Assembly (NCBI GenBank): GCA_041686735.1
Contig: JAWLDF010000005.1
Coordinates: forward strand, 70,029 to 134,028
Length of the DNA: 64,000 bases
Source of the DNA: Bacilli bacterium
Lineage (GTDB): Bacteria; Bacillota; Bacilli; JACDOE01
Direction of reading: 5' to 3'
How positions within the stretch are numbered: the first letter of the stretch is position 1; the number at the start of each line of letters is the position of its first letter. Shown here in pieces: positions 1 to 64,000 of the stretch. The notes below the pieces were generated by a model, which worked only from the letters and a program-made list of their open reading frames with translations, was not told where the DNA came from and made no database searches. The position numbers were made by a program, and so were the translations under genes.

Positions 1-466
1 GGTAAAGCCGTCACGGGCGCCGCGTACCACACGTTCAATATCCGGTTCTTCCGGATTGCGGGCGGGGTATGTGCGGGCATCGATCACCAGCGCCTCATCA
101 TAGCCGTCGATTAATAAAACCAGAGGACCGGATAAAATGGCGGTAATGAGTTTGTCCATATCATGTTCTTTTTCTACTTCCAGATAACCAATTTCCGTGA
201 GTAATAACCTGGAGATGAAATCGGGAGCGAGGTCGTGTCTTTCCAGTCTAGCGAGGTGATTTAAGATCAAGAGCATCATATCATCTTTGGCGAATCCGTC
301 TACAAAATAGAGGTTCATCTTTTTGCCTGCGAATTGAAGGGGTTTGCTGATCAAATCGAAGCTTTTATCCACTGCCAGGGCCTGATCGAGAAAATCGGTA
401 TTTTCACTCAATTTCCGTCCGAGTTGTTTTCGTTCCTGTACATCCTGCTTTTTGGCGTCCTTCATC
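1..466 (-). CDS. Spore germination protein, GerA-family A subunit. N-terminal part only; the gene continues beyond the window edge.
   Basis: The reverse-strand translation from an ATG near 466 reads MKDAKKQDVQERKQLGRKL...ITAILSGPLVLLIDGYDEALVIDARTYPARNPEEPDIERVVRGARDGF, typical of the GerAA/GerKA N-terminal domain. A GGAGGG RBS sits upstream. The ORF runs off the left edge. Confidence 0.6.
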
Positions 467-633
467 TGTCACCCTCCGGCTGTTTCACTGGTTGTTTTCA
501 CTTTTAACAGTATAGACAGAAAGAGCAACCTGCATTCAGTTGCAATCGGGCCTGTGATTCCTGTTTAATATAGATATTGGTGTATGATTGATTCAGGGTA
601 ACTTTGTATTCTTCGTGCTGGAGGTAAACGACA

Positions 634-1821
634 TTGAACAGACGGTTATGGATTATCGCAGCGATTTTAGTCAATATTTTTATCGGATTCGGTCTGGTCA
701 TCCCCGTGATGCCGGTGATGGTACAGGAAGCCGGGGCAGCGCCTTTTCATCTGGGGATGATGCTGTCGCTCTACTCCGCTGTCTCCTTTTTTGTATCTCC
801 TCTGTGGGGAGCGTTGTCCGACCGCATTGGAAGACGTCCTGTAATCATGAGCGGCTTGATGGGATTCAGTATCAGTTTTGCCCTGTTCGGGATCTCGGCG
901 GAAAATCTGTGGTTGATGTATGCCTCCCGCGTACTGGGCGGATTTTTTTCGGGGGCAGCCACATCCAGTGCCATTGCATATATCGCTGATATCACGACGG
1001 ATGAAGAACGTACGAAAGGCATGGGGCTGGCCGGAGCAGCCATCGGTCTCGGATTTATCTTCGGGCCGGCGATGGGAGGATTGCTCAGTGGTTTCGGTTA
1101 CTCCGTACCCTTTTTTGCCTCGGCTGTCCTGTCCATCATTACGCTGTTATTTGCCCGCCGTTTTTTGACGGAATCCCTAACAGCGGAAAAAATGGCTTCG
1201 GCCGGGAAAAACAAAGACAGGAAAACCTCCCGCTGGGAAGCTTTTGCCGGGGCATTAAAATACTTATATGTTCTATCATTCTTTGTTACCTTCACGCTGG
1301 CCGGTCTGGAAAGTACGTTGCAGTATTTTGAGATGTCGGTCATCGGTGCTTCGACTGAAGAGATCGGGATCATGTTTGCCGTCAGCGGCATCGTGGGAGC
1401 TTTGATTCAGGGGGGTGTGGTGCGAAGATTTGTAAAAAAGGGAATGGAAGGGAGGACCATCCTGATCGGGTTGGTCCTTTCGGGAATCGGATTCCTCTTG
1501 ATCACCCAATCCGGCAGTTTCTGGACAGCCACTCTGTATGTCGCCATATTCGGGGCAGGTAACGCCCTCATCCGACCCTGTGTGACTTCGCTGATCACGC
1601 AAAAAACGAGGGTCTCACACGGGATTGCGTCTGGGTTGATTTCATCGATGGACAGTCTGGGCCGCATCTCCGGCCCTTTGCTCGGTACCCTGCTTTATCA
1701 AATGGATATTCGCCTCCCCTTTTTGTCGGGGGCCGTGTTGTCCTTCGCCGCCATTTTATTGCTTGTCGGATTCTATGCCGGCACACGTCGGGAACAACAG
1801 GTACTGACCGGTCAAAATTAA
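634..1821 (+). CDS. MFS transporter (DHA1/TetA-like drug:H+ antiporter)
   Basis: 395 aa with 12 predicted TM segments and the MFS motif GALSDRIGRRPV. TTG start, with a GGAGG RBS 9 nt upstream. Confidence 0.8.
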   Translation: MNRRLWIIAAILVNIFIGFGLVIPVMPVMVQEAGAAPFHLGMMLSLYSAVSFFVSPLWGALSDRIGRRPVIMSGLMGFSISFALFGISAENLWLMYASRVLGGFFSGAATSSAIAYIADITTDEERTKGMGLAGAAIGLGFIFGPAMGGLLSGFGYSVPFFASAVLSIITLLFARRFLTESLTAEKMASAGKNKDRKTSRWEAFAGALKYLYVLSFFVTFTLAGLESTLQYFEMSVIGASTEEIGIMFAVSGIVGALIQGGVVRRFVKKGMEGRTILIGLVLSGIGFLLITQSGSFWTATLYVAIFGAGNALIRPCVTSLITQKTRVSHGIASGLISSMDSLGRISGPLLGTLLYQMDIRLPFLSGAVLSFAAILLLVGFYAGTRREQQVLTGQN

Positions 1822-1839
1822 CATAAGGAGCTGACGGGT

Positions 1840-2622
1840 ATGGCTGAGTTCACCTATAAGAATCACATCATTCATTATACGGATGAGGGAGAAGGACCTG
1901 CTCTGGTTTTCATACACGGACTTGGCGGGAACAGTATCAACTGGCTGTATCAAAGGCAATTTTTCAAAAAAAATTATCGTGTGCTGGTACCGGACCTGCC
2001 GGGGCATGGTCGTTCACGGGATGCACAAGAAATTCCCTTTGAGGAGTTTCACCTCCTCATTCATCAGTGGTTACGGGAACATCTGGGTATTGATGAGGCC
2101 ATCATCTGCGGAATCTCCATGGGGGGACGCGTCGCCATTGACCTGGCTGCCTATTACAATGATATGATTCGGGGACTGATTCTGGCAGATACATTTGCGT
2201 ATATTGATGACGAAGCTCAAGAGAAAAGGCGCCGCATTTTTTCCCTTTTAAATGAGGAAAATGGTGTGGACCTCTGGATACAACAGGTTGTCAGAGAAAT
2301 GGGGATAGATCCTGAAAGCGCAATTGCAAAAGGATTTCATAAAGGAATGCGAGAAAACGATGTGGCATTTATCCACCGCTTATTTTTAAAATTGCAGGAC
2401 ATTGACCAGCGGGACAGGCTGCGAAATATCGATGCGCCCACCCTTGTCTTGCACGGTGAACGGGACCGGTTTATCCCCCCGGAATGCGGGAGAGAACTGG
2501 AAAGGCTCATTCCGCGTGCCCGCTTGCAAATGATTGCGGACAGCGGTCATCTTCCGCACGTTGAACAACCCCGAACATTTAATCAATATCTTGAAACATT
2601 TTTAAAAGAAATTACAGAGTAA
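1840..2622 (+). CDS. Alpha/beta-hydrolase fold protein (MenH/enol-lactonase-like)
   Basis: Nucleophile elbow GISMGG, the HGLGGN start of the fold, and a C-terminal DSGHLPHVEQP histidine. 260 aa. Confidence 0.75.
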   Translation: MAEFTYKNHIIHYTDEGEGPALVFIHGLGGNSINWLYQRQFFKKNYRVLVPDLPGHGRSRDAQEIPFEEFHLLIHQWLREHLGIDEAIICGISMGGRVAIDLAAYYNDMIRGLILADTFAYIDDEAQEKRRRIFSLLNEENGVDLWIQQVVREMGIDPESAIAKGFHKGMRENDVAFIHRLFLKLQDIDQRDRLRNIDAPTLVLHGERDRFIPPECGRELERLIPRARLQMIADSGHLPHVEQPRTFNQYLETFLKEITE

Positions 2623-2683
2623 ATCATAGCAAAGGGCCCCCCGGCGAGCAGTTAACACCACACGCGTGAGGGCCCTTAAACAT

Positions 2684-2923
2684 TTAGTGGGGAATGGAAC
2701 GGTTGATTTGATGAAAAACCTGCTCAGCCGTCTGCCCATCTGCATTAATGACCGGGATCCCCGATTCCGTTTCCTGCATCCCCATCATATTTTTATCGAT
2801 TCCGCTGATCACAACGGCATCTACATCTTTCTGCTCATTTCCCAGCTGAACTACGGTGTAACCGTTATTGCGCAGCATTTCGGAAATATGGTCCAAATTT
2901 TCTTCAACGGCAATTCGCGGCAA
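2684..2923 (-). CDS. UPF0180 family small protein (YkuS-like)
   Basis: 79 aa, MPRIAVEENLDHISEMLRNNGYTVVQL..., resembling Bacillus YkuS. TTG start preceded by AGGAGGTGGAG. Confidence 0.6.
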   Translation of the reverse strand: MPRIAVEENLDHISEMLRNNGYTVVQLGNEQKDVDAVVISGIDKNMMGMQETESGIPVINADGQTAEQVFHQINRSIPH

Positions 2924-2977
2924 CGCTTCTCCACCTCCTGCCTTTTATCCTGTCCTGACTGAATGGGGGTTTCCCCC

Positions 2978-3151
2978 TGGTCAACTGATTCTGCGATGTC
3001 TTTGAAACATCATCTTGACAGAGAAAGGAATCATTCCAAACCAGCGCAACATCCAGGTTTCCTTTGATCTTTGTTTTCGCTGCTGGCGGGGAGTTTCCAT
3101 ATATTTCACGAGTTCCTGAGTCAAAAACTTGACCAGATCCTGAGATGACAT
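2978..3151 (-). CDS. Small protein, YqzE-like (57 aa); absent from the ORF track
   Basis: Reverse-strand ATG with a GGAG RBS 9 nt upstream. Translation MSSQDLVKFLTQELVKYMETPRQQRKQRSKETWMLRWFGMIPFSVKMMFQRHRRIS resembles the Bacillus YqzE/DUF3886 small proteins. Confidence 0.35.
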
Positions 3152-3209
3152 GATCATCAACTCCTTTAAAACGATCCGTTACTCGTATTGTGAACCATTT
3201 GATACGGGT

Positions 3210-3737
3210 TTATTCAACCTGATCCTTAAGATCCTTTACTCTTCCCGGAAAGATCAAACGGCAAATTTCATCTACAGATAAATGGGAAGTATCAATGGTC
3301 AAATGGGCAAAGTCGTATTTTCCCGACCGCTGTTGCAAAAGTTCTCTGACTTTTTTTTCGGGATCATCTCCGGCAAGGAGGGGTCTTTGCCCATCGTGGC
3401 GCACACGTTCCACAACCGCTTCAGGGGACGCTGTCAGGGCAACCACAAGTCCTCCTTTTAACATCAACTCAACATTTTCAGGGCGAAGGACAATGCCGCC
3501 CCCCGTCGTGATGATCTGTTCTTCTTCAGCAAGCAGGTGATGTAATATACGGCTTTCCTGTTCACGGAAAAACGACTCCCCTTTTGTGGAAAAAATATCC
3601 GGAATCGTTTGTCCGAGTTGCTCCTCAATCAGAGCATCCGTATCGATATGTTTCCAGCCGCTCAACTCGGCCAGCCTTTTCCCCACCGTGGTTTTTCCTG
3701 TTCCCATGAATCCTGTGAGAATAATGTTTTTTTTCAA
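3210..3737 (-). CDS. aroK: Shikimate kinase
   Basis: P-loop GFMGTGKTTVGK and shikimate kinase family conservation across 175 aa. Confidence 0.85.
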   Translation of the reverse strand: MKKNIILTGFMGTGKTTVGKRLAELSGWKHIDTDALIEEQLGQTIPDIFSTKGESFFREQESRILHHLLAEEEQIITTGGGIVLRPENVELMLKGGLVVALTASPEAVVERVRHDGQRPLLAGDDPEKKVRELLQQRSGKYDFAHLTIDTSHLSVDEICRLIFPGRVKDLKDQVE

Positions 3738-3803
3738 AATCGCGTCCCCCTTTTATTCGACACAGTTGTTGCTCAATCTCCTGCGTTTAACCATCCGCTT
3801 GGG

Positions 3804-3852
3804 TAAAAAAGGGCTGTTCAAAAGAGTGGCGACTCTTAAGAACAGCCCCTTC
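3804..3852 (-). terminator. Rho-independent terminator downstream of the zinc-peptidase gene
   Basis: On the minus strand, GGGCTGTTC...GAACAGCCC forms a hairpin followed by TTTTTTACC. Confidence 0.5.
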
Positions 3853-3875
3853 CCATAACATACCTGCGAATTGTA

Positions 3876-4562
3876 TTATTCGTCACTCGGCTGTAAAAAG
3901 ATCAGCACAAAACGAATCAATTCAAACAATGCCACAAGTGCGCTGGCTACATAAGTCAATGCGGCAGCGCCCAGCACTTTGTTGACGCCTCGTTCCTCAT
4001 TGTTGCGAATCATGCCTTCTTGAAGCATAAACACCTTCGCACGACTGCTTGCATTAAACTCTACCGGCAGAGTAACCAGTTGAAAGGCGACTGCAGCTGA
4101 AAAGAAAATGATTCCCAGCATAATCAAATCGGACCATTGAAACAAAATTCCCCCGATCAAAAGCATCGGAGCCATGGATGATCCGAAATTGGCAACCGGA
4201 AACATGCGGTGGCGAAGCACCAGTGCTCCATAAGCTTCCTTATGCTGAACGGCATGGCCCACCTCGTGGGCTGCAACCGAAACGGACGCGATCGAATTCC
4301 CGTAGTAAACCGGTTCTGACAGACGGACGCTTCGTGAAACCGGATCATAGTGGTCCGTTAATTTTCCGGGGACAGGTTCTACGGGAACATCATATAATCC
4401 GTTGCGGTCCAGAATACGACGGGCAACTTCAGCACCGGTTAATCCGGATGACGCCGCAATTTTCGACCATTTGCTAAAATTCCCTTTGACCCGAAACTGG
4501 GCCCAGATTGATAAAATAAATGCAGCAATCGTCAATAAATACATTAACCCGATAAGAGACAT
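3876..4562 (-). CDS. Membrane zinc metallopeptidase (PF04298-like neutral zinc metallopeptidase)
   Basis: HEVGHAVQH zinc-binding motif flanked by TM segments. 228 aa. Confidence 0.7.
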   Translation of the reverse strand: MSLIGLMYLLTIAAFILSIWAQFRVKGNFSKWSKIAASSGLTGAEVARRILDRNGLYDVPVEPVPGKLTDHYDPVSRSVRLSEPVYYGNSIASVSVAAHEVGHAVQHKEAYGALVLRHRMFPVANFGSSMAPMLLIGGILFQWSDLIMLGIIFFSAAVAFQLVTLPVEFNASSRAKVFMLQEGMIRNNEERGVNKVLGAAALTYVASALVALFELIRFVLIFLQPSDE

Positions 4563-4584
4563 GTATGTGATAACCTCCTTTTTG

Positions 4585-5019
4585 TCACAACAGATACATT
4601 GTTTCGTGTAAAATGGCCAGAGTGACCTGCGCCATCGATACTCCCTTTACTGCCATGTCTTGAACGGCCTGTCTCAATTCCTTATGATCCCTGACATGAC
4701 GGAGCATCGGTTCAAGTTCGCGTAAATCTTCCTCTACTTTTTTCATCTGTTCCTGTATAATCATCATTTTGTTTAGGACATCATGTTTGGGGACTTTCTG
4801 CATTTGCGAGAGCTTCGATTTGATTTCCTGCAACGAATATTTCTCATTTTTCATTCGTTCGATTAACTTTAAAGTTGTCAAACATGATTCAGAATATAAA
4901 CGATAATTTCCGCTGCTTCTCTCCTCCGGTTTAATCAACCCCAGATTGGTATAATAATCGATGGTCCGCGTCGAAACATTGGCCTTTGCAGCAAGTTCAC
5001 CAATTTTATAGAGTTGCAC
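4585..5019 (-). CDS. MerR family transcriptional regulator
   Basis: N-terminal HTH YKIGELAAKANVSTRTIDYYTNLGLI followed by a coiled-coil C-terminus. The likely start is a GTG downstream of the listed ORF start, with a GAGGGGGG RBS. Confidence 0.8.
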   Translation of the reverse strand: MQLYKIGELAAKANVSTRTIDYYTNLGLIKPEERSSGNYRLYSESCLTTLKLIERMKNEKYSLQEIKSKLSQMQKVPKHDVLNKMMIIQEQMKKVEEDLRELEPMLRHVRDHKELRQAVQDMAVKGVSMAQVTLAILHETMYLL

Positions 5020-5100
5020 CCCCGAACCATCCCCCCTCAAGTATGATTTGCAAATGATATCACCTTTATTTTACCATTAACAAAACTATACAGTCAAACG

Positions 5101-6603
5101 TTATGGTTTGAGTTCCGGGTCGGTGATTCCCTGTCGGTGTGTACGTTCCAAGTTTTGAAGGAAATAGTTCACGTCGCTTCCCATCACCTCGCCCAGGGCC
5201 TCGTCCAGTTGTTCGGGTCCTACGATGGTATGTACGTATTTTCGATTTAAAAGTTTCAAAAAATCGTTGTATTTTTCTTCACCGATGTAAAGCTGGAGAT
5301 TTCGAAACAACATTGCTGATTTACTGTACCATGCATTGTGATATTCCGTATAATTTTTGAACTGATACAGGTCTTTCCCCATTTTCTCGCCGGGGTATCC
5401 CCATTGTAATTGCCGCCAGCCTTGATCATACTGGCGCCATTTCCGGGCAGACCGCTCTTCACCGTATCGTTCCCGCAAATAATCAACGACACTGACTTCG
5501 GCAAGTCCTTCATCAATCCACCCATAAAGAGGTTCCAGCGTGCTGACCGAATTATACCACCACAAATGAGCAATTTCATGCGGCAACCAGTGTTCAATCC
5601 GATTCTGAACATGCATGTCTACTGAATAAATTGCCATGTTTCCGTATTCCATGGCAAAAACGGTACCCGGCCCCGTTTCTGCAACCGCTGCATAAGGAGT
5701 GGACAGTCCGCCATACAGTCTTGTGTAGATGGAGAAAGCGTAGTCCACCATCGTCATCACTTTATCTTTCATATCTTCACGCAGCAGGGCGACCGAGATC
5801 TCCGTATCTCCGATTTTGATCCGTTCAATGTGATAACGGGTACTGCCGGCCAGCACAAAATTCAGCACATTGCGGGCTTCCCATACCGTTTCCCTGTACC
5901 CGTTTTTATCAGATTCTTCCCTTTTCTCTCCGCTGGTGACCCATTGAATATCGGAAGGTGCCGTGAAAATAACCCGATAATCGCCGTGTTGATAATAAAA
6001 AGGATCACCTCCGTGGGCTGCCGGTAATTCAGGTTGATACCAGTCACCGTTTTTATCCAGTACGCCCAGAATGGGATACCAGTGGGTCAACAACCACACA
6101 TCGTCTTTATATCCGAAGCGCGTTCCCGACCGAGGGACCGGGGCGCGAAATTGAATAAAAAGTTCTATGCGTTCCCGTTTGCGATACGGGTTTTCCACTT
6201 TCACCACTCTTTGTTGGCGAAAAAAAGAAAGCTCTCTTCCACCCGACGATATTTTGGTGATTTCAAGCGGTGCGGATGGATAGTCATACAAATAAAGCCA
6301 GATCTCATCGGTGCCGGGATGATCGAAACGGATACGCATCTCTCCCCGGACTTCGATCCCTTCGGTATCCAGTTGAGCGCTGATTTCATATTGCGGATGT
6401 AACGGCTTAATCAAAGAATCAACCTGCCGGGATCGGGAAGTCAGTTGCACCCGCTCCTCTCCTTCCTGTGAATCAGGGAGAGTTGCCGCCGGTTCCTGCT
6501 GAAGATTCCCGTAAATCATCCAAATCCAGATGATTCCCGTCACCAGGGTCGATGAGATGATTGTCAATATCATGCTGACTTTCAACAATGAGTTCTTTCC
6601 CAT
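5101..6603 (-). CDS. M1-family (gluzincin) zinc metallopeptidase with N-terminal membrane anchor
   Basis: HEIAHLWW followed by a glutamate (EGLAE) about 19 residues later is the HExxH-E gluzincin signature. An N-terminal TM segment is present. 500 aa. Confidence 0.7.
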   Translation of the reverse strand: MGKNSLLKVSMILTIISSTLVTGIIWIWMIYGNLQQEPAATLPDSQEGEERVQLTSRSRQVDSLIKPLHPQYEISAQLDTEGIEVRGEMRIRFDHPGTDEIWLYLYDYPSAPLEITKISSGGRELSFFRQQRVVKVENPYRKRERIELFIQFRAPVPRSGTRFGYKDDVWLLTHWYPILGVLDKNGDWYQPELPAAHGGDPFYYQHGDYRVIFTAPSDIQWVTSGEKREESDKNGYRETVWEARNVLNFVLAGSTRYHIERIKIGDTEISVALLREDMKDKVMTMVDYAFSIYTRLYGGLSTPYAAVAETGPGTVFAMEYGNMAIYSVDMHVQNRIEHWLPHEIAHLWWYNSVSTLEPLYGWIDEGLAEVSVVDYLRERYGEERSARKWRQYDQGWRQLQWGYPGEKMGKDLYQFKNYTEYHNAWYSKSAMLFRNLQLYIGEEKYNDFLKLLNRKYVHTIVGPEQLDEALGEVMGSDVNYFLQNLERTHRQGITDPELKP

Positions 6604-6664
6604 AAAAGCGACATCCTTTTTTCGATTTCAATGATTACTTCTTTCTTTCTCGTTCAATTCCTGT

Positions 6665-7357
6665 TTATTCGTCATATTGAATGCGCCGAACGCCGTCAAT
6701 TCCTTTTAATTTCTCGATGACTCCCACCACATCAACGCGCTGGGAAAAAGAGAGTTGCAAATCGATTTCAATATACCCATCATCATAATCTTCATCGGAA
6801 ATATTTATTTTGCGAATGTTTACCCCTTCTTCGCCCAATTTGGATGCGATTTGTCCGAGCATTCCGGGTTGATCTTTTAAAATCAGGGTCAAACCGCGAT
6901 GCTGATCTCCCCGGATCATGCGCGTTTCAATTTTACGAACCAGATACATCATGACCAGTACGAGAAAAACGGTAACAACTGCCGGTATGTAATATCCCGC
7001 TCCCACACTCAGACCGATTGCGGCAACGACCCACAGCGTGGCTGCGGTGGTTAAACCTGAAATAATCATATTGGACTGGCGCAGGATGGCGCCGGCACCG
7101 ATAAAACCGATCCCGCTCACCACCTGTGCAGCCAGGCGGGCAGGATCAAAACGGGCATTGGGATGGTCGTTAAAATCGCTGAATCCGTATATGGAAAGTA
7201 ACATGATCAAAGCCGATCCGACTGAAACGAGAAGATGGGTTTTCAGGCCGGCCTGCTTGTTTCGTTGTTCCCTTTCCCATCCAATGACAGCTCCGAGTAA
7301 GGCGGCGACAAACAGGCGAAACATACTTTCCCAGTTGAACATAGCCAAGTCTGACAT
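6665..7357 (-). CDS. MgtC/SapB family membrane protein with C-terminal ACT-like domain
   Basis: MgtC N-terminal signature LFVAALLGAVIGWEREQRNKQAGLKTHLLV. 230 aa, with an AGGGGGG RBS. Confidence 0.8.
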   Translation of the reverse strand: MSDLAMFNWESMFRLFVAALLGAVIGWEREQRNKQAGLKTHLLVSVGSALIMLLSIYGFSDFNDHPNARFDPARLAAQVVSGIGFIGAGAILRQSNMIISGLTTAATLWVVAAIGLSVGAGYYIPAVVTVFLVLVMMYLVRKIETRMIRGDQHRGLTLILKDQPGMLGQIASKLGEEGVNIRKINISDEDYDDGYIEIDLQLSFSQRVDVVGVIEKLKGIDGVRRIQYDE

Positions 7358-7392
7358 GTGGATTCCCCCCTGTGGAAATAAAAATCAGGCAT

Positions 7393-7731
7393 CTAGATTG
7401 AGGCCTGATTTGCTTCTTCGCTTTCTAAAATGGTTTTACGCTTCGCAGATAGCAAAGCGGCATCCATTTGAATGTCAAATTCCTTTGCTTCATCCGGTCT
7501 GGAGTTGTCATAGTTGGTCGGTATCAGATGTTTGTAAGACGGCTCCACTTTTTTTACAAAATGCAGCTTTTGAATGCGGCGCATGGTCTCATCAAAATTG
7601 TCCGCATCTACATACATCGACACATATTTCAACCGCCGTGATATAAAGTGAATACTTCCGAATCTGCGAAGGTTGCGAGCCGTTTTTGTGTTTTTGACCC
7701 ATACAGCAAGACCCAAACGTTTAACCGTCAT
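7393..7731 (-). CDS. ylbG: UPF0298 protein YlbG
   Basis: From MTVKRLGLAVWVKNTKTARNLRRFGSIHFISRRLKYVSMYVDADNFDETMRRIQKLHFVKKVEPSYK the sequence matches the YlbG family. The longer track ORF to 7923 has no YlbG-like extension. A GGGGAG RBS precedes this ATG. Confidence 0.75.
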   Translation of the reverse strand: MTVKRLGLAVWVKNTKTARNLRRFGSIHFISRRLKYVSMYVDADNFDETMRRIQKLHFVKKVEPSYKHLIPTNYDNSRPDEAKEFDIQMDAALLSAKRKTILESEEANQASI

Positions 7732-7783
7732 CTTTTTCTCCCCTTCAATCTGTATTCGTATCATGTCGGATCTATGAATATTT

Positions 7784-8245
7784 TCAGGATGTTCTGCAAC
7801 CGCAGGAACCTCCGGTACCGCAGCCGGTACCGCAGCCGCCCCCTCCAACAGATAATAACGGATGGTCACTGGGGACTTTGATGGTGTCAGAAACCGCTCC
7901 GGCAATGATTTTACTGACTTCAAACAAGAGTTCTTCCAATTTGAACTCGGCCTGTTTGAAACGGGAAACCACTTCGAGTCGTTCCAGTTCCCGTTTTAGT
8001 TGCCGTGTCTCCTTCGTCACCCGTTCGTAATCCGGGTGCCACTTGCCGAATCGCTGAACCTCTTCATATTCATCCTTTTTTATTTGAAAAGCGGATATTT
8101 TACGCTGTGCTTCCCGGTCCTGCTCAAGTTCTTTTTTGCAGGCAATATAATGAGCCATGGTTTCAGAACGACAGATGAGTTCCGACAACTCGCCGGCTTC
8201 AGCCAAAAGCGTTGCCGCATCAAGTACAGTCTCTTCCTTCAACAA
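7784..8245 (-). CDS. ylbF: YlbF/YmcA-family regulatory protein (competence, sporulation and biofilm control) with Cys/Gly-rich C-terminal tail
   Basis: YEEVQRFGKWHPDYERVTKETRQLKRELERLE plus the terminal GGGGCGTGCGTGGSCGC tail typical of YlbF. TTG start with a GGAAGGGGTGA RBS. Confidence 0.8.
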   Translation of the reverse strand: MLKEETVLDAATLLAEAGELSELICRSETMAHYIACKKELEQDREAQRKISAFQIKKDEYEEVQRFGKWHPDYERVTKETRQLKRELERLEVVSRFKQAEFKLEELLFEVSKIIAGAVSDTIKVPSDHPLLSVGGGGCGTGCGTGGSCGCRTS

Positions 8246-8291
8246 GGACTGTCACCCCTTCCTTCATGCTATTGTAACATGAAACACGGGA

Positions 8292-10331
8292 TTATATAAA
8301 CAAACCGTTCTCTTCCAGATGAGGGACGATCATCTGCACCTGATCAATCTCGTTCAACTTTAACTCCACGGGTTCGGCTGGATCATTGTTTTCCCCGAAA
8401 ATCGAGCCCTTGAAAATCCAGTATCCCTGCTCGTTTACCAGTGATTGGGGTTCAAGCACATACATCTCCCCGCCGGTTTTTATTTTAACGGGCAGTTGTA
8501 ATTTTAATGCCTGTTGAACAAGATCGCGCAGGGTTGATTCATGATAAGAACGAAAATGCTTCCACCACATCGCTGGAATCTTTTCCAGTCCGGGATAGGC
8601 TTCCTCCAGTTCCGGAAAAATGTTTTCCACTTTGTAACCCTGAACACTGTCCCTCCCGCCAAACAGGGGTGACGGGTCATGGCTTTGCAAATTTGCCGGA
8701 CGTTCCAGATCGGATGACGGTGGTTTGAACGGTTCATCTTTCATAAAGGGAGCCGGTCTTTCATAACCCCTTCGTTCCAATTGTTCTACAAGCAGATCCC
8801 AGTATCCTTCTTTTACGACAAAATGACGGTCTCCGACTCGTTCCGTATATTCCTTAAAAAAATCGTATTGCGCCCAGTCATCGGCTGTGGATTGGTCCCG
8901 GCAGCCCAACAATCGGACATCCCGAAAATATGAACGGTTTAATTCTTGAGCGAAGCGCCGGATGGTATGTTCCACCATATCGGGAAGCGGTATCGCACTG
9001 TATCGTTTCAGTATTGCGATGATTTCACTTTCACTCAGCCCGTTTTCGATCCCGTGACGCACCGATTCTCTGGTGATTCTATAAAGGTAACTGTCTCCCT
9101 GATTGATGAGTTCGGAAAAGCGGGACAACTCCCATTCCAGTGATAACGGAGCCACCGGCGGCACCATGATCTCCATTTGCGGCTGTACATAGACCTTCAC
9201 CTCTTTTTCAGGGCGAAAAGTTCCTGTCATGCCCGCTGACCAGTGCCAGTGATAATCGTCTTTCCCGCTGTCATCTTGAATTTTTATCACCCTGATCCAC
9301 CCTGCATTATCCAGAGGGGAAAGGGCACGCTCGATCCAAATGGCAAACAATTGCTCTTTAAGATCCGGGGGGCCCGGTTGATCTGTTTTCATTACCAGTG
9401 CATCTTCTCCCAGACTATGAATGATGTCCTCACCCATCGCACGAAGTGAGTACCAGCCTGGATTGCGCACAGAAAACATGTAATCAAGCAGAATTTGCAC
9501 GCGAACATCCGCGGGCAAAATATAGTTGCGGAACCAGTTGAATGTTTCTTCACTCAGCCTCTGAGGATCATGATTAACCCACTCTTCTGCGGCCGCCAAG
9601 TCCAGACGCAGGCTATCTTCCTTTTTAACCTGATAAAGGAGACGGTGTCGAAGCAAAAAGTCCAAAAGAACTGCTTCCCGTGGTGTATAGGATTCCCTGT
9701 TTTCATATTTGAGTGAAAGTCCGTAAAGGGGATCGTCCTGCAGGCGAAGATCCTTCATCACCAATTTTATCGACTGACGTCTTACCGACCCTTTTTTGGT
9801 TAAAATAAGGTCCTGTTTCCGGGCACGAACCATGATTTCGAAAACGTCCCGTACCAGAGAAGGGTATGGATGGGAAAAAGCCGGAACCTCATGGCGATAA
9901 GAGACATCCCAACGTCCCGAATCCACTTGCTTCAACAGGTTCTTCCGCCAGTTTTCGCGAAGTTGCTCCGGCATGATGTACCCCAGTTCCCCCCACTGTC
10001 TGCGCACGGTAAATACCATTCCTTTTCTTCTCAGCAGGGTGAGAGCAGGGCGGCACTCAGAAACCGGCAACTGTGGCAATCCCTGTTCTACCTGGCGATA
10101 TGTGAGAACGCCGTCACGGATAAAAAACACAAAATATGAGATCAGTTTTTGTTCCGGCCGGCTCAAGCGATCCCACACACGGTCCGGATAATCCTGATGC
10201 AAAAGAAAATCCAGCCGGTTTTTCCGCTCCAGGGAGGCGGCCGCTGAATCGGATATCCACTGTTGATGTTGTTGCGTGATCTGTTCGATTGTTCTGTCGG
10301 AGAGCATCTCAACTGCTTCATAAAAATTCAT
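8292..10331 (-). CDS. Large uncharacterized protein, likely translationally coupled to the upstream XPB-like helicase gene
   Basis: 679 aa with no recognizable catalytic motifs. Its ATG overlaps the helicase TGA in an ATGA junction, with GGAGGAG 5 nt upstream. Confidence 0.6.
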   Translation of the reverse strand: MNFYEAVEMLSDRTIEQITQQHQQWISDSAAASLERKNRLDFLLHQDYPDRVWDRLSRPEQKLISYFVFFIRDGVLTYRQVEQGLPQLPVSECRPALTLLRRKGMVFTVRRQWGELGYIMPEQLRENWRKNLLKQVDSGRWDVSYRHEVPAFSHPYPSLVRDVFEIMVRARKQDLILTKKGSVRRQSIKLVMKDLRLQDDPLYGLSLKYENRESYTPREAVLLDFLLRHRLLYQVKKEDSLRLDLAAAEEWVNHDPQRLSEETFNWFRNYILPADVRVQILLDYMFSVRNPGWYSLRAMGEDIIHSLGEDALVMKTDQPGPPDLKEQLFAIWIERALSPLDNAGWIRVIKIQDDSGKDDYHWHWSAGMTGTFRPEKEVKVYVQPQMEIMVPPVAPLSLEWELSRFSELINQGDSYLYRITRESVRHGIENGLSESEIIAILKRYSAIPLPDMVEHTIRRFAQELNRSYFRDVRLLGCRDQSTADDWAQYDFFKEYTERVGDRHFVVKEGYWDLLVEQLERRGYERPAPFMKDEPFKPPSSDLERPANLQSHDPSPLFGGRDSVQGYKVENIFPELEEAYPGLEKIPAMWWKHFRSYHESTLRDLVQQALKLQLPVKIKTGGEMYVLEPQSLVNEQGYWIFKGSIFGENNDPAEPVELKLNEIDQVQMIVPHLEENGLFI

Positions 10332-12037
10332 ATCGACTCCTCCATCAACTTCTCTTCATCCATGATGTAATACTCGTATCCCTGCTCAATCAGAAACATT
10401 TGACGACGCAGGGCATATTCCTGATCTTTACTGTCCCTGCTGACCACGGTATAAAAATAGGCACGATTATCCTTTTGCTTCGGTCGTAAAATTCTTCCCA
10501 GCCGCTGCGCTTCTTCCTGACGGGAACCGAAGGTTCCGGAAATCTGTATGGCAACACTGGCATCGGGCAGGTCCACCGCAAAATTGGCCACCCTTGACAC
10601 AGCGAGGACTCGGAAGGCCCCCTCTTTAAACCGACGGTACAAATCATCCCTTTCTTTTTGATTGACCTCGCCGGTTATCAACGGAATATGAAAACGACGG
10701 GATATCTCCCGCAACTGATCGAGATATTGCCCAATAATTAAAACCTGATCGTGACGATGTCGCGTCAACAACCGTTCAACAACCTCTATTTTATGGGGAT
10801 TGGTGGAAGCGATCTGATATTTCTGCCGCGGACCGCTCTTCCCGTATTGTTCCCTCCACTGCTGATCCATGGACGTACGCACCTCAACGCAGGTGGCGCG
10901 GGCAATCCACCCTTCATTTTCTAACTTTTTCCACGGAGCATCATAGATTTTGGGTCCGACGAGAGAAAATACTTCAGCTTCCCTCCGGTCTTCGCGCACG
11001 AGGGTAGCTGTCAGGCCGAGCCTGCGTCTCGCCTGGATATTGGCGGTGGCGCGAAACACAGGTGCCGGCAGCAGATGAATTTCATCATAAATGATCAAAC
11101 CCCAGTTACGCTCATTAAAAAGGGACATGTGGGAAAAATCGTCCTGTGATGTTTTGCGGTAGGTCAGCATATGATAGGTGGCCACCGTGACCGGACGAAT
11201 CTCTTTTTTGGTGCCGGCGTAAGCGGCGATTTGATCGGGAGTAAGACTGGTTTTATCCAGAATCTCTTTGATCCACTGTTGAACAGAGGTATGATTGGTG
11301 GTCAAAATCAGGGTCGCCCGCTTCATTTCAGCCATGGCCGCAATGCCGACGATGGTTTTCCCTGCACCGCAGGGTAAAACAATGACCCCGCTCCCTCCCT
11401 GATCGGACCCGCCGCGATAAAAGGATTGCACCGCTTCGCGCTGATATTCACGCATTTGAAAAGGACGACCGCCCTCTCTGGTCGTTTGACGCAACTCTAT
11501 GGGGAGTGGATCTCCATCCGTATAACCGGCAAGGTCCTTGAGCGGATATCCCAGTTTGACGAATTCCTGCTTGATTTGACCGCGGTGGTTTGCATCAACA
11601 TGCCAGGGTGATCCCTCTGGCCTTGTTAAATATTTACGGATGGAAGGATAGTTCATGATTTTGTTTAAAATCTCTTCTCCTTCTTTAGAACTGGCCTGAA
11701 TCAGCAGTTCGCGCTCCGATGTCTTTGAACGACACAGCCGGAACAGTCCGTATCTCCCGATTTGATCACGAATTTCCTCTTTCATTTTTTGCGGAATGTC
11801 AAACTTACTGTACTGCTCCAGGATCGATAAAATCTGATCCGCTTTCATTCCTCCGGCTGCAGCATTCCACAGAGAAAGCGGGGAGATGCGATATGTATGA
11901 AGATGATGCGGGCTTTTTTCCAGATCAGAAAATAGGGCGATCTGATCCCTGACTTCAGGGAACAGGGGATGATCCGCCTCGAGCAGGATGGTTCGTTCAC
12001 CCTGCACCATCAACGGTAAATCCGGTTCGTATTTCAC
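10328..12037 (-). CDS. XPB/Ssl2(RAD25)-type SF2 DNA helicase
   Basis: Walker A LPCGAGKT, DEIH box (IIYDEIHLLPA), and the XPB-diagnostic RED motif within GLTATLVREDRRE. The stretch ...IYDAPWKKLENEGWIARATCVEV aligns with ERCC3/XPB. GTG start with a GGGGGG RBS. Confidence 0.85.
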   Translation of the reverse strand: MKYEPDLPLMVQGERTILLEADHPLFPEVRDQIALFSDLEKSPHHLHTYRISPLSLWNAAAGGMKADQILSILEQYSKFDIPQKMKEEIRDQIGRYGLFRLCRSKTSERELLIQASSKEGEEILNKIMNYPSIRKYLTRPEGSPWHVDANHRGQIKQEFVKLGYPLKDLAGYTDGDPLPIELRQTTREGGRPFQMREYQREAVQSFYRGGSDQGGSGVIVLPCGAGKTIVGIAAMAEMKRATLILTTNHTSVQQWIKEILDKTSLTPDQIAAYAGTKKEIRPVTVATYHMLTYRKTSQDDFSHMSLFNERNWGLIIYDEIHLLPAPVFRATANIQARRRLGLTATLVREDRREAEVFSLVGPKIYDAPWKKLENEGWIARATCVEVRTSMDQQWREQYGKSGPRQKYQIASTNPHKIEVVERLLTRHRHDQVLIIGQYLDQLREISRRFHIPLITGEVNQKERDDLYRRFKEGAFRVLAVSRVANFAVDLPDASVAIQISGTFGSRQEEAQRLGRILRPKQKDNRAYFYTVVSRDSKDQEYALRRQMFLIEQGYEYYIMDEEKLMEESI

Positions 12038-12293
12038 CTGTCGTCCCCCCTTATCCCGATAAATAATGAATCCATTGCAGTAATGTCAGCACGGCCAGAA
12101 TAACGATATATCTTTTTATAAAGGATTTTAAATCTCTTTTATGCCACAATCGTCGCAAGGCCTCCTTTCCTCTTTCGAAACGCATGGTTTCCCCTTATTC
12201 TTTCACGTTCGGGGGAAAACCATGCAGTAAGAGGATGCGGGCCGCATCAAGCCGGCCATCGAATTTCCACCGCGCAGATGATATTTGATCGTC

Positions 12294-15200
12294 CTAATAT
12301 TTTAATGAGACTTTTACGATCTCATTGCCAAAATTCACTTCAATGTGATGGTCGGAATCATTTCCCTTTTCATAGCTAATACGGTGAACAAGTACATTTT
12401 CTTTAATCAGACTCTCAAAACGTTGAATTTTTTCTTTAACATCATTCGTTGTTGAAAAATGGACCGATATATACTTCTCAACAGGTAAATCTAATTTTTT
12501 GCGTGTATCTTGTATTGCTCTGATTAATTCTCTGACTTGACCTTCCTCCACAAGTCGAGGTGTAAGTTTTAAATCCAACAGCACCTTTAATTGCCGGTCG
12601 CCGGCAATCTCAAATCCGGAAGCAACTTGATATTCGACGTTTATATGTTCCTTCTCTATTGTTATCGTCTGATCGTTTACATTAATTTGCAGGTGGCCCT
12701 TCTCTAATAATGACTTTTTGTCGGTTTCCGGGATATGCTCTACATATTCCTTTACTGCGTTAACCAGTTTACCGAATGCAGCACCTGCCGTTTTAAAATT
12801 CAATTTAAAAGCCGTTGACTCATACTGCGATAAGTCTTTTGTATATACAACATCTTTAACATTCAGCTCGTCTTTAATAATGTCTGTAAAGGGCTTTAAA
12901 ACACGTTCTCCTTCATTACTCCATACAATGATTTGTTGCAAAGGCTGCCTGACTTTTAAGTTTTTGGCATTGCGAATGCTACGACCGAGTTCCACTATTT
13001 TCAGGACTGTTTGCATGTCGGCCTCTAAAGCAGGATTAATCATTGAAGTATCAGCTTCCGGATAGTCCTGCAAATGAACACTATCTTGATGCAGTTTCAA
13101 ATGAATGTCTTCTGTCACATAAGGTATAAAAGGAGCTAACAGGCGGCTGACTGTGGTAAGTGTTTCAAATAGTGTTGAAAATGCTGCCCGTTTACCTTCT
13201 GAAAGCCCGGAAGCCCAAAAACGACTTCTGGATCGTCGTACATACCAATTACTTAATTCATCGACTAATAATGCAATTTCCCGTGTTGCTTGCGTAAATT
13301 GATACCGATCCATATAGTCATTTACAAGTTTAATTGTACTGTGCAGGCGGGAAAGTATCCACTCATCCAGAATAGTTTTCTTCCCTGTTTGCTGTCCGTC
13401 ATACACAAAGCCATCAATTTTAGCGTACATAGCATAAAACTTGTACGTATTATCCAGCGTGTCAATCAATTTTGATTTTGCATCCTGCACGATTCTTTTT
13501 GAAAAGCGTTTTGGATAAAAGGGAGAACTATCGACAAGAAATGCCCAACGTAGTGCATCTGCACCGTATTCCTCTATCAATTCTACAGGATCTAAAGCAT
13601 TTCCTTTGCTTTTCGACATTTTTTGACCGTTTTCGTCGAGTACATGTCCAAGCGACAGGACGTTTTTATAAGGTGCTTCTCCTGTGTACAGGGTAGAAAC
13701 AGCAAGCAGGCTGTAGAAAAATCCTCTCGTCTGGTCAATTCCTTCGATGACGACGTCTGCCGGAAATTGTGATTTGAATTTTTCTTTGTTTGCGAATGGA
13801 TAGTGATGCTGTGCGAATGGCATCGAACCACTATCAAACCAAACGTCTATAACTTCAGGTGTTCGTTGCATGACGCCTTCACATTTCGGACAGGTACAAT
13901 TCACCTCATCAATATAGGGTTTATGCAGCTCAATGTCATCCGGAATCAAAGTTGTCGCTAATTTTTGCAGGTCCCTGATACTGCCAGGAACTTCTTCATG
14001 ACCACAATCAGAACATACCCAGACATTTAAAGGTGTACCCCAGTACCGGTTTCTGCTTATATTCCAATCCACGAGATTTTCAAGAAAATGACCGAAGCGT
14101 CCATTTTTAATATGATCCGGATACCAATGAACAGTTGCATTGTTCGCGAGCATTTGATCTTTTAAAAAAGACATCTTGATAAACCAGCTATCCGTTGCAT
14201 AGTAGAGCAAAGGAGAGTCGCATCTCCAGCAATACGGGTAACTGTGCTCATATTTTTCCTTGTGGAAAAGAATGCCTTGATCGGAAAGCATTTTAATAAT
14301 GTCCACGTCACAATCTTTCACAAATCTTCCCTTCAGTTCTGTGACATCGGCTGTGTAACGTCCCTGTTGATCTACTACATTAATAAAGGACAAACCATTC
14401 TGCTGAACAGTTTTATAGTCATCTTCACCGTGTGCAGGCGCAATATGGACAATACCTGTTCCACTATCTTCAGTGACATAATCCGCTAATACAATATAAT
14501 GTCCTTTTTCAACGGTCACATAATTGAATGGCGGGGCATAACGTATGCCTGCAAATTCAAGACCGCTATGCTCACTTAAAATATTTACATGATCTCCAAG
14601 AACTTTTTCAACCAGGGATTTTGCAACAATATAAACCTGATTCTCCGTCTGTACACGAACATAGGTTAAATTTGGATTCATGGCGAGTGCAACGTTGGCC
14701 GGCAATGTCCACGGTGTCGTTGTCCAACCCAGGAAATATTCATCATCTGCATCAAGACGTTTAAATTTTACGGTAACCGATAAATCTTTTACATCTTTGT
14801 AGCCCTGTGCTACTTCGTGCGAACTTAATGTAGTTTGACATCTGGGGCAGTATGGCGATACGCGGTGGCCTTTATACAATAGGCCATCTTTGTGAACCTT
14901 ACTTAAAATGTTCCAGATACTTTCAATATATTCGTTGCTTAACGTCAAATAGGGACTCTCCATATCTACCCAATAACCCAATTGTTCCGTAAATGAACGC
15001 CATTTCTTCTCGTAGGTAAATACACTCTCCTTACATTTGTTGATAAAAGCTTCTACACCATAGCGTTCAATCTCCTGTTTCCCTGATATCCCAAGTTGTT
15101 TCTCCACACCAAGTTCGACCGGCAAACCATGTGTGTCCCAGCCGGCTTTTCTTTCCACCTGAAAACCTTTCATGGTTTTATAACGTGCAACAACATCTTT

Positions 15201-15389
15201 AATTGTTCGGCCAAAGGCATGTCCTACATGGGGCAGACCATTTGCAGTTGGTGGTCCCTCATAAAAAACAAAGGGGGTCTTTCCTTCTCTAAATTGAACA
15301 GACTGTCTAAATGTATTGCCTTCTGTCCAGTAACTACGGATGTGTTCTTCGCGCCGTACACCGGTATCTTTAATTTCATTTGCCTTCAT
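12294..15389 (-). CDS. ileS: Isoleucine--tRNA ligase, type 2 (long, eukaryote-like form)
   Basis: Class I HIGH region PPTANGLPHVGHAFGRTIKD and KMSKSKGN. About 1030 aa from MKANEIKD with a GGAGTG RBS. The track ORF start at 15440 adds 17 aa upstream that are probably not translated. Confidence 0.9.
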   Translation of the reverse strand: MKANEIKDTGVRREEHIRSYWTEGNTFRQSVQFREGKTPFVFYEGPPTANGLPHVGHAFGRTIKDVVARYKTMKGFQVERKAGWDTHGLPVELGVEKQLGISGKQEIERYGVEAFINKCKESVFTYEKKWRSFTEQLGYWVDMESPYLTLSNEYIESIWNILSKVHKDGLLYKGHRVSPYCPRCQTTLSSHEVAQGYKDVKDLSVTVKFKRLDADDEYFLGWTTTPWTLPANVALAMNPNLTYVRVQTENQVYIVAKSLVEKVLGDHVNILSEHSGLEFAGIRYAPPFNYVTVEKGHYIVLADYVTEDSGTGIVHIAPAHGEDDYKTVQQNGLSFINVVDQQGRYTADVTELKGRFVKDCDVDIIKMLSDQGILFHKEKYEHSYPYCWRCDSPLLYYATDSWFIKMSFLKDQMLANNATVHWYPDHIKNGRFGHFLENLVDWNISRNRYWGTPLNVWVCSDCGHEEVPGSIRDLQKLATTLIPDDIELHKPYIDEVNCTCPKCEGVMQRTPEVIDVWFDSGSMPFAQHHYPFANKEKFKSQFPADVVIEGIDQTRGFFYSLLAVSTLYTGEAPYKNVLSLGHVLDENGQKMSKSKGNALDPVELIEEYGADALRWAFLVDSSPFYPKRFSKRIVQDAKSKLIDTLDNTYKFYAMYAKIDGFVYDGQQTGKKTILDEWILSRLHSTIKLVNDYMDRYQFTQATREIALLVDELSNWYVRRSRSRFWASGLSEGKRAAFSTLFETLTTVSRLLAPFIPYVTEDIHLKLHQDSVHLQDYPEADTSMINPALEADMQTVLKIVELGRSIRNAKNLKVRQPLQQIIVWSNEGERVLKPFTDIIKDELNVKDVVYTKDLSQYESTAFKLNFKTAGAAFGKLVNAVKEYVEHIPETDKKSLLEKGHLQINVNDQTITIEKEHINVEYQVASGFEIAGDRQLKVLLDLKLTPRLVEEGQVRELIRAIQDTRKKLDLPVEKYISVHFSTTNDVKEKIQRFESLIKENVLVHRISYEKGNDSDHHIEVNFGNEIVKVSLKY

Positions 15390-15419
15390 TGATATCACTC
15401 CTGTACAAAATAAAATGTA

Positions 15420-15700
15420 GATCAAAAAACCCCGTCCCATGTAAGGGACGGGGTTAACCGTGATACCACCCTAATTCTATTGATCCGATCAATAGCTCTC
15501 AGCAACGTACAATCATACGTGTTCCTTGTAACGGTAGACACCCGGCCAGACTTACTCCAGGTTTCAGTCCGGCTTCTCAGAGAGGATTTTCACGTAACAC
15601 TCGAACACTGACTTTCACCAAAATGTCAGCTCTCTGTGGATCAAGACGAAACGTTACTCTTTCTCATCAACGAATTTGTGTATGCTTTTATTTGTATGCT
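15420..15700 (-). promoter_or_regulatory. T-box riboswitch leader of ileS
   Basis: On the minus strand: AGAGAG stem I element; a candidate AUC (Ile) specifier within GAAAAUCC; the conserved T-box AAUUAGGGUGGUAUCACGG; then the terminator hairpin CCCCGTCCCTTACATGGGACGGGG followed by TTTTTTGATC directly upstream of the ileS RBS. Confidence 0.8.
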
Positions 15701-15714
15701 TTAAATTGGAAATC

Positions 15715-15744
15715 ATTTTAGCAGACCCGCTAAGTGATGTCAAA
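15715..15744 (-). promoter_or_regulatory. Sigma-A type promoter for the ileS T-box leader
   Basis: Minus strand TTGACA, 17 nt spacer, TAAAAT. Confidence 0.5.
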
Positions 15745-15783
15745 TTAATTTAAAATTACCTTATATGTCATTGCGTGTTCCGT

Positions 15784-16488
15784 TTACTGCTTTGCTTTCC
15801 TGTATCCCGCGGCAACAGCTTCTTCTTCGGTGCAAAACATTTGCTCTGCCTTTGTTGCATCATAATAACGTGTACCCGGCATATGATAAATCTTTTCTTT
15901 TTTTGAGTTGATGTTGCCTTTTATTTGGGGTTCAGCACAATTGTCGCTGTTTAAACGATCTTTATATGCTTCTCCCCACAAACCGTTGTTTTTCTCCCTC
16001 GCTTCGCGTTCAAGTTTAACAAATTTTTTGGAAAACATTACGTTTGGCGGCACAGTCATCGTATTTGCGTACCCTTCGATCAGAAGGGTCTCATTATACA
16101 TTGTTTTTTCATTCTCAATGAAAACATACCGTAACAATCTTCCGTATTTATCTTTATCTCCGACATCTTGAAACATATACACTTTGTTACCCGTTAATCG
16201 TTCTCCGCTAAAATGACTGGCTTCTTTACCGAAAAATTCAACTTTTCCATAACTTTCAGGACAGTTTACTCCAATGAGTCTGACCCTCTGGTCGGATTCC
16301 GTCACGAAAGTGTCGCCATCTATCGTGCGCTTTACGGTTGTGATCTCATACTTTTTATCTTTTAACTCAGGATAATTGCTGAAAATTTGAGCTGCAAACG
16401 CATCTGCTTCCCTGCTCTGATTGTCAGGGAGTGAACACCCAGCCATGATGATGAAAAAGAGTAAACTGATTAGAAGATATTGTTTCAT
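15784..16488 (-). CDS. Thermonuclease (SNase-like) lipoprotein with C-terminal KIYHxPG..YY motif domain
   Basis: Lipobox IIMAGCS, SNase core (DGDTF...RLIGVNCPE...YGRLL), and C-terminal IYHMPGTRYYDATK...FCTEEEAVAAGYRKAK. 234 aa. Confidence 0.75.
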   Translation of the reverse strand: MKQYLLISLLFFIIMAGCSLPDNQSREADAFAAQIFSNYPELKDKKYEITTVKRTIDGDTFVTESDQRVRLIGVNCPESYGKVEFFGKEASHFSGERLTGNKVYMFQDVGDKDKYGRLLRYVFIENEKTMYNETLLIEGYANTMTVPPNVMFSKKFVKLEREAREKNNGLWGEAYKDRLNSDNCAEPQIKGNINSKKEKIYHMPGTRYYDATKAEQMFCTEEEAVAAGYRKAKQ

Positions 16489-16689
16489 CGCAACTCCTCA
16501 CCTGGTTCTTAAGAATCCTTGCAAATTGATCTTGGACTTCGTCTCCTTTTTGTCTCTTACGCATTTATATGTTAAAGCAGGGCGAGCGCTCGTTCAATGG
16601 ATTTTTTGGGATTTTTTAAAAAATCATATTGCAAACCGCCAACGGATTTGTTACTATTCGAGTTAATAAGTTTTTCAACATTGGTGATA

Positions 16690-17005
16690 AACCCAACGTC
16701 GTTGATAAGGAAAAGTAAGTGGAGCATTTGTTCCTCAGAGAGCCGGCGGCAGCTGAGAAGCCGGTGAACAACCTTCACCGAACATCCCCTTGGAGACGTA
16801 AACCGAACGACAGGGATTGAACGTTTCTGTTTAGTAGGCTTTACCGGACGTTCCCACGTTACAGGGAAACAGCAATGAACACGTTGCTGAATGAGTTGCC
16901 GATCCATGACCAAACCATTTTTTCGTCTTACTGATCATGAATCGGAATCAGGGTGGTACCGCGAGTAACTCTCGTCCCTGTCGGGGATGAGAGTTTTTTT
17001 ATTAT
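16690..17005 (+). promoter_or_regulatory. T-box riboswitch leader upstream of the threonine dehydratase gene
   Basis: Candidate promoter TTGCAA-17-TACTAT near 16648-16676. AGAGAG stem I element near 16735. Conserved T-box AATCAGGGTGGTACCGCGAG at 16946-16965. Terminator hairpin CTCTCGTCCCTGTCGGGGATGAGAG plus T7 at 16971-17005. Specifier unresolved: AUC in CGAACAUCC or ACC in GAACAACC. Confidence 0.7.
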
Positions 17006-17075
17006 TTGGGAGGCGATGATTACGAGTACTTCTGCAAGGAATCTTCACATAGACCATGGACATCTTGAAAAAGGT

Positions 17076-18071
17076 ATGGAGGTGCATGAAATTGGGGATT
17101 ACAGTGTTAGTTTTCAGAATATTATGGAAGCAGAATATTATTTAGGCAGAATCGTCCATCAGACACCATTGCAACATTCGCATACGTTCAGTCAGATGAC
17201 TGAATGTTCCGTCTATCAAAAACTTGAAAATCTGCAAAAGACGGGGGCTTTCAAGATCCGGGGGGCTTACAATAAAGTGGCACACCTCTCTCCAGAGGAA
17301 AGAGCCAGAGGGATCGTGACCGCTTCTGCGGGAAACCACGCCCAGGGCGTATCGCTTGCTGCCCATAAATTCGGATGTCCCGCCACGATCGTCATGCCCA
17401 AAGGCGCTCCGCAATCCAAAATTGAAGCGACAAAAGGGTACGGGGCACGGGTGGTTCTTCACGGTCACAATTATAACGAATCTTATGCGAAAGCGCTGGA
17501 AATATGTGAACAGGAAGGGGCCACGTTCGTCCATGCTTTCGATGATCCACACGTAATCGCCGGACAGGGAACGATCGGTCTGGAAATTGTCAATGAATTG
17601 CCCTATGTCGATGCCATCATTGTTCCCGTTGGCGGAGGCGGGCTGATCAGTGGGATTGCCATCGCAGCAAAAACAGTAAATCCGGAAATTAAAATTATCG
17701 GAGTTGAACCGGAAGGAGCCAATTCAGGTTACCTTTCATGGAAATCGAATAAAATGACGACCATTGAAAATCCCAATACCATTGCCGACGGTCTTTCCGT
17801 CAAAAGCCTCGGCAGGCTGCCTTTCGAGTTGATCACATCTTATGTCGATGATTTCGTTACCGTGAGTGACCAGCAAATCGAACATGCCATGTACCTTTTT
17901 CTTGAGAGAAGCAAACTGCTCGTTGAAGGAGCGGGAGCATGTTCCCTTGCCGGCCTGCTGCGATTAAAAGACGAGTTAAAAGGAAAAAATGTTGTGCTGA
18001 TTGTCAGCGGCGGGAACGTTGATCTCAGTAAATTAAACACAATCTCCCACCCCCGTACGGCGACCGTATAA
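17076..18071 (+). CDS. Threonine dehydratase / threonine ammonia-lyase, short form without C-terminal regulatory domain
   Basis: PLP-lysine context FKIRGA, the glycine-rich loop (SAGNHAQG) and a GGGGL loop. About 330 aa, so no ACT-like IlvA regulatory domain. Start chosen at MEVHEIG; the longer track ORF start would overlap the T-box terminator. Confidence 0.8.
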   Translation: MEVHEIGDYSVSFQNIMEAEYYLGRIVHQTPLQHSHTFSQMTECSVYQKLENLQKTGAFKIRGAYNKVAHLSPEERARGIVTASAGNHAQGVSLAAHKFGCPATIVMPKGAPQSKIEATKGYGARVVLHGHNYNESYAKALEICEQEGATFVHAFDDPHVIAGQGTIGLEIVNELPYVDAIIVPVGGGGLISGIAIAAKTVNPEIKIIGVEPEGANSGYLSWKSNKMTTIENPNTIADGLSVKSLGRLPFELITSYVDDFVTVSDQQIEHAMYLFLERSKLLVEGAGACSLAGLLRLKDELKGKNVVLIVSGGNVDLSKLNTISHPRTATV

Positions 18072-18132
18072 AGGAAATTCAGTTTCTAACCGGCCTTCTG
18101 CGCATGCGAACGGCCCGAAAAGTGTAAAAATC

Positions 18133-18172
18133 CGTCTCCCTTTTGTCGGATCAGGGGGACGGACTTTTCATT
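18133..18172. terminator. Bidirectional intrinsic terminator between convergent genes
   Basis: AAAAATCCGTCTCCC...GGGGGACGGACTTTT: hairpin with A-run on one side and T-run on the other. Confidence 0.5.
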
Positions 18173-18843
18173 TACCGGCTCTTTCCTGTCACTATGCGAT
18201 AAAAAAAATCTCTGATTTGATCGACCATCGTCAGCAACTTACCCATAAACAACACGATATCGGTACGATAAGTGAGAGCCAGATTTTTCCCAATAGCCTT
18301 GCTTCCCACAATCGCCGAACTGGTAATTCCGGCGACGAGAATGGAAATCACGGATTCATAGGTAGTCAGTTGATCACTTAACATCACAATCTGAATCACG
18401 ATGGACGCTCCGGCAAAACCGGCAATATAACCGGCAACGTCGCCGATAACATCATTGAAAAAATTGGCGTAACGGTCCGCATGGCGGATGATATGGATGC
18501 ATTTTTTCGCACCGTATACTTTTTTGGCCGCCATGGAATTAAAGGGGGTAATATCGACAGCCGTGATGGCGACTCCGACCATATCCGTTACAGCCCCGAT
18601 GATAACAATGAAGATCAACGTTATCATTCCGAGTAACAACGACGATTGTCGCAACAGTAAATCACTGATCGAGCTGATTCCTACGGCAATAATAAAAGTC
18701 CAGATCGAAATGATGAGACTCCATTTCGTGAAGATTTTCTTTCGTTCCAGACGTTCAGGTTGTTTTTTTGTCTTTGATCTGCCGGCGGGCCAAAGTTTAA
18801 TGACTGATGGGATAAGCCCCGGCCTTTCCCCTTCTTTAGCCAA
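18172..18843 (-). CDS. Uncharacterized integral membrane protein with a basic N-terminal tail
   Basis: 223 aa with about 5 TM segments and GxxxG-rich helices (DVIGDVAGYIAGFAGA). It lies next to the CBS-pair gene. No confident family assignment. Confidence 0.5.
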   Translation of the reverse strand: MAKEGERPGLIPSVIKLWPAGRSKTKKQPERLERKKIFTKWSLIISIWTFIIAVGISSISDLLLRQSSLLLGMITLIFIVIIGAVTDMVGVAITAVDITPFNSMAAKKVYGAKKCIHIIRHADRYANFFNDVIGDVAGYIAGFAGASIVIQIVMLSDQLTTYESVISILVAGITSSAIVGSKAIGKNLALTYRTDIVLFMGKLLTMVDQIRDFFYRIVTGKSR

Positions 18844-18957
18844 GATTCACTTCCCCTTTTTTTGTGATGAACTATCATAATATTTTCTTCAATATATTAT
18901 ACATGTTCTGCTACGAACCCACCAGACCAATCGTGTTTATGACTAAATCTATTTATC

Positions 18958-19044
18958 CTAACGATCATTAAATAAAAAAATGAGGATCACCGCGATAATG
19001 ATCAACCACAGAATTTCGTCCGAGTCTCCATTAAAAAAACCCAA
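18958..19044 (-). CDS. Candidate 28-aa tail-anchored microprotein (LGFFNGDSDEILWLIIIAVILIFLFNDR)
   Basis: In-frame TTG 7 nt after AAAGGAGG, one hydrophobic helix. The longer upstream ORF has no RBS. Confidence 0.25.
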   Translation of the reverse strand: MGFFNGDSDEILWLIIIAVILIFLFNDR

Positions 19045-19205
19045 GGGTCCTCCTCCTTTCTCCACCCTGATATAAGATAGAATATGGAGAAAAGCAGGGG
19101 CATGTAACGTCATCAAATGCCTATTTTTCACGTTAAAAAAGGATGTCCGCGAAAACAGTAACGCTCCGGGGACACCCTTACTGGAATATGTGAACAATCA
19201 CTATT

Positions 19206-19673
19206 TTACTGCAAGGGTTGATTGTGATTTTCCTGACCCTGTGAATGGACACCGGTCGGTTCTGAAATCTCAGCCAGGGCCTGTCCGGCTTCATCAACAA
19301 AAGCCTGACGCACGGCCATATCGGCCATGGCCACGATACCGACGAGGCGGCCGTTTTCAACTACCGGCAGGCGGCGGATCTGCTGATCTGCCATGACCCT
19401 GCTCGCTTCGTCCACCGTCATATCGGGACGACCGAAAACAACATCGGAAGTCATGACCTGTTCCACCTGTGCCGTCCCGTCCATTCGTTCGGCCAGTCCC
19501 CGCACCACGATGTCTCGATCGGTTACGATCCCCACGCAGTTTTGTTGATCATCTACCACCGGAACCACGCCGATATTGTGATCACGCATGATTGTCGCCA
19601 CTGAATAAAGATCATCACTCCTCTTACAACTGGATACTTCTTTTGTCATAATTTGATTGAGCGTTGTTGACAT
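19206..19673 (-). CDS. CBS-domain pair protein (YlbB-like)
   Basis: Two CBS motifs (IMTKEV..., GVVPVVDD..., GIVTDRDIV..., RLPVVENGRLVGIVAMADM). Start MSTTLNQ with a GGAGG RBS. Confidence 0.8.
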   Translation of the reverse strand: MSTTLNQIMTKEVSSCKRSDDLYSVATIMRDHNIGVVPVVDDQQNCVGIVTDRDIVVRGLAERMDGTAQVEQVMTSDVVFGRPDMTVDEASRVMADQQIRRLPVVENGRLVGIVAMADMAVRQAFVDEAGQALAEISEPTGVHSQGQENHNQPLQ

Positions 19674-19787
19674 CCTTTTCATACCTCCTTTTCTTCTTGT
19701 AATGTTCCCCGCATTCCCATTTTCATGCATTTAAATAAATGTGATATAATATCGAAAGTAATCCAGAAAAGTTAGGAGGAATCATAG

Positions 19788-20138
19788 ATGATTTTCAACG
19801 AAACAGGTATTGGAGGAAAAGAATTTACACTCGGGGAGCTGGATCATATGTTGCATGAACTCGGCTTTGTCCGCTGGGCATGGGATTATGATCACGCTAC
19901 ATACGATTTCAAGTATGAAATAAACGGCGGAAAAGATGTATATTACCTTCGAATCACCGGTGAAGCAGCAGACGGACAAATCGAAGACGGTGATACTGTA
20001 TTGCGTTTATTCGAACCTTATATGGGAAAAGCGGTTTTTCCCCATGGCATCGATTATGAAGCAGAAATTCCGCAAAAAATTGTATCAGATGCTAATCAGA
20101 AAATTTCTCAGATCCAGTCCATGTTTACTCGTGCTTAA
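19788..20138 (+). CDS. YugN-like family small protein
   Basis: WDYDHATYDFKYE motif and a size of 116 aa match the YugN-like family. Divergent from the CBS gene, as ylbA/ylbB are in B. subtilis. Confidence 0.5.
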   Translation: MIFNETGIGGKEFTLGELDHMLHELGFVRWAWDYDHATYDFKYEINGGKDVYYLRITGEAADGQIEDGDTVLRLFEPYMGKAVFPHGIDYEAEIPQKIVSDANQKISQIQSMFTRA

Positions 20139-20158
20139 GGAAGGATAGGGGGCTTATT

Positions 20159-21289
20159 ATGGAACATTCCCGGGGATCTCCCGATTTCTTATTACTCTTT
20201 TTAACGCTGGTACTTGTCGGGTTCGGGATTGTCATGGTATTCTCCGCCAGTTCCATCATGGCTTACATGAGTTCGGAATACCAGAATGATAGTCTCTATT
20301 TTGTAAAAAAACAGGTGATGTGGGCTGCGGTAGGCTTTTCGGCCATGCTTGTAGTCATGAATATTCCTTACAAGCTTTATAAAAAGTATTTTTTTGTCAT
20401 TATGCTCCTTTCCCTTATGATGGTGATTCTCGTGTATATTCCCGGACTCGGAATTACCCTGAACGGAGCAAAAAGCTGGCTGAAGGTAGGGAATTACACC
20501 CTGCAAACGTCCGAACTGGCCAAACTGGGATTGATCATCTATCTCGCCGGATTAATCAACAAAAAAAGGGAAGATTTTCGCATCTTCTCCACAGGGTTAC
20601 TGCCGGCAGTCGTCGTCACCGGATTATTTTTCATTTCCATCGCACTGCAACCTGATTTCGGGACGGCGTTTATCTTATTGATCACGGCAGCGATTGTCAT
20701 TTTCGCGGGAGGCGCTCACCTCAAGCATATTTTTTATCTCAGTCTGCCCGCCGTTGCCTTCAGTGCATATTATATCCTTGATCCGGATAATCAATACCGG
20801 ATAAACCGCATCACTTCATTTTTGGATCCCTGGAGTGACCAGTTGGGTTCGGGTTTCCAATTGATTCACTCTTACTATGCCCTCGCTCACGGCGGAATTA
20901 CCGGAGTCGGGTTCGGGAAAAGTATCCAGAAGTTTTTGTACCTGCCCCTTCCGCAAACAGACTTTATCTTTGCGGTGATGGCTGAAGAGTTGGGTTTTAT
21001 CGGCTCTGCAATTTTTATTCTCGTCTTTTTGTTGTTCGTATGGAGAATCGTTTACATCAGCCTGAAATCCAATGATTTGTTCGCCTATTTGCTGGGAATC
21101 GGAATCGCAACCATGATTGCCGTTCAGGCCTTCATCAACATCGGAGGTGTAACGGGAACCATTCCCATTACGGGTGTACCCCTCCCCTTTATCAGTTACG
21201 GAGGTTCCTCCCTTTTAAACAGCCTGATCGGGGTCGGATTTATTCTGTCGATTTCACGTGATGTGAACCAGAAATCGAATCAACCTTAA
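20159..21289 (+). CDS. SEDS-family peptidoglycan glycosyltransferase (FtsW/RodA/SpoVE)
   Basis: 376 aa, 10 TM, conserved SEDS blocks (QPDFGTAFIL; FIFAVMAEELGFIGS; PLPFISYGGSS). Confidence 0.8.
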   Translation: MEHSRGSPDFLLLFLTLVLVGFGIVMVFSASSIMAYMSSEYQNDSLYFVKKQVMWAAVGFSAMLVVMNIPYKLYKKYFFVIMLLSLMMVILVYIPGLGITLNGAKSWLKVGNYTLQTSELAKLGLIIYLAGLINKKREDFRIFSTGLLPAVVVTGLFFISIALQPDFGTAFILLITAAIVIFAGGAHLKHIFYLSLPAVAFSAYYILDPDNQYRINRITSFLDPWSDQLGSGFQLIHSYYALAHGGITGVGFGKSIQKFLYLPLPQTDFIFAVMAEELGFIGSAIFILVFLLFVWRIVYISLKSNDLFAYLLGIGIATMIAVQAFINIGGVTGTIPITGVPLPFISYGGSSLLNSLIGVGFILSISRDVNQKSNQP

Positions 21290-21314
21290 ACACAAAAAGT
21301 TGTCTCGTTGTTGT

Positions 21315-21346
21315 TACAATGTGTCTTGTTTATGGTACACATTGTA
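21315..21346. promoter_or_regulatory. Perfect 10-bp inverted repeat (TACAATGTGT-N12-ACACATTGTA) upstream of the E1alpha gene: candidate operator or ftsW terminator stem
   Basis: Exact palindrome arms seen directly in the sequence, about 95 nt upstream of the start codon. A T-run follows about 10 nt later. Confidence 0.3.
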
Positions 21347-21440
21347 GCAATAACGGGATTTTTTTATGGCCTGGCATTTTCAGTAGGCCTGTATCATACC
21401 CATTAATATACACAATTTTTCACAAGGAGGTTTTGTGGAC

Positions 21441-22424
21441 ATGTCTGTTCCCGTGGAAAAATTAAAGTGGATGTATGCAACTATGTGTAAGATTCGGTAC
21501 TACGAAGAATCAATGGTTGAAGCTTATGCAGAAGGAAAAAAACCGGTTTTTAATATCGGTTCGGGTTCCGTACCCGGAGAAATGCATCTCTCAAACGGAC
21601 AAGAACCGGCGGCAGTGGGAATCTGTGCCCATCTGACCGATGAAGACACGGTCACCGCCCCCCACCGTCCCCATCATCATGCTATTGCAAAAGGAGTCGA
21701 TTTAAACAAAATGACATCCGAAATTTTCGGTAAAGCCACCGGACTAGGTAAAGGAAAAGGGGGACACATGCACCTGTTCGATCCCCGCGTCAAATTCTCC
21801 TGTGGTGGGATTGTTGCTGCAGGGATCCCCCATGCTGTCGGTGCGGCACTTGCTGCAAAAATGAACGACAGGGATTGGGTAGCTGTAGCATTTATCGGTG
21901 AAGGAGCCACCAACGCCGGCGCCTTCCATGAGTCTCTCAATCTTGCGGCGTTATGGAAATTACCACTTATTGTCGTCATTGAAGATAATTCCTATGGCAT
22001 TTCCGTAGCAAAAAAAGATTCGACTGCCGTTCCCCATAATGACCTGCGTGCTACTGCATATAACATTGAAGGTGCACTGGTTAAAGATAACGATCCGATT
22101 GAAATGTACAGGGTCTCACAGGAAGCCGTTAAAAGGGCCAGAAACGGAGAAGGACCCACTATAATCGAAATCGAAACCTATCGTTTTCTCGGACATTTCC
22201 AGGGAGATCCCGAATTATACCGGGACAAAGATGAAGTGCCCCGTCTTCAGGAAAAAGATCCAATCCTGCGTTTGAAAAAGGTACTTCTTGAAAAAGAAAT
22301 CAGTGAAGACGAATTAACCTCTATGGAGAGTTCAGTGAAATCGGAAGTTGATGAGGCTTACCGTTTTGCAAGGGAAAGTGCTTACCCCGATCCTGAAGAT
22401 GCTTTACGGGATGTCTTTGTTTGA
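21441..22424 (+). CDS. TPP-dependent 2-oxoacid (acetoin/pyruvate) dehydrogenase E1 alpha subunit
   Basis: TPP motif GEGATNAGAFHESLNLAALWKLPLIVVIEDN and AcoA/PdhA-like ends. AGGAGG RBS. Confidence 0.8.
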   Translation: MSVPVEKLKWMYATMCKIRYYEESMVEAYAEGKKPVFNIGSGSVPGEMHLSNGQEPAAVGICAHLTDEDTVTAPHRPHHHAIAKGVDLNKMTSEIFGKATGLGKGKGGHMHLFDPRVKFSCGGIVAAGIPHAVGAALAAKMNDRDWVAVAFIGEGATNAGAFHESLNLAALWKLPLIVVIEDNSYGISVAKKDSTAVPHNDLRATAYNIEGALVKDNDPIEMYRVSQEAVKRARNGEGPTIIEIETYRFLGHFQGDPELYRDKDEVPRLQEKDPILRLKKVLLEKEISEDELTSMESSVKSEVDEAYRFARESAYPDPEDALRDVFV

Positions 22425-22465
22425 TGTTGAATGTGGAATACCAACCGAAAGGAGTATGATGGGAC

Positions 22466-23485
22466 ATGGAAACCGTGAAGAAGAGATTATTAACTGGTAA
22501 CAAAGCGATGGCAGAAGCAATACGACTGGAAATGGAACGTGATGAGCGTGTTTTTGTCATGGGTGAAGACGTAGGGGCTTATGGAGGAATTTTCGGTTCG
22601 ACACAAGGTCTCTTTGAAAAATTCGGAACGAAAAGGGTACTCGATACACCGATTTCCGAAACCGCCTTCATCGGAGCGGCAGTAGGTGCAGCTGCAGAAG
22701 GCATGAGACCTGTGGCAGAACTGATGTTTGTTGATTTCTTCGGAGTTTGTATGGATCAAATATACAATCACATGGCCAAAATCACTTATATGTCCGGCGG
22801 TTCCGTCAAACTCCCCATGGTCTTGATGACGGCAGTCGGTGGAGGCTACAACGATGCCGCACAACATTCACAAACTCTCTACGCCACTTTTGCTCATCTT
22901 CCCGGATTGAAAGTTGTCGCACCCTCCACGCCGTACGACTTGAAAGGAATGATGATTTCAGCCATACGTGATGATAATCCGGTTCTCTTTATGTTTCATA
23001 AGTCACTCCAGGGACTGGGATGGATGGACCAGATAGACGCTGCTGTCGGTCACGTTCCGGAAGAACCTTATACTGTTCCCCTTGATAAAGCAAAAGTGAT
23101 TCGTGAAGGAAAGGATATCACCATTGTTTCAATTCAAATGATGACACACCATGCCCTTGAAGCAGCATCAAGATTGGCAGAACAGGGAATTGAAGCGGAA
23201 GTGATTGACTTGCGTTCCCTTGCACCTCTGGACAAAAGAACTATTATTGACTCCGTTTCAAAAACCCATCGTTTGTTGGTGGTGGATGAAGATTATCTCT
23301 CATATGGAATGACTGCTGAAGTGAGTGCATCGGTTTGCGAGGAAGCATTTTATGAGCTGGAATGTCCCATTGGCAGACTTGCTGTACCTGATGTTCCTAT
23401 TCCCTACAGTCGTCCGCTGGAAAAGTTCATCCTTCCCTGTACTGAGAAAATCGTAAACAAAGTCCTTGAGATAATGAAAGAGTAG
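22466..23485 (+). CDS. 2-oxoacid dehydrogenase E1 beta subunit
   Basis: Transketolase-like pyrimidine-binding and C-terminal domains (VMGEDVGAYGGIFGST...; AVPDVPIPYS). Confidence 0.85.
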   Translation: METVKKRLLTGNKAMAEAIRLEMERDERVFVMGEDVGAYGGIFGSTQGLFEKFGTKRVLDTPISETAFIGAAVGAAAEGMRPVAELMFVDFFGVCMDQIYNHMAKITYMSGGSVKLPMVLMTAVGGGYNDAAQHSQTLYATFAHLPGLKVVAPSTPYDLKGMMISAIRDDNPVLFMFHKSLQGLGWMDQIDAAVGHVPEEPYTVPLDKAKVIREGKDITIVSIQMMTHHALEAASRLAEQGIEAEVIDLRSLAPLDKRTIIDSVSKTHRLLVVDEDYLSYGMTAEVSASVCEEAFYELECPIGRLAVPDVPIPYSRPLEKFILPCTEKIVNKVLEIMKE

Positions 23486-23505
23486 AAATTCAAGGGGGAA
23501 TTACA

Positions 23506-24462
23506 TTGTACCAGATTAAGTTGCCCCGTACATCAGATGAGGACGAAAGTGTCATTGTATTCTGGCATAAAACAGAAGGCGATTCGATTCAAAAAGGAGA
23601 CATTCTTGTAGAAGTTCAAACGGAAAAGGCCGTATTTGAAATTGAGGCTGAGAATGGCGGCATATTAAAAAACATCCTCGTAAACAGAGGAGAAGTAGCC
23701 CGAGTGGGAGATGTTCTCGCCGTAATTGAACCTGTTCAAGATCAGGAGGACAAATCCGACACCGAAAACGTTCAAGAAAAAGAAGTTCCAATCCAAACAC
23801 AGACGACGGAATCATCTGAAGCGCACTTCCGTCGAACAATAGCAAAACGAATGATGCAAAGCCTGCAGCAATCAGCACAATTGACGGAAATGAGGTGGGT
23901 TGATGTTACGGTTTTAAACGGCAAAAGATATGAGACTGATCCTCCGTTGAACTGGACTGACATCATAGCTTATTTAACGGTAAAAGTTCTCAAAAATCAC
24001 CCGCATCTTAATGCCATCTGGGAAAATGACCGTATTATCGTTCATCCTCATGTTCACCTGGGTATTGCGGTAGATACAGACAAAGGACTGGTTGTCCCGG
24101 TAATCAAAGATGCCGATAAAAAAGATTTGGTTGAACTCCGACAAGAGAGCAGATGTCTGATAAACAAAGCAAAATCAGGTCTGTTGAGTCGGGAAGAAAG
24201 CTCAGGCGGCACATTTACCCTGAGTAATCTCGGACAATATGGAATACAGTTTTTTACCCCGATCATAAATCCTCCTGAGACAGCGATTCTTGGAATCGGA
24301 AAAGTTGAATCTTATCTTGTTCTGGAGGAAGGTCAGATTAAAGAAAGATATCGGCTCCCCATAAGTTTAACTTTTGACCATCGAATCATTGATGGTGCAC
24401 CTGCCGCAAGGTTTTTGCAAACCCTGACCGATCTGTTGAACACCCCTGAACAGTTGATTTAA
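23506..24462 (+). CDS. Dihydrolipoamide acyltransferase E2, short form: lipoyl domain plus catalytic domain, with no recognizable peripheral-subunit-binding domain
   Basis: Lipoyl-lysine context VEVQTEKAV. Catalytic DHRIIDGA motif. Only 318 aa. The linker runs straight into the catalytic domain (HFRRTIAKRMM). TTG start with a GGGGG RBS. Confidence 0.8.
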   Translation: MYQIKLPRTSDEDESVIVFWHKTEGDSIQKGDILVEVQTEKAVFEIEAENGGILKNILVNRGEVARVGDVLAVIEPVQDQEDKSDTENVQEKEVPIQTQTTESSEAHFRRTIAKRMMQSLQQSAQLTEMRWVDVTVLNGKRYETDPPLNWTDIIAYLTVKVLKNHPHLNAIWENDRIIVHPHVHLGIAVDTDKGLVVPVIKDADKKDLVELRQESRCLINKAKSGLLSREESSGGTFTLSNLGQYGIQFFTPIINPPETAILGIGKVESYLVLEEGQIKERYRLPISLTFDHRIIDGAPAARFLQTLTDLLNTPEQLI

Positions 24463-24500
24463 TAAAAAAAGCACCGGTTTCCCGGTGCCTGTTTTATTTT
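24463..24500. terminator. Bidirectional intrinsic terminator
   Basis: AAAAAAAGCACCGGTTTCCCGGTGCCTGTTTTATTTT between convergent E2 and Asp23 genes. Confidence 0.55.
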
Positions 24501-24880
24501 AAACGGGGCACAATCTCTTCAGTCTCTGGTGTGTCTTCTTTCATATCGACACCTTCCACCTTCACGTTGACTTCAACGACCTTCAGGCCGGTCATCGATT
24601 CGACTGCGTTTTTCACGTTGGTTTGCAATGCTCTGGACACTTCGTCTATTTTCATTCCATATTTGATGATCACCCGCAAATCGATGGCTGCTTCATATTC
24701 TCCGACATCGACATGAACACCTTTTTGTACGTTTTTCCCGCTGACTCGACGGGCCAGTCCTTCCGTAATCCCCCCGGACATTCCGACAATTCCGGGCGTT
24801 TCGGAGGCAGCAATCCCTGCGATTACAGCCACCACATCATCAGCAATACGAACCACTCCGTTCTCCCTGTTATCAGCCAT
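24494..24880 (-). CDS. Asp23/Gls24 family alkaline shock protein
   Basis: MADNRENGVVRIADDVVAVIAGIAASETPGIVGM... is family-typical. AGGAGG RBS. Confidence 0.85.
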   Translation of the reverse strand: MADNRENGVVRIADDVVAVIAGIAASETPGIVGMSGGITEGLARRVSGKNVQKGVHVDVGEYEAAIDLRVIIKYGMKIDEVSRALQTNVKNAVESMTGLKVVEVNVKVEGVDMKEDTPETEEIVPRLK

Positions 24881-25058
24881 CTGGTTTTTCCTCCTTTTAA
24901 CATGCAAAATATATTCTATTCATATTCCGCAATTGGGCGGATGACACACTTCCCTTACTCCCCATTATACCTTTTCAGCACAGGATTCAGTATGATTAAT
25001 TGTCTTCGATACGAACGGGGACATTTCCTTTTTTTTTCGGGAAAATTCGTTCTTATTT

Positions 25059-26747
25059 TTAAAAATCGCGGAGATTGCCCAGGGTCTGCTCCCGTTTTTC
25101 AATCATCTGCGGAGTGGGATGCACATCTTCAGGTACAGGATTGTTGCAGTGAACATCGATCAGCACGGGCATCGGCTGACGATTCGCTTGAAATGCCTGA
25201 CTGAGCGCCTTATTTAACGATCCGTTTCCGCTCACCGTAATCCCCGTACCCCCGCAGGCCTGAGCGATCCTGGCAAAATCAGGCGTGTGAAGTTCAACAC
25301 CAAAAGGAGTTCGTCCTTCCGATAACATTTTGTTTTTTTCCATACCCAGTACACCATTATGTACAACAACAATCTTTAAGTCGAGACGTTCCCTTACCGC
25401 CGTTGCGATTTCCCCCATACTCATCAACAATCCGCCGTCTCCGGTAATCGCCACCACTTGTTTTTCAGGAAAAATTTTTTTTGCAGCAATGGCTGCAGGT
25501 ACAGCAAACCCCACACTCCTCCACGTACCTGAAAACAGAAAGTGCTGATGCGTGGCGGCAAATCTTCGATTGGTCCAGATGGTATGTTCGCCGGTATCCA
25601 CGGTGACAATGGCATCCTCCTGAACATGACGGGAGAGTTGTTGCATCAAGTACGCCGGAGATACAGGCGCTGAAGGTGAAGGCGTCTCTTCCAGCAAGTT
25701 TTCTTCCCGCTGTTCCTTTTTCGCCTGTTTGATGATATTTCCCCATTCACTCCGTTCCTGTTCGGGAAGGATCTTAAGTAAAGATGTAATGGCTTCGTTT
25801 GCTTTACCTGTCACCACCGCGGTTAAATCCCTGTTGGAGGAAATATGGGCGGGGTGGATATCGATCTGGATCACCGGGATGTCGTCAGGAATGTAATCCT
25901 GGGGATACCAGGTCACTCCGATCATGATAAAAAGATCACTTTGATAGAGCAGATCGACGGCCTGTCGTCTTCCTCCCGGACCGATCCCGCCAAGCAGACG
26001 GGCGTGTTCATCGGGAATGGCTCCTTTCGCTCCCAGGCTTAGTATGATCCCGGCATTTAATCTTTCAGCCAGCTGGATGACCTCCCGCCAGGATTCCTTT
26101 GCCCCGATCCCTGCCAGAATCATGGGGCGACGACTGTTTTGGACCAATCTGGCGGCAAGTTGTAATTCTCCATATGAAATGGTTGGGCTTCCCTCTTTCG
26201 CTTTAACCCCGTGAACTTCATCGAGGGATGGACGAATACTGTTTGAAACAGGTAAATCGCCCACATCTTTGGGAAGGGAAATATGGGCTACAGTCTGCTG
26301 GGCCCGGGCCGTCTGCCATGCCTGTGACAAAACGGAAAAGGCGGCGGAGGGGTGGACAATCTCTGCTGTGTATGAAGCAATCGGGCGGACAAAAGTCATC
26401 TGATCAATATACTGTTTGACGTTCGTTCCGATTTCTTCACGCGGAACCTGTCCCGAAATGGCAAGTACAGGAACCCGGTCGATGGCCGCATCACCGAGCC
26501 CGTTGAGAAGATTGGCCAGGCCGGGACCGGATGTGGCGATACACACCCCGGGCCTGCCGGTCAATTTCGCTTCAGCAGATGCCATAAACCCGGCGGCTGA
26601 TTCATGGGATGTGAGAATAAATTCGATTTCCTTTTGTTTACCCAGTGCTTCCATCAGGGGAAAAATCGCATCACCGGTAACACCGTAAATTCGTTTTACT
26701 CCCCATTCGGCCAGCTGGTTCATGATCAATTCAGCCACTTTCATCAT
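25059..26747 (-). CDS. Thiamine-pyrophosphate enzyme of the pyruvate oxidase / acetolactate synthase family
   Basis: N-terminal TPP-pyrimidine domain (GVTGDAIFPLMEAL...GPGLANLLNGLGDA) and a C-terminal TPP-binding region (ITGDGGLLMSMGE). 562 aa. GGAAGGAG RBS. Confidence 0.8.
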   Translation of the reverse strand: MMKVAELIMNQLAEWGVKRIYGVTGDAIFPLMEALGKQKEIEFILTSHESAAGFMASAEAKLTGRPGVCIATSGPGLANLLNGLGDAAIDRVPVLAISGQVPREEIGTNVKQYIDQMTFVRPIASYTAEIVHPSAAFSVLSQAWQTARAQQTVAHISLPKDVGDLPVSNSIRPSLDEVHGVKAKEGSPTISYGELQLAARLVQNSRRPMILAGIGAKESWREVIQLAERLNAGIILSLGAKGAIPDEHARLLGGIGPGGRRQAVDLLYQSDLFIMIGVTWYPQDYIPDDIPVIQIDIHPAHISSNRDLTAVVTGKANEAITSLLKILPEQERSEWGNIIKQAKKEQREENLLEETPSPSAPVSPAYLMQQLSRHVQEDAIVTVDTGEHTIWTNRRFAATHQHFLFSGTWRSVGFAVPAAIAAKKIFPEKQVVAITGDGGLLMSMGEIATAVRERLDLKIVVVHNGVLGMEKNKMLSEGRTPFGVELHTPDFARIAQACGGTGITVSGNGSLNKALSQAFQANRQPMPVLIDVHCNNPVPEDVHPTPQMIEKREQTLGNLRDF

Positions 26748-26856
26748 GATGGAAAACTCCTTCCTGATTATGAAGAGGACCTTTCGTCTTTGATCCCCTT
26801 TGATACAACTTTATCAGGTAGTTTTTCCAATTTTTAAAGAATCCATGTGTCCCGGA

Positions 26857-27132
26857 CTACTTCCCCCATTGCTGCAAAAAATGAGCCAGCCCCTCTAACT
26901 TGCTTCGATTGACACGATAACAAACCCATGTTCCCTTCATCTCTGTTTCAACAAACCCGCTGTCCCGCAATATTTTGAGGTGATGGGAAACGGTAGACTG
27001 GGCAAGACCGATCTCTTTGACCAGATCTCCGCAAAACTGCTCATTTCTGCTTAATAAAATGTTCATGATTTGAAAACGAACGGGGTGACCCAGCGTTTTA
27101 AATCCTTCCATCATCTCTTCCATTTTTTTCAC
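26857..27132 (-). CDS. ArsR/SmtB family transcriptional regulator
   Basis: HTH LGHPVRFQIMNILL...CGDLVKEIGLAQSTVSHHLKILRDSGFV. Confidence 0.8.
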   Translation of the reverse strand: MKKMEEMMEGFKTLGHPVRFQIMNILLSRNEQFCGDLVKEIGLAQSTVSHHLKILRDSGFVETEMKGTWVCYRVNRSKLEGLAHFLQQWGK

Positions 27133-27261
27133 CCGATTCTTGTGATTTCATTTTTTATTATACACATGTTTTTCCGATTTTTCGTTCAAAATATGGATAT
27201 TACCAGCGTGAACAGAGTGACTGCACAGATGAAGTCACGACTACTCACAAGGAGGAAAGGC

Positions 27262-28017
27262 ATGAAAAACAGATGGATTTGGTTGATCATCGTTCTCGTC
27301 GTTTTATCGGCTACATTCCTGTTTTCCCTTGAAAAAATGTCTGAACGCGGTACATTCGGGCAGCAAGTATTGACGCAGGGGGCACAGGGTGGTGATGTGT
27401 ATGAGTTGCAGGGACGTCTTAAACTATTAGGTTATTATACGGGACCGATCGACGGTCATTTCGGTACACGTACAAACAATGCAGTACGCCTTTTTCAGTA
27501 TGAATTCGGTTTAAAAGTAGACGGAGTTGTCGGCCCCAAAACCAAGTTAAAACTCTGGCAGGCAACAAAGCACTGGACTCCCGAGATGACTGCAGAAAAA
27601 CAACGGGCAACGGCGTCCGGGGCTCAACCCGCAGCAACACCGCGTGTGTCTACACACGGATACTCTGAAAACGACCTGCGGATCATGGCCAACGCCGTAT
27701 ATGGTGAAGCAAGGGGTGAACCATACGTCGGTCAAGTAGCGGTTGCTGCCGTAATTCTCAACCGCGTCAAATCCCCTTCTTTTCCCAACACTCCGTCGGG
27801 CGTGATCTTCGAACCTCGTGCATTCACAGCCGTGGCAGACGGGCAGATCTGGCTCCAGCCAAACGAGACCGCCCAGAAAGCGGTGCAGGATGCGCTGAAC
27901 GGCTGGGATCCGAGTGGCGGTGCCATCTATTACTTTAATCCCGATACGGCAACATCCGGCTGGATCTGGAGCCGCCCGCAGATTAAAAAGATCGGAAAAC
28001 ACATCTTCTGTCGATAA
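27262..28017 (+). CDS. Spore cortex-lytic enzyme SleB family (PG-binding domain plus Hydrolase_2 domain)
   Basis: Signal-anchor, peptidoglycan-binding repeat (LQGRLKLLGYYTGPIDGHFGTRTNNAVRLFQ), SleB catalytic domain (IMANAVYGEARGEPYVGQVAVAAVILNRV...GAIYYFNP). AAGGAGG RBS at 27250. Confidence 0.75.
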   Translation: MKNRWIWLIIVLVVLSATFLFSLEKMSERGTFGQQVLTQGAQGGDVYELQGRLKLLGYYTGPIDGHFGTRTNNAVRLFQYEFGLKVDGVVGPKTKLKLWQATKHWTPEMTAEKQRATASGAQPAATPRVSTHGYSENDLRIMANAVYGEARGEPYVGQVAVAAVILNRVKSPSFPNTPSGVIFEPRAFTAVADGQIWLQPNETAQKAVQDALNGWDPSGGAIYYFNPDTATSGWIWSRPQIKKIGKHIFCR

Positions 28018-28093
28018 TCTGTGATATGATATGTACTGACATGAGGCTGCCCCGCGGTTACATACCACGTCTAAGGCAGCCTCATATTATCTC

Positions 28094-28354
28094 TTATTGC
28101 TTATTAAAATGAGGGTTTTTCCTCGCCATATGGATGAAAACATCCTCATTTTCGATCATACCGCACAGAGCACATTGAATGCGGCGCTCTGATCCCTGAT
28201 ATGGCATGAAAAACATATCCGGCTTCTGATCAGTGTAAGTTTCCATAATTTCTCCGCTGACCGGGTCCTTTTTAACAGTCTGGGGGACTTGTTCGATGAT
28301 ATGGAATCTCATCCGGTTCCCTTTACAGTTCGGGCAAAAATAAGGTTGTTCCAA
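28094..28354 (-). CDS. Small zinc-ribbon protein (CxxC...CxxC)
   Basis: 86 aa with CPNC near the N-terminus and CALC near the C-terminus. Confidence 0.4.
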   Translation of the reverse strand: MEQPYFCPNCKGNRMRFHIIEQVPQTVKKDPVSGEIMETYTDQKPDMFFMPYQGSERRIQCALCGMIENEDVFIHMARKNPHFNKQ

Positions 28355-28431
28355 AGTGCCTGCAACTCCTTTTTTACCCGTTATTGTATCCTGTCCGGCG
28401 GGAAAAATACGGAATCCTGTTGTATCCGTCT

Positions 28432-28716
28432 CTACTTGTCTTTTTTATATGATTCATGTAATTCTGCAAACTTTTTTTCGAGATTATCCAGGATCTGTTT
28501 CCCTGTATGTTCATCAATCAACTGTAAACGTACGGCAAAGTCGATTTCCCTGGACAAACCGAACATTTGCGTGTCCAATACTTCTTCATACAACGGACAC
28601 TGAGGCATGGTTAAATGATCCATCTGGACCTCGATTAATTTCAGGATTTTTTCGGCATCCTGCCGCAAAAGCTGTAATGCCCGTTTTTTAAGATCGGTTG
28701 CCATATCGGTGGTCAA
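28432..28716 (-). CDS. ylaN: UPF0358 protein YlaN
   Basis: [48 protein letters not shown] matches the YlaN family closely. TTG start with a GGAGGG RBS. Confidence 0.7.
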
Positions 28717-28823
28717 TGATGATCCCTCCGTTCTGCAAAACATCCTCTACCCGTTCCATGTGGGATTTTGCATACTAATCATAGTTTATCACAGTTTATC
28801 TGTTACCGCTATCGAAAAAGTGT

Positions 28824-29777
28824 TTAAAAAATGCTTAAATCCCACTGTTTTGAAAGGCTTTCCAGCAATCTCACCCCGGCCACACTGTTACCGTATTCAT
28901 TGAGCGCGGGGCCGATCACGCCAATTCCCATGCGATAAGGGACAAGCGCCAGAATTCCTCCCGAAACACCGCTCTTGGCAGGGATGCCGACGTCAATGGC
29001 AAAAGATCCGGAAGCATTGTACATCCCGCACGTCACCATAAAGGTTTTAACGATACGGGCATACTCAGCCGGAACAATCACTTCATTGGACAAAATATCT
29101 CTTCCCTCGTTGGCCAGCACAGCACCCATATAAGCCAGATCAGAACAATCGATCTCAATGGCACATTGCATAAAATAGACCTCCAGAATCTCCTCTGCAT
29201 CTCCGTGAATCGTTCCGTTATCCCTCATAAAATAGGCAAGGGCCCGATTCCGGTCCGCCGTTTTTTTCTCAGACAAATAAACACGTTCATTTATTCTGAT
29301 GTTGTCCGAACGGGTTAAGCGGCGGGTCAGATTCAAGAGGCGATCTGTTTTTTCCCACGGGTCATCCCCTTTGATCATGGATGTGACAGCGATCGCTCCC
29401 GCATTAATCATCGGATTAAGCGGACGGGACGGCTGCATCAATTCCAACTTGGCAATGGAATGAAAGGGATCACCGGTAGGTTCCTTCCCCACTTTTTGAA
29501 AAACCACTTCCGGACCGTGATCCATCAGTGCCTGCAATAATGAAACAATTTTTGAGATACTCTGCAAGGTGAACGAAATCGTACAATCTCCGGCACTGTA
29601 TGTACTTCCGTCTGACTGAATGATGGTGATTCCGAGAGTATCCGGATCGGCGGAACCGAGTTCGGGAATGTAATTGGCCACGGTACCGTCAATCGTGTAC
29701 TGTCTGTGTTCTTTTACGGCTCGATCAAGAAATTCCTGAAGATTCAGAGGGGATTTTGTAGTCTGCAATCCATTCAC
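28824..29777 (-). CDS. glsA: Glutaminase A
   Basis: Serine-beta-lactamase-like glutaminase motifs (ANYIPELG; SxxK; NAGAIA). 317 aa. Confidence 0.85.
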   Translation of the reverse strand: MNGLQTTKSPLNLQEFLDRAVKEHRQYTIDGTVANYIPELGSADPDTLGITIIQSDGSTYSAGDCTISFTLQSISKIVSLLQALMDHGPEVVFQKVGKEPTGDPFHSIAKLELMQPSRPLNPMINAGAIAVTSMIKGDDPWEKTDRLLNLTRRLTRSDNIRINERVYLSEKKTADRNRALAYFMRDNGTIHGDAEEILEVYFMQCAIEIDCSDLAYMGAVLANEGRDILSNEVIVPAEYARIVKTFMVTCGMYNASGSFAIDVGIPAKSGVSGGILALVPYRMGIGVIGPALNEYGNSVAGVRLLESLSKQWDLSIF

Positions 29778-29845
29778 TCCTGTTCTCTTCCCTTTGTCTA
29801 TGTTATTATTTCCTCTATAATGGATAAATAAAAGGAGGCGGGATC

Positions 29846-30349
29846 ATGGCAGATATCATAACCATTCAGGGAAAAGTCAAATATCCGATTACACTTGACC
29901 CCGGTGTCTGGATTTTTGATGATCGCAAAATCCCTTTGGATAACGCATTTGCAAAACAAGCCGAACAGTTGAACAAGAAAGATCAGGTAGCGGAACGGTC
30001 TCTTTCCCGGCAATGGGAACGTGAATTACAGGACCGTGCCTCTGTTCCCAGTATTCAATCGGAACAGTTGTTTGTGGAAAAGAAACAGATCCAGGGAGAT
30101 TACGTCATGCCGCTCAACATATTTTTAAGGAATGCCGAACCTGATTCGGATGCAGCAAGGGTAGTCATCCATCATGCCTCAAGGCAACAGACGATCATAC
30201 CCCTGAGGCAGGCGAAAGATGCTTTGCTCCTGTTTGCGCAGGACGGTAAACCGATCCGCGGCGAAGAAGGACCGGCCTATCTCTTATTTGGTGACGAAAG
30301 TAACCGGGACAACCCGATCAAAGGTGTGTATAAACTGGAAGTGATGTAA
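29846..30349 (+). CDS. Hypothetical protein (position equivalent to ylaL, divergent from glsA)
   Basis: 167 aa; no motifs recognized. Called from ORF length and context only. Confidence 0.45.
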   Translation: MADIITIQGKVKYPITLDPGVWIFDDRKIPLDNAFAKQAEQLNKKDQVAERSLSRQWERELQDRASVPSIQSEQLFVEKKQIQGDYVMPLNIFLRNAEPDSDAARVVIHHASRQQTIIPLRQAKDALLLFAQDGKPIRGEEGPAYLLFGDESNRDNPIKGVYKLEVM

Positions 30350-30464
30350 TCGCAAGAATTGCTGCCGGCCACCGGAAAATTAGACAAATACCGTTACCAT
30401 TCTTTTCCTCTCTTAATACACTACTTATGAATCTACATGTATAAGCCCAAAGGGAGGGAAAAGA

Positions 30465-30704
30465 ATGGCGGACCGAAAAACAACGATTCAACAAATGTTG
30501 ATCAAATTAAATCAAAAGAGCAAAAAAAATTGGACTTTGCAGGATGTATTAAGGATCAGTTCCGGCATCAACATCAACGACTTCAAGGATAAGAAAAGGG
30601 CACCACTGGCCATACAAAAGGTGGCCCGTGCTGCCGGAGCAAATATTTCACCGGGAAAAGCCAAACAAATTGCACAGCTGGTGCAAAATCAATTAAAAAA
30701 ATAA
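30465..30704 (+). CDS. Small sporulation-type protein, SpoVIF-like
   Basis: 79 aa, basic/helical, AAGANISPGKAKQIAQLVQNQ. GGGAGGG RBS. Family assignment tentative. Confidence 0.4.
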   Translation: MADRKTTIQQMLIKLNQKSKKNWTLQDVLRISSGININDFKDKKRAPLAIQKVARAAGANISPGKAKQIAQLVQNQLKK

Positions 30705-30754
30705 GTTGGTACCAAAAACGGAGAACGTCAATATGACGACTCTCCGTTTTTTCA

Positions 30755-30961
30755 TTAGAAACCCTTATATTGCGGCTCTTCCGCTTCAATCTGGTTGACT
30801 CTCGGTTCAAGACTGTTGATGATGGTTTTCATCTGCTGAGCAGCATTGCTGTAAAGTTGTTTTGCACTCTGATCCTGTGTCTCCATTGCAAAGGTTTCGA
30901 GACTGGCCTGAGCACTTTTCAAACTGGCCACTGTTTGTTTCACCTGTGTGCCTACCGTCAT
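30755..30961 (-). CDS. DUF1657-like small protein
   Basis: 68 aa from MTVGTQVKQTVASLKSAQASLETFAMETQDQSAKQLYSNAAQQMKTIINSLEPRVNQIE. GGGAGG RBS. The longer track ORF upstream lacks an RBS. Confidence 0.55.
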   Translation of the reverse strand: MTVGTQVKQTVASLKSAQASLETFAMETQDQSAKQLYSNAAQQMKTIINSLEPRVNQIEAEEPQYKGF

Positions 30962-31141
30962 TTTGATATATCCTCCCTTTTTTAAAATATAAGCACACGA
31001 TATTATCCCCGAAAAATCGTTTTTGCTATACATTTTATTTTTTCCATATTTATCATGCGGCCCCCCTGTTTTCGCATGTGTTTTCCAGTGAGAATGGGGA
31101 AAAATACATTTCGAACACAAACGGACAGAAAGGTTGAACGA

Positions 31142-32875
31142 ATGATGAAGAAAAAACAGAAACAACGATTGATGATGTGGCTGATCCTGATCGGAGCAGT
31201 CATCGTCGCTTTTTTATGGACGGAACCGGAATACGGGTACCTCCCCGATGATCAAAACATCAGTCCATCTGCCGAAAGCAAATTGATGGGAACAAAGGCG
31301 GATTCGGACAAATTGAAACTGGGCAAAGAAACCTTTTATCGTGAAACATTCGGTAATGAAATTTTTTTTAGCGATGTGATGGGGCTATGGGACGATCCCC
31401 TGTCGCCGGGGGTGATTTTGCGTGAAGCTTATAAAGTAAGGGATACGGGAACGGATAATTTACGAATCCCCATAAATAAGACCGTTAAAATCGGAGACCG
31501 TACATTTGAAAAAAATACATATATCAACACGGGGATCGATGTTGCGAAAGGATCTTACACTCCGCTGGGGCTCACTTTTAAGTATCAGGACGGACGCTTA
31601 AAAATCGGGATGAGTTGCGCATTGTGTCATGCCACCGTCGATCACCGGGGCAGGGTGATGCAGGGAGTCCCCAATCAAAACTTGCAGGCAGGTACGCTTC
31701 TTGCTCTTGCTGCCAATTCGGCCGCATATTTTTCTCACACGGACGTTAATCCGATCCGTGAATATCTAAAGGGGGACAAACCGGTAATCGATTCCGGCGA
31801 GAAGAAAACGACGCTTCCCGATCCTGACAAAATGGAGCGTGAGGTGGATCGAGCTTTATTGCGGATGGCACCGGGAACCTTTGATATCACTCAGGATTTG
31901 ATCCACAACCCGACGGCGATTCCCGATGTTTTTACGAAGGGAGACTCCCCTTACGGATGGAACGGATTTGCCTTTGACGGTGAGATGGGAGGACTTATCT
32001 CCATGACCAGCATGATGCACAGTCAGATCTCAGATCCTCTTTCGCAGGCTACCCGGATCGCTGACAGACTGGGGATCGACAGAGAAATTTACATCGGAAC
32101 CATTCTGCAACGGGCTTCCAGTGATAAGTTGCGTCTTCGCAGTCAGTTCCCCTCCCTTTTCTGGGAAAAAAACAAACCGAAAACTGGATCTCCCGGAGTT
32201 CTAGAAGCAAAAAAATCTCCACAGTGGCCGGCAAAATCAAATCAGTATCCGGACGGACTCTTGATCGGAAGTCAAAAATTCAAACCGGGCGAACAAGTGA
32301 GGGCGCTGGCACTCTGGCAAAACTCTTTACTCCCACCCCCCTATCGCAGTCAGGTTGAAGACAAACAACGACAAAAAGAACTGGTGACACAGGGGAAAGA
32401 AATTTTTAACAGGGTAGGGTGCATCACATGTCACAGCGGGGATTTTTACAGTGACCGGCGTCGTATTTCCCTGCAGGAAATCCAGACTTCCGATCTCGCC
32501 TCCTCTCCCCTGGCGGAACTGGCCCATCCCCGGGGAAAAGGGTATAAAACAAAAAGTCTGATCGGGCTTCATTTGACCGCTCCTTATCTCCATGATAACG
32601 GAGTGGCCGCAGGATATTATAAAGGTCACTGGGGTTTGCACGGCACCCTGATGGCGCAACGTCCGGTGAATCCCGTTGCCAGTCTGAGGGCACTTTTGGA
32701 CAGAAATTGGCGCAAAAAGGTGGTGGAAGCAAACAAAAGTTCCGCTTCACTGCGTCAAACCGGAATCACCGGTGAAGGTCACCATTTCTGGGTGGATGAA
32801 GAAGCCGGATTTACCGTCGAAGAACAACGGGCACTGATCGAGTATCTTCTCTCGCTCGATCGTCCCGGGAAATAA
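31142..32875 (+). CDS. Membrane-anchored di-haem cytochrome c of the CCP/MauG superfamily, long form
   Basis: Two CxxCH motifs (CALCH, CITCH) about 270 residues apart. Peroxidase-like APYLHDNG near haem 2. N-terminal TM anchor MMWLILIGAVIVAFLW. About 577 aa. Confidence 0.7.
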   Translation: MMKKKQKQRLMMWLILIGAVIVAFLWTEPEYGYLPDDQNISPSAESKLMGTKADSDKLKLGKETFYRETFGNEIFFSDVMGLWDDPLSPGVILREAYKVRDTGTDNLRIPINKTVKIGDRTFEKNTYINTGIDVAKGSYTPLGLTFKYQDGRLKIGMSCALCHATVDHRGRVMQGVPNQNLQAGTLLALAANSAAYFSHTDVNPIREYLKGDKPVIDSGEKKTTLPDPDKMEREVDRALLRMAPGTFDITQDLIHNPTAIPDVFTKGDSPYGWNGFAFDGEMGGLISMTSMMHSQISDPLSQATRIADRLGIDREIYIGTILQRASSDKLRLRSQFPSLFWEKNKPKTGSPGVLEAKKSPQWPAKSNQYPDGLLIGSQKFKPGEQVRALALWQNSLLPPPYRSQVEDKQRQKELVTQGKEIFNRVGCITCHSGDFYSDRRRISLQEIQTSDLASSPLAELAHPRGKGYKTKSLIGLHLTAPYLHDNGVAAGYYKGHWGLHGTLMAQRPVNPVASLRALLDRNWRKKVVEANKSSASLRQTGITGEGHHFWVDEEAGFTVEEQRALIEYLLSLDRPGK

Positions 32876-32899
32876 CGTTCGTGTAAAACAAAAAAAATA

Positions 32900-33077
32900 C
32901 CCGGTCAACGGGACCGGGCAAAACACAAATAACTCTCAACCTTTACTCTCATAGTACTAAGCATATAATAAATCAACTGGAAAGACAAGGGGAATTTTAT
33001 TTGAAAACTTATTTTTTCCAAAAAAAATCCCCGCGATCTCTACGAAAGAGGCGGGGTGAAACAAAAACTCTCAACCT
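32900..33077. repeat. Two tandem hairpin-plus-direct-repeat modules in a convergent intergenic region
   Basis: Hairpins CCCGGTC-AACGG-GACCGGG (32900-32918) and CCCCGC...GCGGGG (33029-33056). On the minus strand each is followed by a U8 run. Exact 12-nt repeat AACTCTCAACCT at 32931-32942 and 33066-33077. Confidence 0.45.
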
Positions 33078-33185
33078 GTAGTTTTGTTTCTATATTTTGA
33101 AGATACACGAAAACAGGCGAAAATTCAATACGGGTTTTAATGGAAGGCTGCTCATCCTGGACAGGAAGATGATAAGTACCTGGTC

Positions 33186-33704
33186 TTAATCTCTGATCTC
33201 AAAAGGAATTTTTGATTTTTCCAGTTCACTAAAAAATTTTGTATCATTCCCATCAAATGATACAAATTGGATGATATCTCCAAAATGAATATCCACTGCC
33301 ATCCCCTGTCGTGTAAAAAATTGCAATCTGATAAAACGTCGTAAATCTAAAAGTGAGTAGAAAAACTGCCGTCTCTCACCGGTCAGCGGCGCCGTGAACT
33401 TTCGGCTGACCACCTTTTGGCCGGAACGGTTTTCAAAGACTTCAACCTGATCCGCTCCAAGAAGGGTCAGCATTTCCCGGGATTTCTCAATCCCCAATCC
33501 GGCTGCCAGTTCATAATCAGAGTACTCCACTGAAAATTCTTTTAAACTCCCGGCAAATACATCCAGCAAAAAGTAAAATAATTTTCTCACCAGTAAATTG
33601 GACGGAGACAGGTTATGCTCGGAAACGACAAACCGATACATCCTCTGCATCCCCTGTCCTTTTTCCTCGTAAGAACGATGGAAAATCAATTTATTCATGG
33701 ACAT
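33186..33704 (-). CDS. Hypothetical protein
   Basis: 172 aa ORF with no recognized family. An alternative start at internal M19 has a better RBS (AGGACAGGGG). Confidence 0.45.
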   Translation of the reverse strand: MSMNKLIFHRSYEEKGQGMQRMYRFVVSEHNLSPSNLLVRKLFYFLLDVFAGSLKEFSVEYSDYELAAGLGIEKSREMLTLLGADQVEVFENRSGQKVVSRKFTAPLTGERRQFFYSLLDLRRFIRLQFFTRQGMAVDIHFGDIIQFVSFDGNDTKFFSELEKSKIPFEIRD

Positions 33705-33723
33705 CGACCTTTCCGGGTCTTCA

Positions 33724-34800
33724 TCATACCTTCATAATCGACTCAACCGTGGAGCGATCCAGTTTTTTTACCATGGCGACTAACAATTGCAATGCTGCCC
33801 GGTAATCATCCTGATGAATAATGGAGGCGTGACTGTGAATATACCGTGCCGGAATACCGATCACTGCAGATGGCACACCTTCCCCCGAAATATGTACACG
33901 CCCGGCGTCCGTTCCCCCCTGGGACACAAAAAACTGGTATGGAATATTTTCCGATTCCGCCGTATCCATGATAAAGTCCCGCAGTCCCTTATGAGTAATC
34001 ATGGTGCGGTCAAAGATACGTAAAAGCGCTCCTTCGCCGAGTTTGCCGAAACCATTTTTTACGCCGGGGATATCTCCGGCAGGGCTGGCATCTACTGCAA
34101 AAAAGATGTCCGGTTTAATCAAATTGGCGGCGGTGGCTGCACCTCTCAATCCCACTTCCTCCTGTACCGTAGCCCCGGATACAACGCGGTTGGGATGACC
34201 GATTTTATGATCGTGCAGTTCCTTCAAAAGCTCGATGGAGATTCCGCAACCATAGCGATTATCCCATGCTTTCGCCATGATTTTTTTCCCGTCCGCCATT
34301 TCTGTAAAAGGACATACCGGTAACACGGGCTGTCCGGGACGAATGCCCATTTGTTCCGCCTGCTCTCTGTGATCGGCTCCGACATCGATAAACATGTTTT
34401 CGATCTCCATCGGTTTTTTTCGGGCATTGTCAGATAGCATATGAGGCGGAATGGATCCGATCACACCCGGAATGCGACCCTTCTCCGTAATCACTTCCAC
34501 TCTCTGAGCCAGCATCACCTGACCCCACCATCCCCCGAGTGTCTGAAACTTGATAAATCCTTTATCTGTTATCTGGGTCACCATAAATCCCACTTCGTCC
34601 ATATGACCTGCCACCATCACCGTAGGCCCGTTTTCATCACCGTTTTTTACCCCGAATAATCCACCCAGACGATCCCGGATCAGTTCATCCGAATATTGTT
34701 CAAGGTAAGGCTGCATCACCCGGCGTACTTCATGTTCAAAACCCGGTGCCCCCGGTGTTTCCGTAAGTTTTTGAAACAGCTCTTTTTCCCATGTATTCAT
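33724..34800 (-). CDS. M42-family aminopeptidase (YsdC/FrvX-like)
   Basis: Metal-binding HMDEVGFMV, the EEVG block and overall M42 architecture. Start MNTWEKEL. Confidence 0.8.
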
Positions 34801-34831
34801 GGCAACGCTCCCCCTTATTCTTTTTTCCAAC

Positions 34832-35743
34832 TCATATTATACTACGATCACGTTGCAACAGCATCGAATGACGTCCTTCGGCGAGTACAATCCCGCTCAG
34901 AATGATCAGTACACCGAACCATTGTACTCCATCCACAGTCTCCCGCAATATGAAACTGGACATGAACACAGCCGTCGGCAATTCGGCAGAACCGAGAATC
35001 GTAGCCAGTCCGCCTCCGATATGGGGCACTCCGTAAGTAAACAACAGCGTGGGCAGGATCGCACCGAAGAGGGCTAACAGAATTCCCCACATCCACAGAC
35101 CTTCCCAGAGTGAGCCGTTCACGATGAAATACGGAGGTAATAGGATCACCGTAATGATCGCCGATCCGGTCATCATAACGGAACTGCGCATCCACGGATT
35201 GACATGGGGAACCACCCTTCCGCTTGCGATGACAAATGATGCATATGTAAGTCCAGCCAGCAGTCCGAGACCGATCCCGGAGATGGATAATGATGTGAAA
35301 CGGGCATTCCATACTTCTCCGGCAAGAGCCGTGCCGATTGCCAGTACGAGTAATGAAAGCAGCCTGAAGCGTGTCGGAAATTGTTTGCTTAACAGGGATT
35401 CAATTAAGACACCCATCCAGGTAAATTGAAATAATAAAATGATGGCGATGGAAGCAGGAATCGTCTGCAGGGACAGGTAATAAAACACCCCCGTCAATCC
35501 GGCAAAAAGTCCGGCAAATAATAACTTGACCCATTCCGTCGGAGACAATTTTTGCTGAGCGGAAAAGAGGAACGTTAATACCCAGAGGAATCCGGCTCCG
35601 AGTACCATCTGGCTTCCCGATATTTCCGCGGTGGTGAACCCTTCCCGATATCCCAGTTTTACGATCGTTGAGAGCACACCATAGGAGCATGCCCCGAGAA
35701 AAACAAAAACAACGGACTTCCAGTAAATAGCATTGGTATTCAT
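34832..35743 (-). CDS. DMT-superfamily (EamA) transporter
   Basis: 303 aa, 10 TM, duplicated EamA halves. Confidence 0.8.
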
Positions 35744-35929
35744 GGTTTCTCTCCCCTGACCTGTCGATCAACGATTGTGCATATTTTACCCGAAAAATTT
35801 ACGGACAATCTTGATTGATACAAAAACAAAAGAGAAACTGCCGTAGGAGAACAATCCGTCAGGCAGGTTCCCGGTGTGCGGCAGTTTCATTCCGTTATGT
35901 TCATCATTCATCTGCTTGAAGATCTCTGT

Positions 35930-36733
35930 CTATCCGCGTTCATAGACCTCGGGTCGTCGATCACCGAAAACAGGGATTTTCCCGCGCACTTCATGAACGG
36001 AGGAAGGATCAACCTGCGCCCGGATAATCTCCTCCTTCTGCATGCCTTCCGCAAGAATTTCTCCCCATGGATCCACGACCATGGAATGTCCGCAGAACAT
36101 ATTTTTTCCTCCCTCACCGACGCGGTTGCAGGCAACCACATACATCTGGTTTTCGATGGCGCGGGCGATCAGCAACTGTCGCCAGTGATTGAGACGGGGG
36201 TGCGGCCATTGTGCCACAACAAACAGAATTCCGGCACCGAGCAGAGCGGTTTTTCGCACCCCTTCCGGAAAACGGATATCATAACAGATCTGGACGGAGG
36301 CTGTTACGTCGTCTTCGAGTGAAAAAACACCGATGTGCTCTCCCGCCGATAAGTGTTTTTCCTCCTCCATCAAGCGGAAGAGATGAACTTTGCTGTACTC
36401 GTATATTTTTTCACCATGACGATTAAACACATAGGACGTATTAAACACGCCCCTGTCCGTTTTTTGCGCTATCGAACCCCCGATGATATGAACGCCATAT
36501 TGACGTGATAATCTTTCGAACAGTGACTGAGCCCTTTCGCCGCGGTCATCTCCGATTTCGTCCAGCCTGGTAAGATCATAGGCGGTATCCCACAACTCAG
36601 GAAAGAGTATGACATCGGGCTTTTCTTCACCTTCAACGGCCCGCCTGGTAAACTGTTCCACTTTCTTTACGTTTTCTTCCGGATTTCCAAATGAAATATC
36701 CATCTGACAAAGCGCAACATTCAGTTTCCCCAT
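35930..36733 (-). CDS. Carbon-nitrogen hydrolase (nitrilase superfamily, omega-amidase-like)
   Basis: E-K-C catalytic triad context: FPELW, a K after the EK/YxK block, ICYDIRFPE. Confidence 0.85.
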   Translation of the reverse strand: MGKLNVALCQMDISFGNPEENVKKVEQFTRRAVEGEEKPDVILFPELWDTAYDLTRLDEIGDDRGERAQSLFERLSRQYGVHIIGGSIAQKTDRGVFNTSYVFNRHGEKIYEYSKVHLFRLMEEEKHLSAGEHIGVFSLEDDVTASVQICYDIRFPEGVRKTALLGAGILFVVAQWPHPRLNHWRQLLIARAIENQMYVVACNRVGEGGKNMFCGHSMVVDPWGEILAEGMQKEEIIRAQVDPSSVHEVRGKIPVFGDRRPEVYERG

Positions 36734-36786
36734 GGACTACCGCCTCCTTTAATTGATCCGATCAATACCGGAAGACACCGGATTGC

Positions 36787-38346
36787 TTATTTAAATACAG
36801 GTTCCGCAAACTCGGCCAGTTTTTCAAGGGAGCTCTTCTCGACGCTGCTGTGCAGACTGTTGCCGTGAGCATCCATGGTCACGATTGCGGTAAATCCCTT
36901 TACGCGCAGGTGCCACATTGCTTCCGGAATCCCGAATTCCATCAAGTCGACCCCTTCCACTTTTTCAATACAATCTGCATAATATTGTGCCGCACCTCCG
37001 ATGGCATTGAGGTAAACCGCACCGTGTTCCTGAAGCGCCTTCAGGGTTTTGGCTCCCATGCCGCCTTTTCCGATGACAGCACGAATCCCGAATTTTTTAA
37101 TGATATCGCCCTGATAGGGCTCTTCGCGAATACTGGTGGTCGGACCGGCTGCTTTAACATGCCATTCACCGTTCTCATCTTTTAACATCACCGGACCGCA
37201 GTGATAGAGCACGCCACCGTTTAAGTCAACCGGAGCATCATGATCCATCAGGTGCTTGTGGATCGCATCCCGACCGGTATACATCATTCCGTTGATGATC
37301 ACGACATCGCCCACTCTTAAGTCACGAATTTGTTCTTCTGTGATCGGTGTCGTTAATTCCACCGTACGTCCGCCGCCCTCTGTCATCTGAGTTGCCTGTT
37401 CCTTCATCTTCTTTGCCAGCACAGAGATAGGGGTCGGGTTGGCTGAAGTTTCGTCTTTATATAACCACTCTTTGATTTCACCCGTTTGCGGATCGAGCAG
37501 GGCTCCCTGACGGCGGAACGCCCAGCAGTTATACGCTACGGACACGAAAAAGCTGGCGGGGATACGATTGATCGCTCCGATTTTACATCCGAGCAGGGTG
37601 GCTTCACCGCCGAAGCCCATGGTTCCGATGCCAAGTTCATTGGCTTTTTCGATGATATATTCTTCAAGGCGTGCCAATTCAGGATTAGGATTGGTATCAT
37701 CCACTTTGCGAAACAGTTGTTTTTTCGCCAGTTCGTAACCGGTCGTACGGTCACCCCCGATGCCGACCCCGATGAATCCGGCACTGCATCCCTGACCCTG
37801 AGCCTGATAAACACTGTGCAAAATACATTTGCGAACCCCGTCGAGATCACGGGCGGCACGACCCAGACCCTCCAGCTCACAGGGAAGGCTGTACTGAATA
37901 TTTTTATTTTCACATCCGCCTCCTTTTAAAATGAGACGGACATCGATTTCATCTTTTTCCCATTGTTCAAAATGAATCACCGGCGTACCTTCTCCCAGAT
38001 TGTCGCCGCTGTTTTCCCCCGTCAGCGAGTCAACGGAGTTGGGGCGAAGTTTTCCCTGAGCGGTAGCTTCCGCAATGGCTTCACGGATCTGCCGGGTCAT
38101 TTCCAGTTGATTGGCGCCGACCGGGCACTTGATCTTAAAAGTGGGCAAACCCGTATCCTGACAAATCGGAGATACGTTTTCTTCGGCCATTTTAATATTG
38201 CGTTCGATGGTTTCTAGCGATAGAGAAGCACGTGTACCGGCATTTTCCAGTTCCTGCGCCGCTTTGATCGCACGGCGAACATCCGGAGGCAAATTGGTTG
38301 ACGTCTCGACAATCAATTGATAGATACTCTCTTTAAAATGTTTCAC
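36787..38346 (-). CDS. Class I (Fe-S) fumarate hydratase, fused alpha/beta form
   Basis: About 520 aa with FumA/TtdA-TtdB-like blocks (CQDTGLPTF; GGCENKN; GPTTSIREE). GTG start with an AAAGGGG RBS. Confidence 0.8.
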   Translation of the reverse strand: MKHFKESIYQLIVETSTNLPPDVRRAIKAAQELENAGTRASLSLETIERNIKMAEENVSPICQDTGLPTFKIKCPVGANQLEMTRQIREAIAEATAQGKLRPNSVDSLTGENSGDNLGEGTPVIHFEQWEKDEIDVRLILKGGGCENKNIQYSLPCELEGLGRAARDLDGVRKCILHSVYQAQGQGCSAGFIGVGIGGDRTTGYELAKKQLFRKVDDTNPNPELARLEEYIIEKANELGIGTMGFGGEATLLGCKIGAINRIPASFFVSVAYNCWAFRRQGALLDPQTGEIKEWLYKDETSANPTPISVLAKKMKEQATQMTEGGGRTVELTTPITEEQIRDLRVGDVVIINGMMYTGRDAIHKHLMDHDAPVDLNGGVLYHCGPVMLKDENGEWHVKAAGPTTSIREEPYQGDIIKKFGIRAVIGKGGMGAKTLKALQEHGAVYLNAIGGAAQYYADCIEKVEGVDLMEFGIPEAMWHLRVKGFTAIVTMDAHGNSLHSSVEKSSLEKLAEFAEPVFK

Positions 38347-38538
38347 AGCTCGTAACCCCTTTTCTTCTCTATTTCTAAAATCTCCACTTCCCATTCACTA
38401 CCTATTATATATGAATGTACAGATTCGTCCACACCCCCGCCGCGCCAATTTTTTGCCGAATAAACATATCCCTGTCCAAGCCGTCATATATTGTGTTGAC
38501 CGAACCCGTGATACGGGAGAAGGAGTGAACGAAGTAAC

Positions 38539-39486
38539 ATGCTGAACCGGGTGAAACGTCTGTTGCACAAAAGCAAAACGCTATTTCTATTGGTCGGACT
38601 GGCTCATGTCCTTCCGGCTCTGTACTTGATGTGGATCGCAATCGGAAATGACAGTGTTCCCGGAGTCAAATATTTTCCACTTCATCCCGAATATATTTTT
38701 GAAACCGCTGACAGCTATCTCTCCATAAAAGAGGAAAAAGGAGAGACCTACGTCATCCGCCTCGATACCATTTCGCAGACCAATCATCCCGCTTACTTAA
38801 GGCAGGATATCTCCCTTCTTTTTCAAGACGGCATATTGATTGCCCAAAATCATGACTGGATACAGGATGCGGATACGCTGATTCACAGTCTAGAGCATCG
38901 ATCCCGTTATAACCATCTGTTTGAGGCGGTCACTTATCACCATGCGGAATTTCACGATCCCGGCGGGGAAGAATCAGATATCACCATTCAACAGGCGATG
39001 AGTTCCGATTACTTATACGTTGCCTCTTCGAAGTTCGGAGGAACCCATCATTTTCATCACCCGCAGACAGAAAAAAAGATACGGTGGAAAGAAGTGATAG
39101 ACCGGGGGATTAATAACCATTTGCTTTTTGAATGGCGCCAGGCGATGAAAGAGTTTGATATTGATCAAAATGAATACTTTATGATCCCCCTGACGAGGCT
39201 CCCCTCGTATGGAGTGAAAGAAGATCTTCCCGCCATTGCGGGAGAGAAGCAGGCAGAAGTGATCGGCAACCTCTGGGAAGGATTGTATCACGAGTATGTG
39301 CTAGGACAGAGCGGAGATCCGGCTTCCCCGCCGTCCTCCCCGGCCGATGCCGCACTGGGAAGTGGAATTCCCCTGATTCTTATCGATAAAAAGGGGGACC
39401 ATATTCGCGTCATCTATCGGGGCTCAGACGGAAAGTATCATCAGCTGTACCAACGGGTTTCAACCTCCGCCCTGGATACGAAATGA
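38539..39486 (+). CDS. Hypothetical N-terminally anchored protein
   Basis: 315 aa; strong GGAGAAGGAG RBS; one N-terminal TM; His-rich stretches. No family recognized. Confidence 0.5.
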   Translation: MLNRVKRLLHKSKTLFLLVGLAHVLPALYLMWIAIGNDSVPGVKYFPLHPEYIFETADSYLSIKEEKGETYVIRLDTISQTNHPAYLRQDISLLFQDGILIAQNHDWIQDADTLIHSLEHRSRYNHLFEAVTYHHAEFHDPGGEESDITIQQAMSSDYLYVASSKFGGTHHFHHPQTEKKIRWKEVIDRGINNHLLFEWRQAMKEFDIDQNEYFMIPLTRLPSYGVKEDLPAIAGEKQAEVIGNLWEGLYHEYVLGQSGDPASPPSSPADAALGSGIPLILIDKKGDHIRVIYRGSDGKYHQLYQRVSTSALDTK

Positions 39487-40730
39487 GTTTCCGACATGTC
39501 ATGTGCCGACGGGTAAACGGTACTTCTTTTATCAAAGCCCATTTTCACTCCTGCGACAAGTATAGAGAGTAACAGAACGAACACGACAAAGCGTTGAAAC
39601 TTGAATTTGGCGGCGAGGAGGGGCAATCCGACGGCAAAGGATGCGAGAAAACCTGCGAATAACCCGCCGATATGGGCAAAATTATCGATCATATCGGGGA
39701 ACATCAGACCGATGGCCAGGTTGAGCACGACGATCATAATGACATCATTGCCCATGGTACGGAAAAACAGATTGCGATAACGAACACCAAAATGAAGCAG
39801 GGAACCGAACAATCCGAAAATGGCTCCGGATGCCCCGGCGGAAAGACTGGGGGAAAAATAAAAACTGGCAATCACTCCGGCAACTCCTGCGCACAAATAG
39901 ATGATTAAAAATCGAAGCGAACCGTAAATTCTCTCGGCGACGCTTCCGATAAAATACAGGGCGATATTGTTAAACAGGAGATGAATGAAACCAATATGTA
40001 AAAACATCGGAGTCACAAGCCGCCACCATTCTCCCTGTACAATCAACTCGTTGAATTTGGCACCAAAAAGGATCAGTACATAGGGATTTTGGCTGCCTCC
40101 CGCCAGTTCCATCAACGCGAACAAGATCAGATGAATCACAATCAAGATCATGGTAAACCGGGGCTTGCCCGATAACATGATCTCCTTTTCCCGTTTTTCG
40201 CGCTGGTATTGAATTTGTTCTGCCTGTCTTCTCCATTGATCGGCATAGGTCCATTCATACGATGTGGAAAGGGACGTTTGAATTGGCTGGTTCAAGCCGA
40301 ATAAGTTCAGGATATCTTCTTTTTCGGAGACGGTCTGATCGGGGTCGAACAGGGCATGCCCGGTCAGAGAAAAAACGAAGGTATAAAGTGTTCCCCAGCC
40401 GGCTTCGACACGACTTTTCTTTTCGATTTGCCGGGATAATTCCGGATAAGGGGGAGAAATAAAAAGATAGACATGCAGGCAGTCTACGCGGCGTGCACGC
40501 ATTCTGGATCTGATCTGTTTGAGCATCCGCTCATTTTCCAGCATCCTGCGACCGGGTTCGGCCGGCCACACAAAATCCACCAGTTCAAGACAAATACATT
40601 GATAATTACGCCCCCGGTTGCGCAACAGATAAACGACATCATCACCGGATTGCAGCAGTTGATACCCCTCAGTTTTCACCAGTTCATACGTCATTCTCCA
40701 TAAATAAGTCCTTGCCTGTTCCAGTTCCAC
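39441..40730 (-). CDS. Rhomboid-family intramembrane serine protease with about 200-aa cytoplasmic N-terminal domain (GluP-like)
   Basis: Rhomboid core WRLVTPMFLHIGFIHLLFN...GASGAIFGL (catalytic Ser) ...HIGGLFAGF (catalytic His). Confidence 0.8.
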   Translation of the reverse strand: MELEQARTYLWRMTYELVKTEGYQLLQSGDDVVYLLRNRGRNYQCICLELVDFVWPAEPGRRMLENERMLKQIRSRMRARRVDCLHVYLFISPPYPELSRQIEKKSRVEAGWGTLYTFVFSLTGHALFDPDQTVSEKEDILNLFGLNQPIQTSLSTSYEWTYADQWRRQAEQIQYQREKREKEIMLSGKPRFTMILIVIHLILFALMELAGGSQNPYVLILFGAKFNELIVQGEWWRLVTPMFLHIGFIHLLFNNIALYFIGSVAERIYGSLRFLIIYLCAGVAGVIASFYFSPSLSAGASGAIFGLFGSLLHFGVRYRNLFFRTMGNDVIMIVVLNLAIGLMFPDMIDNFAHIGGLFAGFLASFAVGLPLLAAKFKFQRFVVFVLLLSILVAGVKMGFDKRSTVYPSAHDMSETHFVSRAEVETRWYS

Positions 40731-40839
40731 TCAATCCCCCCGCTTTTTTAACGATGTTCTGACAACAAATTCAACCCATTCAACTTTCCGCATTTATGTT
40801 ACAATGAACGTAACGCTATAAAGAAAGGATTATGGTGAC

Positions 40840-41526
40840 ATGTCGATTTTTGATCTCAACGCGACATCCGTTCTCGTGGGTCTCAGTGCCGTTTTGCTGA
40901 CGGCTCTATTACGCATGCATTATCCTTTTCGCTACCAATATTTGTGTATGTTGTTTCGCAATCGTCCCGATATGATTAAAAAATTGCTGAATCGCTCTTC
41001 GAGAAAAAATCGTCATGTTGTAGGAAAATTGGATCAGTCATCTAAAGAGATTATGGATGGTGAATATGAAAAAGCCGAGCAAACCATCCTGACGGCGATC
41101 CTGAAAATTCAAAGTCAGCCGAAGTCTGCATTAAATCAGGTAATCAGCCATCTTTTATATTATAATCTGGCTCTAACTTTATATTATCGCAAAAATTATA
41201 ACAAGTCCCTGCAGATTCTGATGAATGTATATCAATATGATCCCGGGTTAACCAATGCGCTGGCTTTGATGATCTGCAACTTTGCACGCAAAGGTGAGAT
41301 TCAACTTGCCGTAGAATCCCTTTCCGAATTGAAACAAAAACGGCGTGTCAATCAGGGTTTAATGCTTCCCTGCATCGCCGAAATTGAAGCCGCCAAAGGA
41401 AATTACGGAAAAGCGATCCGACTGCTGGAACGCACCAAGAAGATGACAAACTACTTAAACATTCACCTGACCAACGGAGAACTGGATAAACGCATTAAAG
41501 AATTGAGACAAAAATTAAATCATTAA
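40840..41526 (+). CDS. Hypothetical protein with TPR-like helical repeats
   Basis: 228 aa, N-terminal TM, repeated AxxYYxxGxY-type helices. Confidence 0.45.
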   Translation: MSIFDLNATSVLVGLSAVLLTALLRMHYPFRYQYLCMLFRNRPDMIKKLLNRSSRKNRHVVGKLDQSSKEIMDGEYEKAEQTILTAILKIQSQPKSALNQVISHLLYYNLALTLYYRKNYNKSLQILMNVYQYDPGLTNALALMICNFARKGEIQLAVESLSELKQKRRVNQGLMLPCIAEIEAAKGNYGKAIRLLERTKKMTNYLNIHLTNGELDKRIKELRQKLNH

Positions 41527-41632
41527 ATCGATCATGAATGATTATTGGAAAATAAATAGAGCTGTGTTAAAATACCCTTTAGGGTATAAACCAACAAGGG
41601 TATTTTTTAGGAACAGTGAGGTGAAATGCACT

Positions 41633-41836
41633 ATGCCTTTTTTTGATTTTCGTTGTCTTGAATGCAATGAACAATATCAAAAAATGGTTTCTCATAGCAA
41701 AAAAGATGAGGTAACCTGCCCTTCCTGCGGCAGTAAGCAGAAGGAGCAACTGTACATCGCCCGTATCAAAGGGCCGGTGTCTTCTTCATCTTCCTCATCC
41801 TCTTCCTACCGTCCTGCCAGCAGAGGATTCACCTGA
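41633..41836 (+). CDS. FmdB-family zinc-ribbon protein with poly-Ser C-terminal tail
   Basis: MPFFDFRCLECNEQYQ...CPSCGS, then SSSSSSSSSYRPAS. GAGGTG RBS. The longer upstream ORF start is unlikely. Confidence 0.6.
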   Translation: MPFFDFRCLECNEQYQKMVSHSKKDEVTCPSCGSKQKEQLYIARIKGPVSSSSSSSSSYRPASRGFT

Positions 41837-41903
41837 GCAGGCGGATGTTAGATAGAAAGCCGTGTGCTTTCTAAGGGCTCAATCATTGAGGTGATGAACG
41901 ACG

Positions 41904-42407
41904 ATGGAAAAAAAGAAAGCAAGTGAATCCCGAACCTTCATGACAGATTTGATATTACCGCCGGATACCAATAACCACGGTACCATTTTCGGCGGAAACG
42001 TCATGGCCTATGTCGATAAAATTGCCAGTATCGCCGCCATGCGTCACTGCCGTAAGCCTGTGGTGACAGCTTCCAGTGACAGTGTGGATTTCCTCGCTCC
42101 CATTAAAAACGGAGAGGCCATTTGCCTTGAATCTTTTGTGACATGGACCCATCATACTTCAATGGAGGTTTATGTAAAGGTAGAGGCGGAGGATCTTTTA
42201 TCGGGAGAGCGGCGACTGACGTCCACTGCATACCTTACTTTTGTAGCGCTGGACGAAACCGGTCGGCCTGCCGATGTGCCGGAGGTTGTTCCGGAAAGTG
42301 AAGAAGAATGGTATCACTATAAACATGCAGCCAAACGATACGAACATCGCAAAAAAAGAAGAAAGTGGCTGCGGGAGCGTATGGATAATCATCAAAAAAA
42401 CGATTAA
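41904..42407 (+). CDS. Acyl-CoA thioesterase (hotdog fold, YkhA/YciA-like)
   Basis: LPPDTNNHGTIFGGNVMAYVDKIASIAA...SVDFLAPI hotdog thioesterase signature. Confidence 0.8.
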   Translation: MEKKKASESRTFMTDLILPPDTNNHGTIFGGNVMAYVDKIASIAAMRHCRKPVVTASSDSVDFLAPIKNGEAICLESFVTWTHHTSMEVYVKVEAEDLLSGERRLTSTAYLTFVALDETGRPADVPEVVPESEEEWYHYKHAAKRYEHRKKRRKWLRERMDNHQKND

Positions 42408-42534
42408 ACTTATGTTTTGCAACAAAGGCAGAGATGAAAAATTCTCTGCCTCTTTTATTTGCCCAAACACTTCAAGTTCATGATGAATAACATAAAATCA
42501 CCATAATCTCAGCAAACGGAAGGAATGCGATAGA

Positions 42535-43629
42535 ATGAAACAGCAAATGGGCATTTTATTAAATACAGCTGTGTTAAAAAGAGAACTTCTTCGTTCCCCT
42601 GTATTTGAAAAGATTTACTTATACGAACGATTTGCAAAGCTCTATGATGTTGAGCCGATCTATTTCCCTCTCTCGGGTTTGGATCTGGAAAAACAGACGG
42701 TAAGCGGATATATATGGGATCAGGAAGAGAAAAAATTCAGGAGGGTTCGGCGCCCCCTCCCCCGCGTGATTCATAATCGTTTGCTCACCAGTCACCGAAA
42801 AATGAACAGAAAGCTGAAACAATTGAGTGAACATCCTGATGTCACCGTTTTTAATCCCGTCATCAATCGCAATAAATTGTTCCTTCACCAATATCTGTAC
42901 GAAAATGAAGAAATCCGGCCCCATCTTCCGGAAACACTCCCTTTTAATCAAGAAAACCTTCATCGCATGGAGGATGAACCGGCACTGTTCATCAAGCCGG
43001 CCATCGGATCAATCGGGCGGGGAATTTTTCTCCTTGAAAAAAAGGATGACAAAAAGTACCGCTATCTCAGTTTCACCAAAAAAACCGGCATCCTGCGAAA
43101 CAAAAACCTGTACAGCAGATTAAGAAAGATAACCCGTTCCCGACCTTATCTCATCCAAAAAGCCGTCTCCCTTGCAAAATACAGGGGACGCCCGTTCGAT
43201 TTGCGGGTGACCGTGCAAAAAATTGAGAAGGATCAATGGACCGTCACCGGAATGGTGGCTAAAGTGGCACCTGCCGGCTCCGTATTAACCAATCTGGGCA
43301 GAGGAGGACGTGCCGTTTCTTTTGAGAAAGCGATCAACCATGCTTTTGCCGGGAAAAGTGAAAAGGAACGAAAAAAAATCAAGGCAGGCATTGAGCATCT
43401 TTCCCTGTCCATTTGCAAACACCTCGAATTAAAATGGACGACTCTTGCCGATATCGGACTTGACATCGGACTGGATGAGAGCGGAAAACCCTGGTTCATT
43501 GAAGCCAATGTACGTGATCAGCGCTATTCTTTTCTGTCCGCAGGAGAACATGAACTTTTTCATCGGACCTACCGATACCCGATACAATACGCACGGCGCC
43601 TGCTTGACCAAGGTTCCGGCAATGCTTGA
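42535..43629 (+). CDS. YheC/YheD-family ATP-grasp-like protein (paralog 1)
   Basis: FIKPAIGSIGRGIF...PFDLRVTVQK...WFIEANVRD, typical of YheC/D ATP-grasp proteins. Confidence 0.7.
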   Translation: MKQQMGILLNTAVLKRELLRSPVFEKIYLYERFAKLYDVEPIYFPLSGLDLEKQTVSGYIWDQEEKKFRRVRRPLPRVIHNRLLTSHRKMNRKLKQLSEHPDVTVFNPVINRNKLFLHQYLYENEEIRPHLPETLPFNQENLHRMEDEPALFIKPAIGSIGRGIFLLEKKDDKKYRYLSFTKKTGILRNKNLYSRLRKITRSRPYLIQKAVSLAKYRGRPFDLRVTVQKIEKDQWTVTGMVAKVAPAGSVLTNLGRGGRAVSFEKAINHAFAGKSEKERKKIKAGIEHLSLSICKHLELKWTTLADIGLDIGLDESGKPWFIEANVRDQRYSFLSAGEHELFHRTYRYPIQYARRLLDQGSGNA

Positions 43630-43737
43630 CTGGATTTTTTTTGATTTACTCACTCTATATTACCATTGAATATATGGTCGTTATCACGTAAAATAAAGAA
43701 ATAGTAGTTTCAAAAAAGATCATTAAGTAGAAATCAG

Positions 43738-44586
43738 GTGATACCCGTGTTAATGTTTTTTGGAGCATTGCTGGGAATGCTTCTTTTTTATGCGTATAAA
43801 AATACGCACCGTGTCGTTTTTAACCGTATTGAACTTCCGGTCAAACCCAGGAAAAATAATCATTCCATCGACCATATCCGCATTCTCCATCTTTCCGATT
43901 TGCATATGGAGAATATATCGGTAACTCCCGAACAATTATATGAACAACTGAAAGATGAAAAAATAGATTTGATCGCACTGACCGGCGATTATCTGGACAA
44001 GCCCCGCAATATTCCCAAACTGAAAACATACATTGAAGTACTGAACCGGTTACATGTTCGTTTCGGCACCTTTGCCGTATTCGGAAATCACGATTACCTT
44101 CTCTCCTCCGATAAATTCAACGAATTGAAAGAGACCCTGACTTCCCTCGGTTGCCGGGTCATGCATAATGAACACGATACGATCGAGCTGGGTGAATGTC
44201 GTCTGAATATCATCGGCATTGATGATTTCTGCACTCGTCGCAGTGATGCCGAACAAGCATACAACGGTGTCAAAGACGGAATCAATGTTGTATTGACCCA
44301 TGATCCAAACATCGTGTTGCATCTTGACAAACACTACGATTACCTTCTGTCAGGCCATTTTCACGGCGGACAAATCCACTGGCCGCGACCCTATCACCTT
44401 GTGAAGATGGGCAAACTGGCCAGAATGAATATTATTCGCGGCCTTAATTTTCATAATGAAAAGGCATTTTATATCAGTGAAGGACTGGGCCAAACCGGTG
44501 TGAATATCCGGCTTCGCTCCAGACCTGAAATCACATTGCATACCCTCGTGGGAGAACCTGCCATGAGCCGGGAACATAGTGCCTGA
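43738..44586 (+). CDS. Membrane-anchored metallophosphoesterase (YkuE-like, calcineurin-like)
   Basis: LHLSDLHM, GDYLD, GNHDY, and a GHFHGG phosphoesterase motif set. N-terminal TM. Confidence 0.75.
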   Translation: MIPVLMFFGALLGMLLFYAYKNTHRVVFNRIELPVKPRKNNHSIDHIRILHLSDLHMENISVTPEQLYEQLKDEKIDLIALTGDYLDKPRNIPKLKTYIEVLNRLHVRFGTFAVFGNHDYLLSSDKFNELKETLTSLGCRVMHNEHDTIELGECRLNIIGIDDFCTRRSDAEQAYNGVKDGINVVLTHDPNIVLHLDKHYDYLLSGHFHGGQIHWPRPYHLVKMGKLARMNIIRGLNFHNEKAFYISEGLGQTGVNIRLRSRPEITLHTLVGEPAMSREHSA

Positions 44587-44615
44587 CCCGAAGAGTACGA
44601 AACCGCTGACGCTAA

Positions 44616-44652
44616 ATCACCTGTTCATCATCTGAGCAGGTGATTTTTTTTG
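44616..44652 (+). terminator. Intrinsic terminator
   Basis: ATCACCTG...CAGGTGAT hairpin followed by TTTTTTTTG. Confidence 0.6.
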
Positions 44653-44684
44653 TATCATTTTTCATTTCATGATATAAAAAAAAT

Positions 44685-45461
44685 ATGCGAACGATAAAAC
44701 AATGGTTGATAGAATGCTGGAATCATAATCAGGCACTTCCTGCGCCGCAACAGATCCGATTACAACCCGGGTTTCAGGAAAATCAGGTTCCTTTTTTAAT
44801 TTATCGTCCGGCAGGGAAAGGAGAAAAAAGCCGGACACCGGAACGGGAATGGAACCGGATGTTCCAACATTTTTTTGAAGACAGGGTTTTCCTGGTACAG
44901 CTGTCTGCGGAGTATGACCTTCTGCTCATTCCTTTTTCCAGGCTGGAACATGAAGAACTCGTCTCCCCCCGAGAGACAATTTTTCTGTGGGGACAGAGTC
45001 TGTTGACGCTTATGGAAAATGAGGGGAGGGAACAGAACAAAATCACGATGGCGGAGGAAACGATGCCGGAGCAGATGGGTGAAATCCTCATTCAAATGAG
45101 GGAAACCCATGAACTTGCTTCGTTTTTTTATCCGGGGCTAAAGCTGGCAGCGCCCTGGCTTTTTCCGCTGGAGAGTACGGTTATGCAACTTGACCGGAAA
45201 AGTCGCGAGTTCATGTATCATCATCTTGTACAGTTGCTCGGGGTGGATGACGAAATCAGTGATGAGGAACAGCGAACCCTTGAGGCCTTCATGCATCATA
45301 ATTTGAATATCAGTGAAACATCTCGCGCCCTTTATATGCATCGTAACACGTTATTGTACCGTCTTGACAGGTGGAAAGAGACAACGGACCTCGACCCGCG
45401 CCGATTTCAGGATGCAGCCGCCATCAAACTCCTTTTTCTCTTAAAAAAATCTCTGTCCTGA
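44685..45461 (+). CDS. PucR/CdaR-type C-terminal HTH regulator (short)
   Basis: C-terminal LNISETSRALYMHRNTLLYRLDRWKETTDLDPRRFQDAAAIKL matches the PucR C-terminal HTH. No RBS at the first ATG, so the start is uncertain. Confidence 0.55.
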   Translation: MRTIKQWLIECWNHNQALPAPQQIRLQPGFQENQVPFLIYRPAGKGEKSRTPEREWNRMFQHFFEDRVFLVQLSAEYDLLLIPFSRLEHEELVSPRETIFLWGQSLLTLMENEGREQNKITMAEETMPEQMGEILIQMRETHELASFFYPGLKLAAPWLFPLESTVMQLDRKSREFMYHHLVQLLGVDDEISDEEQRTLEAFMHHNLNISETSRALYMHRNTLLYRLDRWKETTDLDPRRFQDAAAIKLLFLLKKSLS

Positions 45462-45552
45462 CCCATTTTTGTGCAAATTGTCCATAGGCTCATCTGAATT
45501 TTCTGCCTACAATTAAAATGAGAAAAAAATCTGCGGGCAGGAGGAGAATGTG

Positions 45553-46680
45553 ATGGCAGGAGTAAAATTTGAACATGTCTTTAAACGGTACGGAGATGTT
45601 GAGGTTGTTAAAGATTTTCATCTCGAAATCAAGGATCGGGAATTTCTGGTTCTTGTCGGTCCGTCAGGGTGCGGAAAATCGACGACGTTAAGGATGATCG
45701 CCGGTCTTGAAGAGATTTCGGAAGGAAATTTATACATAGGTGACCGGCAGGTCAATGATGTCCCTCCCAAAGATCGCGACATTGCCATGGTTTTTCAAAG
45801 TTATGCTCTCTATCCCCATATGAACGTCTATCAAAACATGGCTTTCGGGCTGAAATTGCGCAAATTCCCGAAAAAAGAAATCGATAAGCGTATTCGTGAA
45901 GCGGCGCGCATCCTGGATATCGAACATTTACTCGATCGAAAACCGAAGGCTCTCTCCGGAGGTCAAAGGCAGCGGGTCGCTCTGGGGCGGGCGATTGTAC
46001 GTGAACCCCAGGTGTTTTTAATGGATGAGCCTCTCTCCAATCTTGACGCGAAATTACGGGTTCAGATGCGCACGGAAATCAGCAAATTGCATCAGCGTCT
46101 GCAAACCACTTTTATTTATGTAACCCACGATCAGACAGAAGCGATGACCATGGGAGACCGCATCGTGGTGATGAAAGACGGGGTGATTCAGCAGGCTGCT
46201 TCCCCCAATGACATTTACAATCATCCTGCCAATCAGTTTGTAGCCGGTTTTATCGGTTCCCCCTCCATGAATTTTCTGGAAGGAAAACTGCAACAGGAAA
46301 ACGGGCAACTTCGTTTCATCACCGACGGATGGAGTGTATCGCTCTCGCCGGAAAAGGAAAATTGGCTTAAGCAATCAGGATATGATGGTAAACAGGTCGT
46401 GCTCGGCATTCGTCCCGAGGATCTGTACATGAAAGGTTCACGCATCCGTCAGGACGAAAATATTCTTCAGGCAGAGTCATTTGTCGCCGAAGTTGATGTT
46501 TTGGAAAATATGGGATCGGAATATTACATTTATTTTCACAATATCGGAAATCGTGAAATGATTGCAAGGGTGGAAGCGGAATCCGGGATTACTCCGCAAT
46601 CCCGCGTTGAGTTGACGGCAAACATCAACAAAATTCATCTGTTTGATAAAGAAAGCGAACAATCGATCACAATTCCATAA
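45553..46680 (+). CDS. msmX: Sugar ABC transporter ATP-binding protein, MalK/MsmX type
   Basis: Walker A GPSGCGKST, ABC signature LSGGQRQR, Walker B FLMDEPLSNLD, and a C-terminal TOBE regulatory domain. GGAGGAG RBS. Confidence 0.85.
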   Translation: MAGVKFEHVFKRYGDVEVVKDFHLEIKDREFLVLVGPSGCGKSTTLRMIAGLEEISEGNLYIGDRQVNDVPPKDRDIAMVFQSYALYPHMNVYQNMAFGLKLRKFPKKEIDKRIREAARILDIEHLLDRKPKALSGGQRQRVALGRAIVREPQVFLMDEPLSNLDAKLRVQMRTEISKLHQRLQTTFIYVTHDQTEAMTMGDRIVVMKDGVIQQAASPNDIYNHPANQFVAGFIGSPSMNFLEGKLQQENGQLRFITDGWSVSLSPEKENWLKQSGYDGKQVVLGIRPEDLYMKGSRIRQDENILQAESFVAEVDVLENMGSEYYIYFHNIGNREMIARVEAESGITPQSRVELTANINKIHLFDKESEQSITIP

Positions 46681-46797
46681 GGCAAGGGAATATAAGAAGG
46701 CTCTCTTCCATAAGAGGAGGGCTTTTTTTATTTGAGCAAAATATGGGTGAGTAAAATGATTCACTTTTTTTCAGTCTATAAATAACAGATCAAATAT

Positions 46798-48207
46798 TTG
46801 TCTGGAGTTGATGAAAGAGTGAAAAGATGGATAATGATCACGGTTGCTTCGCTGGTCCTGTTTCTGATTGTCGTGACCGTCGCTTTAAATACCCGCGATC
46901 AGGTTCAACCCCCGCAGGAACCGTTAAATCAGATCAATTATCTGAGCCAGGTCAACCGCTTGAAAACGAAACTGAATAAACAAAACGGAATTACTGTACT
47001 CGATCACCGTAAAGAGGGCGTTCAAAGCCACTATGTAAAAAATGAGGTGACCGTAAAGTTTAAACGTCACCCGGATGAACAGGAAATGGAGCGCATCAAT
47101 CAACAAATTGACGGGAAACTGAAAAAACACAATGGTCTTACCTGTATTTTTCAATCAGATTCTCTGTCTTCAACAGATTTGGTTCATTACTTTCAACAGA
47201 GAAATGATGTCGATTATGCCGAGCCCAACTATATTTTGTTGCCCAATGTGGTACCCAATGATCAGTATTACCGGGATTACCAGTGGAACCTGAGCATGAT
47301 CCGCATGGAAGATGGCTGGGACATTACCGGCGGCAGCGATGAAGTGATCGTGGCCGTCGTTGACAGCGGCGTCGATGTCGATCATCCCGACCTGGCCCCA
47401 AAACTTGTACTGGGACATAATATACTGAGGGACAACGATGATGTCAATGATGATAATGGTCATGGTACACATGTAGCCGGAATCATCGCTGCAGCAACCA
47501 ACAACAACATCGGGGTTGCAGGTTTGTCCTGGAACAGTCGGATTATGCCGGTAAAGGGAATCGGTGCAGACGGGACCGGAACAGCGTTTGATATTGCCAA
47601 CGGGATCGTGTGGGCCGTGGATCACGGTGCCAGTGTCATCAATCTCAGCGTGGGAAATTATACGCCGTCACAGGTCTTACACGACGCCGTGAAATATGCC
47701 TTTGACCGTGATGCTGTCCTGGTGGCAGCCAGCGGGAACGATAATACAGATCAACCGGGCTATCCGGCCGCTTATCCCGAGGTCCTTGCCGTGGGCGCCG
47801 TGGACTATATGAGACAGCGTGCCGAGTTCTCCAATTATGGCGAATATATCGACGTGATGGCTCCCGGGGTGGATATCCCCAGTACTTTTATCGACAACCA
47901 GTATGCTTCTCTGTCGGGTACCTCAATGGCGACACCGCATGTTGCGGGTCTGGCAGCATTAATTCGTTCAGTCGATCCCGGCTTGAGTAATCTTGAAGTG
48001 ATGGAAGTGATCCGCAATACATCGATCGATCTCGGTGCACAGGGAAGAGATCCATACTTCGGATACGGTGTAATCGACGGACTCAGTTCACTCAGAATGC
48101 TGACGAATCAAACGGATACACAGCCGCCGCAAACCCAGAACTACCGCAGAACCCCCCTTGAATTTATAAGGGATCTCTTTATCGAGTGGGGCTGGATCCA
48201 ATCGTAA
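46798..48207 (+). CDS. Subtilisin-like S8 serine peptidase, membrane-anchored
   Basis: Catalytic triad contexts VVDSGVDVDHPDL, HGTHVAGIIAA and GTSMATPHVAG. N-terminal TM. The exact start (TTG 46798, GTG 46819 or ATG 46834) is ambiguous. Confidence 0.85.
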   Translation: MSGVDERVKRWIMITVASLVLFLIVVTVALNTRDQVQPPQEPLNQINYLSQVNRLKTKLNKQNGITVLDHRKEGVQSHYVKNEVTVKFKRHPDEQEMERINQQIDGKLKKHNGLTCIFQSDSLSSTDLVHYFQQRNDVDYAEPNYILLPNVVPNDQYYRDYQWNLSMIRMEDGWDITGGSDEVIVAVVDSGVDVDHPDLAPKLVLGHNILRDNDDVNDDNGHGTHVAGIIAAATNNNIGVAGLSWNSRIMPVKGIGADGTGTAFDIANGIVWAVDHGASVINLSVGNYTPSQVLHDAVKYAFDRDAVLVAASGNDNTDQPGYPAAYPEVLAVGAVDYMRQRAEFSNYGEYIDVMAPGVDIPSTFIDNQYASLSGTSMATPHVAGLAALIRSVDPGLSNLEVMEVIRNTSIDLGAQGRDPYFGYGVIDGLSSLRMLTNQTDTQPPQTQNYRRTPLEFIRDLFIEWGWIQS

Positions 48208-48227
48208 CCCCTGGTAATAACAAAGAA

Positions 48228-48265
48228 CCTCCGGTAAGTAGTGCCAGCTGCCGGAGGTTCTATTT
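48228..48265. terminator. Bidirectional terminator hairpin
   Basis: GAACCTCCGGTAAGTAGTGCCAGCTGCCGGAGGTTC followed by TATTTATTCTTT. Confidence 0.5.
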
Positions 48266-48274
48266 ATTCTTTGA

Positions 48275-48778
48275 TTATTTTGCAGTTCTCATTTTTTTCT
48301 TGGTCAGATAGTCGGTTTCATAATAGTGTAATTCTTCCCGTAAATATTCAAAAACTTTGGAGAGGGATAAAACCAGCCGGCGCAACTCGGGTGTTACCGG
48401 TTTGTGAAAAATAATCGCATCTTTTCCGGTATAGGAGTGACGGCCGTCCTCTTCGTAAACTTCTTGCTTGGGGTAAAAAAACTGATTGATGCAAGTGTGA
48501 TAAACCTGATACAATGATTCTTCAGCAAAGTCCCTGTTAAATTTGGCCCGACGCAAACTGATTCCCAGTTTTTCGCTGGCATTTTCGCAGTTGACCAGTA
48601 AATGACGAAGATCAGCAAGGAAGTCCCGGTAATAATGTTCATACTCTTCTTTATCACCGGATTGTGCAACCAGTTGATCAAGTGTGGTATTGTTTAAAAA
48701 CCGTTCGATGTCCATACTGACTTTCTTCAGACGATTGAATGACTCCTCACAAAGTGCTTTCAACTGCTTTTCAGGCAT
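48275..48778 (-). CDS. Hypothetical cytoplasmic protein
   Basis: 167 aa; ORF length and context only; no recognized motifs. Confidence 0.45.
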   Translation of the reverse strand: MPEKQLKALCEESFNRLKKVSMDIERFLNNTTLDQLVAQSGDKEEYEHYYRDFLADLRHLLVNCENASEKLGISLRRAKFNRDFAEESLYQVYHTCINQFFYPKQEVYEEDGRHSYTGKDAIIFHKPVTPELRRLVLSLSKVFEYLREELHYYETDYLTKKKMRTAK

Positions 48779-48890
48779 TCATTACCCCAACCCTTCATTT
48801 GTTACTGTTCTTTTATTGTAACAAAACCGTCACATTTGACAATATTGCAGAACAAAGTTTAAATTTTCTAACTTATTTTGTTCAATCCGG

Positions 48891-49682
48891 TTAATAACCG
48901 TTGGGGCGCCCGTAACTTCTGGCAAAACGCATCATGGTCTTATACATGGTTTTGTCCGAAAACCATTTGAGGGGATAAAATTGCGGACGACGTGAATTGA
49001 CTTCTATCACCCAGATATGATGGCCGGAGTCGATGGTCACATCTATACCCATTTCATGCATACCCGGATATTTACTGTTGAGGGTCTCGGCGATTTCCTT
49101 GCCCAGTTTCGCCAGTCTCTCTTGCATATCTTCGATCGCGGATTCATTCATTCCGAATCCTGTCAGCGTGTTTTCAAGGGTGTCCAGTTTCCCCCCCTGA
49201 TGATAATTGGTCACAATCTTTCCGGGAGCACCGATTTTGGAAAAAATGCCTGTACATGTCCATGGTCCGCGGGGTCTTCGCTGCATCATCATTCTCAAAT
49301 CAAAAGGGCGTCCGTTTGACGTGCCCAGTTCGATCCCTTCCTGAACAATGTACTTTTTCCCGGCGATTCTTGCTTTCATCAGCCGGAATAAATTGCCGAG
49401 TTGTTTAATCTGAACCTTTTTTGTCCCATCATGCAATAAATAACCGTTTGATAGACGCTCGACTCTCATCACACCCTTGCCATGCGTACCGATATTGGGT
49501 TTCGCATATAAGACCGGATACTGTTGAATCATTTTCTTTAGATTTGGCAGGGTGAGCCAATTTGTCTCCGGAAGATGTTGACGGATTTTGGCGTGCTGAC
49601 TCAGGAGATTGTGTACCTTCCACTTGCTTCGTACATGCCGGCTTTTGTAGTTTTTCACGATGTCATCACCTCTTAGTATCAT
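48891..49682 (-). CDS. YheC/YheD-family ATP-grasp-like protein (paralog 2)
   Basis: YAKPNIGTHGKGVMRV...PFDLRMMMQRR...HHIWVIEVNSRRP parallels paralog 1. Confidence 0.7.
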   Translation of the reverse strand: MILRGDDIVKNYKSRHVRSKWKVHNLLSQHAKIRQHLPETNWLTLPNLKKMIQQYPVLYAKPNIGTHGKGVMRVERLSNGYLLHDGTKKVQIKQLGNLFRLMKARIAGKKYIVQEGIELGTSNGRPFDLRMMMQRRPRGPWTCTGIFSKIGAPGKIVTNYHQGGKLDTLENTLTGFGMNESAIEDMQERLAKLGKEIAETLNSKYPGMHEMGIDVTIDSGHHIWVIEVNSRRPQFYPLKWFSDKTMYKTMMRFARSYGRPNGY

Positions 49683-49775
49683 ACATTCCTGGGTGTATGT
49701 CAGAAACGGTAAACGCCCATTTCGGGCAAAATGGGCGATGACACAGTGTATGTATATTTTTGTGATGAGAGAGGG

Positions 49776-50441
49776 TTATTGAAACGGTGTAATCGTGAGA
49801 TCTACGCTCCCCATTGCATCTCCATTTCCCGCATAAATATAAAAAGCATTCAGATATTGATTGGGGTTGGGTATGGTAAACGTCTCCCCTTTACGAACCC
49901 GCTGCGAAAAAAACACGCTGTCCATATCACTCCGGTTAACCAGAGCCTGTACATCAACGACATCCTTATCCGTCCCGCGCTGTTCAAACCGTTGCAATGT
50001 TTCCGCGTCATAATGAATCGCATTTACGGTAACCGATAATTTATTATATCCTGCAGGCAGAACCACTCGAAAAGTTTGATAAGAACGGTCAAAATAAAAA
50101 CTCATGTTCCGTTTTTCTCCGGGCTTTAAAGCCATGGTATGAAAACTGATTTTTTGTTCCTGTTCGTTCCAGGAAATTGCCGTGCGGGAATGTTCGGCAA
50201 CAAACCGCAACGGAACATAGGTTGTCCCCTCATAAATGAAACTGGTGGGTACGGTCGTTTTCCCGTTAAAAAACGTCTGTGACTCTACAAGATCATTTTC
50301 ACTGAACTGAAATTTCAGGTTCCAGCGTTCGACGCGAATGGTCTCGTAATAATACGCGGAGGTTGTCAACGGGATCGCCAGTAAAAAACCAATGACAAAT
50401 CCGATGAATCCTTTTTTCAAGGCCGGGTCATCTCCTCTCAA
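49776..50441 (-). CDS. Membrane-anchored protein with copper-amine-oxidase N-terminal-like (stalk) domain
   Basis: YVPLRFVAEHSRTAISWNEQEQKISF resembles Cu_amine_oxidN1. N-terminal TM. Confidence 0.5.
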   Translation of the reverse strand: MRGDDPALKKGFIGFVIGFLLAIPLTTSAYYYETIRVERWNLKFQFSENDLVESQTFFNGKTTVPTSFIYEGTTYVPLRFVAEHSRTAISWNEQEQKISFHTMALKPGEKRNMSFYFDRSYQTFRVVLPAGYNKLSVTVNAIHYDAETLQRFEQRGTDKDVVDVQALVNRSDMDSVFFSQRVRKGETFTIPNPNQYLNAFYIYAGNGDAMGSVDLTITPFQ

Positions 50442-50471
50442 GTTCAGATCGTATAAAAAATCGGGGAGTGG

Positions 50472-50690
50472 TTACCCCCCGATTACTGGAAGAAGCAAAT
50501 GGATGCGATCCCCTTCCCGAAGAAGGTGGTGTTCATCAACAATCCGGTCATTGACCGTGACCAGGGTCTCCTGATTCCATCCAACATTGAGACTTTCCAC
50601 AAAATTTTTGATGTTGAGACCTTCTTCAATGCGATGTTTTCCTGTTAAATCCTGTCGCCAGGGGATTAATGATATCACATCAACCTGCAT
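50472..50690 (-). CDS. MoaD/ThiS-family ubiquitin-like sulfur-carrier-type protein (C-terminal GG)
   Basis: About 72 aa from MQVDV, ending ...LLLPVIGG. A GGAGTGGAAAG RBS lies inside the 3' end of the AOR gene, and the start overlaps the AOR stop. Confidence 0.6.
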   Translation of the reverse strand: MQVDVISLIPWRQDLTGKHRIEEGLNIKNFVESLNVGWNQETLVTVNDRIVDEHHLLREGDRIHLLLPVIGG

Positions 50691-52392
50691 GAACACTTTC
50701 CACTCCGATAGTGAATAATTCATCCTGATCCACATCAAACACGGTACCGCTTGCGGGATTCACTTCTTCATAGAAATGTTCGGGCAGACGGTCATGGGCT
50801 CTGGTAAATCCGGCACGACGGTTAAAATCATGTTCTTCCTTCAAGGTTTGTTTGGCCAGATTTTTAATATCATCCGCCGTTACTTCAACTCCCACATATC
50901 CGGTAATCATGCGCGCAAGCATGTCAAAATGTTTACCGACGGCAGATGCAGCAAAGAAACAGATTCCCAGACTGTCATAGATGGTATTGAGTACCTGGGA
51001 CTTCTTAGAAGCCTCAACCTGTCCCTCCGGCGAATGGTGATCCATTTGCGCACGGATAGTCTGACCTGCGGTGTGGTCTGCTCCCATGGGGGATGTGGCA
51101 TAGGTGACACCCAGACCCTTAATGGCACGCGGATCATAGGCCGGCATAGCCTGTCCTTTTACAGTCGGTACTTTACGCACGCCGTAGATTTTACCGACCA
51201 GTTCGGCTCCGCCGCCGATAATACGTCCCATCGGAGTTCCTTTTTCCACTTCCAGCATGAGATTACGGGCTCCTTCAAAATCGCCGAATTCCAACAGGCC
51301 CGCTTCCATGGCGACACCAATGGCCGCACCGGTTTCGATCGTATCAATACCAATCTCATTACAGAGACGGTTCAATTCAACAATTTGGTCCATGTTGCCG
51401 ATGCCCAAGTTGGACCCCAAAAGCCCGATATTTTCATATTCAATCGGGGAAGTTACCGCTTTTCCCTGCTCGTCGGGATAGATATTGGAACAACGGATGG
51501 CACATCCCGGCATACAGTTGTGGGTCGGTGTTCCTTCTCCGCCCCGTTCAAGAATGATTTCACGCAGGGTTTCCCCGCTGATTTCCTTATAATGTTCGAA
51601 ACTTCCAGTTGAAAAATTGCGTGTAGGAAGCGCACCCAGTTTATTGGTGGTGCGAACCATAGCTGCCGTACCCAGTTCAGGGAAGAACTTGCCTGTTCCC
51701 GGATTTTCTCTAAGGTTGGTGGTGTACTGTTTCATCGCTTCCTTAAACATTTCCGGATCTTTCGGGCGATTACGTTCCACCCCTTCATCGTTAAACACAA
51801 TCGCTTTGATCCCCTTGGAACCGGCTACGGCACCCATTCCGCCCCGTCCGCAAAAACGGGTGGGAGATCCGTCCTTATCGGCATTGGCCATGGCCGCCGT
51901 GTTCATTTTCATTTCACCGGACACGCCGATCATATAATACCCGACGTTTTTTCCGTAACGGTCATATAAAACCCGAGCTGCTTCACTCATCGATTTTCCC
52001 AGAAGATCATCGGCTTTTTCAAATTTCACACCGTCTTTATCAATGTACACCGTGTAAAAATCGTCGCGAATGCCTTCAAAAATAATGGCACGAAGCCCCA
52101 GTCTGCCCATCTTGAGACCGGCCGTTCCTCCGGCATTACTTTCCTTGATTCCTCCGGTCAGCGGACTCTTGGCACCCAGTGAACTTCTTTCCGCACTGGA
52201 AGCCATCGATCCTGTCAATACCCCGTTGGCCAGTACTAATTTATTATGAGGCCCGAGGGGATGGCAGGTTGCAGGCACTTCATCATGAATAATCCTTGAA
52301 GTGAGGGATCTTCCGCCAAGTAAAAGCTGCTCCTTTGCTACCTCTTCTTCCTGATACGTCAATTGACTCATATTAATTCGCAGTATTTTCAT
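50680..52392 (-). CDS. Aldehyde:ferredoxin oxidoreductase family (tungsto/molybdopterin, 4Fe-4S)
   Basis: N-terminal MKILRINMSQ..., AOR_N and AOR pterin-binding blocks, and the Fe-S cysteines in CMPGCAIRC. About 570 aa. GGAG RBS. Confidence 0.85.
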   Translation of the reverse strand: MKILRINMSQLTYQEEEVAKEQLLLGGRSLTSRIIHDEVPATCHPLGPHNKLVLANGVLTGSMASSAERSSLGAKSPLTGGIKESNAGGTAGLKMGRLGLRAIIFEGIRDDFYTVYIDKDGVKFEKADDLLGKSMSEAARVLYDRYGKNVGYYMIGVSGEMKMNTAAMANADKDGSPTRFCGRGGMGAVAGSKGIKAIVFNDEGVERNRPKDPEMFKEAMKQYTTNLRENPGTGKFFPELGTAAMVRTTNKLGALPTRNFSTGSFEHYKEISGETLREIILERGGEGTPTHNCMPGCAIRCSNIYPDEQGKAVTSPIEYENIGLLGSNLGIGNMDQIVELNRLCNEIGIDTIETGAAIGVAMEAGLLEFGDFEGARNLMLEVEKGTPMGRIIGGGAELVGKIYGVRKVPTVKGQAMPAYDPRAIKGLGVTYATSPMGADHTAGQTIRAQMDHHSPEGQVEASKKSQVLNTIYDSLGICFFAASAVGKHFDMLARMITGYVGVEVTADDIKNLAKQTLKEEHDFNRRAGFTRAHDRLPEHFYEEVNPASGTVFDVDQDELFTIGVESVHAG

Positions 52393-52442
52393 AGTATACA
52401 CTCCTCTCCTCCCATCACTGCATTACTTCTATCTTACCATCT

Positions 52443-53678
52443 TTATGATTTGACGTGAATATGCATGTGCATTTCTTCCTCTGATTCCCACTTACCATTC
52501 TTCAATTGAACATAAACCCATATCGTGTTGACAAAAAACATTACGGCTGAAAAAACAAATAAACTTCGTATTCCCGCCCAACCGCTCAATACACCGCCCA
52601 CGACCGGCCCCAGCATATTTCCCAAAAACATGCTGCTGGTACTGTATCCATATGCCCTGCTCTCCATCCCTTCCGGTGCGTGTTTTCTCACAAGGGAATT
52701 GACGGAGGGAAGCAGTCCTCCCAGACACATTCCCAGTAAAAACCTTACGATAAGCAACTGCCATTCATTCACCACAAAAATATGGGGAACGGAAAACAAC
52801 GTTGCCCCGGCGAGGCTGTAGAACAGGACGCGATGTGAACCCGAATGATCTCCGATGCGTCCGAGAACCGGGGAAAACAGCATGTTGGCAAAACCGGTGA
52901 TGGACATGGCCAGCCCGGAAAAAAGCGCCACATACCCTCCGCCGCCGATCAGTTCGTTCACAAATATCGATAAAAAGGGAATGGTGCCCATCAGGGCAAA
53001 TTGAATCATAAACCCGGTTCCCATCAAAACACGAAGGGGACGGATACTGAAGATCGTGCGAAAATCGGTCCAGATATTGCCCTCCTGTTTTTTCTTCGGA
53101 TCGGGCCGGTTTTGTTCCTTGACCAGCATCAGGACCATGGCCGTGGATAAAAATAGTAATGTCCCGGTAACCGTAAAGATCATCCGGTATCCGAACATCT
53201 CCGCCATCATTCCGCCCAGAAACGGTCCCAGAATCGAGCCCGCCACCCCGCCGGAGTTTAAAGTTCCAAGGGCAAATCCGACCCGTTCTTTTGGTGTGTT
53301 TGTAGACATTAAGGCGATCGAAGCGGGAATAAATCCGGAGATTACTCCGTTCAACAGCCGTAACATCAAAAGATGGGCCGGAGACATGGCAAATCCCATC
53401 AAACCGGTGACCAGCGCCATCCCGAATCCGGATCGTAAAATCATAATTTTACGCCCTTTTTTATCGGCGAGATTTCCCCAGATCGGAGCAAATAGAAAAG
53501 CCGTAAGAAAATTGGCCCCAAAAATAATACCGGCCCAGAGATTTAATTCCCGGGCACCGGTGACTCCTAAATCCTCTTTTAAATACAGAGGGAGAAACGG
53601 CATGATCAGACTCATCGCCGCCATCACCAAAAACTGCGCAAACGTCAATATCAACAGATTGCGTTTCCAAACCGGCAT
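52443..53678 (-). CDS. MFS transporter
   Basis: 411 aa, 12 TM, GRKIMILRSG loop motif. Confidence 0.8.
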   Translation of the reverse strand: MPVWKRNLLILTFAQFLVMAAMSLIMPFLPLYLKEDLGVTGARELNLWAGIIFGANFLTAFLFAPIWGNLADKKGRKIMILRSGFGMALVTGLMGFAMSPAHLLMLRLLNGVISGFIPASIALMSTNTPKERVGFALGTLNSGGVAGSILGPFLGGMMAEMFGYRMIFTVTGTLLFLSTAMVLMLVKEQNRPDPKKKQEGNIWTDFRTIFSIRPLRVLMGTGFMIQFALMGTIPFLSIFVNELIGGGGYVALFSGLAMSITGFANMLFSPVLGRIGDHSGSHRVLFYSLAGATLFSVPHIFVVNEWQLLIVRFLLGMCLGGLLPSVNSLVRKHAPEGMESRAYGYSTSSMFLGNMLGPVVGGVLSGWAGIRSLFVFSAVMFFVNTIWVYVQLKNGKWESEEEMHMHIHVKS

Positions 53679-53780
53679 GGAAAGTCATCTCCTTACATGG
53701 ACCCATTATACTCCTCTTTTGCAAAAAAATCATCCGCGGGACACATAGATGAATGACTCTCCAGCCGGTCGGCAATCAGT

Positions 53781-55124
53781 TTATTTTTTCTTAACGGCGA
53801 CCCCTGCAGCCTGTTGAATCGGACTCCATACAGTGGAAAAAGGCGGTGCATAGGCGAGATCAAGTTCCTGTAGTTGGCGCAGTGTTAACTCCTGGTACAT
53901 AGCAGTGGCAAGTACATCCACCTGTTTGTCCACGCCCTCATATCCCACGAATTGTCCGCCGATCACTTTCTGCTCGTCCCGCGTGAATAAAAGTTTCACA
54001 TACAACGGTTTTGCATCCGGGTAATAGTGGGCGTGTTGCAGAGATTTAACGGAAACCACATCAAAATCGATACGGGCCTGTTCCGCTTCCCGTTCTCCCA
54101 TTCCGGTGCGCGCCACCTGCAAATCCATCACTTTAAACACGGCGGTACCCATGACGCCGGCAAAGCGGGCATATCCTCCCGCCATATTGGTGCCGGCCAC
54201 CCTTCCCTGCTTGTTGGCATGGGTTCCGAGGGGAACGTAATCATCTTCCTGTTTCAATCGGTGATACTGTACGGCACAGTCCCCGGCGGCATAGATGTCG
54301 GGCACACTCGTTTCCATTTTTTGATTCACCCGAATGGCTCCGCGTATCCCTGTTGCCACTCCCGCCTGTGCGGCAAGTTCACTGTTCGGTTTCACCCCTA
54401 CCGCCACCAGAACGAGATCGGCGGGATAGGAACCCTGATCAGTCACAACCGATAATCCATGCTCAGTCTTTTTGATTTCTCTCACTTCTTCATTTAACTT
54501 CAGGTTAATATGGCTACTGATATATTCCCTGACATGCTCCGATATGTCCGCATCCAGCGCCGTGCCGACCTGCCCTGTTTTTTCAATGACGGTCACATCC
54601 AGGTTACGGGCAGTGAGGGCTTCAGACATCTCCAATCCGATATAGCCGGCACCGATGATGACCGCCTTCCGTACTGGCTGTTGTTCCATATAGAGAGCGA
54701 TTTTTTTCGCATCCGCCATCGTTTTTAAGACAAAAACGCCATCTTCGTCCACTCCCGGCCACGGTGGAACAATCGGAACTGCTCCGGTGGCGATCAGCAA
54801 TTTATCATAAGGTTGATCGAAGGTTTCTCCCTTCGCCAGGTTTTTGACAGTTACGAATTTATTGGCCGGATCGATGCGGATAACTTCATGGTATGAACGG
54901 GCATCAATCTTGTTTTTTTCCCGAAACTGTTGTTCCGTACGGGCAACCAGTTTGTCCGGTGACGGTACGACCCCTTCCAGATAGTAGGGAAGTCCGCATT
55001 GAGCATAAGAAAAAGTATCTCCCTTTTCAAAAGCGAAAACTTCGGCATCCGGATCCAGTCTTTTGATCTGGGTCGCGGCACTCATGCCGGCTGCATCTCC
55101 ACCTATAATCACATACTTTGTCAT
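53781..55124 (-). CDS. CoA-disulfide reductase / NADH oxidase family flavoprotein
   Basis: GGDAAG FAD motif, redox-active single cysteine in SYAQCGLPY, second GxGxxG NAD motif (IIGAGYIGLE). 447 aa. Confidence 0.8.
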   Translation of the reverse strand: MTKYVIIGGDAAGMSAATQIKRLDPDAEVFAFEKGDTFSYAQCGLPYYLEGVVPSPDKLVARTEQQFREKNKIDARSYHEVIRIDPANKFVTVKNLAKGETFDQPYDKLLIATGAVPIVPPWPGVDEDGVFVLKTMADAKKIALYMEQQPVRKAVIIGAGYIGLEMSEALTARNLDVTVIEKTGQVGTALDADISEHVREYISSHINLKLNEEVREIKKTEHGLSVVTDQGSYPADLVLVAVGVKPNSELAAQAGVATGIRGAIRVNQKMETSVPDIYAAGDCAVQYHRLKQEDDYVPLGTHANKQGRVAGTNMAGGYARFAGVMGTAVFKVMDLQVARTGMGEREAEQARIDFDVVSVKSLQHAHYYPDAKPLYVKLLFTRDEQKVIGGQFVGYEGVDKQVDVLATAMYQELTLRQLQELDLAYAPPFSTVWSPIQQAAGVAVKKK

Positions 55125-55141
55125 GATCTGACACCCCTTTA

Positions 55142-56299
55142 CTATGGATTGTTTAAGCGATAGACTCGCATGATTTGTTCCGTTGTCTGCACAATCAAAT
55201 CATAAGACTCAGTAATTGCCTCATTCAGTTCCATCGGACGGTTGATAATGCTGAATACAGCCTCGATCCCTATATCCTGTACTCCCCCGAGATCGTCACC
55301 GATGCTGCCGACAACGGCAATCACAGGGACCTGAAATCGACCGGCCCGCCTGGCTACTCCTGCGGGAGCCTTACCGCTTAAGGTTTGCCCGTCCATTTTC
55401 CCTTCCCCTGTAATCACCAGGTCAGTTCCGGGTAAAACATCATTTAACCCGATTGTATCCATAACGAGGTCAATCCCATGATTCATTGTTCCCTTAAACA
55501 ATGAGAGAAAAACGGATGCAATCCCTCCGGCCGCACCAGAGCCGGGTAAATTCCTGACAGAAACGGCAGCAACCTTTTCGAGGATATCTACATAGTGAGT
55601 CAGGTTCAGTTCCAGTTTTTCCACCATATCCGGATCAGCACCTTTTTGCGGTGCAAATACACGGACAGCCCCTCTCTCACCCAGTAAGAGATTATTCACA
55701 TCAGAAGCAAGGGTGAACTCTGTTTCATCAAGACGTGCATCCCTGCCGCCGGTTTCTATCCGTTCTAATCGTGCAAGTGCTCCTCCCCCGGGAGGCAGAT
55801 CTTTCCCTTCTGCATCGAGCAATCGTATCCCCAGCGCCTGTAGAATTCCCGCCCCTCCGTCACTTGTCGCGCTTCCTCCCAGACCGAGGATCATTCGGCG
55901 ACATCCCTGATCAAGGGCATGTACGATCAGCTGGCCGGTCCCGTAACTGGATGCATGCCAGGGATTCCTCTCCTTTTCCTGCAAAAGCGGGAGACCTGAA
56001 GCAGCCGCAGTCTCTATCACCGCTGTTTTTATCCCCCGTTCATCGTCAATCACGCCGAATTTTGCCCGAATCGGTCGCATCAACGGATCCATCACTTCCG
56101 CATCCACATACCGGCCCCCCATGGCTTCCACCAGACAGTCGACCGTGCCTTCGCCACCGTCGGCGAGAGGTTTTTTCACAACGCGAGCACCGGGACAACC
56201 ACGGATCACCCCTTCCTCCATTGCCTCAGCTACCTTCGGACTGAGCAGGCTTCCTTTGAAAGAATCCGGAGCTATCAAAATTTTCAATCTCCTGATCAC
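55142..56299 (-). CDS. Glycerate kinase
   Basis: IAPDSFKGSL...ADGGEGTV...GxGK family blocks. 385 aa. Confidence 0.85.
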   Translation of the reverse strand: MIRRLKILIAPDSFKGSLLSPKVAEAMEEGVIRGCPGARVVKKPLADGGEGTVDCLVEAMGGRYVDAEVMDPLMRPIRAKFGVIDDERGIKTAVIETAAASGLPLLQEKERNPWHASSYGTGQLIVHALDQGCRRMILGLGGSATSDGGAGILQALGIRLLDAEGKDLPPGGGALARLERIETGGRDARLDETEFTLASDVNNLLLGERGAVRVFAPQKGADPDMVEKLELNLTHYVDILEKVAAVSVRNLPGSGAAGGIASVFLSLFKGTMNHGIDLVMDTIGLNDVLPGTDLVITGEGKMDGQTLSGKAPAGVARRAGRFQVPVIAVVGSIGDDLGGVQDIGIEAVFSIINRPMELNEAITESYDLIVQTTEQIMRVYRLNNP

Positions 56300-56453
56300 C
56301 TCCGCCCCCGGAAGTTTATGTTTACCTCTATCATGTCCATTGTACCATGATCTCCCATCTCAATTTTAAAAGAAAAATGAAAAGAGAATGAACAGTCCTC
56401 CATGCTTTAGGACCATTCATTCTCACCCGTACATATCTTTCGACAAAACCGGA

Positions 56454-57731
56454 TCAACTTTCCGTGCTGCACCATTTTACCAGGGTATTGGCTACGATTT
56501 CCGCACATTCAAAAACCCTGTCCAGTTCAATATATTCATTGGGAAAATGGGCCATCGCAGTAACTCCGGGTCCGAATACAATCGACGGCGTTTCCCCCAC
56601 CCGGGTCAACAAACCGCCGTCCGTTCCCCACGGAGAAGCCTCCACTACCGGGTCTTTATGTAAAATACGGCGGTAACTGTCGGTTAATACATTCATCAGT
56701 TCATGTTCCGGATCAATCGATCCGGGAACCCAGCGGGCACCGAACCATTCCAGTTGCGGCGGATGCTGTTTAAACCATTCATCCTCCTGTTTCAGGGATT
56801 CCAGGCAGCGTGCCATTTCCTCTTTTGCATCTTCCATGCTTTCGTGAGGGGCAACTCCCATCCGGCCCTCAAGCGTCACCAGGTCGGCTACGGAAGATGG
56901 CCATTCTCCCCCGCGAATCACACCGACATTGATCGGGATCGGGATGGGAATGGCATTATAAAGGGGATCATCAATACGATCATTCCGTTCTTTTTCCAGT
57001 TGACGAACAACTTCAACCACTTTCATCGATTTTTCTATGGCACTTACCCCTTCATAGCGGGTACCACCGTGGGCTGAACGTCCCTTCACTTTAATGCGGA
57101 ACCACATTGAACCCTGTTGCTTCGGAAAAATTTTCATCTGTGTCGGTTCCGGAATCAGTGCCGCATCCGCTCTGTATCCCCGCAGCACCGTAGCCAGCGT
57201 ACCGGCTCCGCCGCTCTCTTCTTCGACTACACTTTGAAAAATGACATCTCCTTTAAGGCGAACGCCCAGCTCTTTTAAACACTGGATGGCGGCCATCAGA
57301 GCGACGTTGCCTCCTTTCATATCGGTGACGCCACGTCCGTACATTTTCCCGTCTTCCACCTTGCCGCTGAAGGGATCAAGTTCCCATTGCTCAGGGTCAC
57401 CTGCAGGAACCACGTCAATATGGCAGTTGAGAATGATGGAACGCCCGCCGCCTTTTCCTTTCCATACGCCGACAACATTGGGGCTTCCTTCAAACCGAGT
57501 ACGAGGCGAATAAAAATAAGGATGTTTTTTTAGCGCTTCTCCGTCCGGTTCCCAGACGTCCACTTCCAGTCCCATTTCGTACAGCCGCTCAGCCACGATT
57601 TCCTGAGCCTGCTTCTCATTACCCTGAGTACTGTCAGCCTGTACTACTTTTTGCAAAAAGCGTATCACTTCATCACGATTGGTTTCCATCCATTGATGGA
57701 TAAGTTCCCCTAATTGTTGTTCCTGTGTCAA
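56454..57731 (-). CDS. M20-family metallo-deacylase (ArgE/DapE-like; position-equivalent to yodQ)
   Basis: Metal-binding HIDVV, GVTDMKGG and EEESGG motifs. Confidence 0.8.
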   Translation of the reverse strand: MTQEQQLGELIHQWMETNRDEVIRFLQKVVQADSTQGNEKQAQEIVAERLYEMGLEVDVWEPDGEALKKHPYFYSPRTRFEGSPNVVGVWKGKGGGRSIILNCHIDVVPAGDPEQWELDPFSGKVEDGKMYGRGVTDMKGGNVALMAAIQCLKELGVRLKGDVIFQSVVEEESGGAGTLATVLRGYRADAALIPEPTQMKIFPKQQGSMWFRIKVKGRSAHGGTRYEGVSAIEKSMKVVEVVRQLEKERNDRIDDPLYNAIPIPIPINVGVIRGGEWPSSVADLVTLEGRMGVAPHESMEDAKEEMARCLESLKQEDEWFKQHPPQLEWFGARWVPGSIDPEHELMNVLTDSYRRILHKDPVVEASPWGTDGGLLTRVGETPSIVFGPGVTAMAHFPNEYIELDRVFECAEIVANTLVKWCSTES

Positions 57732-57778
57732 TATCCTCCCTCCTCGATCTATAAAAAATTAATTCTCATCCGAATCTC

Positions 57779-58441
57779 TCACTCAAAAACCTCTAATTGA
57801 TCAGGAATGATCAGTTCTGCCCCGGTGGAACCCACCACCTGATCCACTGTAACATGTTTATGCATTTCTTTCAGAATCAATCCTTCTTCCTCTACCCCGA
57901 TGACGGCCATTTCGGTGATAATCATATTGACACAGCGCGGAGCGGTTAACGGCAAAGAGCATGTTTCAAGAATCTTGGGACTTCCGTTCTTACTGGTATG
58001 ACTGGTCGTAATGATCACTTTTTTCGCCTTCTGGGCAAGATCGATCGCACCGCCCATGCCGGGAACCCGTTTGCCCGGAACGATCCAGTTGGCCAGATCG
58101 CCGCGACTGCTCACTTCCAGCGCACCGAGAATGGTCATGTCAAGCAATCCTCTGCGGATTATACCGAAAGCCACCGAACTGTCAAAATAGGATGCCCCTT
58201 TGACCGCAGTCACCGGAAATCCTCCCGCATTACACAACATCGGATTTTCCTCTCCCGGCTTGGGAGAGGGACCGGAACCGAGAATCCCATTTTCCGCATG
58301 AAACATTACATATACATCCTCAGAAATATAGTCTGCCACCAGCGTAGGAATGCCGATGCCGAGATTGACAATCATTCCGTTTTTTACTTCTTTTGCTGCC
58401 CTGCGGGCGATGATGTGCCGGTAGTCGGTTCCCACATCCAT
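57779..58441 (-). CDS. 3-oxoacid CoA-transferase subunit B (yodR-like)
   Basis: VNLGIGIPT and the ENG (catalytic Glu) region of CoA-transferase B subunits. Confidence 0.85.
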   Translation of the reverse strand: MDVGTDYRHIIARRAAKEVKNGMIVNLGIGIPTLVADYISEDVYVMFHAENGILGSGPSPKPGEENPMLCNAGGFPVTAVKGASYFDSSVAFGIIRRGLLDMTILGALEVSSRGDLANWIVPGKRVPGMGGAIDLAQKAKKVIITTSHTSKNGSPKILETCSLPLTAPRCVNMIITEMAVIGVEEEGLILKEMHKHVTVDQVVGSTGAELIIPDQLEVFE

Positions 58442-59121
58442 CTCCAGTTCACCCCCTGACTGGGTATGACCATATCAACAAACGCACCCGGTGTTACAAT
58501 TTCTTCCGGATCCAGCTCTCCCATATCCACGATCTCATCCACCTCAGCAATGGTAAAATCTCCGGCCATGGCCACCAGCGGATTAAAGTTTCGCGCACTG
58601 GTATCATAGATCAGGTTGCCGTACGGATCAGCTTTCCTGGCATGGACAATTGCAATTTCCGCCGTAAGGGCAGTTTCAATCAAATAGGTTTTTCCGTTTA
58701 CGGTCGCCTTTTGTTTTCCTTCTTCGGCGATGGTACCCAGGCCTACATCAACCAGGATACCGCCGAGTCCCATCCCCCCGGCCCGCACCCGTTCGGCAAG
58801 TGTACCTTGAGGGGAAAATTCGACCTCCATTTTTCCACGGGTCATCAGCTCTCCGGCAACGGGATTGGAACCGATATGGGAGGCAATCACTTTTTTAACA
58901 CGTCCTGCCGTAACCAGACGCCCGATGCCGATATCGGGAAAAGCCATATCATTGCCGATAATGGTTAAATGATCGATTCCTTTATCGAGAATCCCCTGTA
59001 TAAGGGAAGGCGGATTACCTACACCGCCGAATCCGCCAAACATTAATGTCATTCCGCTATAAAAATGTTCCATTGCCTGTTCAAGCGTTGCTATTTTAGA
59101 TGGTAAGGATTCTTTCAACAT
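58384..59121 (-). CDS. 3-oxoacid CoA-transferase subunit A (yodS-like); its 3' end overlaps subunit B by 58 nt
   Basis: GGFGGVGNP motif. Start MLKESL with an AAAAGGGG RBS. The longer track start has none. Confidence 0.8.
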   Translation of the reverse strand: MLKESLPSKIATLEQAMEHFYSGMTLMFGGFGGVGNPPSLIQGILDKGIDHLTIIGNDMAFPDIGIGRLVTAGRVKKVIASHIGSNPVAGELMTRGKMEVEFSPQGTLAERVRAGGMGLGGILVDVGLGTIAEEGKQKATVNGKTYLIETALTAEIAIVHARKADPYGNLIYDTSARNFNPLVAMAGDFTIAEVDEIVDMGELDPEEIVTPGAFVDMVIPSQGVNWRWMWEPTTGTSSPAGQQKK

Positions 59122-59158
59122 TGTGACACCCCTTTTACGGTGTATCCTGAATTGCAGA

Positions 59159-60514
59159 TTATCCTGCATGAATATGGCCGTAAATGCCCTCTTGCTCCAG
59201 TTCGCTTTCCAACTCATACACCGACTCATCCAAAATTTCAATGATCCTGTCGATTTCTTCTTTTTTAACAATCAGCGGGGGAGCGAGCAGGATTGCGTCT
59301 CCCGAGTGTCCTTCCAGAGCACCGGACGCCGCATAAATCATCACACCTTTTGAAAATGCTTTTTCTACCAGTCTCACAGTCACCTTTTGCTCCGGAGCGA
59401 AGGGAGTCCGGGTTTGTGTATTTGAAACCAGTTCAATTCCACACATGAGACCCAACCCGCGCACGTCACCGACGATCGGATGACGCTGGGCAAATGCATA
59501 CAGTTGATTCAGCAAATACTCTCCGGTTCGTGCAGAATTTTCAATGAGTGCGTGATTCTCGATATGTTCCATCACCGCCAGGGCAACCGCCGATGAGAGC
59601 GGGTTCCCGCTGTAAGTATGGCCCGACATGACGAGTCCCGACCCCTGCCTGATCACTTCAATAATGCGATCACTGGCGATGGTGGCCGAAATCGGAGCAT
59701 ATCCGGCGCTTAATCCTTTTCCTGTCGCAATGATATCCGGAATCACATTCCAGTGTTCCATGGCAAAACGTTTACCGGTACGACCGATCCCCGTCATGAC
59801 TTCATCGGCGATCAACAATATATGATAACGGTCACAGATCTCGCGAATCTCCTTATAATAATCGGGTGGTGGTACAATCGCGCCTCCCGAAGCACCGATG
59901 ACCGGTTCAACGATAAATGCCGCGATATATTCGGGACCGATCCGCAGTATCGCATTTTCTAATTCCCTTGCACACAACATATTGCAGGACGGATATCTTG
60001 AAGCAAACGGACAGCGGTAACAATGGGGCGGAGATGCCACCGGCAAATCATCCAGCAACGGAGCAAAACGCTTCCGCCGTGCCGTATGACCGGACATGGA
60101 TAATGCTCCCATCGTGATCCCGTGATAACTCATCCAGCGGGATAACACCCGCGTTTTTGTTCCCTGTCCCTGTTCCTGCCAGTACTGGATTGCGATTTTC
60201 ATGGCCGTTTCTGTTGCTTCCGAACCGCTATTGACGAAAAAAACCTGATTCAAATCTGCCGGAGCCCACTCACTTAATTTTTGTGCAAGAAGTTCGGCCG
60301 GCTCGTTGGTAAACTGGGCACGGTATGAAAAAGCTACCTTATTGGCCTGCTCCATCATGACCCTGGAAATTTCCTCCACACCGTGTCCGATGCTGGCCGT
60401 GACTGCTCCGGAACATGCATCGATATACTGATTTCCTTCTGTATCATAGAGGTAAATTCCTTTACCGTAACTGACTAGCGGATATTCTTTGTTCAACTCA
60501 GGTTTAATGACATT
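59159..60514 (-). CDS. Class III (omega) aminotransferase (yodT-like)
   Basis: PLP fold-type I blocks (GSEATETAMK; ADEVMTGIGRTG; TGKGLSAG). GTG start with a GGAG RBS. Confidence 0.85.
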   Translation of the reverse strand, partial: NVIKPELNKEYPLVSYGKGIYLYDTEGNQYIDACSGAVTASIGHGVEEISRVMMEQANKVAFSYRAQFTNEPAELLAQKLSEWAPADLNQVFFVNSGSEATETAMKIAIQYWQEQGQGTKTRVLSRWMSYHGITMGALSMSGHTARRKRFAPLLDDLPVASPPHCYRCPFASRYPSCNMLCARELENAILRIGPEYIAAFIVEPVIGASGGAIVPPPDYYKEIREICDRYHILLIADEVMTGIGRTGKRFAMEHWNVIPDIIATGKGLSAGYAPISATIASDRIIEVIRQGSGLVMSGHTYSGNPLSSAVALAVMEHIENHALIENSARTGEYLLNQLYAFAQRHPIVGDVRGLGLMCGIELVSNTQTRTPFAPEQKVTVRLVEKAFSKGVMIYAASGALEGHSGDAILLAPPLIVKKEEIDRIIEILDESVYELESELEQEGIYGHIHAG

Positions 60515-60784
60515 AGACACAAGCAGTTCACTCCTCTCTACATCGCTTTTGAAGCAAACACACAGGAGCAATCCAGCAAATGATGCATACTGTCCCTGTA
60601 ACCTCATACTATTACATCGTCAAATTTCCCACCATACTCCGTCATGAAACAATTTTTTTCACCTTTTTTATACACTTGGTATAAACCGGAGGGATATCTT
60701 TCTTCCGCTCCCCTGCTATGCTTTTCCCTGCTAATGTGACATAATGAATGTAAAAGCGGGTCAGATGGACTCGGGGGTGAGCGG

Positions 60785-62446
60785 ATGTCTATCACGATCG
60801 AGGAAGCGTTGCAACTTCCCATCATGAAAGAAACGAAATTGGTAGCCGGACAAAAAGGGATCGGCAATTCCATCAAATGGGTCACAATTGTAGAAGTGGT
60901 AGAGGACATTTCGCGGTTATCGGAAGGTGAATTCCTGATTACCACCGGCTATGGATTGGACCAGAATGATCTGATGCGTCATACTTTCATCGATAAACTT
61001 ATGGCGCAGAAACTTTCCGGACTCGCAATTCATACAGGTTTTTATCTCAAAGAAATTCCGCAGGAATTTATCGATGCAGCCAACCGCCATGGTTTTCCCA
61101 TCATCGAAATTCCGATGAAATTCAACTTTTCCATGATCACCAAGGCGATCCTGCAGCAGATCGTGAACCGGCAAATGCAAATGCTTGAGTATTCCGAGGA
61201 CATTCACCAGCGTTTTACCCGGCTGGTTCTCGCCAATCTCGGACTTCCCTCGATCGCCGACACCTTGTACCAGTTAACCGGAGGAACCGTTCGCATTTAT
61301 AATGACATCGGCGAAGAACTTTTTGTTTCCCATGACCGGGACAACCCCGGCAACCTAGAAGAAATTCGTTCGATCTATGATAAGTTGCAGGAAGCGGGAA
61401 AAGTGGAAGAGATGTTTAAATTAAAAGAAATGGTGGAACATGAGTTTTCCATTGACGATGAAGAGGTAAAAGCGGTGTTACAACCTGTCGTCGCCAACGA
61501 TTATAATTATGGATTCATCACGGTGGTCAAATCCCTGTCGTCATGGGAAGACCTGGATTACTTGGCCATTTCTCATGCGGCAACGGTCTGCGCCATTGAA
61601 TTTTTGAAACAGGCCGCCGTCTCTGAGACAGAAATGCGCATGCGCGGGGATTTCCTGGAGGAATTACTCAGTGGTGATGTCCATCATTCGGTACGTCTGA
61701 TTGAACGGGGAAAAATGCTCGGATATGACTTGACCGGAACCCATGCCGTCATTTGTTTTCAACTCCATTTTTCCAGCCAGGAACAGATGGATACCGAATC
61801 CCAGCACTATCGGGACAAGTTGTACCACACCGTAGAATATATTATCCAGCAACAAAATCAGCATGCAATTTTGCGTCAGCGCCATAACACTTTGATCCTG
61901 CTGGTCCGGTGTGATCAATACCATGGGGAACATTTGTATCGCATCGCAAAGGAAGTGTTGCATCACTGGGAGTATTATCACCCTTCCCTTCCCGTCTCCA
62001 TCGGTATTGGAAATCGCACTTCGTCGGTGGATGCCATTGCAAAAAGTGCTAGGGAAGCGGAGTACGCCCTGCAATACGGAAGCCTGCTTCCTCATCACCT
62101 TCCCATCTACCATTTTGCTGATCTTGAACCCTATCATTTACTCATTGAAATGATGGAAAATGATGTGGACCTGACTTCCTATTACAGACGTACACTGGGA
62201 AAATTGCTTGAAACCAAAAAAGAGGACGACCGGGATCATCCGTTGCTCGATACGCTGGAGATGTATCTGCTTCATAATATGAACATGCAGAGTACTTCGG
62301 CACAGCTTCATATTCATCGTCACACCTTAAAATACCGCCTGCAACAAATCGAAAAAAAGACAGGCAAAAGCCTGTCTTCACCGCATCATCGTCTTCAATT
62401 GCAACTTGCCGTCATGGCATACCGGATGATGAATAAAACCGAGTGA
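60785..62446 (+). CDS. PucR-family transcriptional regulator (full length)
   Basis: N-terminal PucR domain, central GGDEF-like region, C-terminal HTH (LHIHRHTLKYRLQQIE). 553 aa. GGGGGTGAG RBS. Confidence 0.8.
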   Translation: MSITIEEALQLPIMKETKLVAGQKGIGNSIKWVTIVEVVEDISRLSEGEFLITTGYGLDQNDLMRHTFIDKLMAQKLSGLAIHTGFYLKEIPQEFIDAANRHGFPIIEIPMKFNFSMITKAILQQIVNRQMQMLEYSEDIHQRFTRLVLANLGLPSIADTLYQLTGGTVRIYNDIGEELFVSHDRDNPGNLEEIRSIYDKLQEAGKVEEMFKLKEMVEHEFSIDDEEVKAVLQPVVANDYNYGFITVVKSLSSWEDLDYLAISHAATVCAIEFLKQAAVSETEMRMRGDFLEELLSGDVHHSVRLIERGKMLGYDLTGTHAVICFQLHFSSQEQMDTESQHYRDKLYHTVEYIIQQQNQHAILRQRHNTLILLVRCDQYHGEHLYRIAKEVLHHWEYYHPSLPVSIGIGNRTSSVDAIAKSAREAEYALQYGSLLPHHLPIYHFADLEPYHLLIEMMENDVDLTSYYRRTLGKLLETKKEDDRDHPLLDTLEMYLLHNMNMQSTSAQLHIHRHTLKYRLQQIEKKTGKSLSSPHHRLQLQLAVMAYRMMNKTE

Positions 62447-62488
62447 TCCACACAAGGGGAAAAAGAAACGGAACAAACCTCATGATCT

Positions 62489-63331
62489 TCATTCATCCGA
62501 CGTTTCGCGCAGCGGTTTGCACCAGATGTTCATATCCTCGAAACCCGTGGAAATGATACAATTGTTGATCAAACGGCCGCGATATTGGTAACCATGCCTT
62601 GCCGTAGTAATGTTCATTCCCGGAGAGACTGCCCGGGTAAGGGAAAAAAGATAATAAATTCCCTTCTTCTCCAGGTGATCTTCAAGCGCAAAAAACAAAT
62701 GACTCAGCAAACTCTGTCCGCGAAATTCCGGGAGAGTGGCACAATCAGTCAATTCCGCACAACCATTGGCTTCGGTGATTTCCGCCGAAGCCACACTCAC
62801 AATGTTTCCCTCATGCTCAATCACCATAAAATCCACGTTTTGTGACATCATTAACGAAACATACTGCGGATCGTGTACCGGAGTGGGGTAAAGTGGAAAA
62901 ACCGTGCGAAAAACATGGACCATCTGCGCTACATCACGTGGCTCTGCCAGCCGCAGACAAAACCCCTGCGGAAGTTGGCCGGGTTGTGCTGATTTCTTAC
63001 TCTGCGCCACAGCAATAATCTCATCTTCTTCCTGTATATGCTCAGAACGTCCCCGCTTGCTGTCGGGAAAAGCAGACATCAGATAGGCGTTCGTCCCCTG
63101 AAAAAACCCGTCAATTTTTCCTTCCTCCCGAAACCCATAATGACGGATCATTTCCATATGCTTTTTGCGCGCATATATTGTAAATTTTCCCGCTTTTTGT
63201 TTTGTTGCGAACTCCTGCCAGTTTTCCAGTATGTATGACAAATTCGTGATCCGCGAATCCATGACCTTGATGCGGCTGTTATGTTGATCAACGATGATGT
63301 TCGGATCATGAAACGGGTATTGACCTGACAT
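62489..63331 (-). CDS. GNAT acetyltransferase of the putative beta-lysine N-acetyltransferase type (yodP/AblB-like)
   Basis: 280 aa from MSGQYPFHD. Two-lobed GNAT sequence pattern. Sits with yodQ/R/S/T-like genes, as in the B. subtilis kamA operon. AAAGGGGG RBS. Confidence 0.6.
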   Translation of the reverse strand: MSGQYPFHDPNIIVDQHNSRIKVMDSRITNLSYILENWQEFATKQKAGKFTIYARKKHMEMIRHYGFREEGKIDGFFQGTNAYLMSAFPDSKRGRSEHIQEEDEIIAVAQSKKSAQPGQLPQGFCLRLAEPRDVAQMVHVFRTVFPLYPTPVHDPQYVSLMMSQNVDFMVIEHEGNIVSVASAEITEANGCAELTDCATLPEFRGQSLLSHLFFALEDHLEKKGIYYLFSLTRAVSPGMNITTARHGYQYRGRLINNCIISTGFEDMNIWCKPLRETSDE

Positions 63332-63392
63332 TGAAATCCCCCTTTCTTTTTTCATGGTAACAAAAAACAGGGGGATAGCAAAGATGAAAGTA

Positions 63393-63467
63393 TGGCTGGG
63401 CAGGCTGGGTTCGAACCAGCGCATCACGGAGTCAAAGTCCGTTGCCTTACCACTTGGCTACTGCCCA
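63393..63467 (-). tRNA. tRNA-Gln (anticodon UUG)
   Basis: Reverse complement TGGGCAGTAGCCAAGTGGTAAGGCAACGGACTTTGACTCCGTGATGCGCTGGTTCGAACCCAGCCTGCCCAGCCA folds as a cloverleaf with a CTTTGAC anticodon loop and encoded CCA. It is near-identical in form to Bacillus tRNA-Gln. Confidence 0.85.
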
Positions 63468-63601
63468 GCAACAGTAACTATATTTTCACGTTTTTTCAGG
63501 TTTTATTCATAGACATAAAGTGTATCGCCGGTTATCGCTGTTACGTATAATGCAGTGGGCCATGGATAGCTTCGACACCAAGATGAAAGGAAAGAATTGA
63601 T

Positions 63602-64000
63602 GTGGGTTTGCGCATTTTTGCTCACCGGGGTGCGTCAAGAAAATACCCTGAAAATACATTGATTGCTTTTGAAGCAGCCCTGAAAATGGGGGCAAATGGA
63701 ATCGAATGTGACGTACAATTAACAAAAGACGGCCACATTGTCGTTATTCATGATGTCACCCTTCAACGCACAACCAGCGGGTTTGGTCTTGTCAGACAAT
63801 ATACACTGTCTCAACTAAAAAAACTGGATGCCGGTTCATGGTTCGACCCCCGCTTCCGTCACACGCGGATTCCTACTCTGGACGAAGTGTTACGATGGGT
63901 TCACTCCGTACCCTTTCCGGTCTTCATCAACATCGAATTGAAAAATGTGCTCATTCCCCAGCCGAATCTTGAAAAAAAACTGATTGATATTACAGAGGAG
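63602..64000 (+). CDS. Glycerophosphodiester phosphodiesterase (5' part; continues beyond window)
   Basis: GTG start after AAAGGAAAG. Translation VGLRIFAHRGASRKYPENTLIAFEAALKMGANGIECDVQLTKDGHIVVIHDVTLQRTTSG is the GDPD catalytic N-terminus. Confidence 0.75.
   Translation, partial: MGLRIFAHRGASRKYPENTLIAFEAALKMGANGIECDVQLTKDGHIVVIHDVTLQRTTSGFGLVRQYTLSQLKKLDAGSWFDPRFRHTRIPTLDEVLRWVHSVPFPVFINIELKNVLIPQPNLEKKLIDITEE

Follow-up and report, generated by a model that had tools for sequence, protein, structure and literature searches.

A short threonine dehydratase gene that lies behind a tRNA-sensing leader raises the questions of which tRNA the leader reads, whether the enzyme makes an isoleucine precursor or degrades threonine, and at which codon its translation begins. 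We addressed these questions for one such gene in the window (the whole 64-kb stretch of DNA analysed here) and for its orthologues in other genomes.

The T-box leader and its specifier codon

The first-pass annotation had described a complete T-box leader ahead of the gene, and a covariance-model search was set beforehand as the test by which this description could be refuted. The leader passed the RF00230 gathering threshold and matched the model along its full length, which bore the description out. Its parts, in the coordinates of the window, are:

16629-16657, plus strand: promoter-like site (-35 TTGCAA at 16629-16634, 17-nt spacer, TG at 16649-16650, -10 TACTAT at 16652-16657)
16693-16982, plus strand: T-box leader (RF00230 over the full model, positions 1-219; 115.6 bits, gathering threshold 93, E = 7e-25), made up of Stem I (K-turn, specifier loop, AG bulge, distal loop), Stems II, IIA/B and III, and an antiterminator that holds the T-box sequence
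16784-16786, plus strand: specifier AUC (Ile), inside GAA-C-AUC-C at 16780-16787, by RF00230 model alignment
16946-16965, plus strand: T-box sequence region AAUCAGGGUGGUACCGCGAG, with the UGGU bulge at 16953-16956
16967-17000, plus strand: intrinsic terminator, a 13-pair hairpin at 16967-16995 with T7 at 16994-17000

In the model alignment, Stem I contains AAAGUAAG, CAGAGAG and GAA-C-AUC-C, with an AGUA/GAA S-turn followed by the codon, and the AGAGAG element that had been pointed out in Stem I is present as its AG bulge (16737-16742). The T-box sequence had been read correctly as GGGTGGTACCGCG at 16950-16962 (AGGGUGGUACCGCG at 16949-16962 is one base longer), and the UGGU bulge is the part of a T-box that is established to pair with the tRNA acceptor 3' end. 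An independent terminator scan recovered the hairpin and U7 noted earlier; the 5' arm of this terminator overlaps the 3' strand of the antiterminator, and since CUCGUCCCU is common to both, the two folds are mutually exclusive. The leader has the full architecture (specifier loop, UGGN bulge, and a terminator that competes with an antiterminator) of the T-box leaders (RF00230) of aminoacyl-tRNA synthetase genes, biosynthesis genes and ilv operons with ilvA in the Bacillota. The proposed promoter fared less well: TTGCAA and TACTAT are present with their 17-nt spacing, but they agree with the consensus at only 8 of 12 positions and lie below the promoter-scan threshold, so that the site is a plausible candidate, no better than chance alone would yield.

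Both AUC (Ile) and ACC (Thr) are indeed present around the specifier loop, as the first-pass annotation had seen, and the choice that it had left between them is now settled as AUC by the model alignment, in which GAA-C-AUC-C forms the 3' side of the specifier loop. An internal positive control for the specifier position was provided by a second T-box in the window, about 1 kb from that of the dehydratase:

15441-15679, minus strand: second Ile T-box (AUC), RF00230 141.7 bits
12294-15440, minus strand: type-2 isoleucyl-tRNA synthetase gene, 1048-aa ORF, TIGR00392 (ileS) 953.9 bits (1289 bits against a MupA-like model, below that model's cutoff)

This ileS leader carries the same GAA-N-AUC-C at the same model positions, and it shares with the dehydratase leader a C after the specifier, where a purine is usual. 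AUC also occupies the specifier position in all ten ACT-less loci for which DNA was available (the window, L036, L037/38, L039/40, L041/42, L043, L044, L125, L126 and L127). The model alignment, the ileS control and the ten orthologous leaders thus identify AUC as the specifier. It is extremely improbable that the T-box reads tRNA-Thr through ACC, with the enzyme following threonine status: ACC (16777-16779) adjoins the specifier loop, but the covariance model places it in the paired 3' strand of the Stem I helix and sets AUC at the specifier position, and AUC is kept in the ten leaders while the neighbouring helix bases vary.

A short threonine ammonia-lyase and its probable role in isoleucine supply

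The gene behind the leader is a single reading frame:

17094-18071, plus strand: enzyme reading frame, ACT-less threonine ammonia-lyase of about 326 aa (Gly-Asp-Tyr-Ser-Val..., TAA at 18069-18071)

The mechanically called ORF (16953-18071, 372 aa) begins within the T-box, and the conserved enzyme frame runs from GGG at 17094. PF00291 (PALP) is the sole domain (residues 68-353 of the 372-aa ORF, E = 9e-91) and the ORF ends about 10 residues past it; an ACT domain would not fit, because only about 100 nt separate the stop codon from a convergent ORF. The earlier description of an enzyme of about 330 aa with no ACT or other regulatory domain was therefore accurate. In an alignment with relatives of 401-404 aa, the C-terminal ~75 residues are missing. 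The blocks FKIRGA, SAGNHAQG and GGGGL, invariant in the family, are present; the PLP lysine and the loop that binds its phosphate belong to these blocks.

The top profile scores of the window protein were to threonine ammonia-lyase models. It passed TIGR01127 (ilvA_1Cterm) with 423.5 bits against a cutoff of 378.75, covering only profile positions 1-294 of 380, that is, on the catalytic domain alone, whereas it scored 385.9 bits against the TdcB equivalog model NF006389, under the cutoff of 453. Because of these two outcomes, we infer its substrate specificity for threonine. The medium form of threonine ammonia-lyase (TIGR01127, with one C-terminal ACT-like domain) resembles it in a catalytic domain that is 53-58% identical and above the cutoff, but the window enzyme is without the C-terminal regulatory domain, and the ~400-aa forms begin at ordinary in-frame codons and seldom have a T-box immediately before the gene.

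The linkage of the short enzyme to a T-box is conserved. A T-box with AUC lies directly upstream in 10/10 of the ACT-less orthologue loci (97.8-142.8 bits), which span several families and include Paenibacillus, Aneurinibacillus, Kyrpidia and Calditerricola-like genomes; the nearest relative of the window protein has 70% identity and the same local gene order. Short-form homologues in public data number several hundred. Among complete ~400-aa metagenome relatives, the ACT length class, a T-box was directly upstream in about 1 of 76 (L053 only), a contrast that exaggerates the regulatory difference, since the scan reached 700 nt upstream and the ~400-aa forms may stand in operons with a T-box farther upstream. 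T-box-like 13-mers in four of the metagenome loci (L068, L071, L076 and L079) did not reach the Rfam threshold. The metagenome search, made with an alignment, returned only ~400-aa forms (45-55% identity), which serve as a comparison group and not as orthologues, and a genome search with the single protein returned only distant relatives (37-50% identity), which were taken as negative controls. Just upstream of the gene in L037/L038 is a gene of the Aminotran_4 (branched-chain-type aminotransferase) family.

In the window, the dehydratase gene forms a monocistronic unit flanked by a nuclease gene and the convergent unknown ORF; its neighbours are genes for the nuclease, a CBS protein and an FtsW/RodA protein. 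No tdc operon surrounds it, and a search of the whole 64-kb window for ilv or leu genes found none. The dehydratase could be a back-up and not the sole source of 2-oxobutyrate, and a canonical IlvA beyond the 64-kb window is conceivable.

We consider it likely that this monocistronic gene, for a threonine ammonia-lyase with no regulatory domain, is controlled by an Ile-specific T-box transcription attenuator. With charged tRNA-Ile(GAU), the terminator at 16967-17000 would fold and transcription would end. When the tRNA is uncharged, its anticodon would pair with AUC at 16784-16786 and its free 3' end with UGGU at 16953-16956, and this pairing would stabilise the antiterminator and allow transcription of the enzyme gene. 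The enzyme would then turn threonine into 2-oxobutyrate, the committed isoleucine precursor. The dependence on tRNA-Ile, the activity of the enzyme and its biosynthetic role are all predictions of this model, and the earlier proposal that a short dehydratase under tRNA control feeds isoleucine biosynthesis gains support from the 10/10 ACT-less loci with an AUC T-box. The link to isoleucine supply is suggested by Ile-tRNA control, read from sequence, of an enzyme that would make 2-oxobutyrate, and by the retention of that control across several families.

As a PLP enzyme of fold type II, the protein might act on another substrate and be a serine dehydratase, a racemase of serine or aspartate, or a 3-hydroxyaspartate ammonia-lyase. 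We regard this as improbable: the threo-3-hydroxy-L-aspartate ammonia-lyase model gave a strong match, but one below threshold (356 bits, cutoff 452), and serine racemases appear among the PDB matches, but the top scores were to threonine ammonia-lyase models and TdcB, and Ile-tRNA control suits production of 2-oxobutyrate and none of the other reactions. Still less probable is a catabolic, TdcB-type dehydratase that degrades threonine or serine for energy, with an incidental link to the isoleucine T-box. The likeness to TdcB of Salmonella and E. coli is real, in that both are of ~330 aa with PALP only and no regulatory domain, and the catabolic TdcB 2gn0 is the best solved-structure match (315.6 bits, against 220-255 bits for biosynthetic enzymes). 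The window enzyme differs in that it misses the equivalog cutoff, lacks the tdc operon context and is under the control of Ile-tRNA, whereas tdc genes are under anaerobic and catabolite control. The Ile T-box is moreover kept in every orthologue locus across several families, and for a catabolic enzyme, induction by uncharged Ile-tRNA alone would have no evident logic.

Earlier literature (PMC12452182) already lists ilvA (COG1171) of the Bacillota among the genes under T-box control, and induction of a feedback-insensitive precursor enzyme by isoleucine limitation belongs to a type of system that is already known. The arrangement described here differs from the Bacillota ilv T-boxes in that a lone Ile T-box precedes a monocistronic ACT-less dehydratase, and not an ilv operon or a regulated IlvA. 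A literature search, in a scope outside Vitreschak 2008, found no paper describing this pairing of a T-box with the short dehydratase, and threonine dehydratase goes unmentioned in Wels 2008. Because the enzyme is without an ACT domain, it is probably not feedback-inhibited by isoleucine, and on that reading control would have shifted to the level of expression. The T-box illustrates how a lineage can swap allosteric feedback, lost with the ACT domain, for tRNA-sensing control of expression, and it gives a firm functional call for a short dehydratase family that is inconsistently labelled catabolic or biosynthetic in databases.

An apparent out-of-frame start site

The strongest ribosome-binding site upstream of the enzyme frame points to a start codon in another register:

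17078-17084, plus strand: Shine-Dalgarno sequence GGAGGTG, best anti-SD duplex -13.0 kcal/mol, for the start at 17092
17092-17145, plus strand: short ORF in the +1 register (TTG 17092-17094, GGG 17095-17097, ATT (Ile) 17098-17100, 17 sense codons, TAG 17143-17145)

A ribosome-binding site aimed at an out-of-frame start codon was absent from the first-pass annotation. The window has a second ATG in the +1 register, at 17086.

The same arrangement recurs among the orthologues. The GGTG of the Shine-Dalgarno sequence is invariant in the ten loci, and this strong site, 6-7 nt ahead of the start codon, is aimed in 9/10 at a UUG or AUG that is one base out of the enzyme frame and is followed by GGG (or GGA) and then AUU. 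The codon ahead of Gly in the enzyme frame is ATT, CTT, GTT, CAT, AAT or GAT, and the +1 register always reads (A/T)TG at this point. Every locus has G_GGG or G_GGA, so that the P-site codon is able to re-pair one base upstream. GGG is fixed at this site, although its share of the Gly codons elsewhere in these genes is only 10-42%, and three adjacent synonymous positions at the start are fixed against codon bias. We found no consistent in-frame start across the ten loci; by Shine-Dalgarno scoring and stop-codon positions, a usable one appears to be missing in nine, L036 having an in-frame GTG and the window weak in-frame alternatives. No conserved downstream stimulatory structure was found (-1.7 kcal/mol, no covariation).

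We propose that TTG 17092 is the true initiation site and that G_GGG_AUU is a slip site, and we advance, as the best though still tentative reading of the sequence comparison, the possibility that ribosomes reach the dehydratase frame only through a -1 frameshift at the second codon, with the shift itself as an isoleucine sensor. Ribosomes would initiate at UUG 17092 with the strong Shine-Dalgarno sequence behind them, place Gly-tRNA on GGG, and then await Ile-tRNA at AUU 17098-17100. With ample Ile-tRNA, they would go on translating the +1 register and meet its stop codon after 17 codons. With scarce Ile-tRNA, the peptidyl-tRNA-Gly would slip back one base on G_GGG, bringing GAU into the A site, and the enzyme frame would be read.

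The main alternative is normal in-frame translation, in the window from GTG 17082, ATG 17076 or ATG 17016, with the out-of-frame UUG or AUG either a decoy uORF that lowers expression or an accident. The window does have an in-frame ATG and GTG, which precede the conserved N-terminus by 15 and 9 nt; the closest relative, L036, has its in-frame GTG exactly at the conserved position, and we found no described precedent for a -1 shift at codon 2. Other loci, however, either have no such candidate, as in L043 with its stop codon 9 nt upstream, or have it within the terminator or upstream of the Shine-Dalgarno sequence, and in the window the pairing for TTG 17092 (-13.0 kcal/mol) compares with -6.1 kcal/mol or worse for the in-frame codons. 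An in-frame start also leaves unexplained why the codon ahead of Gly varies while (A/T)TG in the +1 register is constant, and why the adjacent synonymous positions are fixed. We consider in-frame translation rather unlikely.

Other explanations were tried and rejected. Termination and reinitiation into the enzyme frame does not fit a +1 ORF that stops after 4 to 26 codons at non-homologous sites, usually with no start nearby, nor enzyme-frame residues that are conserved from Gly-Asp-Tyr on and align with the TdcB N-terminus. Transcriptional slippage was set aside because the G run is merely 3-4 bases, and initiation at the in-frame codon itself because this codon is ATT, CTT, GTT, CAT, AAT or GAT.

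Relation to known recoding and attenuation

Leftward (-1) frameshifting at hungry codons was reportedly described by Gallant and Lindsley and by Barak et al. in 1996, and laboratory work on hungry codons predicted regulation of this kind decades ago, although it is not known to have been documented in nature. The proposed frameshift shares with hungry-codon and early regulatory shifts a peptidyl-tRNA able to re-pair one base back (G_GGG), an A-site codon for the limiting amino acid and an upstream Shine-Dalgarno sequence; the hungry-codon shifts are known from laboratory constructs, whereas here a -1 shift at codon 2 is proposed. The prfB shift also differs, as it is +1 and occurs at a stop codon. 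In enterobacterial ilv leader-peptide attenuation, charged tRNA-Ile is sensed by a ribosome that translates Ile codons close to the start of the mRNA, and the stalling of this ribosome alters the folding of the terminator. The dehydratase locus would likewise place a translating ribosome at an Ile codon near the mRNA 5' end, but stalling there would alter the reading frame, with transcription separately under the T-box. A short first frame that acts as a sensor, as it would here, is a principle set out in a 2016 review, in which no natural starvation-specific trans-frame proteins were known (PMC5009743).

The start-codon anomaly accounts for the wildly different N-termini that gene callers assign in the short dehydratase family, and it weighs more than the T-box part of these findings. 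If the frameshift model is true, an enzyme without an allosteric brake would stand behind a two-stage isoleucine gate, in which the T-box and the slip respond to one and the same tRNA-Ile(GAU), the T-box to its uncharged state, and the family would provide a natural regulatory use of hungry-codon frameshifting. This start site is a candidate for a natural frameshift that gauges charged tRNA-Ile.

The T-box leader and its specifier

A complete T-box leader had been proposed in the first-pass annotation ahead of a short threonine dehydratase gene (enzyme frame 17094-18071, + strand), and the covariance-model check bore this out: RF00230, the Rfam T-box model, matched 16693-16982 (+ strand) over its whole length at 115.6 bits (E = 7e-25; threshold 93 bits). 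The Stem I element, T-box sequence and terminator hairpin with seven Ts that had been named were each found in place. CUCGUCCCU is common to the terminator 5' arm and the antiterminator 3' strand, the same overlap as in canonical T-boxes, and the entire leader exceeds its shuffles in folding stability (z = -2.6).

Features of the leader and other RNA elements in the window
16629-16657, +, promoter-like TTGCAA-17-TACTAT, TG preceding the -10 element
16737-16742, +, Stem I element AGAGAG
16950-16962, +, T-box sequence GGGTGGTACCGCG
16953-16956, +, UGGU bulge within the T-box sequence
16967-16995, +, terminator hairpin of 13 pairs, then seven Ts
15441-15679, -, second Ile (AUC) T-box, about 1 kb from the dehydratase T-box (RF00230, 141.7 bits)
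15743-15715, -, promoter of the second T-box, near-consensus TTGACA-17-TAAAAT with TG
63393-63467, -, single tRNA-Gln (UUG) gene, the only RNA family match besides the T-boxes

The annotated promoter motif at 16629-16657 is present, but just 8 of its 12 positions agree with the consensus and the promoter scan passed over it; the motif is plausible as the promoter of the T-box unit and proves nothing.

The choice of specifier had been left between AUC and ACC. In the model alignment the 3' side of the specifier loop reads GAA-C-AUC-C, which makes AUC (Ile) at 16784-16786 the specifier; ACC 16777-16779 sits in a paired Stem I strand. Two controls agreed, as the T-box before the isoleucyl-tRNA synthetase gene reads GAA-A-AUC-C at identical model positions and AUC occupies the specifier position in all ten orthologous leaders. 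The second T-box of the window precedes a 1048-aa ORF (12294-15440, - strand) encoding a type-2, MupA/MupB-related isoleucyl-tRNA synthetase (1289 bits, under the 1900 cutoff), so that two Ile T-boxes diverge within 1.3 kb.

A short dehydratase linked to the leader

The mechanical ORF (16953-18071, 372 aa; public form P0001) begins at a GTG inside the T-box antiterminator, which cannot be the right start. The enzyme frame is open backwards through the terminator into the T-box (16953-17090); the conserved protein begins Gly-Asp-Tyr from 17094 onward. As annotated, it is short and lacks an ACT domain; it is about 326 aa long, with PALP as its only domain, and the gap of just about 100 nt between its stop and a convergent ORF leaves no hidden ACT domain downstream. 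The family-invariant blocks FKIRGA, SAGNHAQG and GGGGL, to which the lysine that binds PLP and the phosphate-binding loop belong, are present in the alignment. The medium-form threonine ammonia-lyase model TIGR01127 exceeded its cutoff but covered only profile positions 1-294 of 380, and the TdcB equivalog model scored under its cutoff. The closest solved structure is catabolic TdcB (315.6 bits, versus 220-255 for biosynthetic enzymes). Within the 64 kb window, no tdc operon was found around the dehydratase, and no ilv genes. An imperfect GC-rich hairpin (TCCGTCTCCC...GGGGGACGGA, then CTTTTCATTT) at 18128-18170 separates the dehydratase stop from the convergent ORF (18172-18843) and is probably a terminator shared by both genes; it is missing from the terminator scan because of a bulge in its stem.

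The nearest homologue is 70% identical to the dehydratase, and further short forms (55-67%) occur in Calditerricola, Paenibacillus, Aneurinibacillus, Kyrpidia and Alicyclobacillaceae. Identity is about 55% for forms of 401-407 aa, of which several have ACT Pfam matches. We compared the DNA of nine short-form loci besides the window with 76 complete forms of about 400 aa (the ACT length class) from a metagenome scan. An RF00230 match with specifier AUC lies immediately 5' of all nine short-form genes (97.8-142.8 bits), whereas a bona fide T-box, also AUC, was found for one of the 76 (locus L053) in the 700 nt scanned upstream, although these forms may belong to operons whose leaders lie beyond that distance. 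This comparison indicates a conserved design in which an Ile T-box accompanies an ACT-less dehydratase, and not the quirk of one genome.

A staphylococcal-nuclease family gene with a C-terminal 'sunset' domain (15784-16488, - strand) lies between both T-box units of the window, and the same family adjoins the dehydratase in two relatives (L036, 3788-4495; L037, 2758-3411), so the neighbourhood is conserved. In the Calditerricola-like L037 and L038 (3574-4545), an Aminotran_4 gene, of the branched-chain aminotransferase family and itself without a T-box, stands immediately 5' of the T-box and dehydratase unit.

Standard T-box attenuation, relieved by uncharged tRNA-Ile(GAU) to switch on the dehydratase, is the best-supported explanation. 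From the RNA elements and their linkage we infer tRNA dependence, enzyme activity and a biosynthetic role: a feedback-insensitive enzyme would supply 2-oxobutyrate for isoleucine synthesis. The AUC specifier and conserved linkage thus support the first-pass annotation, which had the enzyme feeding isoleucine biosynthesis. For Bacillota, ilvA under the control of T-boxes has been published before (PMC12452182), and this part therefore adds a member to a kind of system already familiar.

A conserved start in the wrong register

Annotated N-termini of homologues differ widely, some extending back through the terminator (an excess of as many as about 50 residues) and others trimmed by about 17 residues. 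All ten loci nevertheless have a common block, a strong SD (GGAGGTG or a close variant), 5-7 nt and N-[T/A]-T-GGG-[G/A]AT-T, read in the enzyme frame as X-Gly-Asp/Asn-(Tyr/Phe/Cys/Trp). X is ATT (window, L044), CTT, GTT (three loci), CAT, AAT or GAT, none a usable start, and a one-base shift turns it into TTG or ATG in nine of the ten loci; L036 alone has an in-frame GTG at the start position. When every ATG, GTG and TTG in the region was scored by anti-SD pairing, this +1-register codon ranked first in eight loci and second in one, the in-frame GTG ranking first in L036. TTG 17092 of the window scored -13.0 kcal/mol, against -6.1 for the best in-frame candidate and weaker pairing for ATG 17076 and GTG 17082. 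In the Paenibacillus flagellatus locus (L043), an in-frame stop 9 nt 5' of X makes an upstream in-frame start impossible. Twenty more protein sequences with N-terminal extensions have I, V, L, D, N or H at X, all fitting N[T/A]T.

Three adjacent synonymous positions are fixed against codon usage. The Gly codon is GGG in all ten loci (10-42% of Gly codons elsewhere in the same genes), and the following codon always ends in T, even where GAT:GAC in the rest of the gene is 1:13, 4:12 or 5:11. Naive frequency products are 3e-8 and 2e-4, respectively, upper bounds on significance since the loci are not independent.

Outside this clade the motif is rare: it recurred in one of 112 more distant dehydratase loci (L104), and the T-box-linked L053 has an ordinary start, AAAGGAGG-N6-ATG. 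L104, a 405-aa form on an AT-rich metagenome contig and without a T-box, reads ATG-GGA-ATT-ACA-TGA in the +1 register (1499-1513), its stop overlapping an in-frame ATG (ATGA); either kinship with the start cassette described here or coincidence (about 0.2 such matches expected by chance) could explain it. The window also has a second +1-register start, ATG 17086-17088, 1 nt past the SD and two codons ahead of TTG 17092; both lead into the same G_GGG_AUU site.

A possible frameshift at the second codon

Ribosomes initiating at the +1-register codon would read fMet-Gly-Ile and reach a stop after 4 to 26 codons, with neither peptide nor stop position conserved. Reinitiation cannot account for the enzyme, because its frame is already coding from Gly-Asp-Tyr, as seen in amino-acid conservation, in a frame kept across a 6-nt insertion in L043 and in alignment with the TdcB N-terminus. 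The only route that we can see into this frame would be a -1 slip in which peptidyl-tRNA-Gly leaves GGG (or GGA) and pairs with the GGG that overlaps it, after which GAU (or AAU) would occupy the A site. In the starting frame the A-site codon at the slip point is always AUU (Ile), read by tRNA-Ile(GAU), the same tRNA that the T-box senses. By analogy with dnaX, the slip could be helped by the SD, which is still paired 8-10 nt behind the P-site codon once the ribosome has translocated for the first time; no conserved downstream RNA structure was found at the site. Such P-site slippage, with the A site awaiting an aminoacyl-tRNA in short supply, has been described in laboratory studies as the hungry-codon mechanism (Barak, Lindsley and Gallant 1996, cited in PMC3500957). 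A 2016 review knew of no natural starvation-specific trans-frame proteins (PMC5009743), and a further literature search found none.

Against a frameshift stand the in-frame GTG of L036, the in-frame alternatives of the window at 17076 and 17082, though weak, and the lack of any described precedent at codon 2 in the literature searched. We consider it somewhat probable that ribosomes enter the enzyme frame from the out-of-frame start in most of these genes; the full isoleucine-sensing frameshift is a more tentative proposal, which we would sooner doubt than accept. The T-box case alone is ordinary, though neatly conserved; the feature that deserves experiment is the out-of-frame start, conserved and with an Ile codon where the slip would occur.

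Follow-up and report, generated by a model that had tools for sequence, protein, structure and literature searches.

The window, the whole stretch of 64,000 nucleotides that was analysed (from a Bacilli bacterium, contig JAWLDF010000005.1), contains an intact open reading frame at 31055..32875 on the forward strand, which encodes a long di-haem protein. The earlier note had placed the start of the gene at the first codon of this frame; the frame itself stood, and the start codon was moved to 31142. The coding sequence was defined as 31142..32875 because P0001, a database protein with 100% identity, has 577 aa, because all homologues begin with a short K/R-rich stretch directly before the membrane helix, at a position equivalent to 31142, and because a GAAAGG ribosome-binding site lies before the ATG at 31142. 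No ribosome-binding site was present before the ATG at 31055, and the first 29 codons of the longer frame are almost certainly not translated. Comparison with the sister genome L082 gave a dN/dS ratio of 0.078; the di-haem gene is under purifying selection. Its neighbours in the window are a DUF1657 gene, a SpoVIF-like gene and an orphan 172-aa ORF. Of the two small flanking genes that had been named previously, the DUF1657 gene was confirmed (E = 3.9e-24); the SpoVIF-like gene did match its model (E = 1.1e-4, 22 bits), but below the Pfam cutoff of 27. The features of the locus are listed below, in the numbering of the 577-aa protein; fractions are counts among 78 full-length homologues of different species.

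31055..31141 (+): 5' in-frame part of the ORF that is probably untranslated, containing the promoter/leader region (no ribosome-binding site; homologue starts)
31128..31133 (+): ribosome-binding site GAAAGG, separated by 8 nt from the ATG at 31142
31142..32875 (+): di-haem protein coding sequence, for 577 aa and a stop codon (identical database protein, ribosome-binding site, homologue starts)
31169..31219 (+): N-terminal transmembrane signal-anchor, residues 10-26, following MMKKKQKQR (same layout in homologues)
31313..31369 (+): helix LKLGKETFYRETFGNEIFF, equivalent of the bCCP N-terminal helix 'LG..LF.D..LS' by hhalign
31352..31591 (+): insertion 1, a beta-rich sub-domain, residues ~71-150, between the N-terminal helix and haem 1 (hhalign gap)
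31616..31630 (+): haem 1 site CALCH, residues 159-163, with C159, C162 and the proximal His163 (78/78)
31736..31906 (+): insertion 2, residues ~199-255 (hhalign gap)
31949..31969 (+): PYGWNGF with W273 (hhalign; W273 in 78/78)
32015..32035 (+): MHSQISD, candidate haem 1 distal-pocket segment with H293, Q295 and D298 (conservation, hhalign)
32111..32257 (+): insertion 3, residues ~324-372 (hhalign gap)
32420..32434 (+): haem 2 site CITCH, residues 427-431, with C427, C430 and His431 (78/78)
32525..32530 (+): deletion site of a ~44-residue segment (alignment of the window protein and family members)
32540..32602 (+): GYKTKSLIGLHLTAPYLHDNG, the 'MauG motif', with P481, Y482, L483, H484 and D485 at least 97% conserved
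32582..32602 (+): PYLHDNG, residues 481-487, 50 residues past the haem 2 histidine
32621..32806 (+): insertion 4, residues ~494-555, holding GxGH547xxWxD (hhalign)
32780..32782 (+): codon of His547, putative sixth ligand of haem 2 (conservation and the PA2077/PA2078/RoxA parallel)
32898..32920 (strand not assigned): GC-rich hairpin directly 3' of the stop codon, bearing an A-run (+ side) and a T-run (- side)

The two CxxCH motifs of the window protein were found to be 268 residues apart, in agreement with the spacing of about 270 residues given in the earlier note. Exactly two such motifs were present in each of the 78 full-length homologues, at a spacing of 257-273 residues (median 268). The residues H163, H431, H484, H547, W273 and D298 were at least 97% conserved in these homologues, as were G61, F70, N72 and E73; W273, H547 and both haem sites were retained in all 78, and H547 was invariant in distant relatives too. 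Seventy-six near-invariant positions were scattered through the non-haem parts of the protein. The PYLHDNG sequence that had been remarked upon near the second haem was likewise near-invariant in the family; the longer TAPYLHDNG (residues 479-487) matches the superfamily pattern [ST]xPY[FLM]H[DNR]G after haem 2. In bCCP and MauG this 'MauG motif' packs against the haem propionates and the Ca2+ site.

The single N-terminal transmembrane anchor that had been predicted was also retained on analysis, as a hydrophobic helix with the same layout in the homologues; in an AlphaFold2 model of the window protein (pLDDT 83.6, pTM 0.86) this helix spans residues 4-27. When the sequence was read directly, neither a lipobox nor an AxA cleavage site was found in the protein. 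The portion beyond the anchor helix is predicted to sit outside the cytoplasmic membrane.

The family is widely distributed, being common in spore-forming bacilli and in some cyanobacteria; at least 546 species genomes of the Bacillales and the filamentous cyanobacteria contain a member. Its carriers include the B. licheniformis group, Geobacillus, B. methanolicus and, on plasmid alpha, Nostoc PCC 7120. A typical member has ~650 aa. The window protein and the 85%-identical P0002 lack the ~44-residue segment at 32525..32530 that the other aligned members have. The gene in the window is an ordinary, conserved chromosomal member of the family, though shortened. Many members carry the RefSeq name 'electron transport protein'; for the homologue from Nostoc PCC 7120 (33% identical, E = 5e-87, 20.0 bits on PF06537, for which the cutoff is 22) it reads 'di-heme oxidoredictase family protein' (sic). 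A literature search found no study of this long di-haem family, and the published superfamily similarity network based on PF03150 leaves it outside.

Searches with the two models that had been suggested for this protein, PF03150 (CCP_MauG) and PF06537 (DHOR/DUF1111, gathering threshold 22 bits), gave no match to the window protein, in the case of PF03150 even at E = 10, and none of 28 family members matched PF03150 at E = 0.01. Taken to the letter, the refuting check set in the earlier note was therefore failed by the protein; the homology was visible at the profile level only. NF040606 was matched by the window protein (39.7-40 bits) and by all 28 of the members tested, in each case below the cutoff of 150. 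For PF21419 (RoxA-like_Cyt-c) the window protein scored 14.4 bits against a cutoff of 26.7, and it did not match the NCBIfam RoxA, RoxB or RoxC models; five to eight of the 28 members gave weak matches to RoxA-like_Cyt-c or RoxB/RoxC, below the thresholds. Weak matches to TIGR04039, the MbnH family model, were obtained for 19 of the 28 members, and a distant relative (P0253) scored 20.5 bits on PF06537 (cutoff 22). No curated family model accepted the window protein as a family member, and Pfam Cytochrom_C, with 22 bits on the haem 2 region, was the sole curated model that it passed.

Profile-profile comparison (hhalign) with 13 diverse bCCP/MauG/MbnH sequences gave probabilities of 98.3% (E = 2.4e-14) and 98.8% (E = 6.5e-17), with window residues 30-576 aligned to CCP core positions 2-292 and both haem domains covered. 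The reference alignment was composed of diverse CCP/MauG/MbnH genes gathered from plasmids. Homologues seeded with YhjA were near-identical enterobacterial sequences only, and such a narrow profile aligned the C-terminal domain alone; a 46-aa RoxA fragment used as a search seed gave no matches. Profile matches in the PDB were to the bCCPs 3o5c (4.4e-10), 1iqc (7.9e-9) and YhjA (5e-6), and also to MbnH (8e-6), MauG (~2e-4 to 1e-3) and RoxA (1.8e-3). The best Foldseek matches were weak and were superfamily members, all solved structures having E values above 0.01, and RoxA was not among the top 50. The profile-profile comparison and the PDB profile matches place the window protein in the bCCP/MauG superfamily across both haem domains, as an extracytoplasmic di-haem protein, which bears out the assignment in the earlier note. 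The family is a new, family-level variant of this known superfamily, an oversized relative of the bCCPs.

In the alignments the two cytochrome-c-like domains of the window protein were in the same order as in the bCCPs (1iqc of Nitrosomonas europaea, 3o5c of Shewanella, 2vhd of Pseudomonas aeruginosa and YhjA, 9qdt, of E. coli), which are also extracytoplasmic. The shared elements were the N-terminal 'LG..F' helix, SCxxCH, the inter-haem Trp, the 'A..[FQ][EN].L.P' helix, GC..CH.G, the 'K.P.L..…T.PY.HDG' motif and the C-terminal 'L..[FY]L.SL' helix. The haem 1 site CALCH aligned to the bCCP peroxidatic-haem motif SCxSCH and the haem 2 site CITCH to the electron-transfer haem; haem 1 is presumed to be the catalytic haem. 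W273 aligned with the inter-haem Trp of bCCP/MauG (FWDGR motif) in both hhalign runs. In contrast to the bCCPs, which have ~320-350 aa and are soluble periplasmic proteins, the window protein has 577 aa, a single transmembrane anchor and four insertions. Insertion 1 has no bCCP counterpart and contains strands at 104-157 in the AlphaFold2 model. Insertion 4 takes the place of the short bCCP segment that bears the Met ligand, and its GxGH547xxWxD sequence is invariant.

The ligands of the second haem provided a further difference. In the sixth-ligand column of the hhalign alignment, a region of low confidence, five of the 13 references had Met and eight had Tyr, and the window protein had Ala530. 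No conserved Met or Tyr was found after the PYLHDNG motif among the 78 homologues. Judging by these alignments, the Met sixth ligand of bCCP and the Tyr of MauG/MbnH are both absent from the family. His547 lies 63 residues after His484. Published histidine pairs have a comparable layout in PA2077 (H553 to H611, +58) and PA2078 (H543 to H603, +60), and the RoxA ligand is H641; in BthA the ligands are His371/Tyr463. From this analogy and the conservation of His547 we infer that it is the sixth ligand of haem 2, which would be bis-His-coordinated like that of RoxA and of the fatty-acid di-haem enzymes. Around haem 1, where the alignment was also of low confidence, the bCCP distal Gln column corresponded to Q295 (66 of the 78 homologues) and the catalytic Glu column to D308, which is variable (A, P or E). 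The window protein did not have a distal His loop of the bCCP type. H293 was retained in 73 of the 78 homologues and D298 in all of them. The presumed distal segment is polar (His/Gln/Asp), in contrast to the hydrophobic pocket of RoxA; such a segment would fit a plain peroxidase too.

The suggestion that the architecture is closer to DUF1111/RoxA-like enzymes than to CcpA was supported in part. The wide haem spacing, the lack of a Met or Tyr ligand and the invariant His at +63 favour it, as do the weak matches of some members to RoxA-like_Cyt-c, RoxB/RoxC and DHOR. In contrast, the best sequence matches were to classical bCCPs, RoxA was outside the Foldseek top 50, and no RoxA or DHOR threshold was reached. 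RoxA/RoxB and PA2077/PA2078 (FadCcp, the P. aeruginosa fatty-acid enzymes) belong to a ~600-680 aa class, to which the family is similar in size. They share the PY[FL]H[ND]G motif, and the second ligand of their C-terminal haem is a His ~58-100 residues past the motif, a position comparable to that of H547. Their haem motifs are likewise far apart (published spacings of 245 residues in PA2077, 235 in PA2078 and 199 in RoxA, compared to 268 here). They are secreted or periplasmic, whereas the window protein is membrane-anchored, and the window protein differs in its polar distal segment and in matching no Rox model. DHOR/DUF1111 (PF06537) and NF040606 proteins are long di-haem superfamily members, as here. 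The DUF1111 genes are reported in imelysin/EfeO-like iron-uptake operons; in contrast, no imelysin/EfeO-like neighbours were present in the window or at 81 related loci. MauG, MbnH and BthA have the di-haem core, the motif and the inter-haem Trp in common with the window protein, which is ~200 residues longer and has neither the Tyr ligand nor a partner gene.

Neighbourhood clustering of the 81 loci revealed no family-wide partner gene. A mauA/B- or mbnP-like partner was not conserved next to the gene at these loci and was absent beside the window gene, and no respiratory genes were adjacent to the family gene. At seven of the 81 loci (9%), from at least four divergent lineages, a Zn-dependent FdhA-like (formaldehyde-dehydrogenase-like) gene was found 6-41 nt downstream on the same strand, as in Brevibacillus migulae and Robertmurraya; the window locus has no such gene. 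Neither a ResC/CcsA WWD motif nor any further CxxCH-bearing gene was found within the window. Upstream of the gene at 74 loci, k-mers of the Shine-Dalgarno type were enriched but no others; neither promoter motifs for sigma-A/B/E/F/G/H/K/W/M/X nor sites for Fnr, PerR/Fur, ResD or Rex were over-represented.

On balance, the sequence and the analogies with characterised enzymes make a substrate-oxidising extracytoplasmic di-haem enzyme, built on a CCP/MauG core with a His547-ligated haem 2, the most likely reading, at a moderate level of confidence. Such a protein would be fixed to the cytoplasmic membrane, on its outer face, by the single N-terminal helix and would carry two covalent c-type haems. 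The four insertions (~80, 57, 50 and 60 residues) double the size of the peroxidase core and probably form a substrate-binding cap. Haem 1 (C159/C162/H163) would have an open sixth position, in a pocket that polar residues invariant in the family (H293, Q295, D298 and others) would line, and would activate H2O2 or O2. Haem 2 (C427/C430/H431), six-coordinate with His547, would store or relay one electron, and Trp273 and the TAPYLHD motif would couple both haems. A specific extracytoplasmic substrate would then be oxidised or oxygenated, as by RoxA, the fatty-acid di-haem enzymes or MauG; substrate chemistry of this kind, rather than mere reduction of H2O2 with respiratory electrons, would be the function. 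According to published work, superfamily members in which Tyr or His ligates the second haem (BthA, RoxA, FadCcp) oxidise substrates and do not reduce H2O2. We infer the identity of the catalytic haem, the oxidant and the substrate-directed nature of the chemistry from these comparisons.

Reduction of H2O2 is the central point of an unlikely but still substantial alternative, in which the protein would be a respiratory H2O2 reductase, the Gram-positive membrane-tethered equivalent of bCCP or of a quinol peroxidase. Haem 2 would be fed by small membrane cytochromes c or by a menaquinol:cytochrome c complex, and haem 1 would reduce H2O2 to water, either to detoxify it or to use it as a terminal acceptor of electrons. 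This reading would account for the classical bCCPs being the best sequence matches, for the conserved inter-haem Trp and motif, and for the retained Gln column in a polar distal segment; the gene is solitary, as many ccp genes are, and membrane anchoring is the rule in Bacillus c-type cytochromes. Against it, there is no Met ligand to provide a high-potential electron-accepting haem, the catalytic Glu column is not conserved, the four large insertions are not needed for H2O2 reduction, PF03150 was not matched and the NF040606 cutoff not reached, and sites of the PerR, Fur, Fnr, ResD and Rex type were not enriched upstream. A simple carrier role, as a di-haem membrane cytochrome c that passes electrons from one respiratory complex to another or on to an external acceptor, is highly improbable: ~290 residues per haem is far above the needs of a carrier, the homology to an enzyme superfamily is full-length and includes the motif and the inter-haem Trp, the near-invariant positions extend throughout the non-haem parts, and adjacent respiratory genes are lacking, although the RefSeq name of many members and the passing of the generic Cytochrom_C model alone would fit such a role. 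The least probable reading is that of a MauG/MbnH-like maturase, which would oxidatively modify a residue of a cell-surface partner protein. The weak TIGR04039 matches and the presence of MbnH and MauG among the PDB profile matches point in this direction, and the large size could offer a protein-docking surface, but the protein lacks the defining Tyr ligand of MauG, MbnH and BthA, and no mauA/B- or mbnP-like neighbour was conserved. Replacement of Tyr294 by His in MauG reportedly abolishes its bis-Fe(IV) chemistry, which also argues against this role.

A more specific form of the substrate-oxidising enzyme, which we regard as speculative and rather improbable, can be drawn. The family would be a new class of surface-exposed di-haem oxygenase/peroxidase of the Bacillales and filamentous cyanobacteria, with a bis-His relay haem and a substrate cap built from the insertions. 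By oxidative cleavage or demethylation it would convert a compound of the envelope or the environment into an aldehyde (e.g. formaldehyde), on which the FdhA-like dehydrogenase encoded directly downstream in several lineages would then act. To our knowledge, the known di-haem peroxidase-superfamily enzymes are almost entirely Gram-negative periplasmic proteins. Their chemistry includes TTQ cofactor formation, rubber cleavage, fatty-acid dioxygenation and hydrazine synthesis. The family stands out by its predicted Gram-positive membrane anchoring and by an apparently different ligand set at the second haem. Assignment of its substrate would bring a c-type haem enzyme into Bacillus surface biochemistry and could reveal a new reaction.

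Several minor features were also recorded. Around the first CxxC, the family profile gave matches to heavy-metal-binding domains of CopA (E of ~3.5e-6 to 4e-4); these were judged coincidental because the His of the CxxCH is invariant, the helix has 4 residues only and this stretch lines up with the haem-1 motif of the bCCPs. A forespore-promoter-like element, GCAT-N17/18-GGnnAAAATA, was present in the window and in L001; its reading as a forespore promoter was rejected, since the spacing is wrong and the element is not general. When metagenomes were scanned with a pattern for the non-coding element downstream, the only matches were chance 20-mers. The A-run on the + side and the T-run on the - side of the hairpin at 32898..32920 suggest that it may act as a bidirectional terminator.

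The open reading frame described in the earlier note (31055..32875, plus strand) proved to be real and without interruption. Its start should be moved from 31055 to the ATG at 31142, because P0001, an identical protein in the database, is 577 residues long, every homologue opens with a short basic stretch immediately N-terminal of a hydrophobic helix, and GAAAGG lies 8 nt 5' of this ATG; no GAAAGG-like sequence was found upstream of 31055. The single N-terminal membrane anchor proposed previously corresponds to this helix (residues 10-26), which follows the basic stretch, and neither a lipobox nor an AxA-type cleavage site was present C-terminal of it. By the positive-inside rule, the basic stretch would leave the bulk of the protein facing outwards. 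In Bacillus, haem attachment to c-type cytochromes occurs on the outer side. The wide spacing of the two CxxCH sites was also recovered, with 268 residues from CALCH to CITCH. Landmarks of the protein and their counterparts in an alignment with bacterial di-haem cytochrome c peroxidases (bCCPs) were as follows.

31142-32875 (+): di-haem gene
Residues 1-26: MMKKKQKQR, then the 17-residue hydrophobic helix (10-26)
Residues 58-70, LKLGKETFYRETF: bCCP 'LG..LF.D..LS' helix
Residues about 71-150: Insertion 1, beta-rich, absent from bCCP
Residues 157-163, SCALCH: bCCP SCxSCH; haem 1 site CALCH at 159-163
Residues about 199-255: Insertion 2, absent from bCCP
GWNGFA: bCCP FWDGRA (inter-haem Trp); W273 in 78/78 homologues
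Q295: bCCP distal Gln column, kept in 66/78 homologues
Position 308: bCCP catalytic Glu column, variable in the family
Residues about 324-372: Insertion 3, absent from bCCP
ALALWQNSLLPP: bCCP 'AIA.FE.TL.TP'
Residues 427-431: haem 2 site CITCH
32525-32530 (residues 462/463): site of a missing segment of about 44 residues
Residues 481-487: PYLHDNG motif; haem 2 and this motif align directly with those of bCCP
Residues about 494-555: Insertion 4, in place of the short sixth-ligand segment of bCCP

No curated Pfam or NCBIfam model accepted the protein. PF03150 and PF06537, which the earlier note had put forward for checking its assignment, did not match it even at E 10, nor did they match any of 28 family members. 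Pfam returned generic Cytochrom_C at the second haem (22 bits) and a sub-threshold RoxA-like_Cyt-c match; the NCBIfam 'di-heme cytochrome c peroxidase' model NF040606 scored 39.7 bits against a cutoff of 150, and was matched below cutoff by all 28 members tested. Weak NCBIfam matches were obtained to the MbnH (19/28), RoxC (6/28) and RoxB (5/28) models, and PF21419 was matched by 8/28.

Sequence-to-PDB searches reached bCCPs through the C-terminal half only. A broadened profile matched the bCCPs 3o5c (E 4.4e-10) and 1iqc (E 7.9e-9), YhjA (E 5e-6), MbnH (E 8e-6), MauG (E about 2e-4 to 1e-3) and RoxA (E 1.8e-3); a narrow YhjA profile aligned with residues 373-489 only (probability 94-95%). When the family was compared by hhalign with 13 reference sequences (12 varied CCP/MauG/MbnH genes taken from plasmids, plus the core of E. 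coli YhjA), residues 30-576 matched core positions 2-292 (98.3%, E 2.4e-14), and a second run gave 98.8% (E 6.5e-17), with both haem domains covered. The CCP/MauG-superfamily assignment was thus borne out at the profile level, and the protein almost certainly belongs to the bCCP/MauG superfamily, as a di-haem protein anchored in the membrane and exposed outside the cytoplasm. The family profile also matched the heavy-metal-binding domains of CopA (B. subtilis 2rml, 1p6t; E about 3.5e-6 to 4e-4) around GMTCxxC (about 31530-31760, residues about 130-205), which was judged a chance likeness of these domains to the strand-CxxC(H) surroundings of haem 1.

The sixth-ligand column held Met in 5/13 and Tyr in 8/13 reference sequences and Ala530 in the window protein. 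Independently of alignment, no Met or Tyr conserved at 97% or more was found after the motif among 78 full-length homologues, in all of which GxGH547xxWxD was invariant; it was also kept in remoter relatives. The same design is found in published long di-haem enzymes with haem spacings of 199-245 residues, namely PA2077 (CAGCH130, CAACH375, motif His553, distal His611), PA2078 (His543 and His603) and RoxA (His394 and His641). From the lack of Met or Tyr, the invariant GxGH547 and this shared pattern, we infer that the second haem is bis-His; the N-terminal haem would be catalytic, without a bCCP-type distal His loop.

Oxidation of a specific substrate is the favoured role, somewhat more likely than not, given that the Met ligand is absent, the ligand pattern and length resemble those of RoxA/FadCcp, the catalytic Glu is not conserved and there are four insertions. 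The main competing explanation, that the protein is a plain respiratory H2O2 reductase, draws on its close similarity to bCCP and on a polar distal segment; the same ligand, insertion and Glu evidence leaves it a rather improbable one. A pure carrier role, as implied by the RefSeq name 'electron transport protein', and a MauG-type maturase role were considered less likely.

A 44-residue segment that the other aligned members carry between haem 2 and the motif (consensus ..YxPDTPVPxP..VPTxHLDxEQ..) is missing from the window protein and from P0002, a relative 85% identical to it. At 22 positions the window protein differs from the ≥90% consensus, and the near-invariant R453, G466 and G486 near the missing segment are all changed (R453A, G466K, G486N). 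P0002 was located on the Logan assembly contig L082, which has the same gene order as the window. Between the two, the di-haem gene gave a dN/dS of 0.078 (dS 1.1), within the range of neighbouring housekeeping genes (0.01-0.14); it is a selected shortened variant rather than a decaying gene. The deletion leaves about 50 residues from the haem 2 His to the motif, the same distance as in classical bCCPs.

Protein searches recovered about 50 relatives of roughly 650 residues, the majority bearing the RefSeq name 'electron transport protein', from Geobacillus, Parageobacillus, Caldalkalibacillus, alkaliphilic bacilli and the B. cereus-group relative B. rhizoplanae. When each species was represented by a single genome, at least 546 genomes held a relative, including Bacillaceae (with the B. 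licheniformis group and B. methanolicus), Paenibacillaceae, Brevibacillus, Thermoactinomycetaceae and the filamentous cyanobacteria Calothrix, Nostoc, Microcoleus and Scytonema. When 1.84 billion cluster representatives were scanned in full with HMMER, the number of matching clusters rose from 166 at E ≤ 1e-30 to 338 at ≤ 1e-10 and 1693 at ≤ 1e-3; remoter full-length relatives are lipoproteins from other phyla that keep ETFGNE, two CxxCH, APYLHDGG and GxGH. The family is visible in databases under generic names only, has no curated model and lies outside the published PF03150-based superfamily network; no study of it was found in the searchable literature.

The homologue on plasmid alpha of Nostoc sp. 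PCC 7120 (33% identity, E 5e-87) scored 20.0 bits with PF06537, slightly below the cutoff of 22. It has 665 residues (L095 7836-9833, pCC7120alpha record 102084-104081), is named 'di-heme oxidoredictase family protein' [sic] in RefSeq, and adjoins NCS2 permease and PEP-CTERM protein genes; this model cyanobacterium makes the family tractable for genetics. Two shorter di-haem proteins (about 400-456 residues), from Sinorhizobium americanum plasmid C (L096 1636-3006) and Gemmatirosa kalamazoonensis plasmid 2 (L097), share the N-terminal 'ETF.FDTFG.E' helix and the insertion before haem 1. They fall below every curated threshold except PF21419, passed by one of them, which points to a larger set of related di-haem families not covered by curated models.

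The di-haem gene lies within 40 kb of unremarkable chromosomal sequence, with genes for IleRS, FtsW/SpoVE, a 2-oxoacid dehydrogenase, a SleB-like hydrolase, glutaminase, an M42 peptidase, fumarase, a rhomboid protein and a subtilase. Both flanking genes named previously were recovered, DUF1657 at E 3.9e-24 and the SpoVIF-like gene at E 1.1e-4, below the Pfam cutoff. Neither a System II haem-lyase signature nor another CxxCH gene was found within the 64-kb window, and no promoter or regulator motif was enriched upstream of the di-haem genes. The window gene order is common only to the two closest genomes, and no family-wide companion gene was found across 81 loci. One neighbour recurred, a Zn-dependent dehydrogenase gene (about 380 residues) 6-41 nt downstream on the same strand at 7/81 loci (L024, L042, L045, L058, L065, L068 and L077), from Paenibacillus (two), Metabacillus, Robertmurraya (two), Brevibacillus and a Bathyarchaeia-binned contig. 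Most pairs of di-haem proteins from these loci share only about 50% identity, and the closest dehydrogenase model, glutathione-independent formaldehyde dehydrogenase TIGR02819, scored 175 bits, far below cutoff. The dehydrogenase gene is absent from the window, and the adjacency is a lead only, not evidence for the window gene. The contig labelled as a Candidatus Bathyarchaeia MAG (L065, DASQNU010000267.1) encodes a di-haem protein sharing 86% identity with its Brevibacillus migulae counterpart (L058), together with the same downstream dehydrogenase; it is probably mis-binned Bacillota sequence.

Two open reading frames flanking the locus, 29846-30349 (+, 167 aa) and 33186-33704 (-, 172 aa), had no Pfam or NCBIfam match. 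Their products are respectively 57% and 51% identical to those of the related locus L001 and 83% and 81% to those of L082 (dN/dS 0.14 and 0.13); both are orphans confined to this lineage. Between the di-haem gene and the 172-aa frame, the non-coding stretch 32895-33140 is 96% identical (237/246) to the sister genome L082, and blocks of it are conserved in L001 too. For comparison, identity to L082 is 68-84% in six other intergenic regions, and synonymous sites approach saturation (dS 0.5-1.1). The stretch contains two tandem units, each reading on the minus strand AGGTTGAGAGTT, a T-rich spacer, a GC hairpin and T8, the last two of which look like a rho-independent terminator. Rfam returned only a sub-threshold anti-hemB match (E 0.058), and a metagenome pattern scan gave chance matches only. 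RNA folds had z-scores of -2.9 and -2.6, and the stretch may encode a small RNA, or a pair of them, specific to this lineage, or else be a conserved 3' UTR.

What the first reader, a model, noticed from the sequence alone, without database searches (positions are those of the whole stretch)
50472..53678. AOR-family (tungsten-type) aldehyde oxidoreductase with overlapping MoaD-like gene and upstream MFS transporter
AOR-family enzymes are characteristic of anaerobes and archaea, so one in an apparently aerobic spore-former is unusual. A MoaD/ThiS-like GG-terminal protein overlaps the AOR stop and has its RBS inside the AOR gene. This suggests a dedicated cofactor-maturation or sulfur-transfer partner, as in some bacterial AOR operons. 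An MFS transporter lies immediately upstream on the same strand.
Basis: partly seen in the sequence, partly recalled or inferred. Interest (0 to 1): 0.6.

Follow-up and report, generated by a model that had tools for sequence, protein, structure and literature searches.

The report
Tungsten-type aldehyde oxidoreductase with ThiS-like partner
This is an intact two-gene module, a single-subunit tungsten-type aldehyde oxidoreductase plus a small sulfur-carrier-like helper gene, of a kind already described in bacteria including aerobic spore-formers, so it is a new member of a known group and not a new system.

Summary
On the minus strand lie an MdtG-like MFS transporter (52443-53678), an AOR/WOR-family large subunit (570 aa, 50680-52392) and a 72-aa ThiS/MoaD-like gene ending in Gly-Gly (50472-50690). 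The small gene's ATG overlaps the AOR stop by 11 nt. A strong terminator hairpin follows it.

The AOR keeps the family's catalytic and pterin-contact residues and four invariant cysteines. Its model matches solved W-AORs at TM 0.88-0.89.

The AOR plus ThiS-like pair recurs in 10 of 12 related loci with unrelated flanks, and the Gly-Gly end is invariant. The MFS gene recurs only in the 85%-identical, fully syntenic relative.

Published work already covers this arrangement. It is a "Class I WOR" (WorL alone) with an adjacent ThiS-like "WorX" (Putumbaka 2026). aorD/aorE are MoaD-like maturation factors (Arndt 2019, Winiarska 2022). A W-AOR from an obligately aerobic spore-former is known (BmWOR, Thorgersen 2022).

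The one unusual detail is the Fe-S motif. It reads C-x3-C-x3-C where the six solved structures I could check have C-x2-C-x3-C, and it is conserved across this roughly 570-aa Bacillota clade, which looks uncharacterised.

Verdict: new member of a known kind, low-to-moderate interest.

The parts
50680..52392 (-). worL / AOR-family large subunit: 570 aa, 61.5 kDa, predicted W-bis-pyranopterin and one [4Fe-4S] cluster
   Evidence: Pfam AFOR_N 2.2e-57 and AFOR_C 7e-77. PDB sequence hits: 9mqx_D 5.7e-72, 1aor 1.2e-67. AF2 model pTM 0.89; Foldseek TM 0.89 to 9mqx_D and 0.88 to 1aor. Conserved T242, E320, Y419, H440 and C293, C297, C301, C478. RBS plus ATG at 52392.
50472..50690 (-). worX: 72-aa ThiS/MoaD-like beta-grasp protein ending in Gly-Gly, translationally coupled to worL by an 11-nt overlap
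   Evidence: PF02597 1.8e-7. AF2 pLDDT 92.4; Foldseek top hits are MoaD 2q5w_D, ThiS 3cwi and MoaD 3rpf_C. C-terminal GG invariant in 18 homologues. Follows the AOR gene in 10 of 12 related loci.
50459..50484 (-). Intrinsic-terminator-like hairpin that ends the transcription unit
   Evidence: Stem of 11 pairs (6 G-C), 4-nt loop, then TTTTAT.
52393..52442 (-). 50-nt MFS-worL intergenic spacer that carries the worL ribosome-binding site; no hairpin or terminator
   Evidence: Sequence read directly. No terminator-like site was called here.
52443..53678 (-). MdtG-like DHA1-type MFS efflux transporter; probably co-transcribed, but a lineage-specific neighbour and not part of the conserved module
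   Evidence: MFS_1 8.5e-67; MdtG model 299 bits, below its 571 cut-off. Present next to the AOR only in the 85% relative. Absent.

Best explanation
The locus encodes a Class I tungsten-containing oxidoreductase: a WorL large subunit alone, with no polyferredoxin or flavoprotein subunit. It comes with its ThiS-like accessory gene worX.

Inferred from family knowledge: WorL binds a metal-bis-pyranopterin cofactor and one [4Fe-4S] cluster. It oxidises aldehydes to carboxylic acids and passes the electrons to a ferredoxin encoded elsewhere.

Shown here: all residues used for this chemistry are present. The cluster motif has an unusual C-x3-C-x3-C...C spacing.

Inferred for WorX: it is most likely a maturation factor and not a subunit. 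Its Gly-Gly terminus would be adenylated and thiocarboxylated by a MoeB/ThiF-type enzyme encoded elsewhere. It would then donate sulfur for the dithiolene groups of the two pyranopterins that each WorL needs. The start/stop overlap couples its synthesis to that of WorL.

The MFS gene upstream is probably co-transcribed in this lineage, but it is an incidental, lineage-specific neighbour.
For: Identity of WorL:
- Pfam domains.
- PDB sequence matches to six W-AOR structures at 1e-56 to 1e-72.
- AF2 plus Foldseek TM 0.85-0.89 to 9mqx, 1aor, 9g7j, 1b25 and 8c0z.
- PfAOR T243, E313, Y427, H448, C494, R76 and N93 and both pterin motifs align to invariant residues.
- Three invariant Cys align with the FOR cluster ligands.

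Class I:
- No Fer4 or flavoprotein subunit gene lies adjacent.
- No CxxCxxCxxxCP motif occurs in any frame of the window.

WorX:
- Beta-grasp model with pLDDT 92; nearest structures are MoaD and ThiS.
- The profile is equidistant from E. coli MoaD and ThiS, 95% and 94%.
- The GG terminus is invariant.
- It sits next to the AOR gene in 10 of 12 related loci with unrelated flanks. In all eight Bacilli-type loci examined, plus the window, the two genes overlap by 4-23 nt.

Literature:
- WorX is defined as a ThiS-like gene beside Class I WORs, predicted to act in pterin biosynthesis (PMC13328260).
- MoaD-like AorD/AorE are absent from purified AOR (PMC6365974).
- Co-expressing aorDE raised specific activity from 4.5 to 16 U/mg (PMC9295118, Table 1).
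Against: - No E1 (MoeB/ThiF), MoaE, MoeA, tupABC/modABC or ferredoxin gene lies in the 64-kb window, so the partners are only assumed.
- No Moco riboswitch is present in the window or in the 12 related loci.
- Start/stop overlap implies roughly equimolar synthesis. That fits a stoichiometric partner or chaperone at least as well as a catalytic sulfur carrier.
- Two relatives at about 52% identity (Desulfotomaculum nigrificans, Paradesulfitobacterium) have no adjacent worX, so WorX is not indispensable in cis.
- No one has shown biochemically what WorX does.
- Metal identity (W or Mo) and substrate are unknown.
Confidence: 0.75

Rival explanations
1. WorX is a stoichiometric partner of WorL: a cofactor-insertion chaperone or transient subunit that holds or hands over the pyranopterin. 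It does not carry sulfur.
For: In every Bacilli-type locus the two genes overlap by 4-23 nt, which suggests translational coupling and near-equimolar output. The WorL N-terminal domain is itself built from two beta-grasp modules that bind the pterin (PMC1949818), so a beta-grasp protein that binds pterin is conceivable.
Against: The C-terminal Gly-Gly and the preceding MoaD/ThiS-like tail (VN...GD.I.LL.P..GG) are the most conserved part of the protein. These are the hallmarks of E1-activated carriers. AorD/E were not found in purified AOR from Aromatoleum (PMC6365974).
Confidence: 0.15
2. The small gene is simply the genome's housekeeping MoaD or ThiS that happens to sit next to the AOR gene. 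It has no dedicated link to this enzyme.
For: It hits both the ThiS and the MoaD models, and sources annotate relatives variously as ThiS or MoaD. The rest of the genome could not be searched for a second moaD.
Against: It scores far below both equivalog cut-offs: thiS 19.4 against 37.45, moaD_arch 19.5 against 49.5. No moaE, moaA/C, thiF/G or other Moco or thiamine genes are nearby. It travels with the AOR gene through many unrelated genomic contexts.
Confidence: 0.05
3. MFS, AOR and WorX form a functional aldehyde-detoxification and efflux operon, in which the transporter exports the acid product or the toxic substrate.
For: The genes share a strand. The gap is 50 nt with no terminator. The only strong terminator follows worX. 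A TATAAT box lies upstream of the MFS gene at 53710-53705. The same order occurs in the 85% relative.
Against: In that relative the whole region is syntenic, so the adjacency carries no information. The MFS gene is absent next to the AOR in Microaerobacter (76%), Ammoniphilus, Caldalkalibacillus, Effusibacillus, Tepidibacillus and the more distant loci.
Confidence: 0.1
4. The enzyme uses molybdenum, or either metal, instead of tungsten, as was argued for E. coli YdhV.
For: No tungstate transporter is in the window. Sequence alone cannot tell W from Mo. PMC13328260 discusses a WOR that incorporates Mo (YdhV, Class V).
Against: According to PMC13328260, virtually all microbes with Class I-IV WORs carry TupABC and are assumed to use W. 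All characterised Class I enzymes contain W, including the one from an aerobic Brevibacillus (PMC9424855).
Confidence: 0.1

Closest known systems
Class I WOR with WorX, e.g. Cetobacterium somerae CsWOR87 with adjacent worX and thiF (Putumbaka et al. 2026, PMC13328260)
   Same: A single WorL gene with no WorS, and a ThiS-like gene immediately adjacent. The predicted electron acceptor is ferredoxin. WorX is thought to act in pterin processing and not to be a subunit.
   Different: No thiF or E1 gene is adjacent here. WorL is only about 30% identical to the clade 87 structures. It is about 35 aa shorter and has C-x3-C-x3-C cluster spacing. worX overlaps the worL stop codon.
BmWOR of Brevibacillus massiliensis (clade 83B; Thorgersen et al. 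2022, PMC9424855)
   Same: A single-subunit WOR in a spore-forming member of the Bacilli. This shows that such enzymes work, with W and ferredoxin, in an obligate aerobe.
   Different: BmWOR has a calculated mass of 65 kDa, against 61.5 kDa here. It is a lone gene beside a regulator and tupABC, and no ThiS-like gene is reported. No Brevibacillus protein is among the 120 closest homologues at 51% identity or more. Whether the two share a clade is unresolved.
Pyrococcus furiosus AOR (1aor) and FOR (1b25)
   Same: Same fold (TM 0.88 and 0.85). Same catalytic Glu/His/Tyr/Thr, pterin motifs and fourth cluster Cys. The cluster-loop sequence is most like FOR (CGNVVLDAEGQ against CSNIYPDEQGK).
   Different: 30% identity. 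There is one extra residue between the first two cluster cysteines. The C-terminus is shorter. The archaeal enzymes have no adjacent WorX (PMC13328260 notes that WorX is missing in the archaeal WOR clusters).
AorD/AorE of Aromatoleum aromaticum AOR (Arndt 2019, PMC6365974; Winiarska 2022, PMC9295118)
   Same: MoaD-like genes in the same operon as the AOR. They are not in the purified enzyme, and co-expressing them improves specific activity.
   Different: They accompany a three-subunit, NAD-linked Class III enzyme (AorABC), and there are two copies. Here a single copy accompanies a single-subunit enzyme.
MoaD (molybdopterin synthase small subunit) and ThiS (thiamine sulfur carrier)
   Same: Beta-grasp fold, a conserved C-terminal ...GD.(V/I)....P..GG tail, and similar size.
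   Different: The protein falls below the equivalog thresholds of both families and is equidistant from them. It is not next to moaE, thiG or thiF, and it is genomically tied to worL.

Membership tests
AOR/WOR family (WorL large subunit) | AFOR_N (PF02730) plus AFOR_C (PF01314) domain architecture | tested here: met
   2.2e-57 and 7e-77, both far above the gathering scores.
AOR/WOR family (WorL large subunit) | Three-domain AOR fold | tested here: met
   AF2 pTM 0.89. Foldseek TM 0.85-0.89, E 1e-36 to 1e-40, to 9mqx_D, 1aor, 9g7j, 1b25 and 8c0z.
AOR/WOR family (WorL large subunit) | Four Cys that ligate the [4Fe-4S] cluster (PfAOR C288, C291, C295, C494; C-x2-C-x3-C...C) | tested here: met
   Four invariant Cys are present (C293, C297, C301, C478), but the spacing is C-x3-C-x3-C. 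The best local alignment, to FOR, places one inserted residue between Cys1 and Cys2. 119 of the 120 closest homologues share this spacing. Actual ligation was not tested.
AOR/WOR family (WorL large subunit) | Conserved active-site and pterin residues (T243, E313, Y427, H448; R76, N93; DxxGxD and DxxGxC motifs; PfAOR numbering, as listed in PMC13328260 and PMC10413684) | tested here: met
   All align to invariant residues of the clade. The first motif reads NEIGID, with Asn in place of Asp338, as it does in the solved W-AORs 9mqx and 9g7j.
AOR/WOR family (WorL large subunit) | Contains W-bis-pyranopterin and oxidises aldehydes | not testable with these tools
   Needs metal analysis and enzyme assays.
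Class I WOR (Putumbaka et al. 2026) | WorL alone: no adjacent WorS polyferredoxin, WorN or WorABC genes | tested here: met
   The neighbours are an MFS transporter, CoA-disulfide reductase, glycerate kinase, a Cu_amine_oxidN1 protein and a YheC/D ATP-grasp protein. No ferredoxin-type Cys motif occurs anywhere in the window.
Class I WOR (Putumbaka et al. 2026) | Ferredoxin is the electron acceptor | not testable with these tools
   No ferredoxin gene is in the window. An assay is needed.
WorX (ThiS-like protein next to worL) | ThiS/MoaD-family beta-grasp protein | tested here: met
   PF02597 at 32.1 bits (cut-off 22.5). AF2 pLDDT 92, with MoaD and ThiS as the top structural hits.
WorX (ThiS-like protein next to worL) | Encoded beside worL, and the adjacency is conserved | tested here: met
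   10 of 12 related loci with different flanks; absent in two Desulfotomaculum and Paradesulfitobacterium loci.
MoaD/ThiS sulfur carriers | C-terminal Gly-Gly available for adenylation and thiocarboxylation | tested here: met
   GG is invariant in 18 sequences and is followed directly by the stop codon.
MoaD/ThiS sulfur carriers | Thiocarboxylate formation by a MoeB/ThiF-type E1, and sulfur delivery to a synthase (MoaE or ThiG) | not testable with these tools
   No E1, MoaE or ThiG gene is in the window. The full genome is not available.
MoaD (equivalog) / ThiS (equivalog) | Score above the NCBIfam equivalog or subfamily cut-off | tested here: not met
   thiS TIGR01683 scores 19.4 against 37.45. 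moaD_arch TIGR01687 scores 19.5 against 49.5.
WOR clade 83B (BmWOR-like, O2-tolerant) | Phylogenetic placement with BmWOR, Thermus and Bacillus clade 83B sequences | tested here: inconclusive
   The clade 83B species list includes Anaerobacillus and Tepidibacillus species that also carry 64-66% homologues of this protein. It contains no Desulfotomaculum, although D. nigrificans has a 52% homologue. The Haloferax WOR83 structure scores lower (194 bits) than the clade 87 structures (232-246 bits).
MFS-AOR functional operon | Conserved linkage of the MFS gene to worL | tested here: not met
   Found only in the fully syntenic 85% relative and absent in all other loci examined.

The most novel reading that the evidence does not exclude
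The roughly 570-aa Bacillota clade, with its invariant H-x-C-x3-C-x3-C cluster motif and a translationally coupled WorX, could be a functionally distinct WOR type that nobody has characterised. Examples would be an O2-tolerant enzyme of aerobic or microaerophilic Bacilli with altered cluster properties, or a system where WorX does something other than standard molybdopterin-synthase chemistry, such as sulfurating the W site or acting as a cofactor-insertion chaperone.
Probability: 0.15. Interest if true: 0.55.

Novelty: new member of a known kind. Interest (0 to 1): 0.25.

Why it matters
The locus adds one more Bacillaceae genome to the growing list of non-anaerobe lineages with WOR enzymes. 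It also gives a clean, minimal two-gene worL-worX unit with its own terminator, which could serve to test what WorX does. That question is open: the 2026 classification paper states that WorX's function is unknown. The clade-wide C-x3-C-x3-C cluster motif is a small, testable departure from the spacing in the six solved structures I could check. None of this changes current understanding, because the enzyme class, the accessory gene and their presence in aerobic spore-formers are all published.

Tried and rejected
- Moco/Tuco riboswitch: none in the window at gathering threshold, none in 50300-55400 at E<=1, none in 12 related loci.
- Tungstate or molybdate transport, Moco biosynthesis, E1 and ferredoxin genes: Pfam on essentially all ORFs of 90 aa or more found none. 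No CxxCxxCxxxCP motif occurs in any frame.
- CoA-disulfide reductase (53781-55124) as a WorN/AorC-like flavoprotein partner: rejected. It passes a CoADR equivalog cut-off (NF007123, 462 against 458), is separated from worL by the MFS gene, and is not linked to the AOR outside the syntenic relative.
- MFS as part of the system: rejected on conservation.
- Assigning a clade number (1-92): the supplementary tables of PMC13328260 are truncated or irrelevant. The clade 83 species list is suggestive in both directions. Unresolved.
- The genome-contig scan with a single protein returned only 2 loci, so contexts were gathered with the look-up of encoding contigs instead.
- The word-index search with WorX alone found only 1 relative. 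A profile search found 18 and an exhaustive phmmer search found 20 clusters. The top phmmer hit, P0139, is a 903-aa low-complexity repeat protein and is spurious.
- An alternative alignment of the cluster loop to Haloferax WOR83 pairs Thr290 with Cys1 and makes C301 a compensating ligand. I considered it less likely than the FOR alignment, whose downstream residues match much better.
Full report
OBSERVATION

The minus strand of 50472-53678 carries three co-oriented ORFs.

The first is an MFS transporter (52443-53678, 411 aa). MFS_1 scores 8.5e-67, and the best NCBIfam model is MdtG at 299 bits, below its equivalog cut-off of 571.

The second is an AOR-family protein. It is listed from a GTG at 52401, but an ATG at 52392 is preceded by GGGAGGAGAGGAG. 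That start gives 570 aa (61.5 kDa), the same length as the closest homologues.

The third is a small ORF. It is listed as 88 aa from 50738. Alignment with homologues shows that the real product is 72 aa, starting at the ATG at 50690 and ending in ...PVIGG.

This ATG overlaps the AOR TGA by 11 nt (ATGCAGGTTGA). It has a GGAGTGG Shine-Dalgarno-like motif 9 nt upstream, inside the AOR gene.

A terminator-like hairpin of 11 pairs plus a T-run (50484-50459) overlaps the small gene's stop codon.

Only 50 nt, with no hairpin, separate the MFS stop from the AOR start.

THE ENZYME

Pfam gives AFOR_N (2.2e-57) and AFOR_C (7e-77).

Sequence search of the PDB hits six solved W-AOR-family structures at 1e-56 to 1e-72. 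These include 9mqx_D, 1aor, 1b25, 8c0z, 9g7j and 9q1t.

An AF2 model (pTM 0.89) superposes on 9mqx_D, 1aor, 9g7j, 8c0z and 1b25 with TM 0.85-0.89 at 30-32% identity.

Using the 1aor alignment, the residues that Putumbaka et al. list as conserved in aldehyde-oxidising WORs (T243, E313, Y427, H448) all align to residues that are invariant in a 16-sequence alignment of the clade. The same holds for R76, N93, the RxxGRGG loop, the two pterin motifs and the fourth cluster ligand C494.

One detail departs from the norm. The three N-terminal cluster cysteines are spaced C293-x3-C297-x3-C301, within an invariant TH.CMPGC.I.CSN motif. The six solved structures whose motif I could check all have C-x2-C-x3-C. 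Five of them I read from the alignments, and AorB from PMC10413684. That paper also states that the same conserved cysteine motif is present in virtually all family members (99%).

The best local alignment is to P. furiosus FOR (C-PYCNMPCGNVVLDAEGQ against CMPGCAIRCSNIYPDEQGK). It implies a one-residue insertion between the first two ligands.

119 of the 120 closest homologues (51% identity or more) have this spacing, and none has the canonical one.

No polyferredoxin, flavoprotein subunit or ferredoxin gene is adjacent or anywhere in the window. In the 2026 scheme this is therefore a Class I WOR, meaning WorL alone.

THE SMALL GENE

It matches Pfam ThiS (32.1 bits, cut-off 22.5). It is far below the NCBIfam thiS and moaD_arch cut-offs.

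Its AF2 model (pLDDT 92.4) is a beta-grasp. The nearest solved structures are MoaD (2q5w_D, 3rpf_C), ThiS (3cwi, 1zud) and archaeal MoaD/SAMP proteins.

A profile of 18 homologues is equally similar to E. coli MoaD and E. coli ThiS, at 95% and 94% hhalign probability. The similarity is concentrated in the C-terminal VN...GD.I.LL.P..GG tail.

The terminal Gly-Gly is invariant.

An exhaustive phmmer search of 1.84 billion representatives finds only about 20 clusters. This is therefore a small, divergent subfamily.

CONSERVATION OF THE PAIR

I examined 12 distinct related loci. A GG-terminal ThiS-like ORF directly follows the AOR gene in these ten:
- the 85% Bacillaceae MAG
- Microaerobacter geothermalis, 76%
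- Ammoniphilus, 75%
- Caldalkalibacillus uzonensis, 75%
- an uncultured Bacillaceae MAG, 69%
- Effusibacillus dendaii, 70%
- Tepidibacillus marianensis, 65%
- a Negativicutes MAG, 53%
- a Dethiobacter MAG
- a metagenomic Clostridiaceae-type contig

It is absent in Desulfotomaculum nigrificans and Paradesulfitobacterium.

The flanking genes differ in nearly every case. In all Bacilli-type loci the two genes overlap by 4, 11 or 23 nt. The two-gene unit is therefore the conserved module.

The MFS gene recurs only in the 85% relative, where the whole region from the CoA-transferase to the subtilase is syntenic. That adjacency carries no functional information.

WHAT IS ALREADY KNOWN

- Putumbaka et al. 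2026 (PMC13328260) define Class I WORs as WorL alone. [quoted passage not shown]
- Arndt et al. 2019 (PMC6365974) described the MoaD-like aorD/aorE genes in the Aromatoleum AOR operon. Their products are absent from the purified enzyme.
- Winiarska et al. 2022 (PMC9295118, Table 1) showed that including aorDE raised the specific activity of recombinant AOR from 4.5 to 16 U/mg.
- Thorgersen et al. 2022 (PMC9424855) purified a W-containing, air-active WOR from the obligately aerobic spore-former Brevibacillus massiliensis. They listed many Bacillus, Brevibacillus, Caldalkalibacillus and Thermus species in clade 83B.

The "dedicated MoaD-like partner" is a named, if functionally unresolved, feature.

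MECHANISM

Shown here:
- an intact WorL with all cofactor residues
- a GG-terminal beta-grasp partner conserved in cis
- translational coupling
- a terminator that closes the unit

Inferred from family knowledge:
- WorL oxidises aldehydes at a W-bis-pyranopterin site and passes electrons through its [4Fe-4S] cluster to ferredoxin.
- WorX is activated at its Gly-Gly end by a MoeB/ThiF-type enzyme and supplies dithiolene sulfur for the two pyranopterins that each enzyme molecule needs.

The main rival is that WorX is a stoichiometric chaperone or transient subunit. The gene overlap favours this rival. The conserved carrier-type tail and the Aromatoleum purification data argue against it.

Metal identity, substrate and O2 tolerance cannot be read from the sequence. 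Neighbouring genes in relatives hint at alcohol or amino-acid-derived aldehydes, but they are not consistent. Examples are a Zn-ADH in Caldalkalibacillus, two Fe-ADHs in Paradesulfitobacterium, and acyl-CoA enzymes in Effusibacillus.

CLADE

The protein is only 30-32% identical to any solved WOR. It is not clearly closer to the Haloferax clade 83 structure (194 bits) than to the clade 87 structures (232-246 bits).

No Brevibacillus protein is among the 120 closest homologues. BmWOR is also larger, at 65 kDa calculated.

The clade 83B species list contains Anaerobacillus and Tepidibacillus species that also carry 64-66% homologues of this protein. It contains no Desulfotomaculum. I could not resolve whether this clade is 83B or another of the 92 clades. 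No characterised enzyme is among the 120 closest homologues.

VERDICT

This is a genuine, well-formed worL-worX module. It is a new member of a known kind. Modest extra interest comes from the variant Fe-S motif of its uncharacterised clade and from its suitability for testing WorX function.

Noticed in passing
window 51490-51516 (WorL residues 293-301); P0001-P0120: Cluster-binding motif TH.CMPGC.I.CSN with C-x3-C-x3-C spacing. The six solved AOR-family structures whose motif I could check have C-x2-C-x3-C. The variant spacing is conserved in 119 of the 120 closest homologues. One metagenomic homologue (P0048) has Arg in place of the first Cys.
   Followed up: partly
window 55142-62446: The same strand upstream carries a catabolic-looking run: class-III aminotransferase, CoA-transferase A/B, M20 peptidase, glycerate kinase and CoA-disulfide reductase. 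A divergent PucR-type regulator lies at 60785-62446. An aminotransferase could generate aldehyde or semialdehyde substrates. The run is syntenic only in the 85% relative.
   Followed up: partly
window 15441-15679 (-) and 16693-16982 (+): Two T-box leaders. One lies upstream of a class I aminoacyl-tRNA synthetase of 1048 aa (12294-15440). The other lies upstream of a PALP-family enzyme (16953-18071).
   Followed up: no
window 8292-12037 (-): An overlapping gene pair: an ERCC3/XPB-like helicase (569 aa) followed by a 679-aa protein whose only Pfam hit is a Helicase_C_3 domain.
   Followed up: no
window 21435-24462 (+): 2-oxoacid or acetoin dehydrogenase E1-alpha, E1-beta and E2 genes, with no adjacent E3.
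   Followed up: no
window 31055-32875 (+), 38539-39486 (+), 29846-30349 (+), 33186-33704 (-), 40840-41526 (+): Sizeable ORFs (167-606 aa) with no Pfam match at E<=1e-6.
   Followed up: no
window 42535-43629 (+) and 48891-49682 (-): Two YheC/D-type ATP-grasp genes, plus a DUF3907 gene (48275-48778) and a subtilase.
   Followed up: no
L011 1416-3829; L009 4903-5892: In Paradesulfitobacterium two Fe-type alcohol dehydrogenase genes, under a sigma-54 activator, sit directly upstream of the homologous AOR. In Caldalkalibacillus a Zn-type alcohol dehydrogenase does. This hints at alcohol-to-aldehyde-to-acid routes in some members of the clade.
   Followed up: no
window 63396-63467 (-): A tRNA gene (Rfam RF00005, 67.8 bits).
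   Followed up: no
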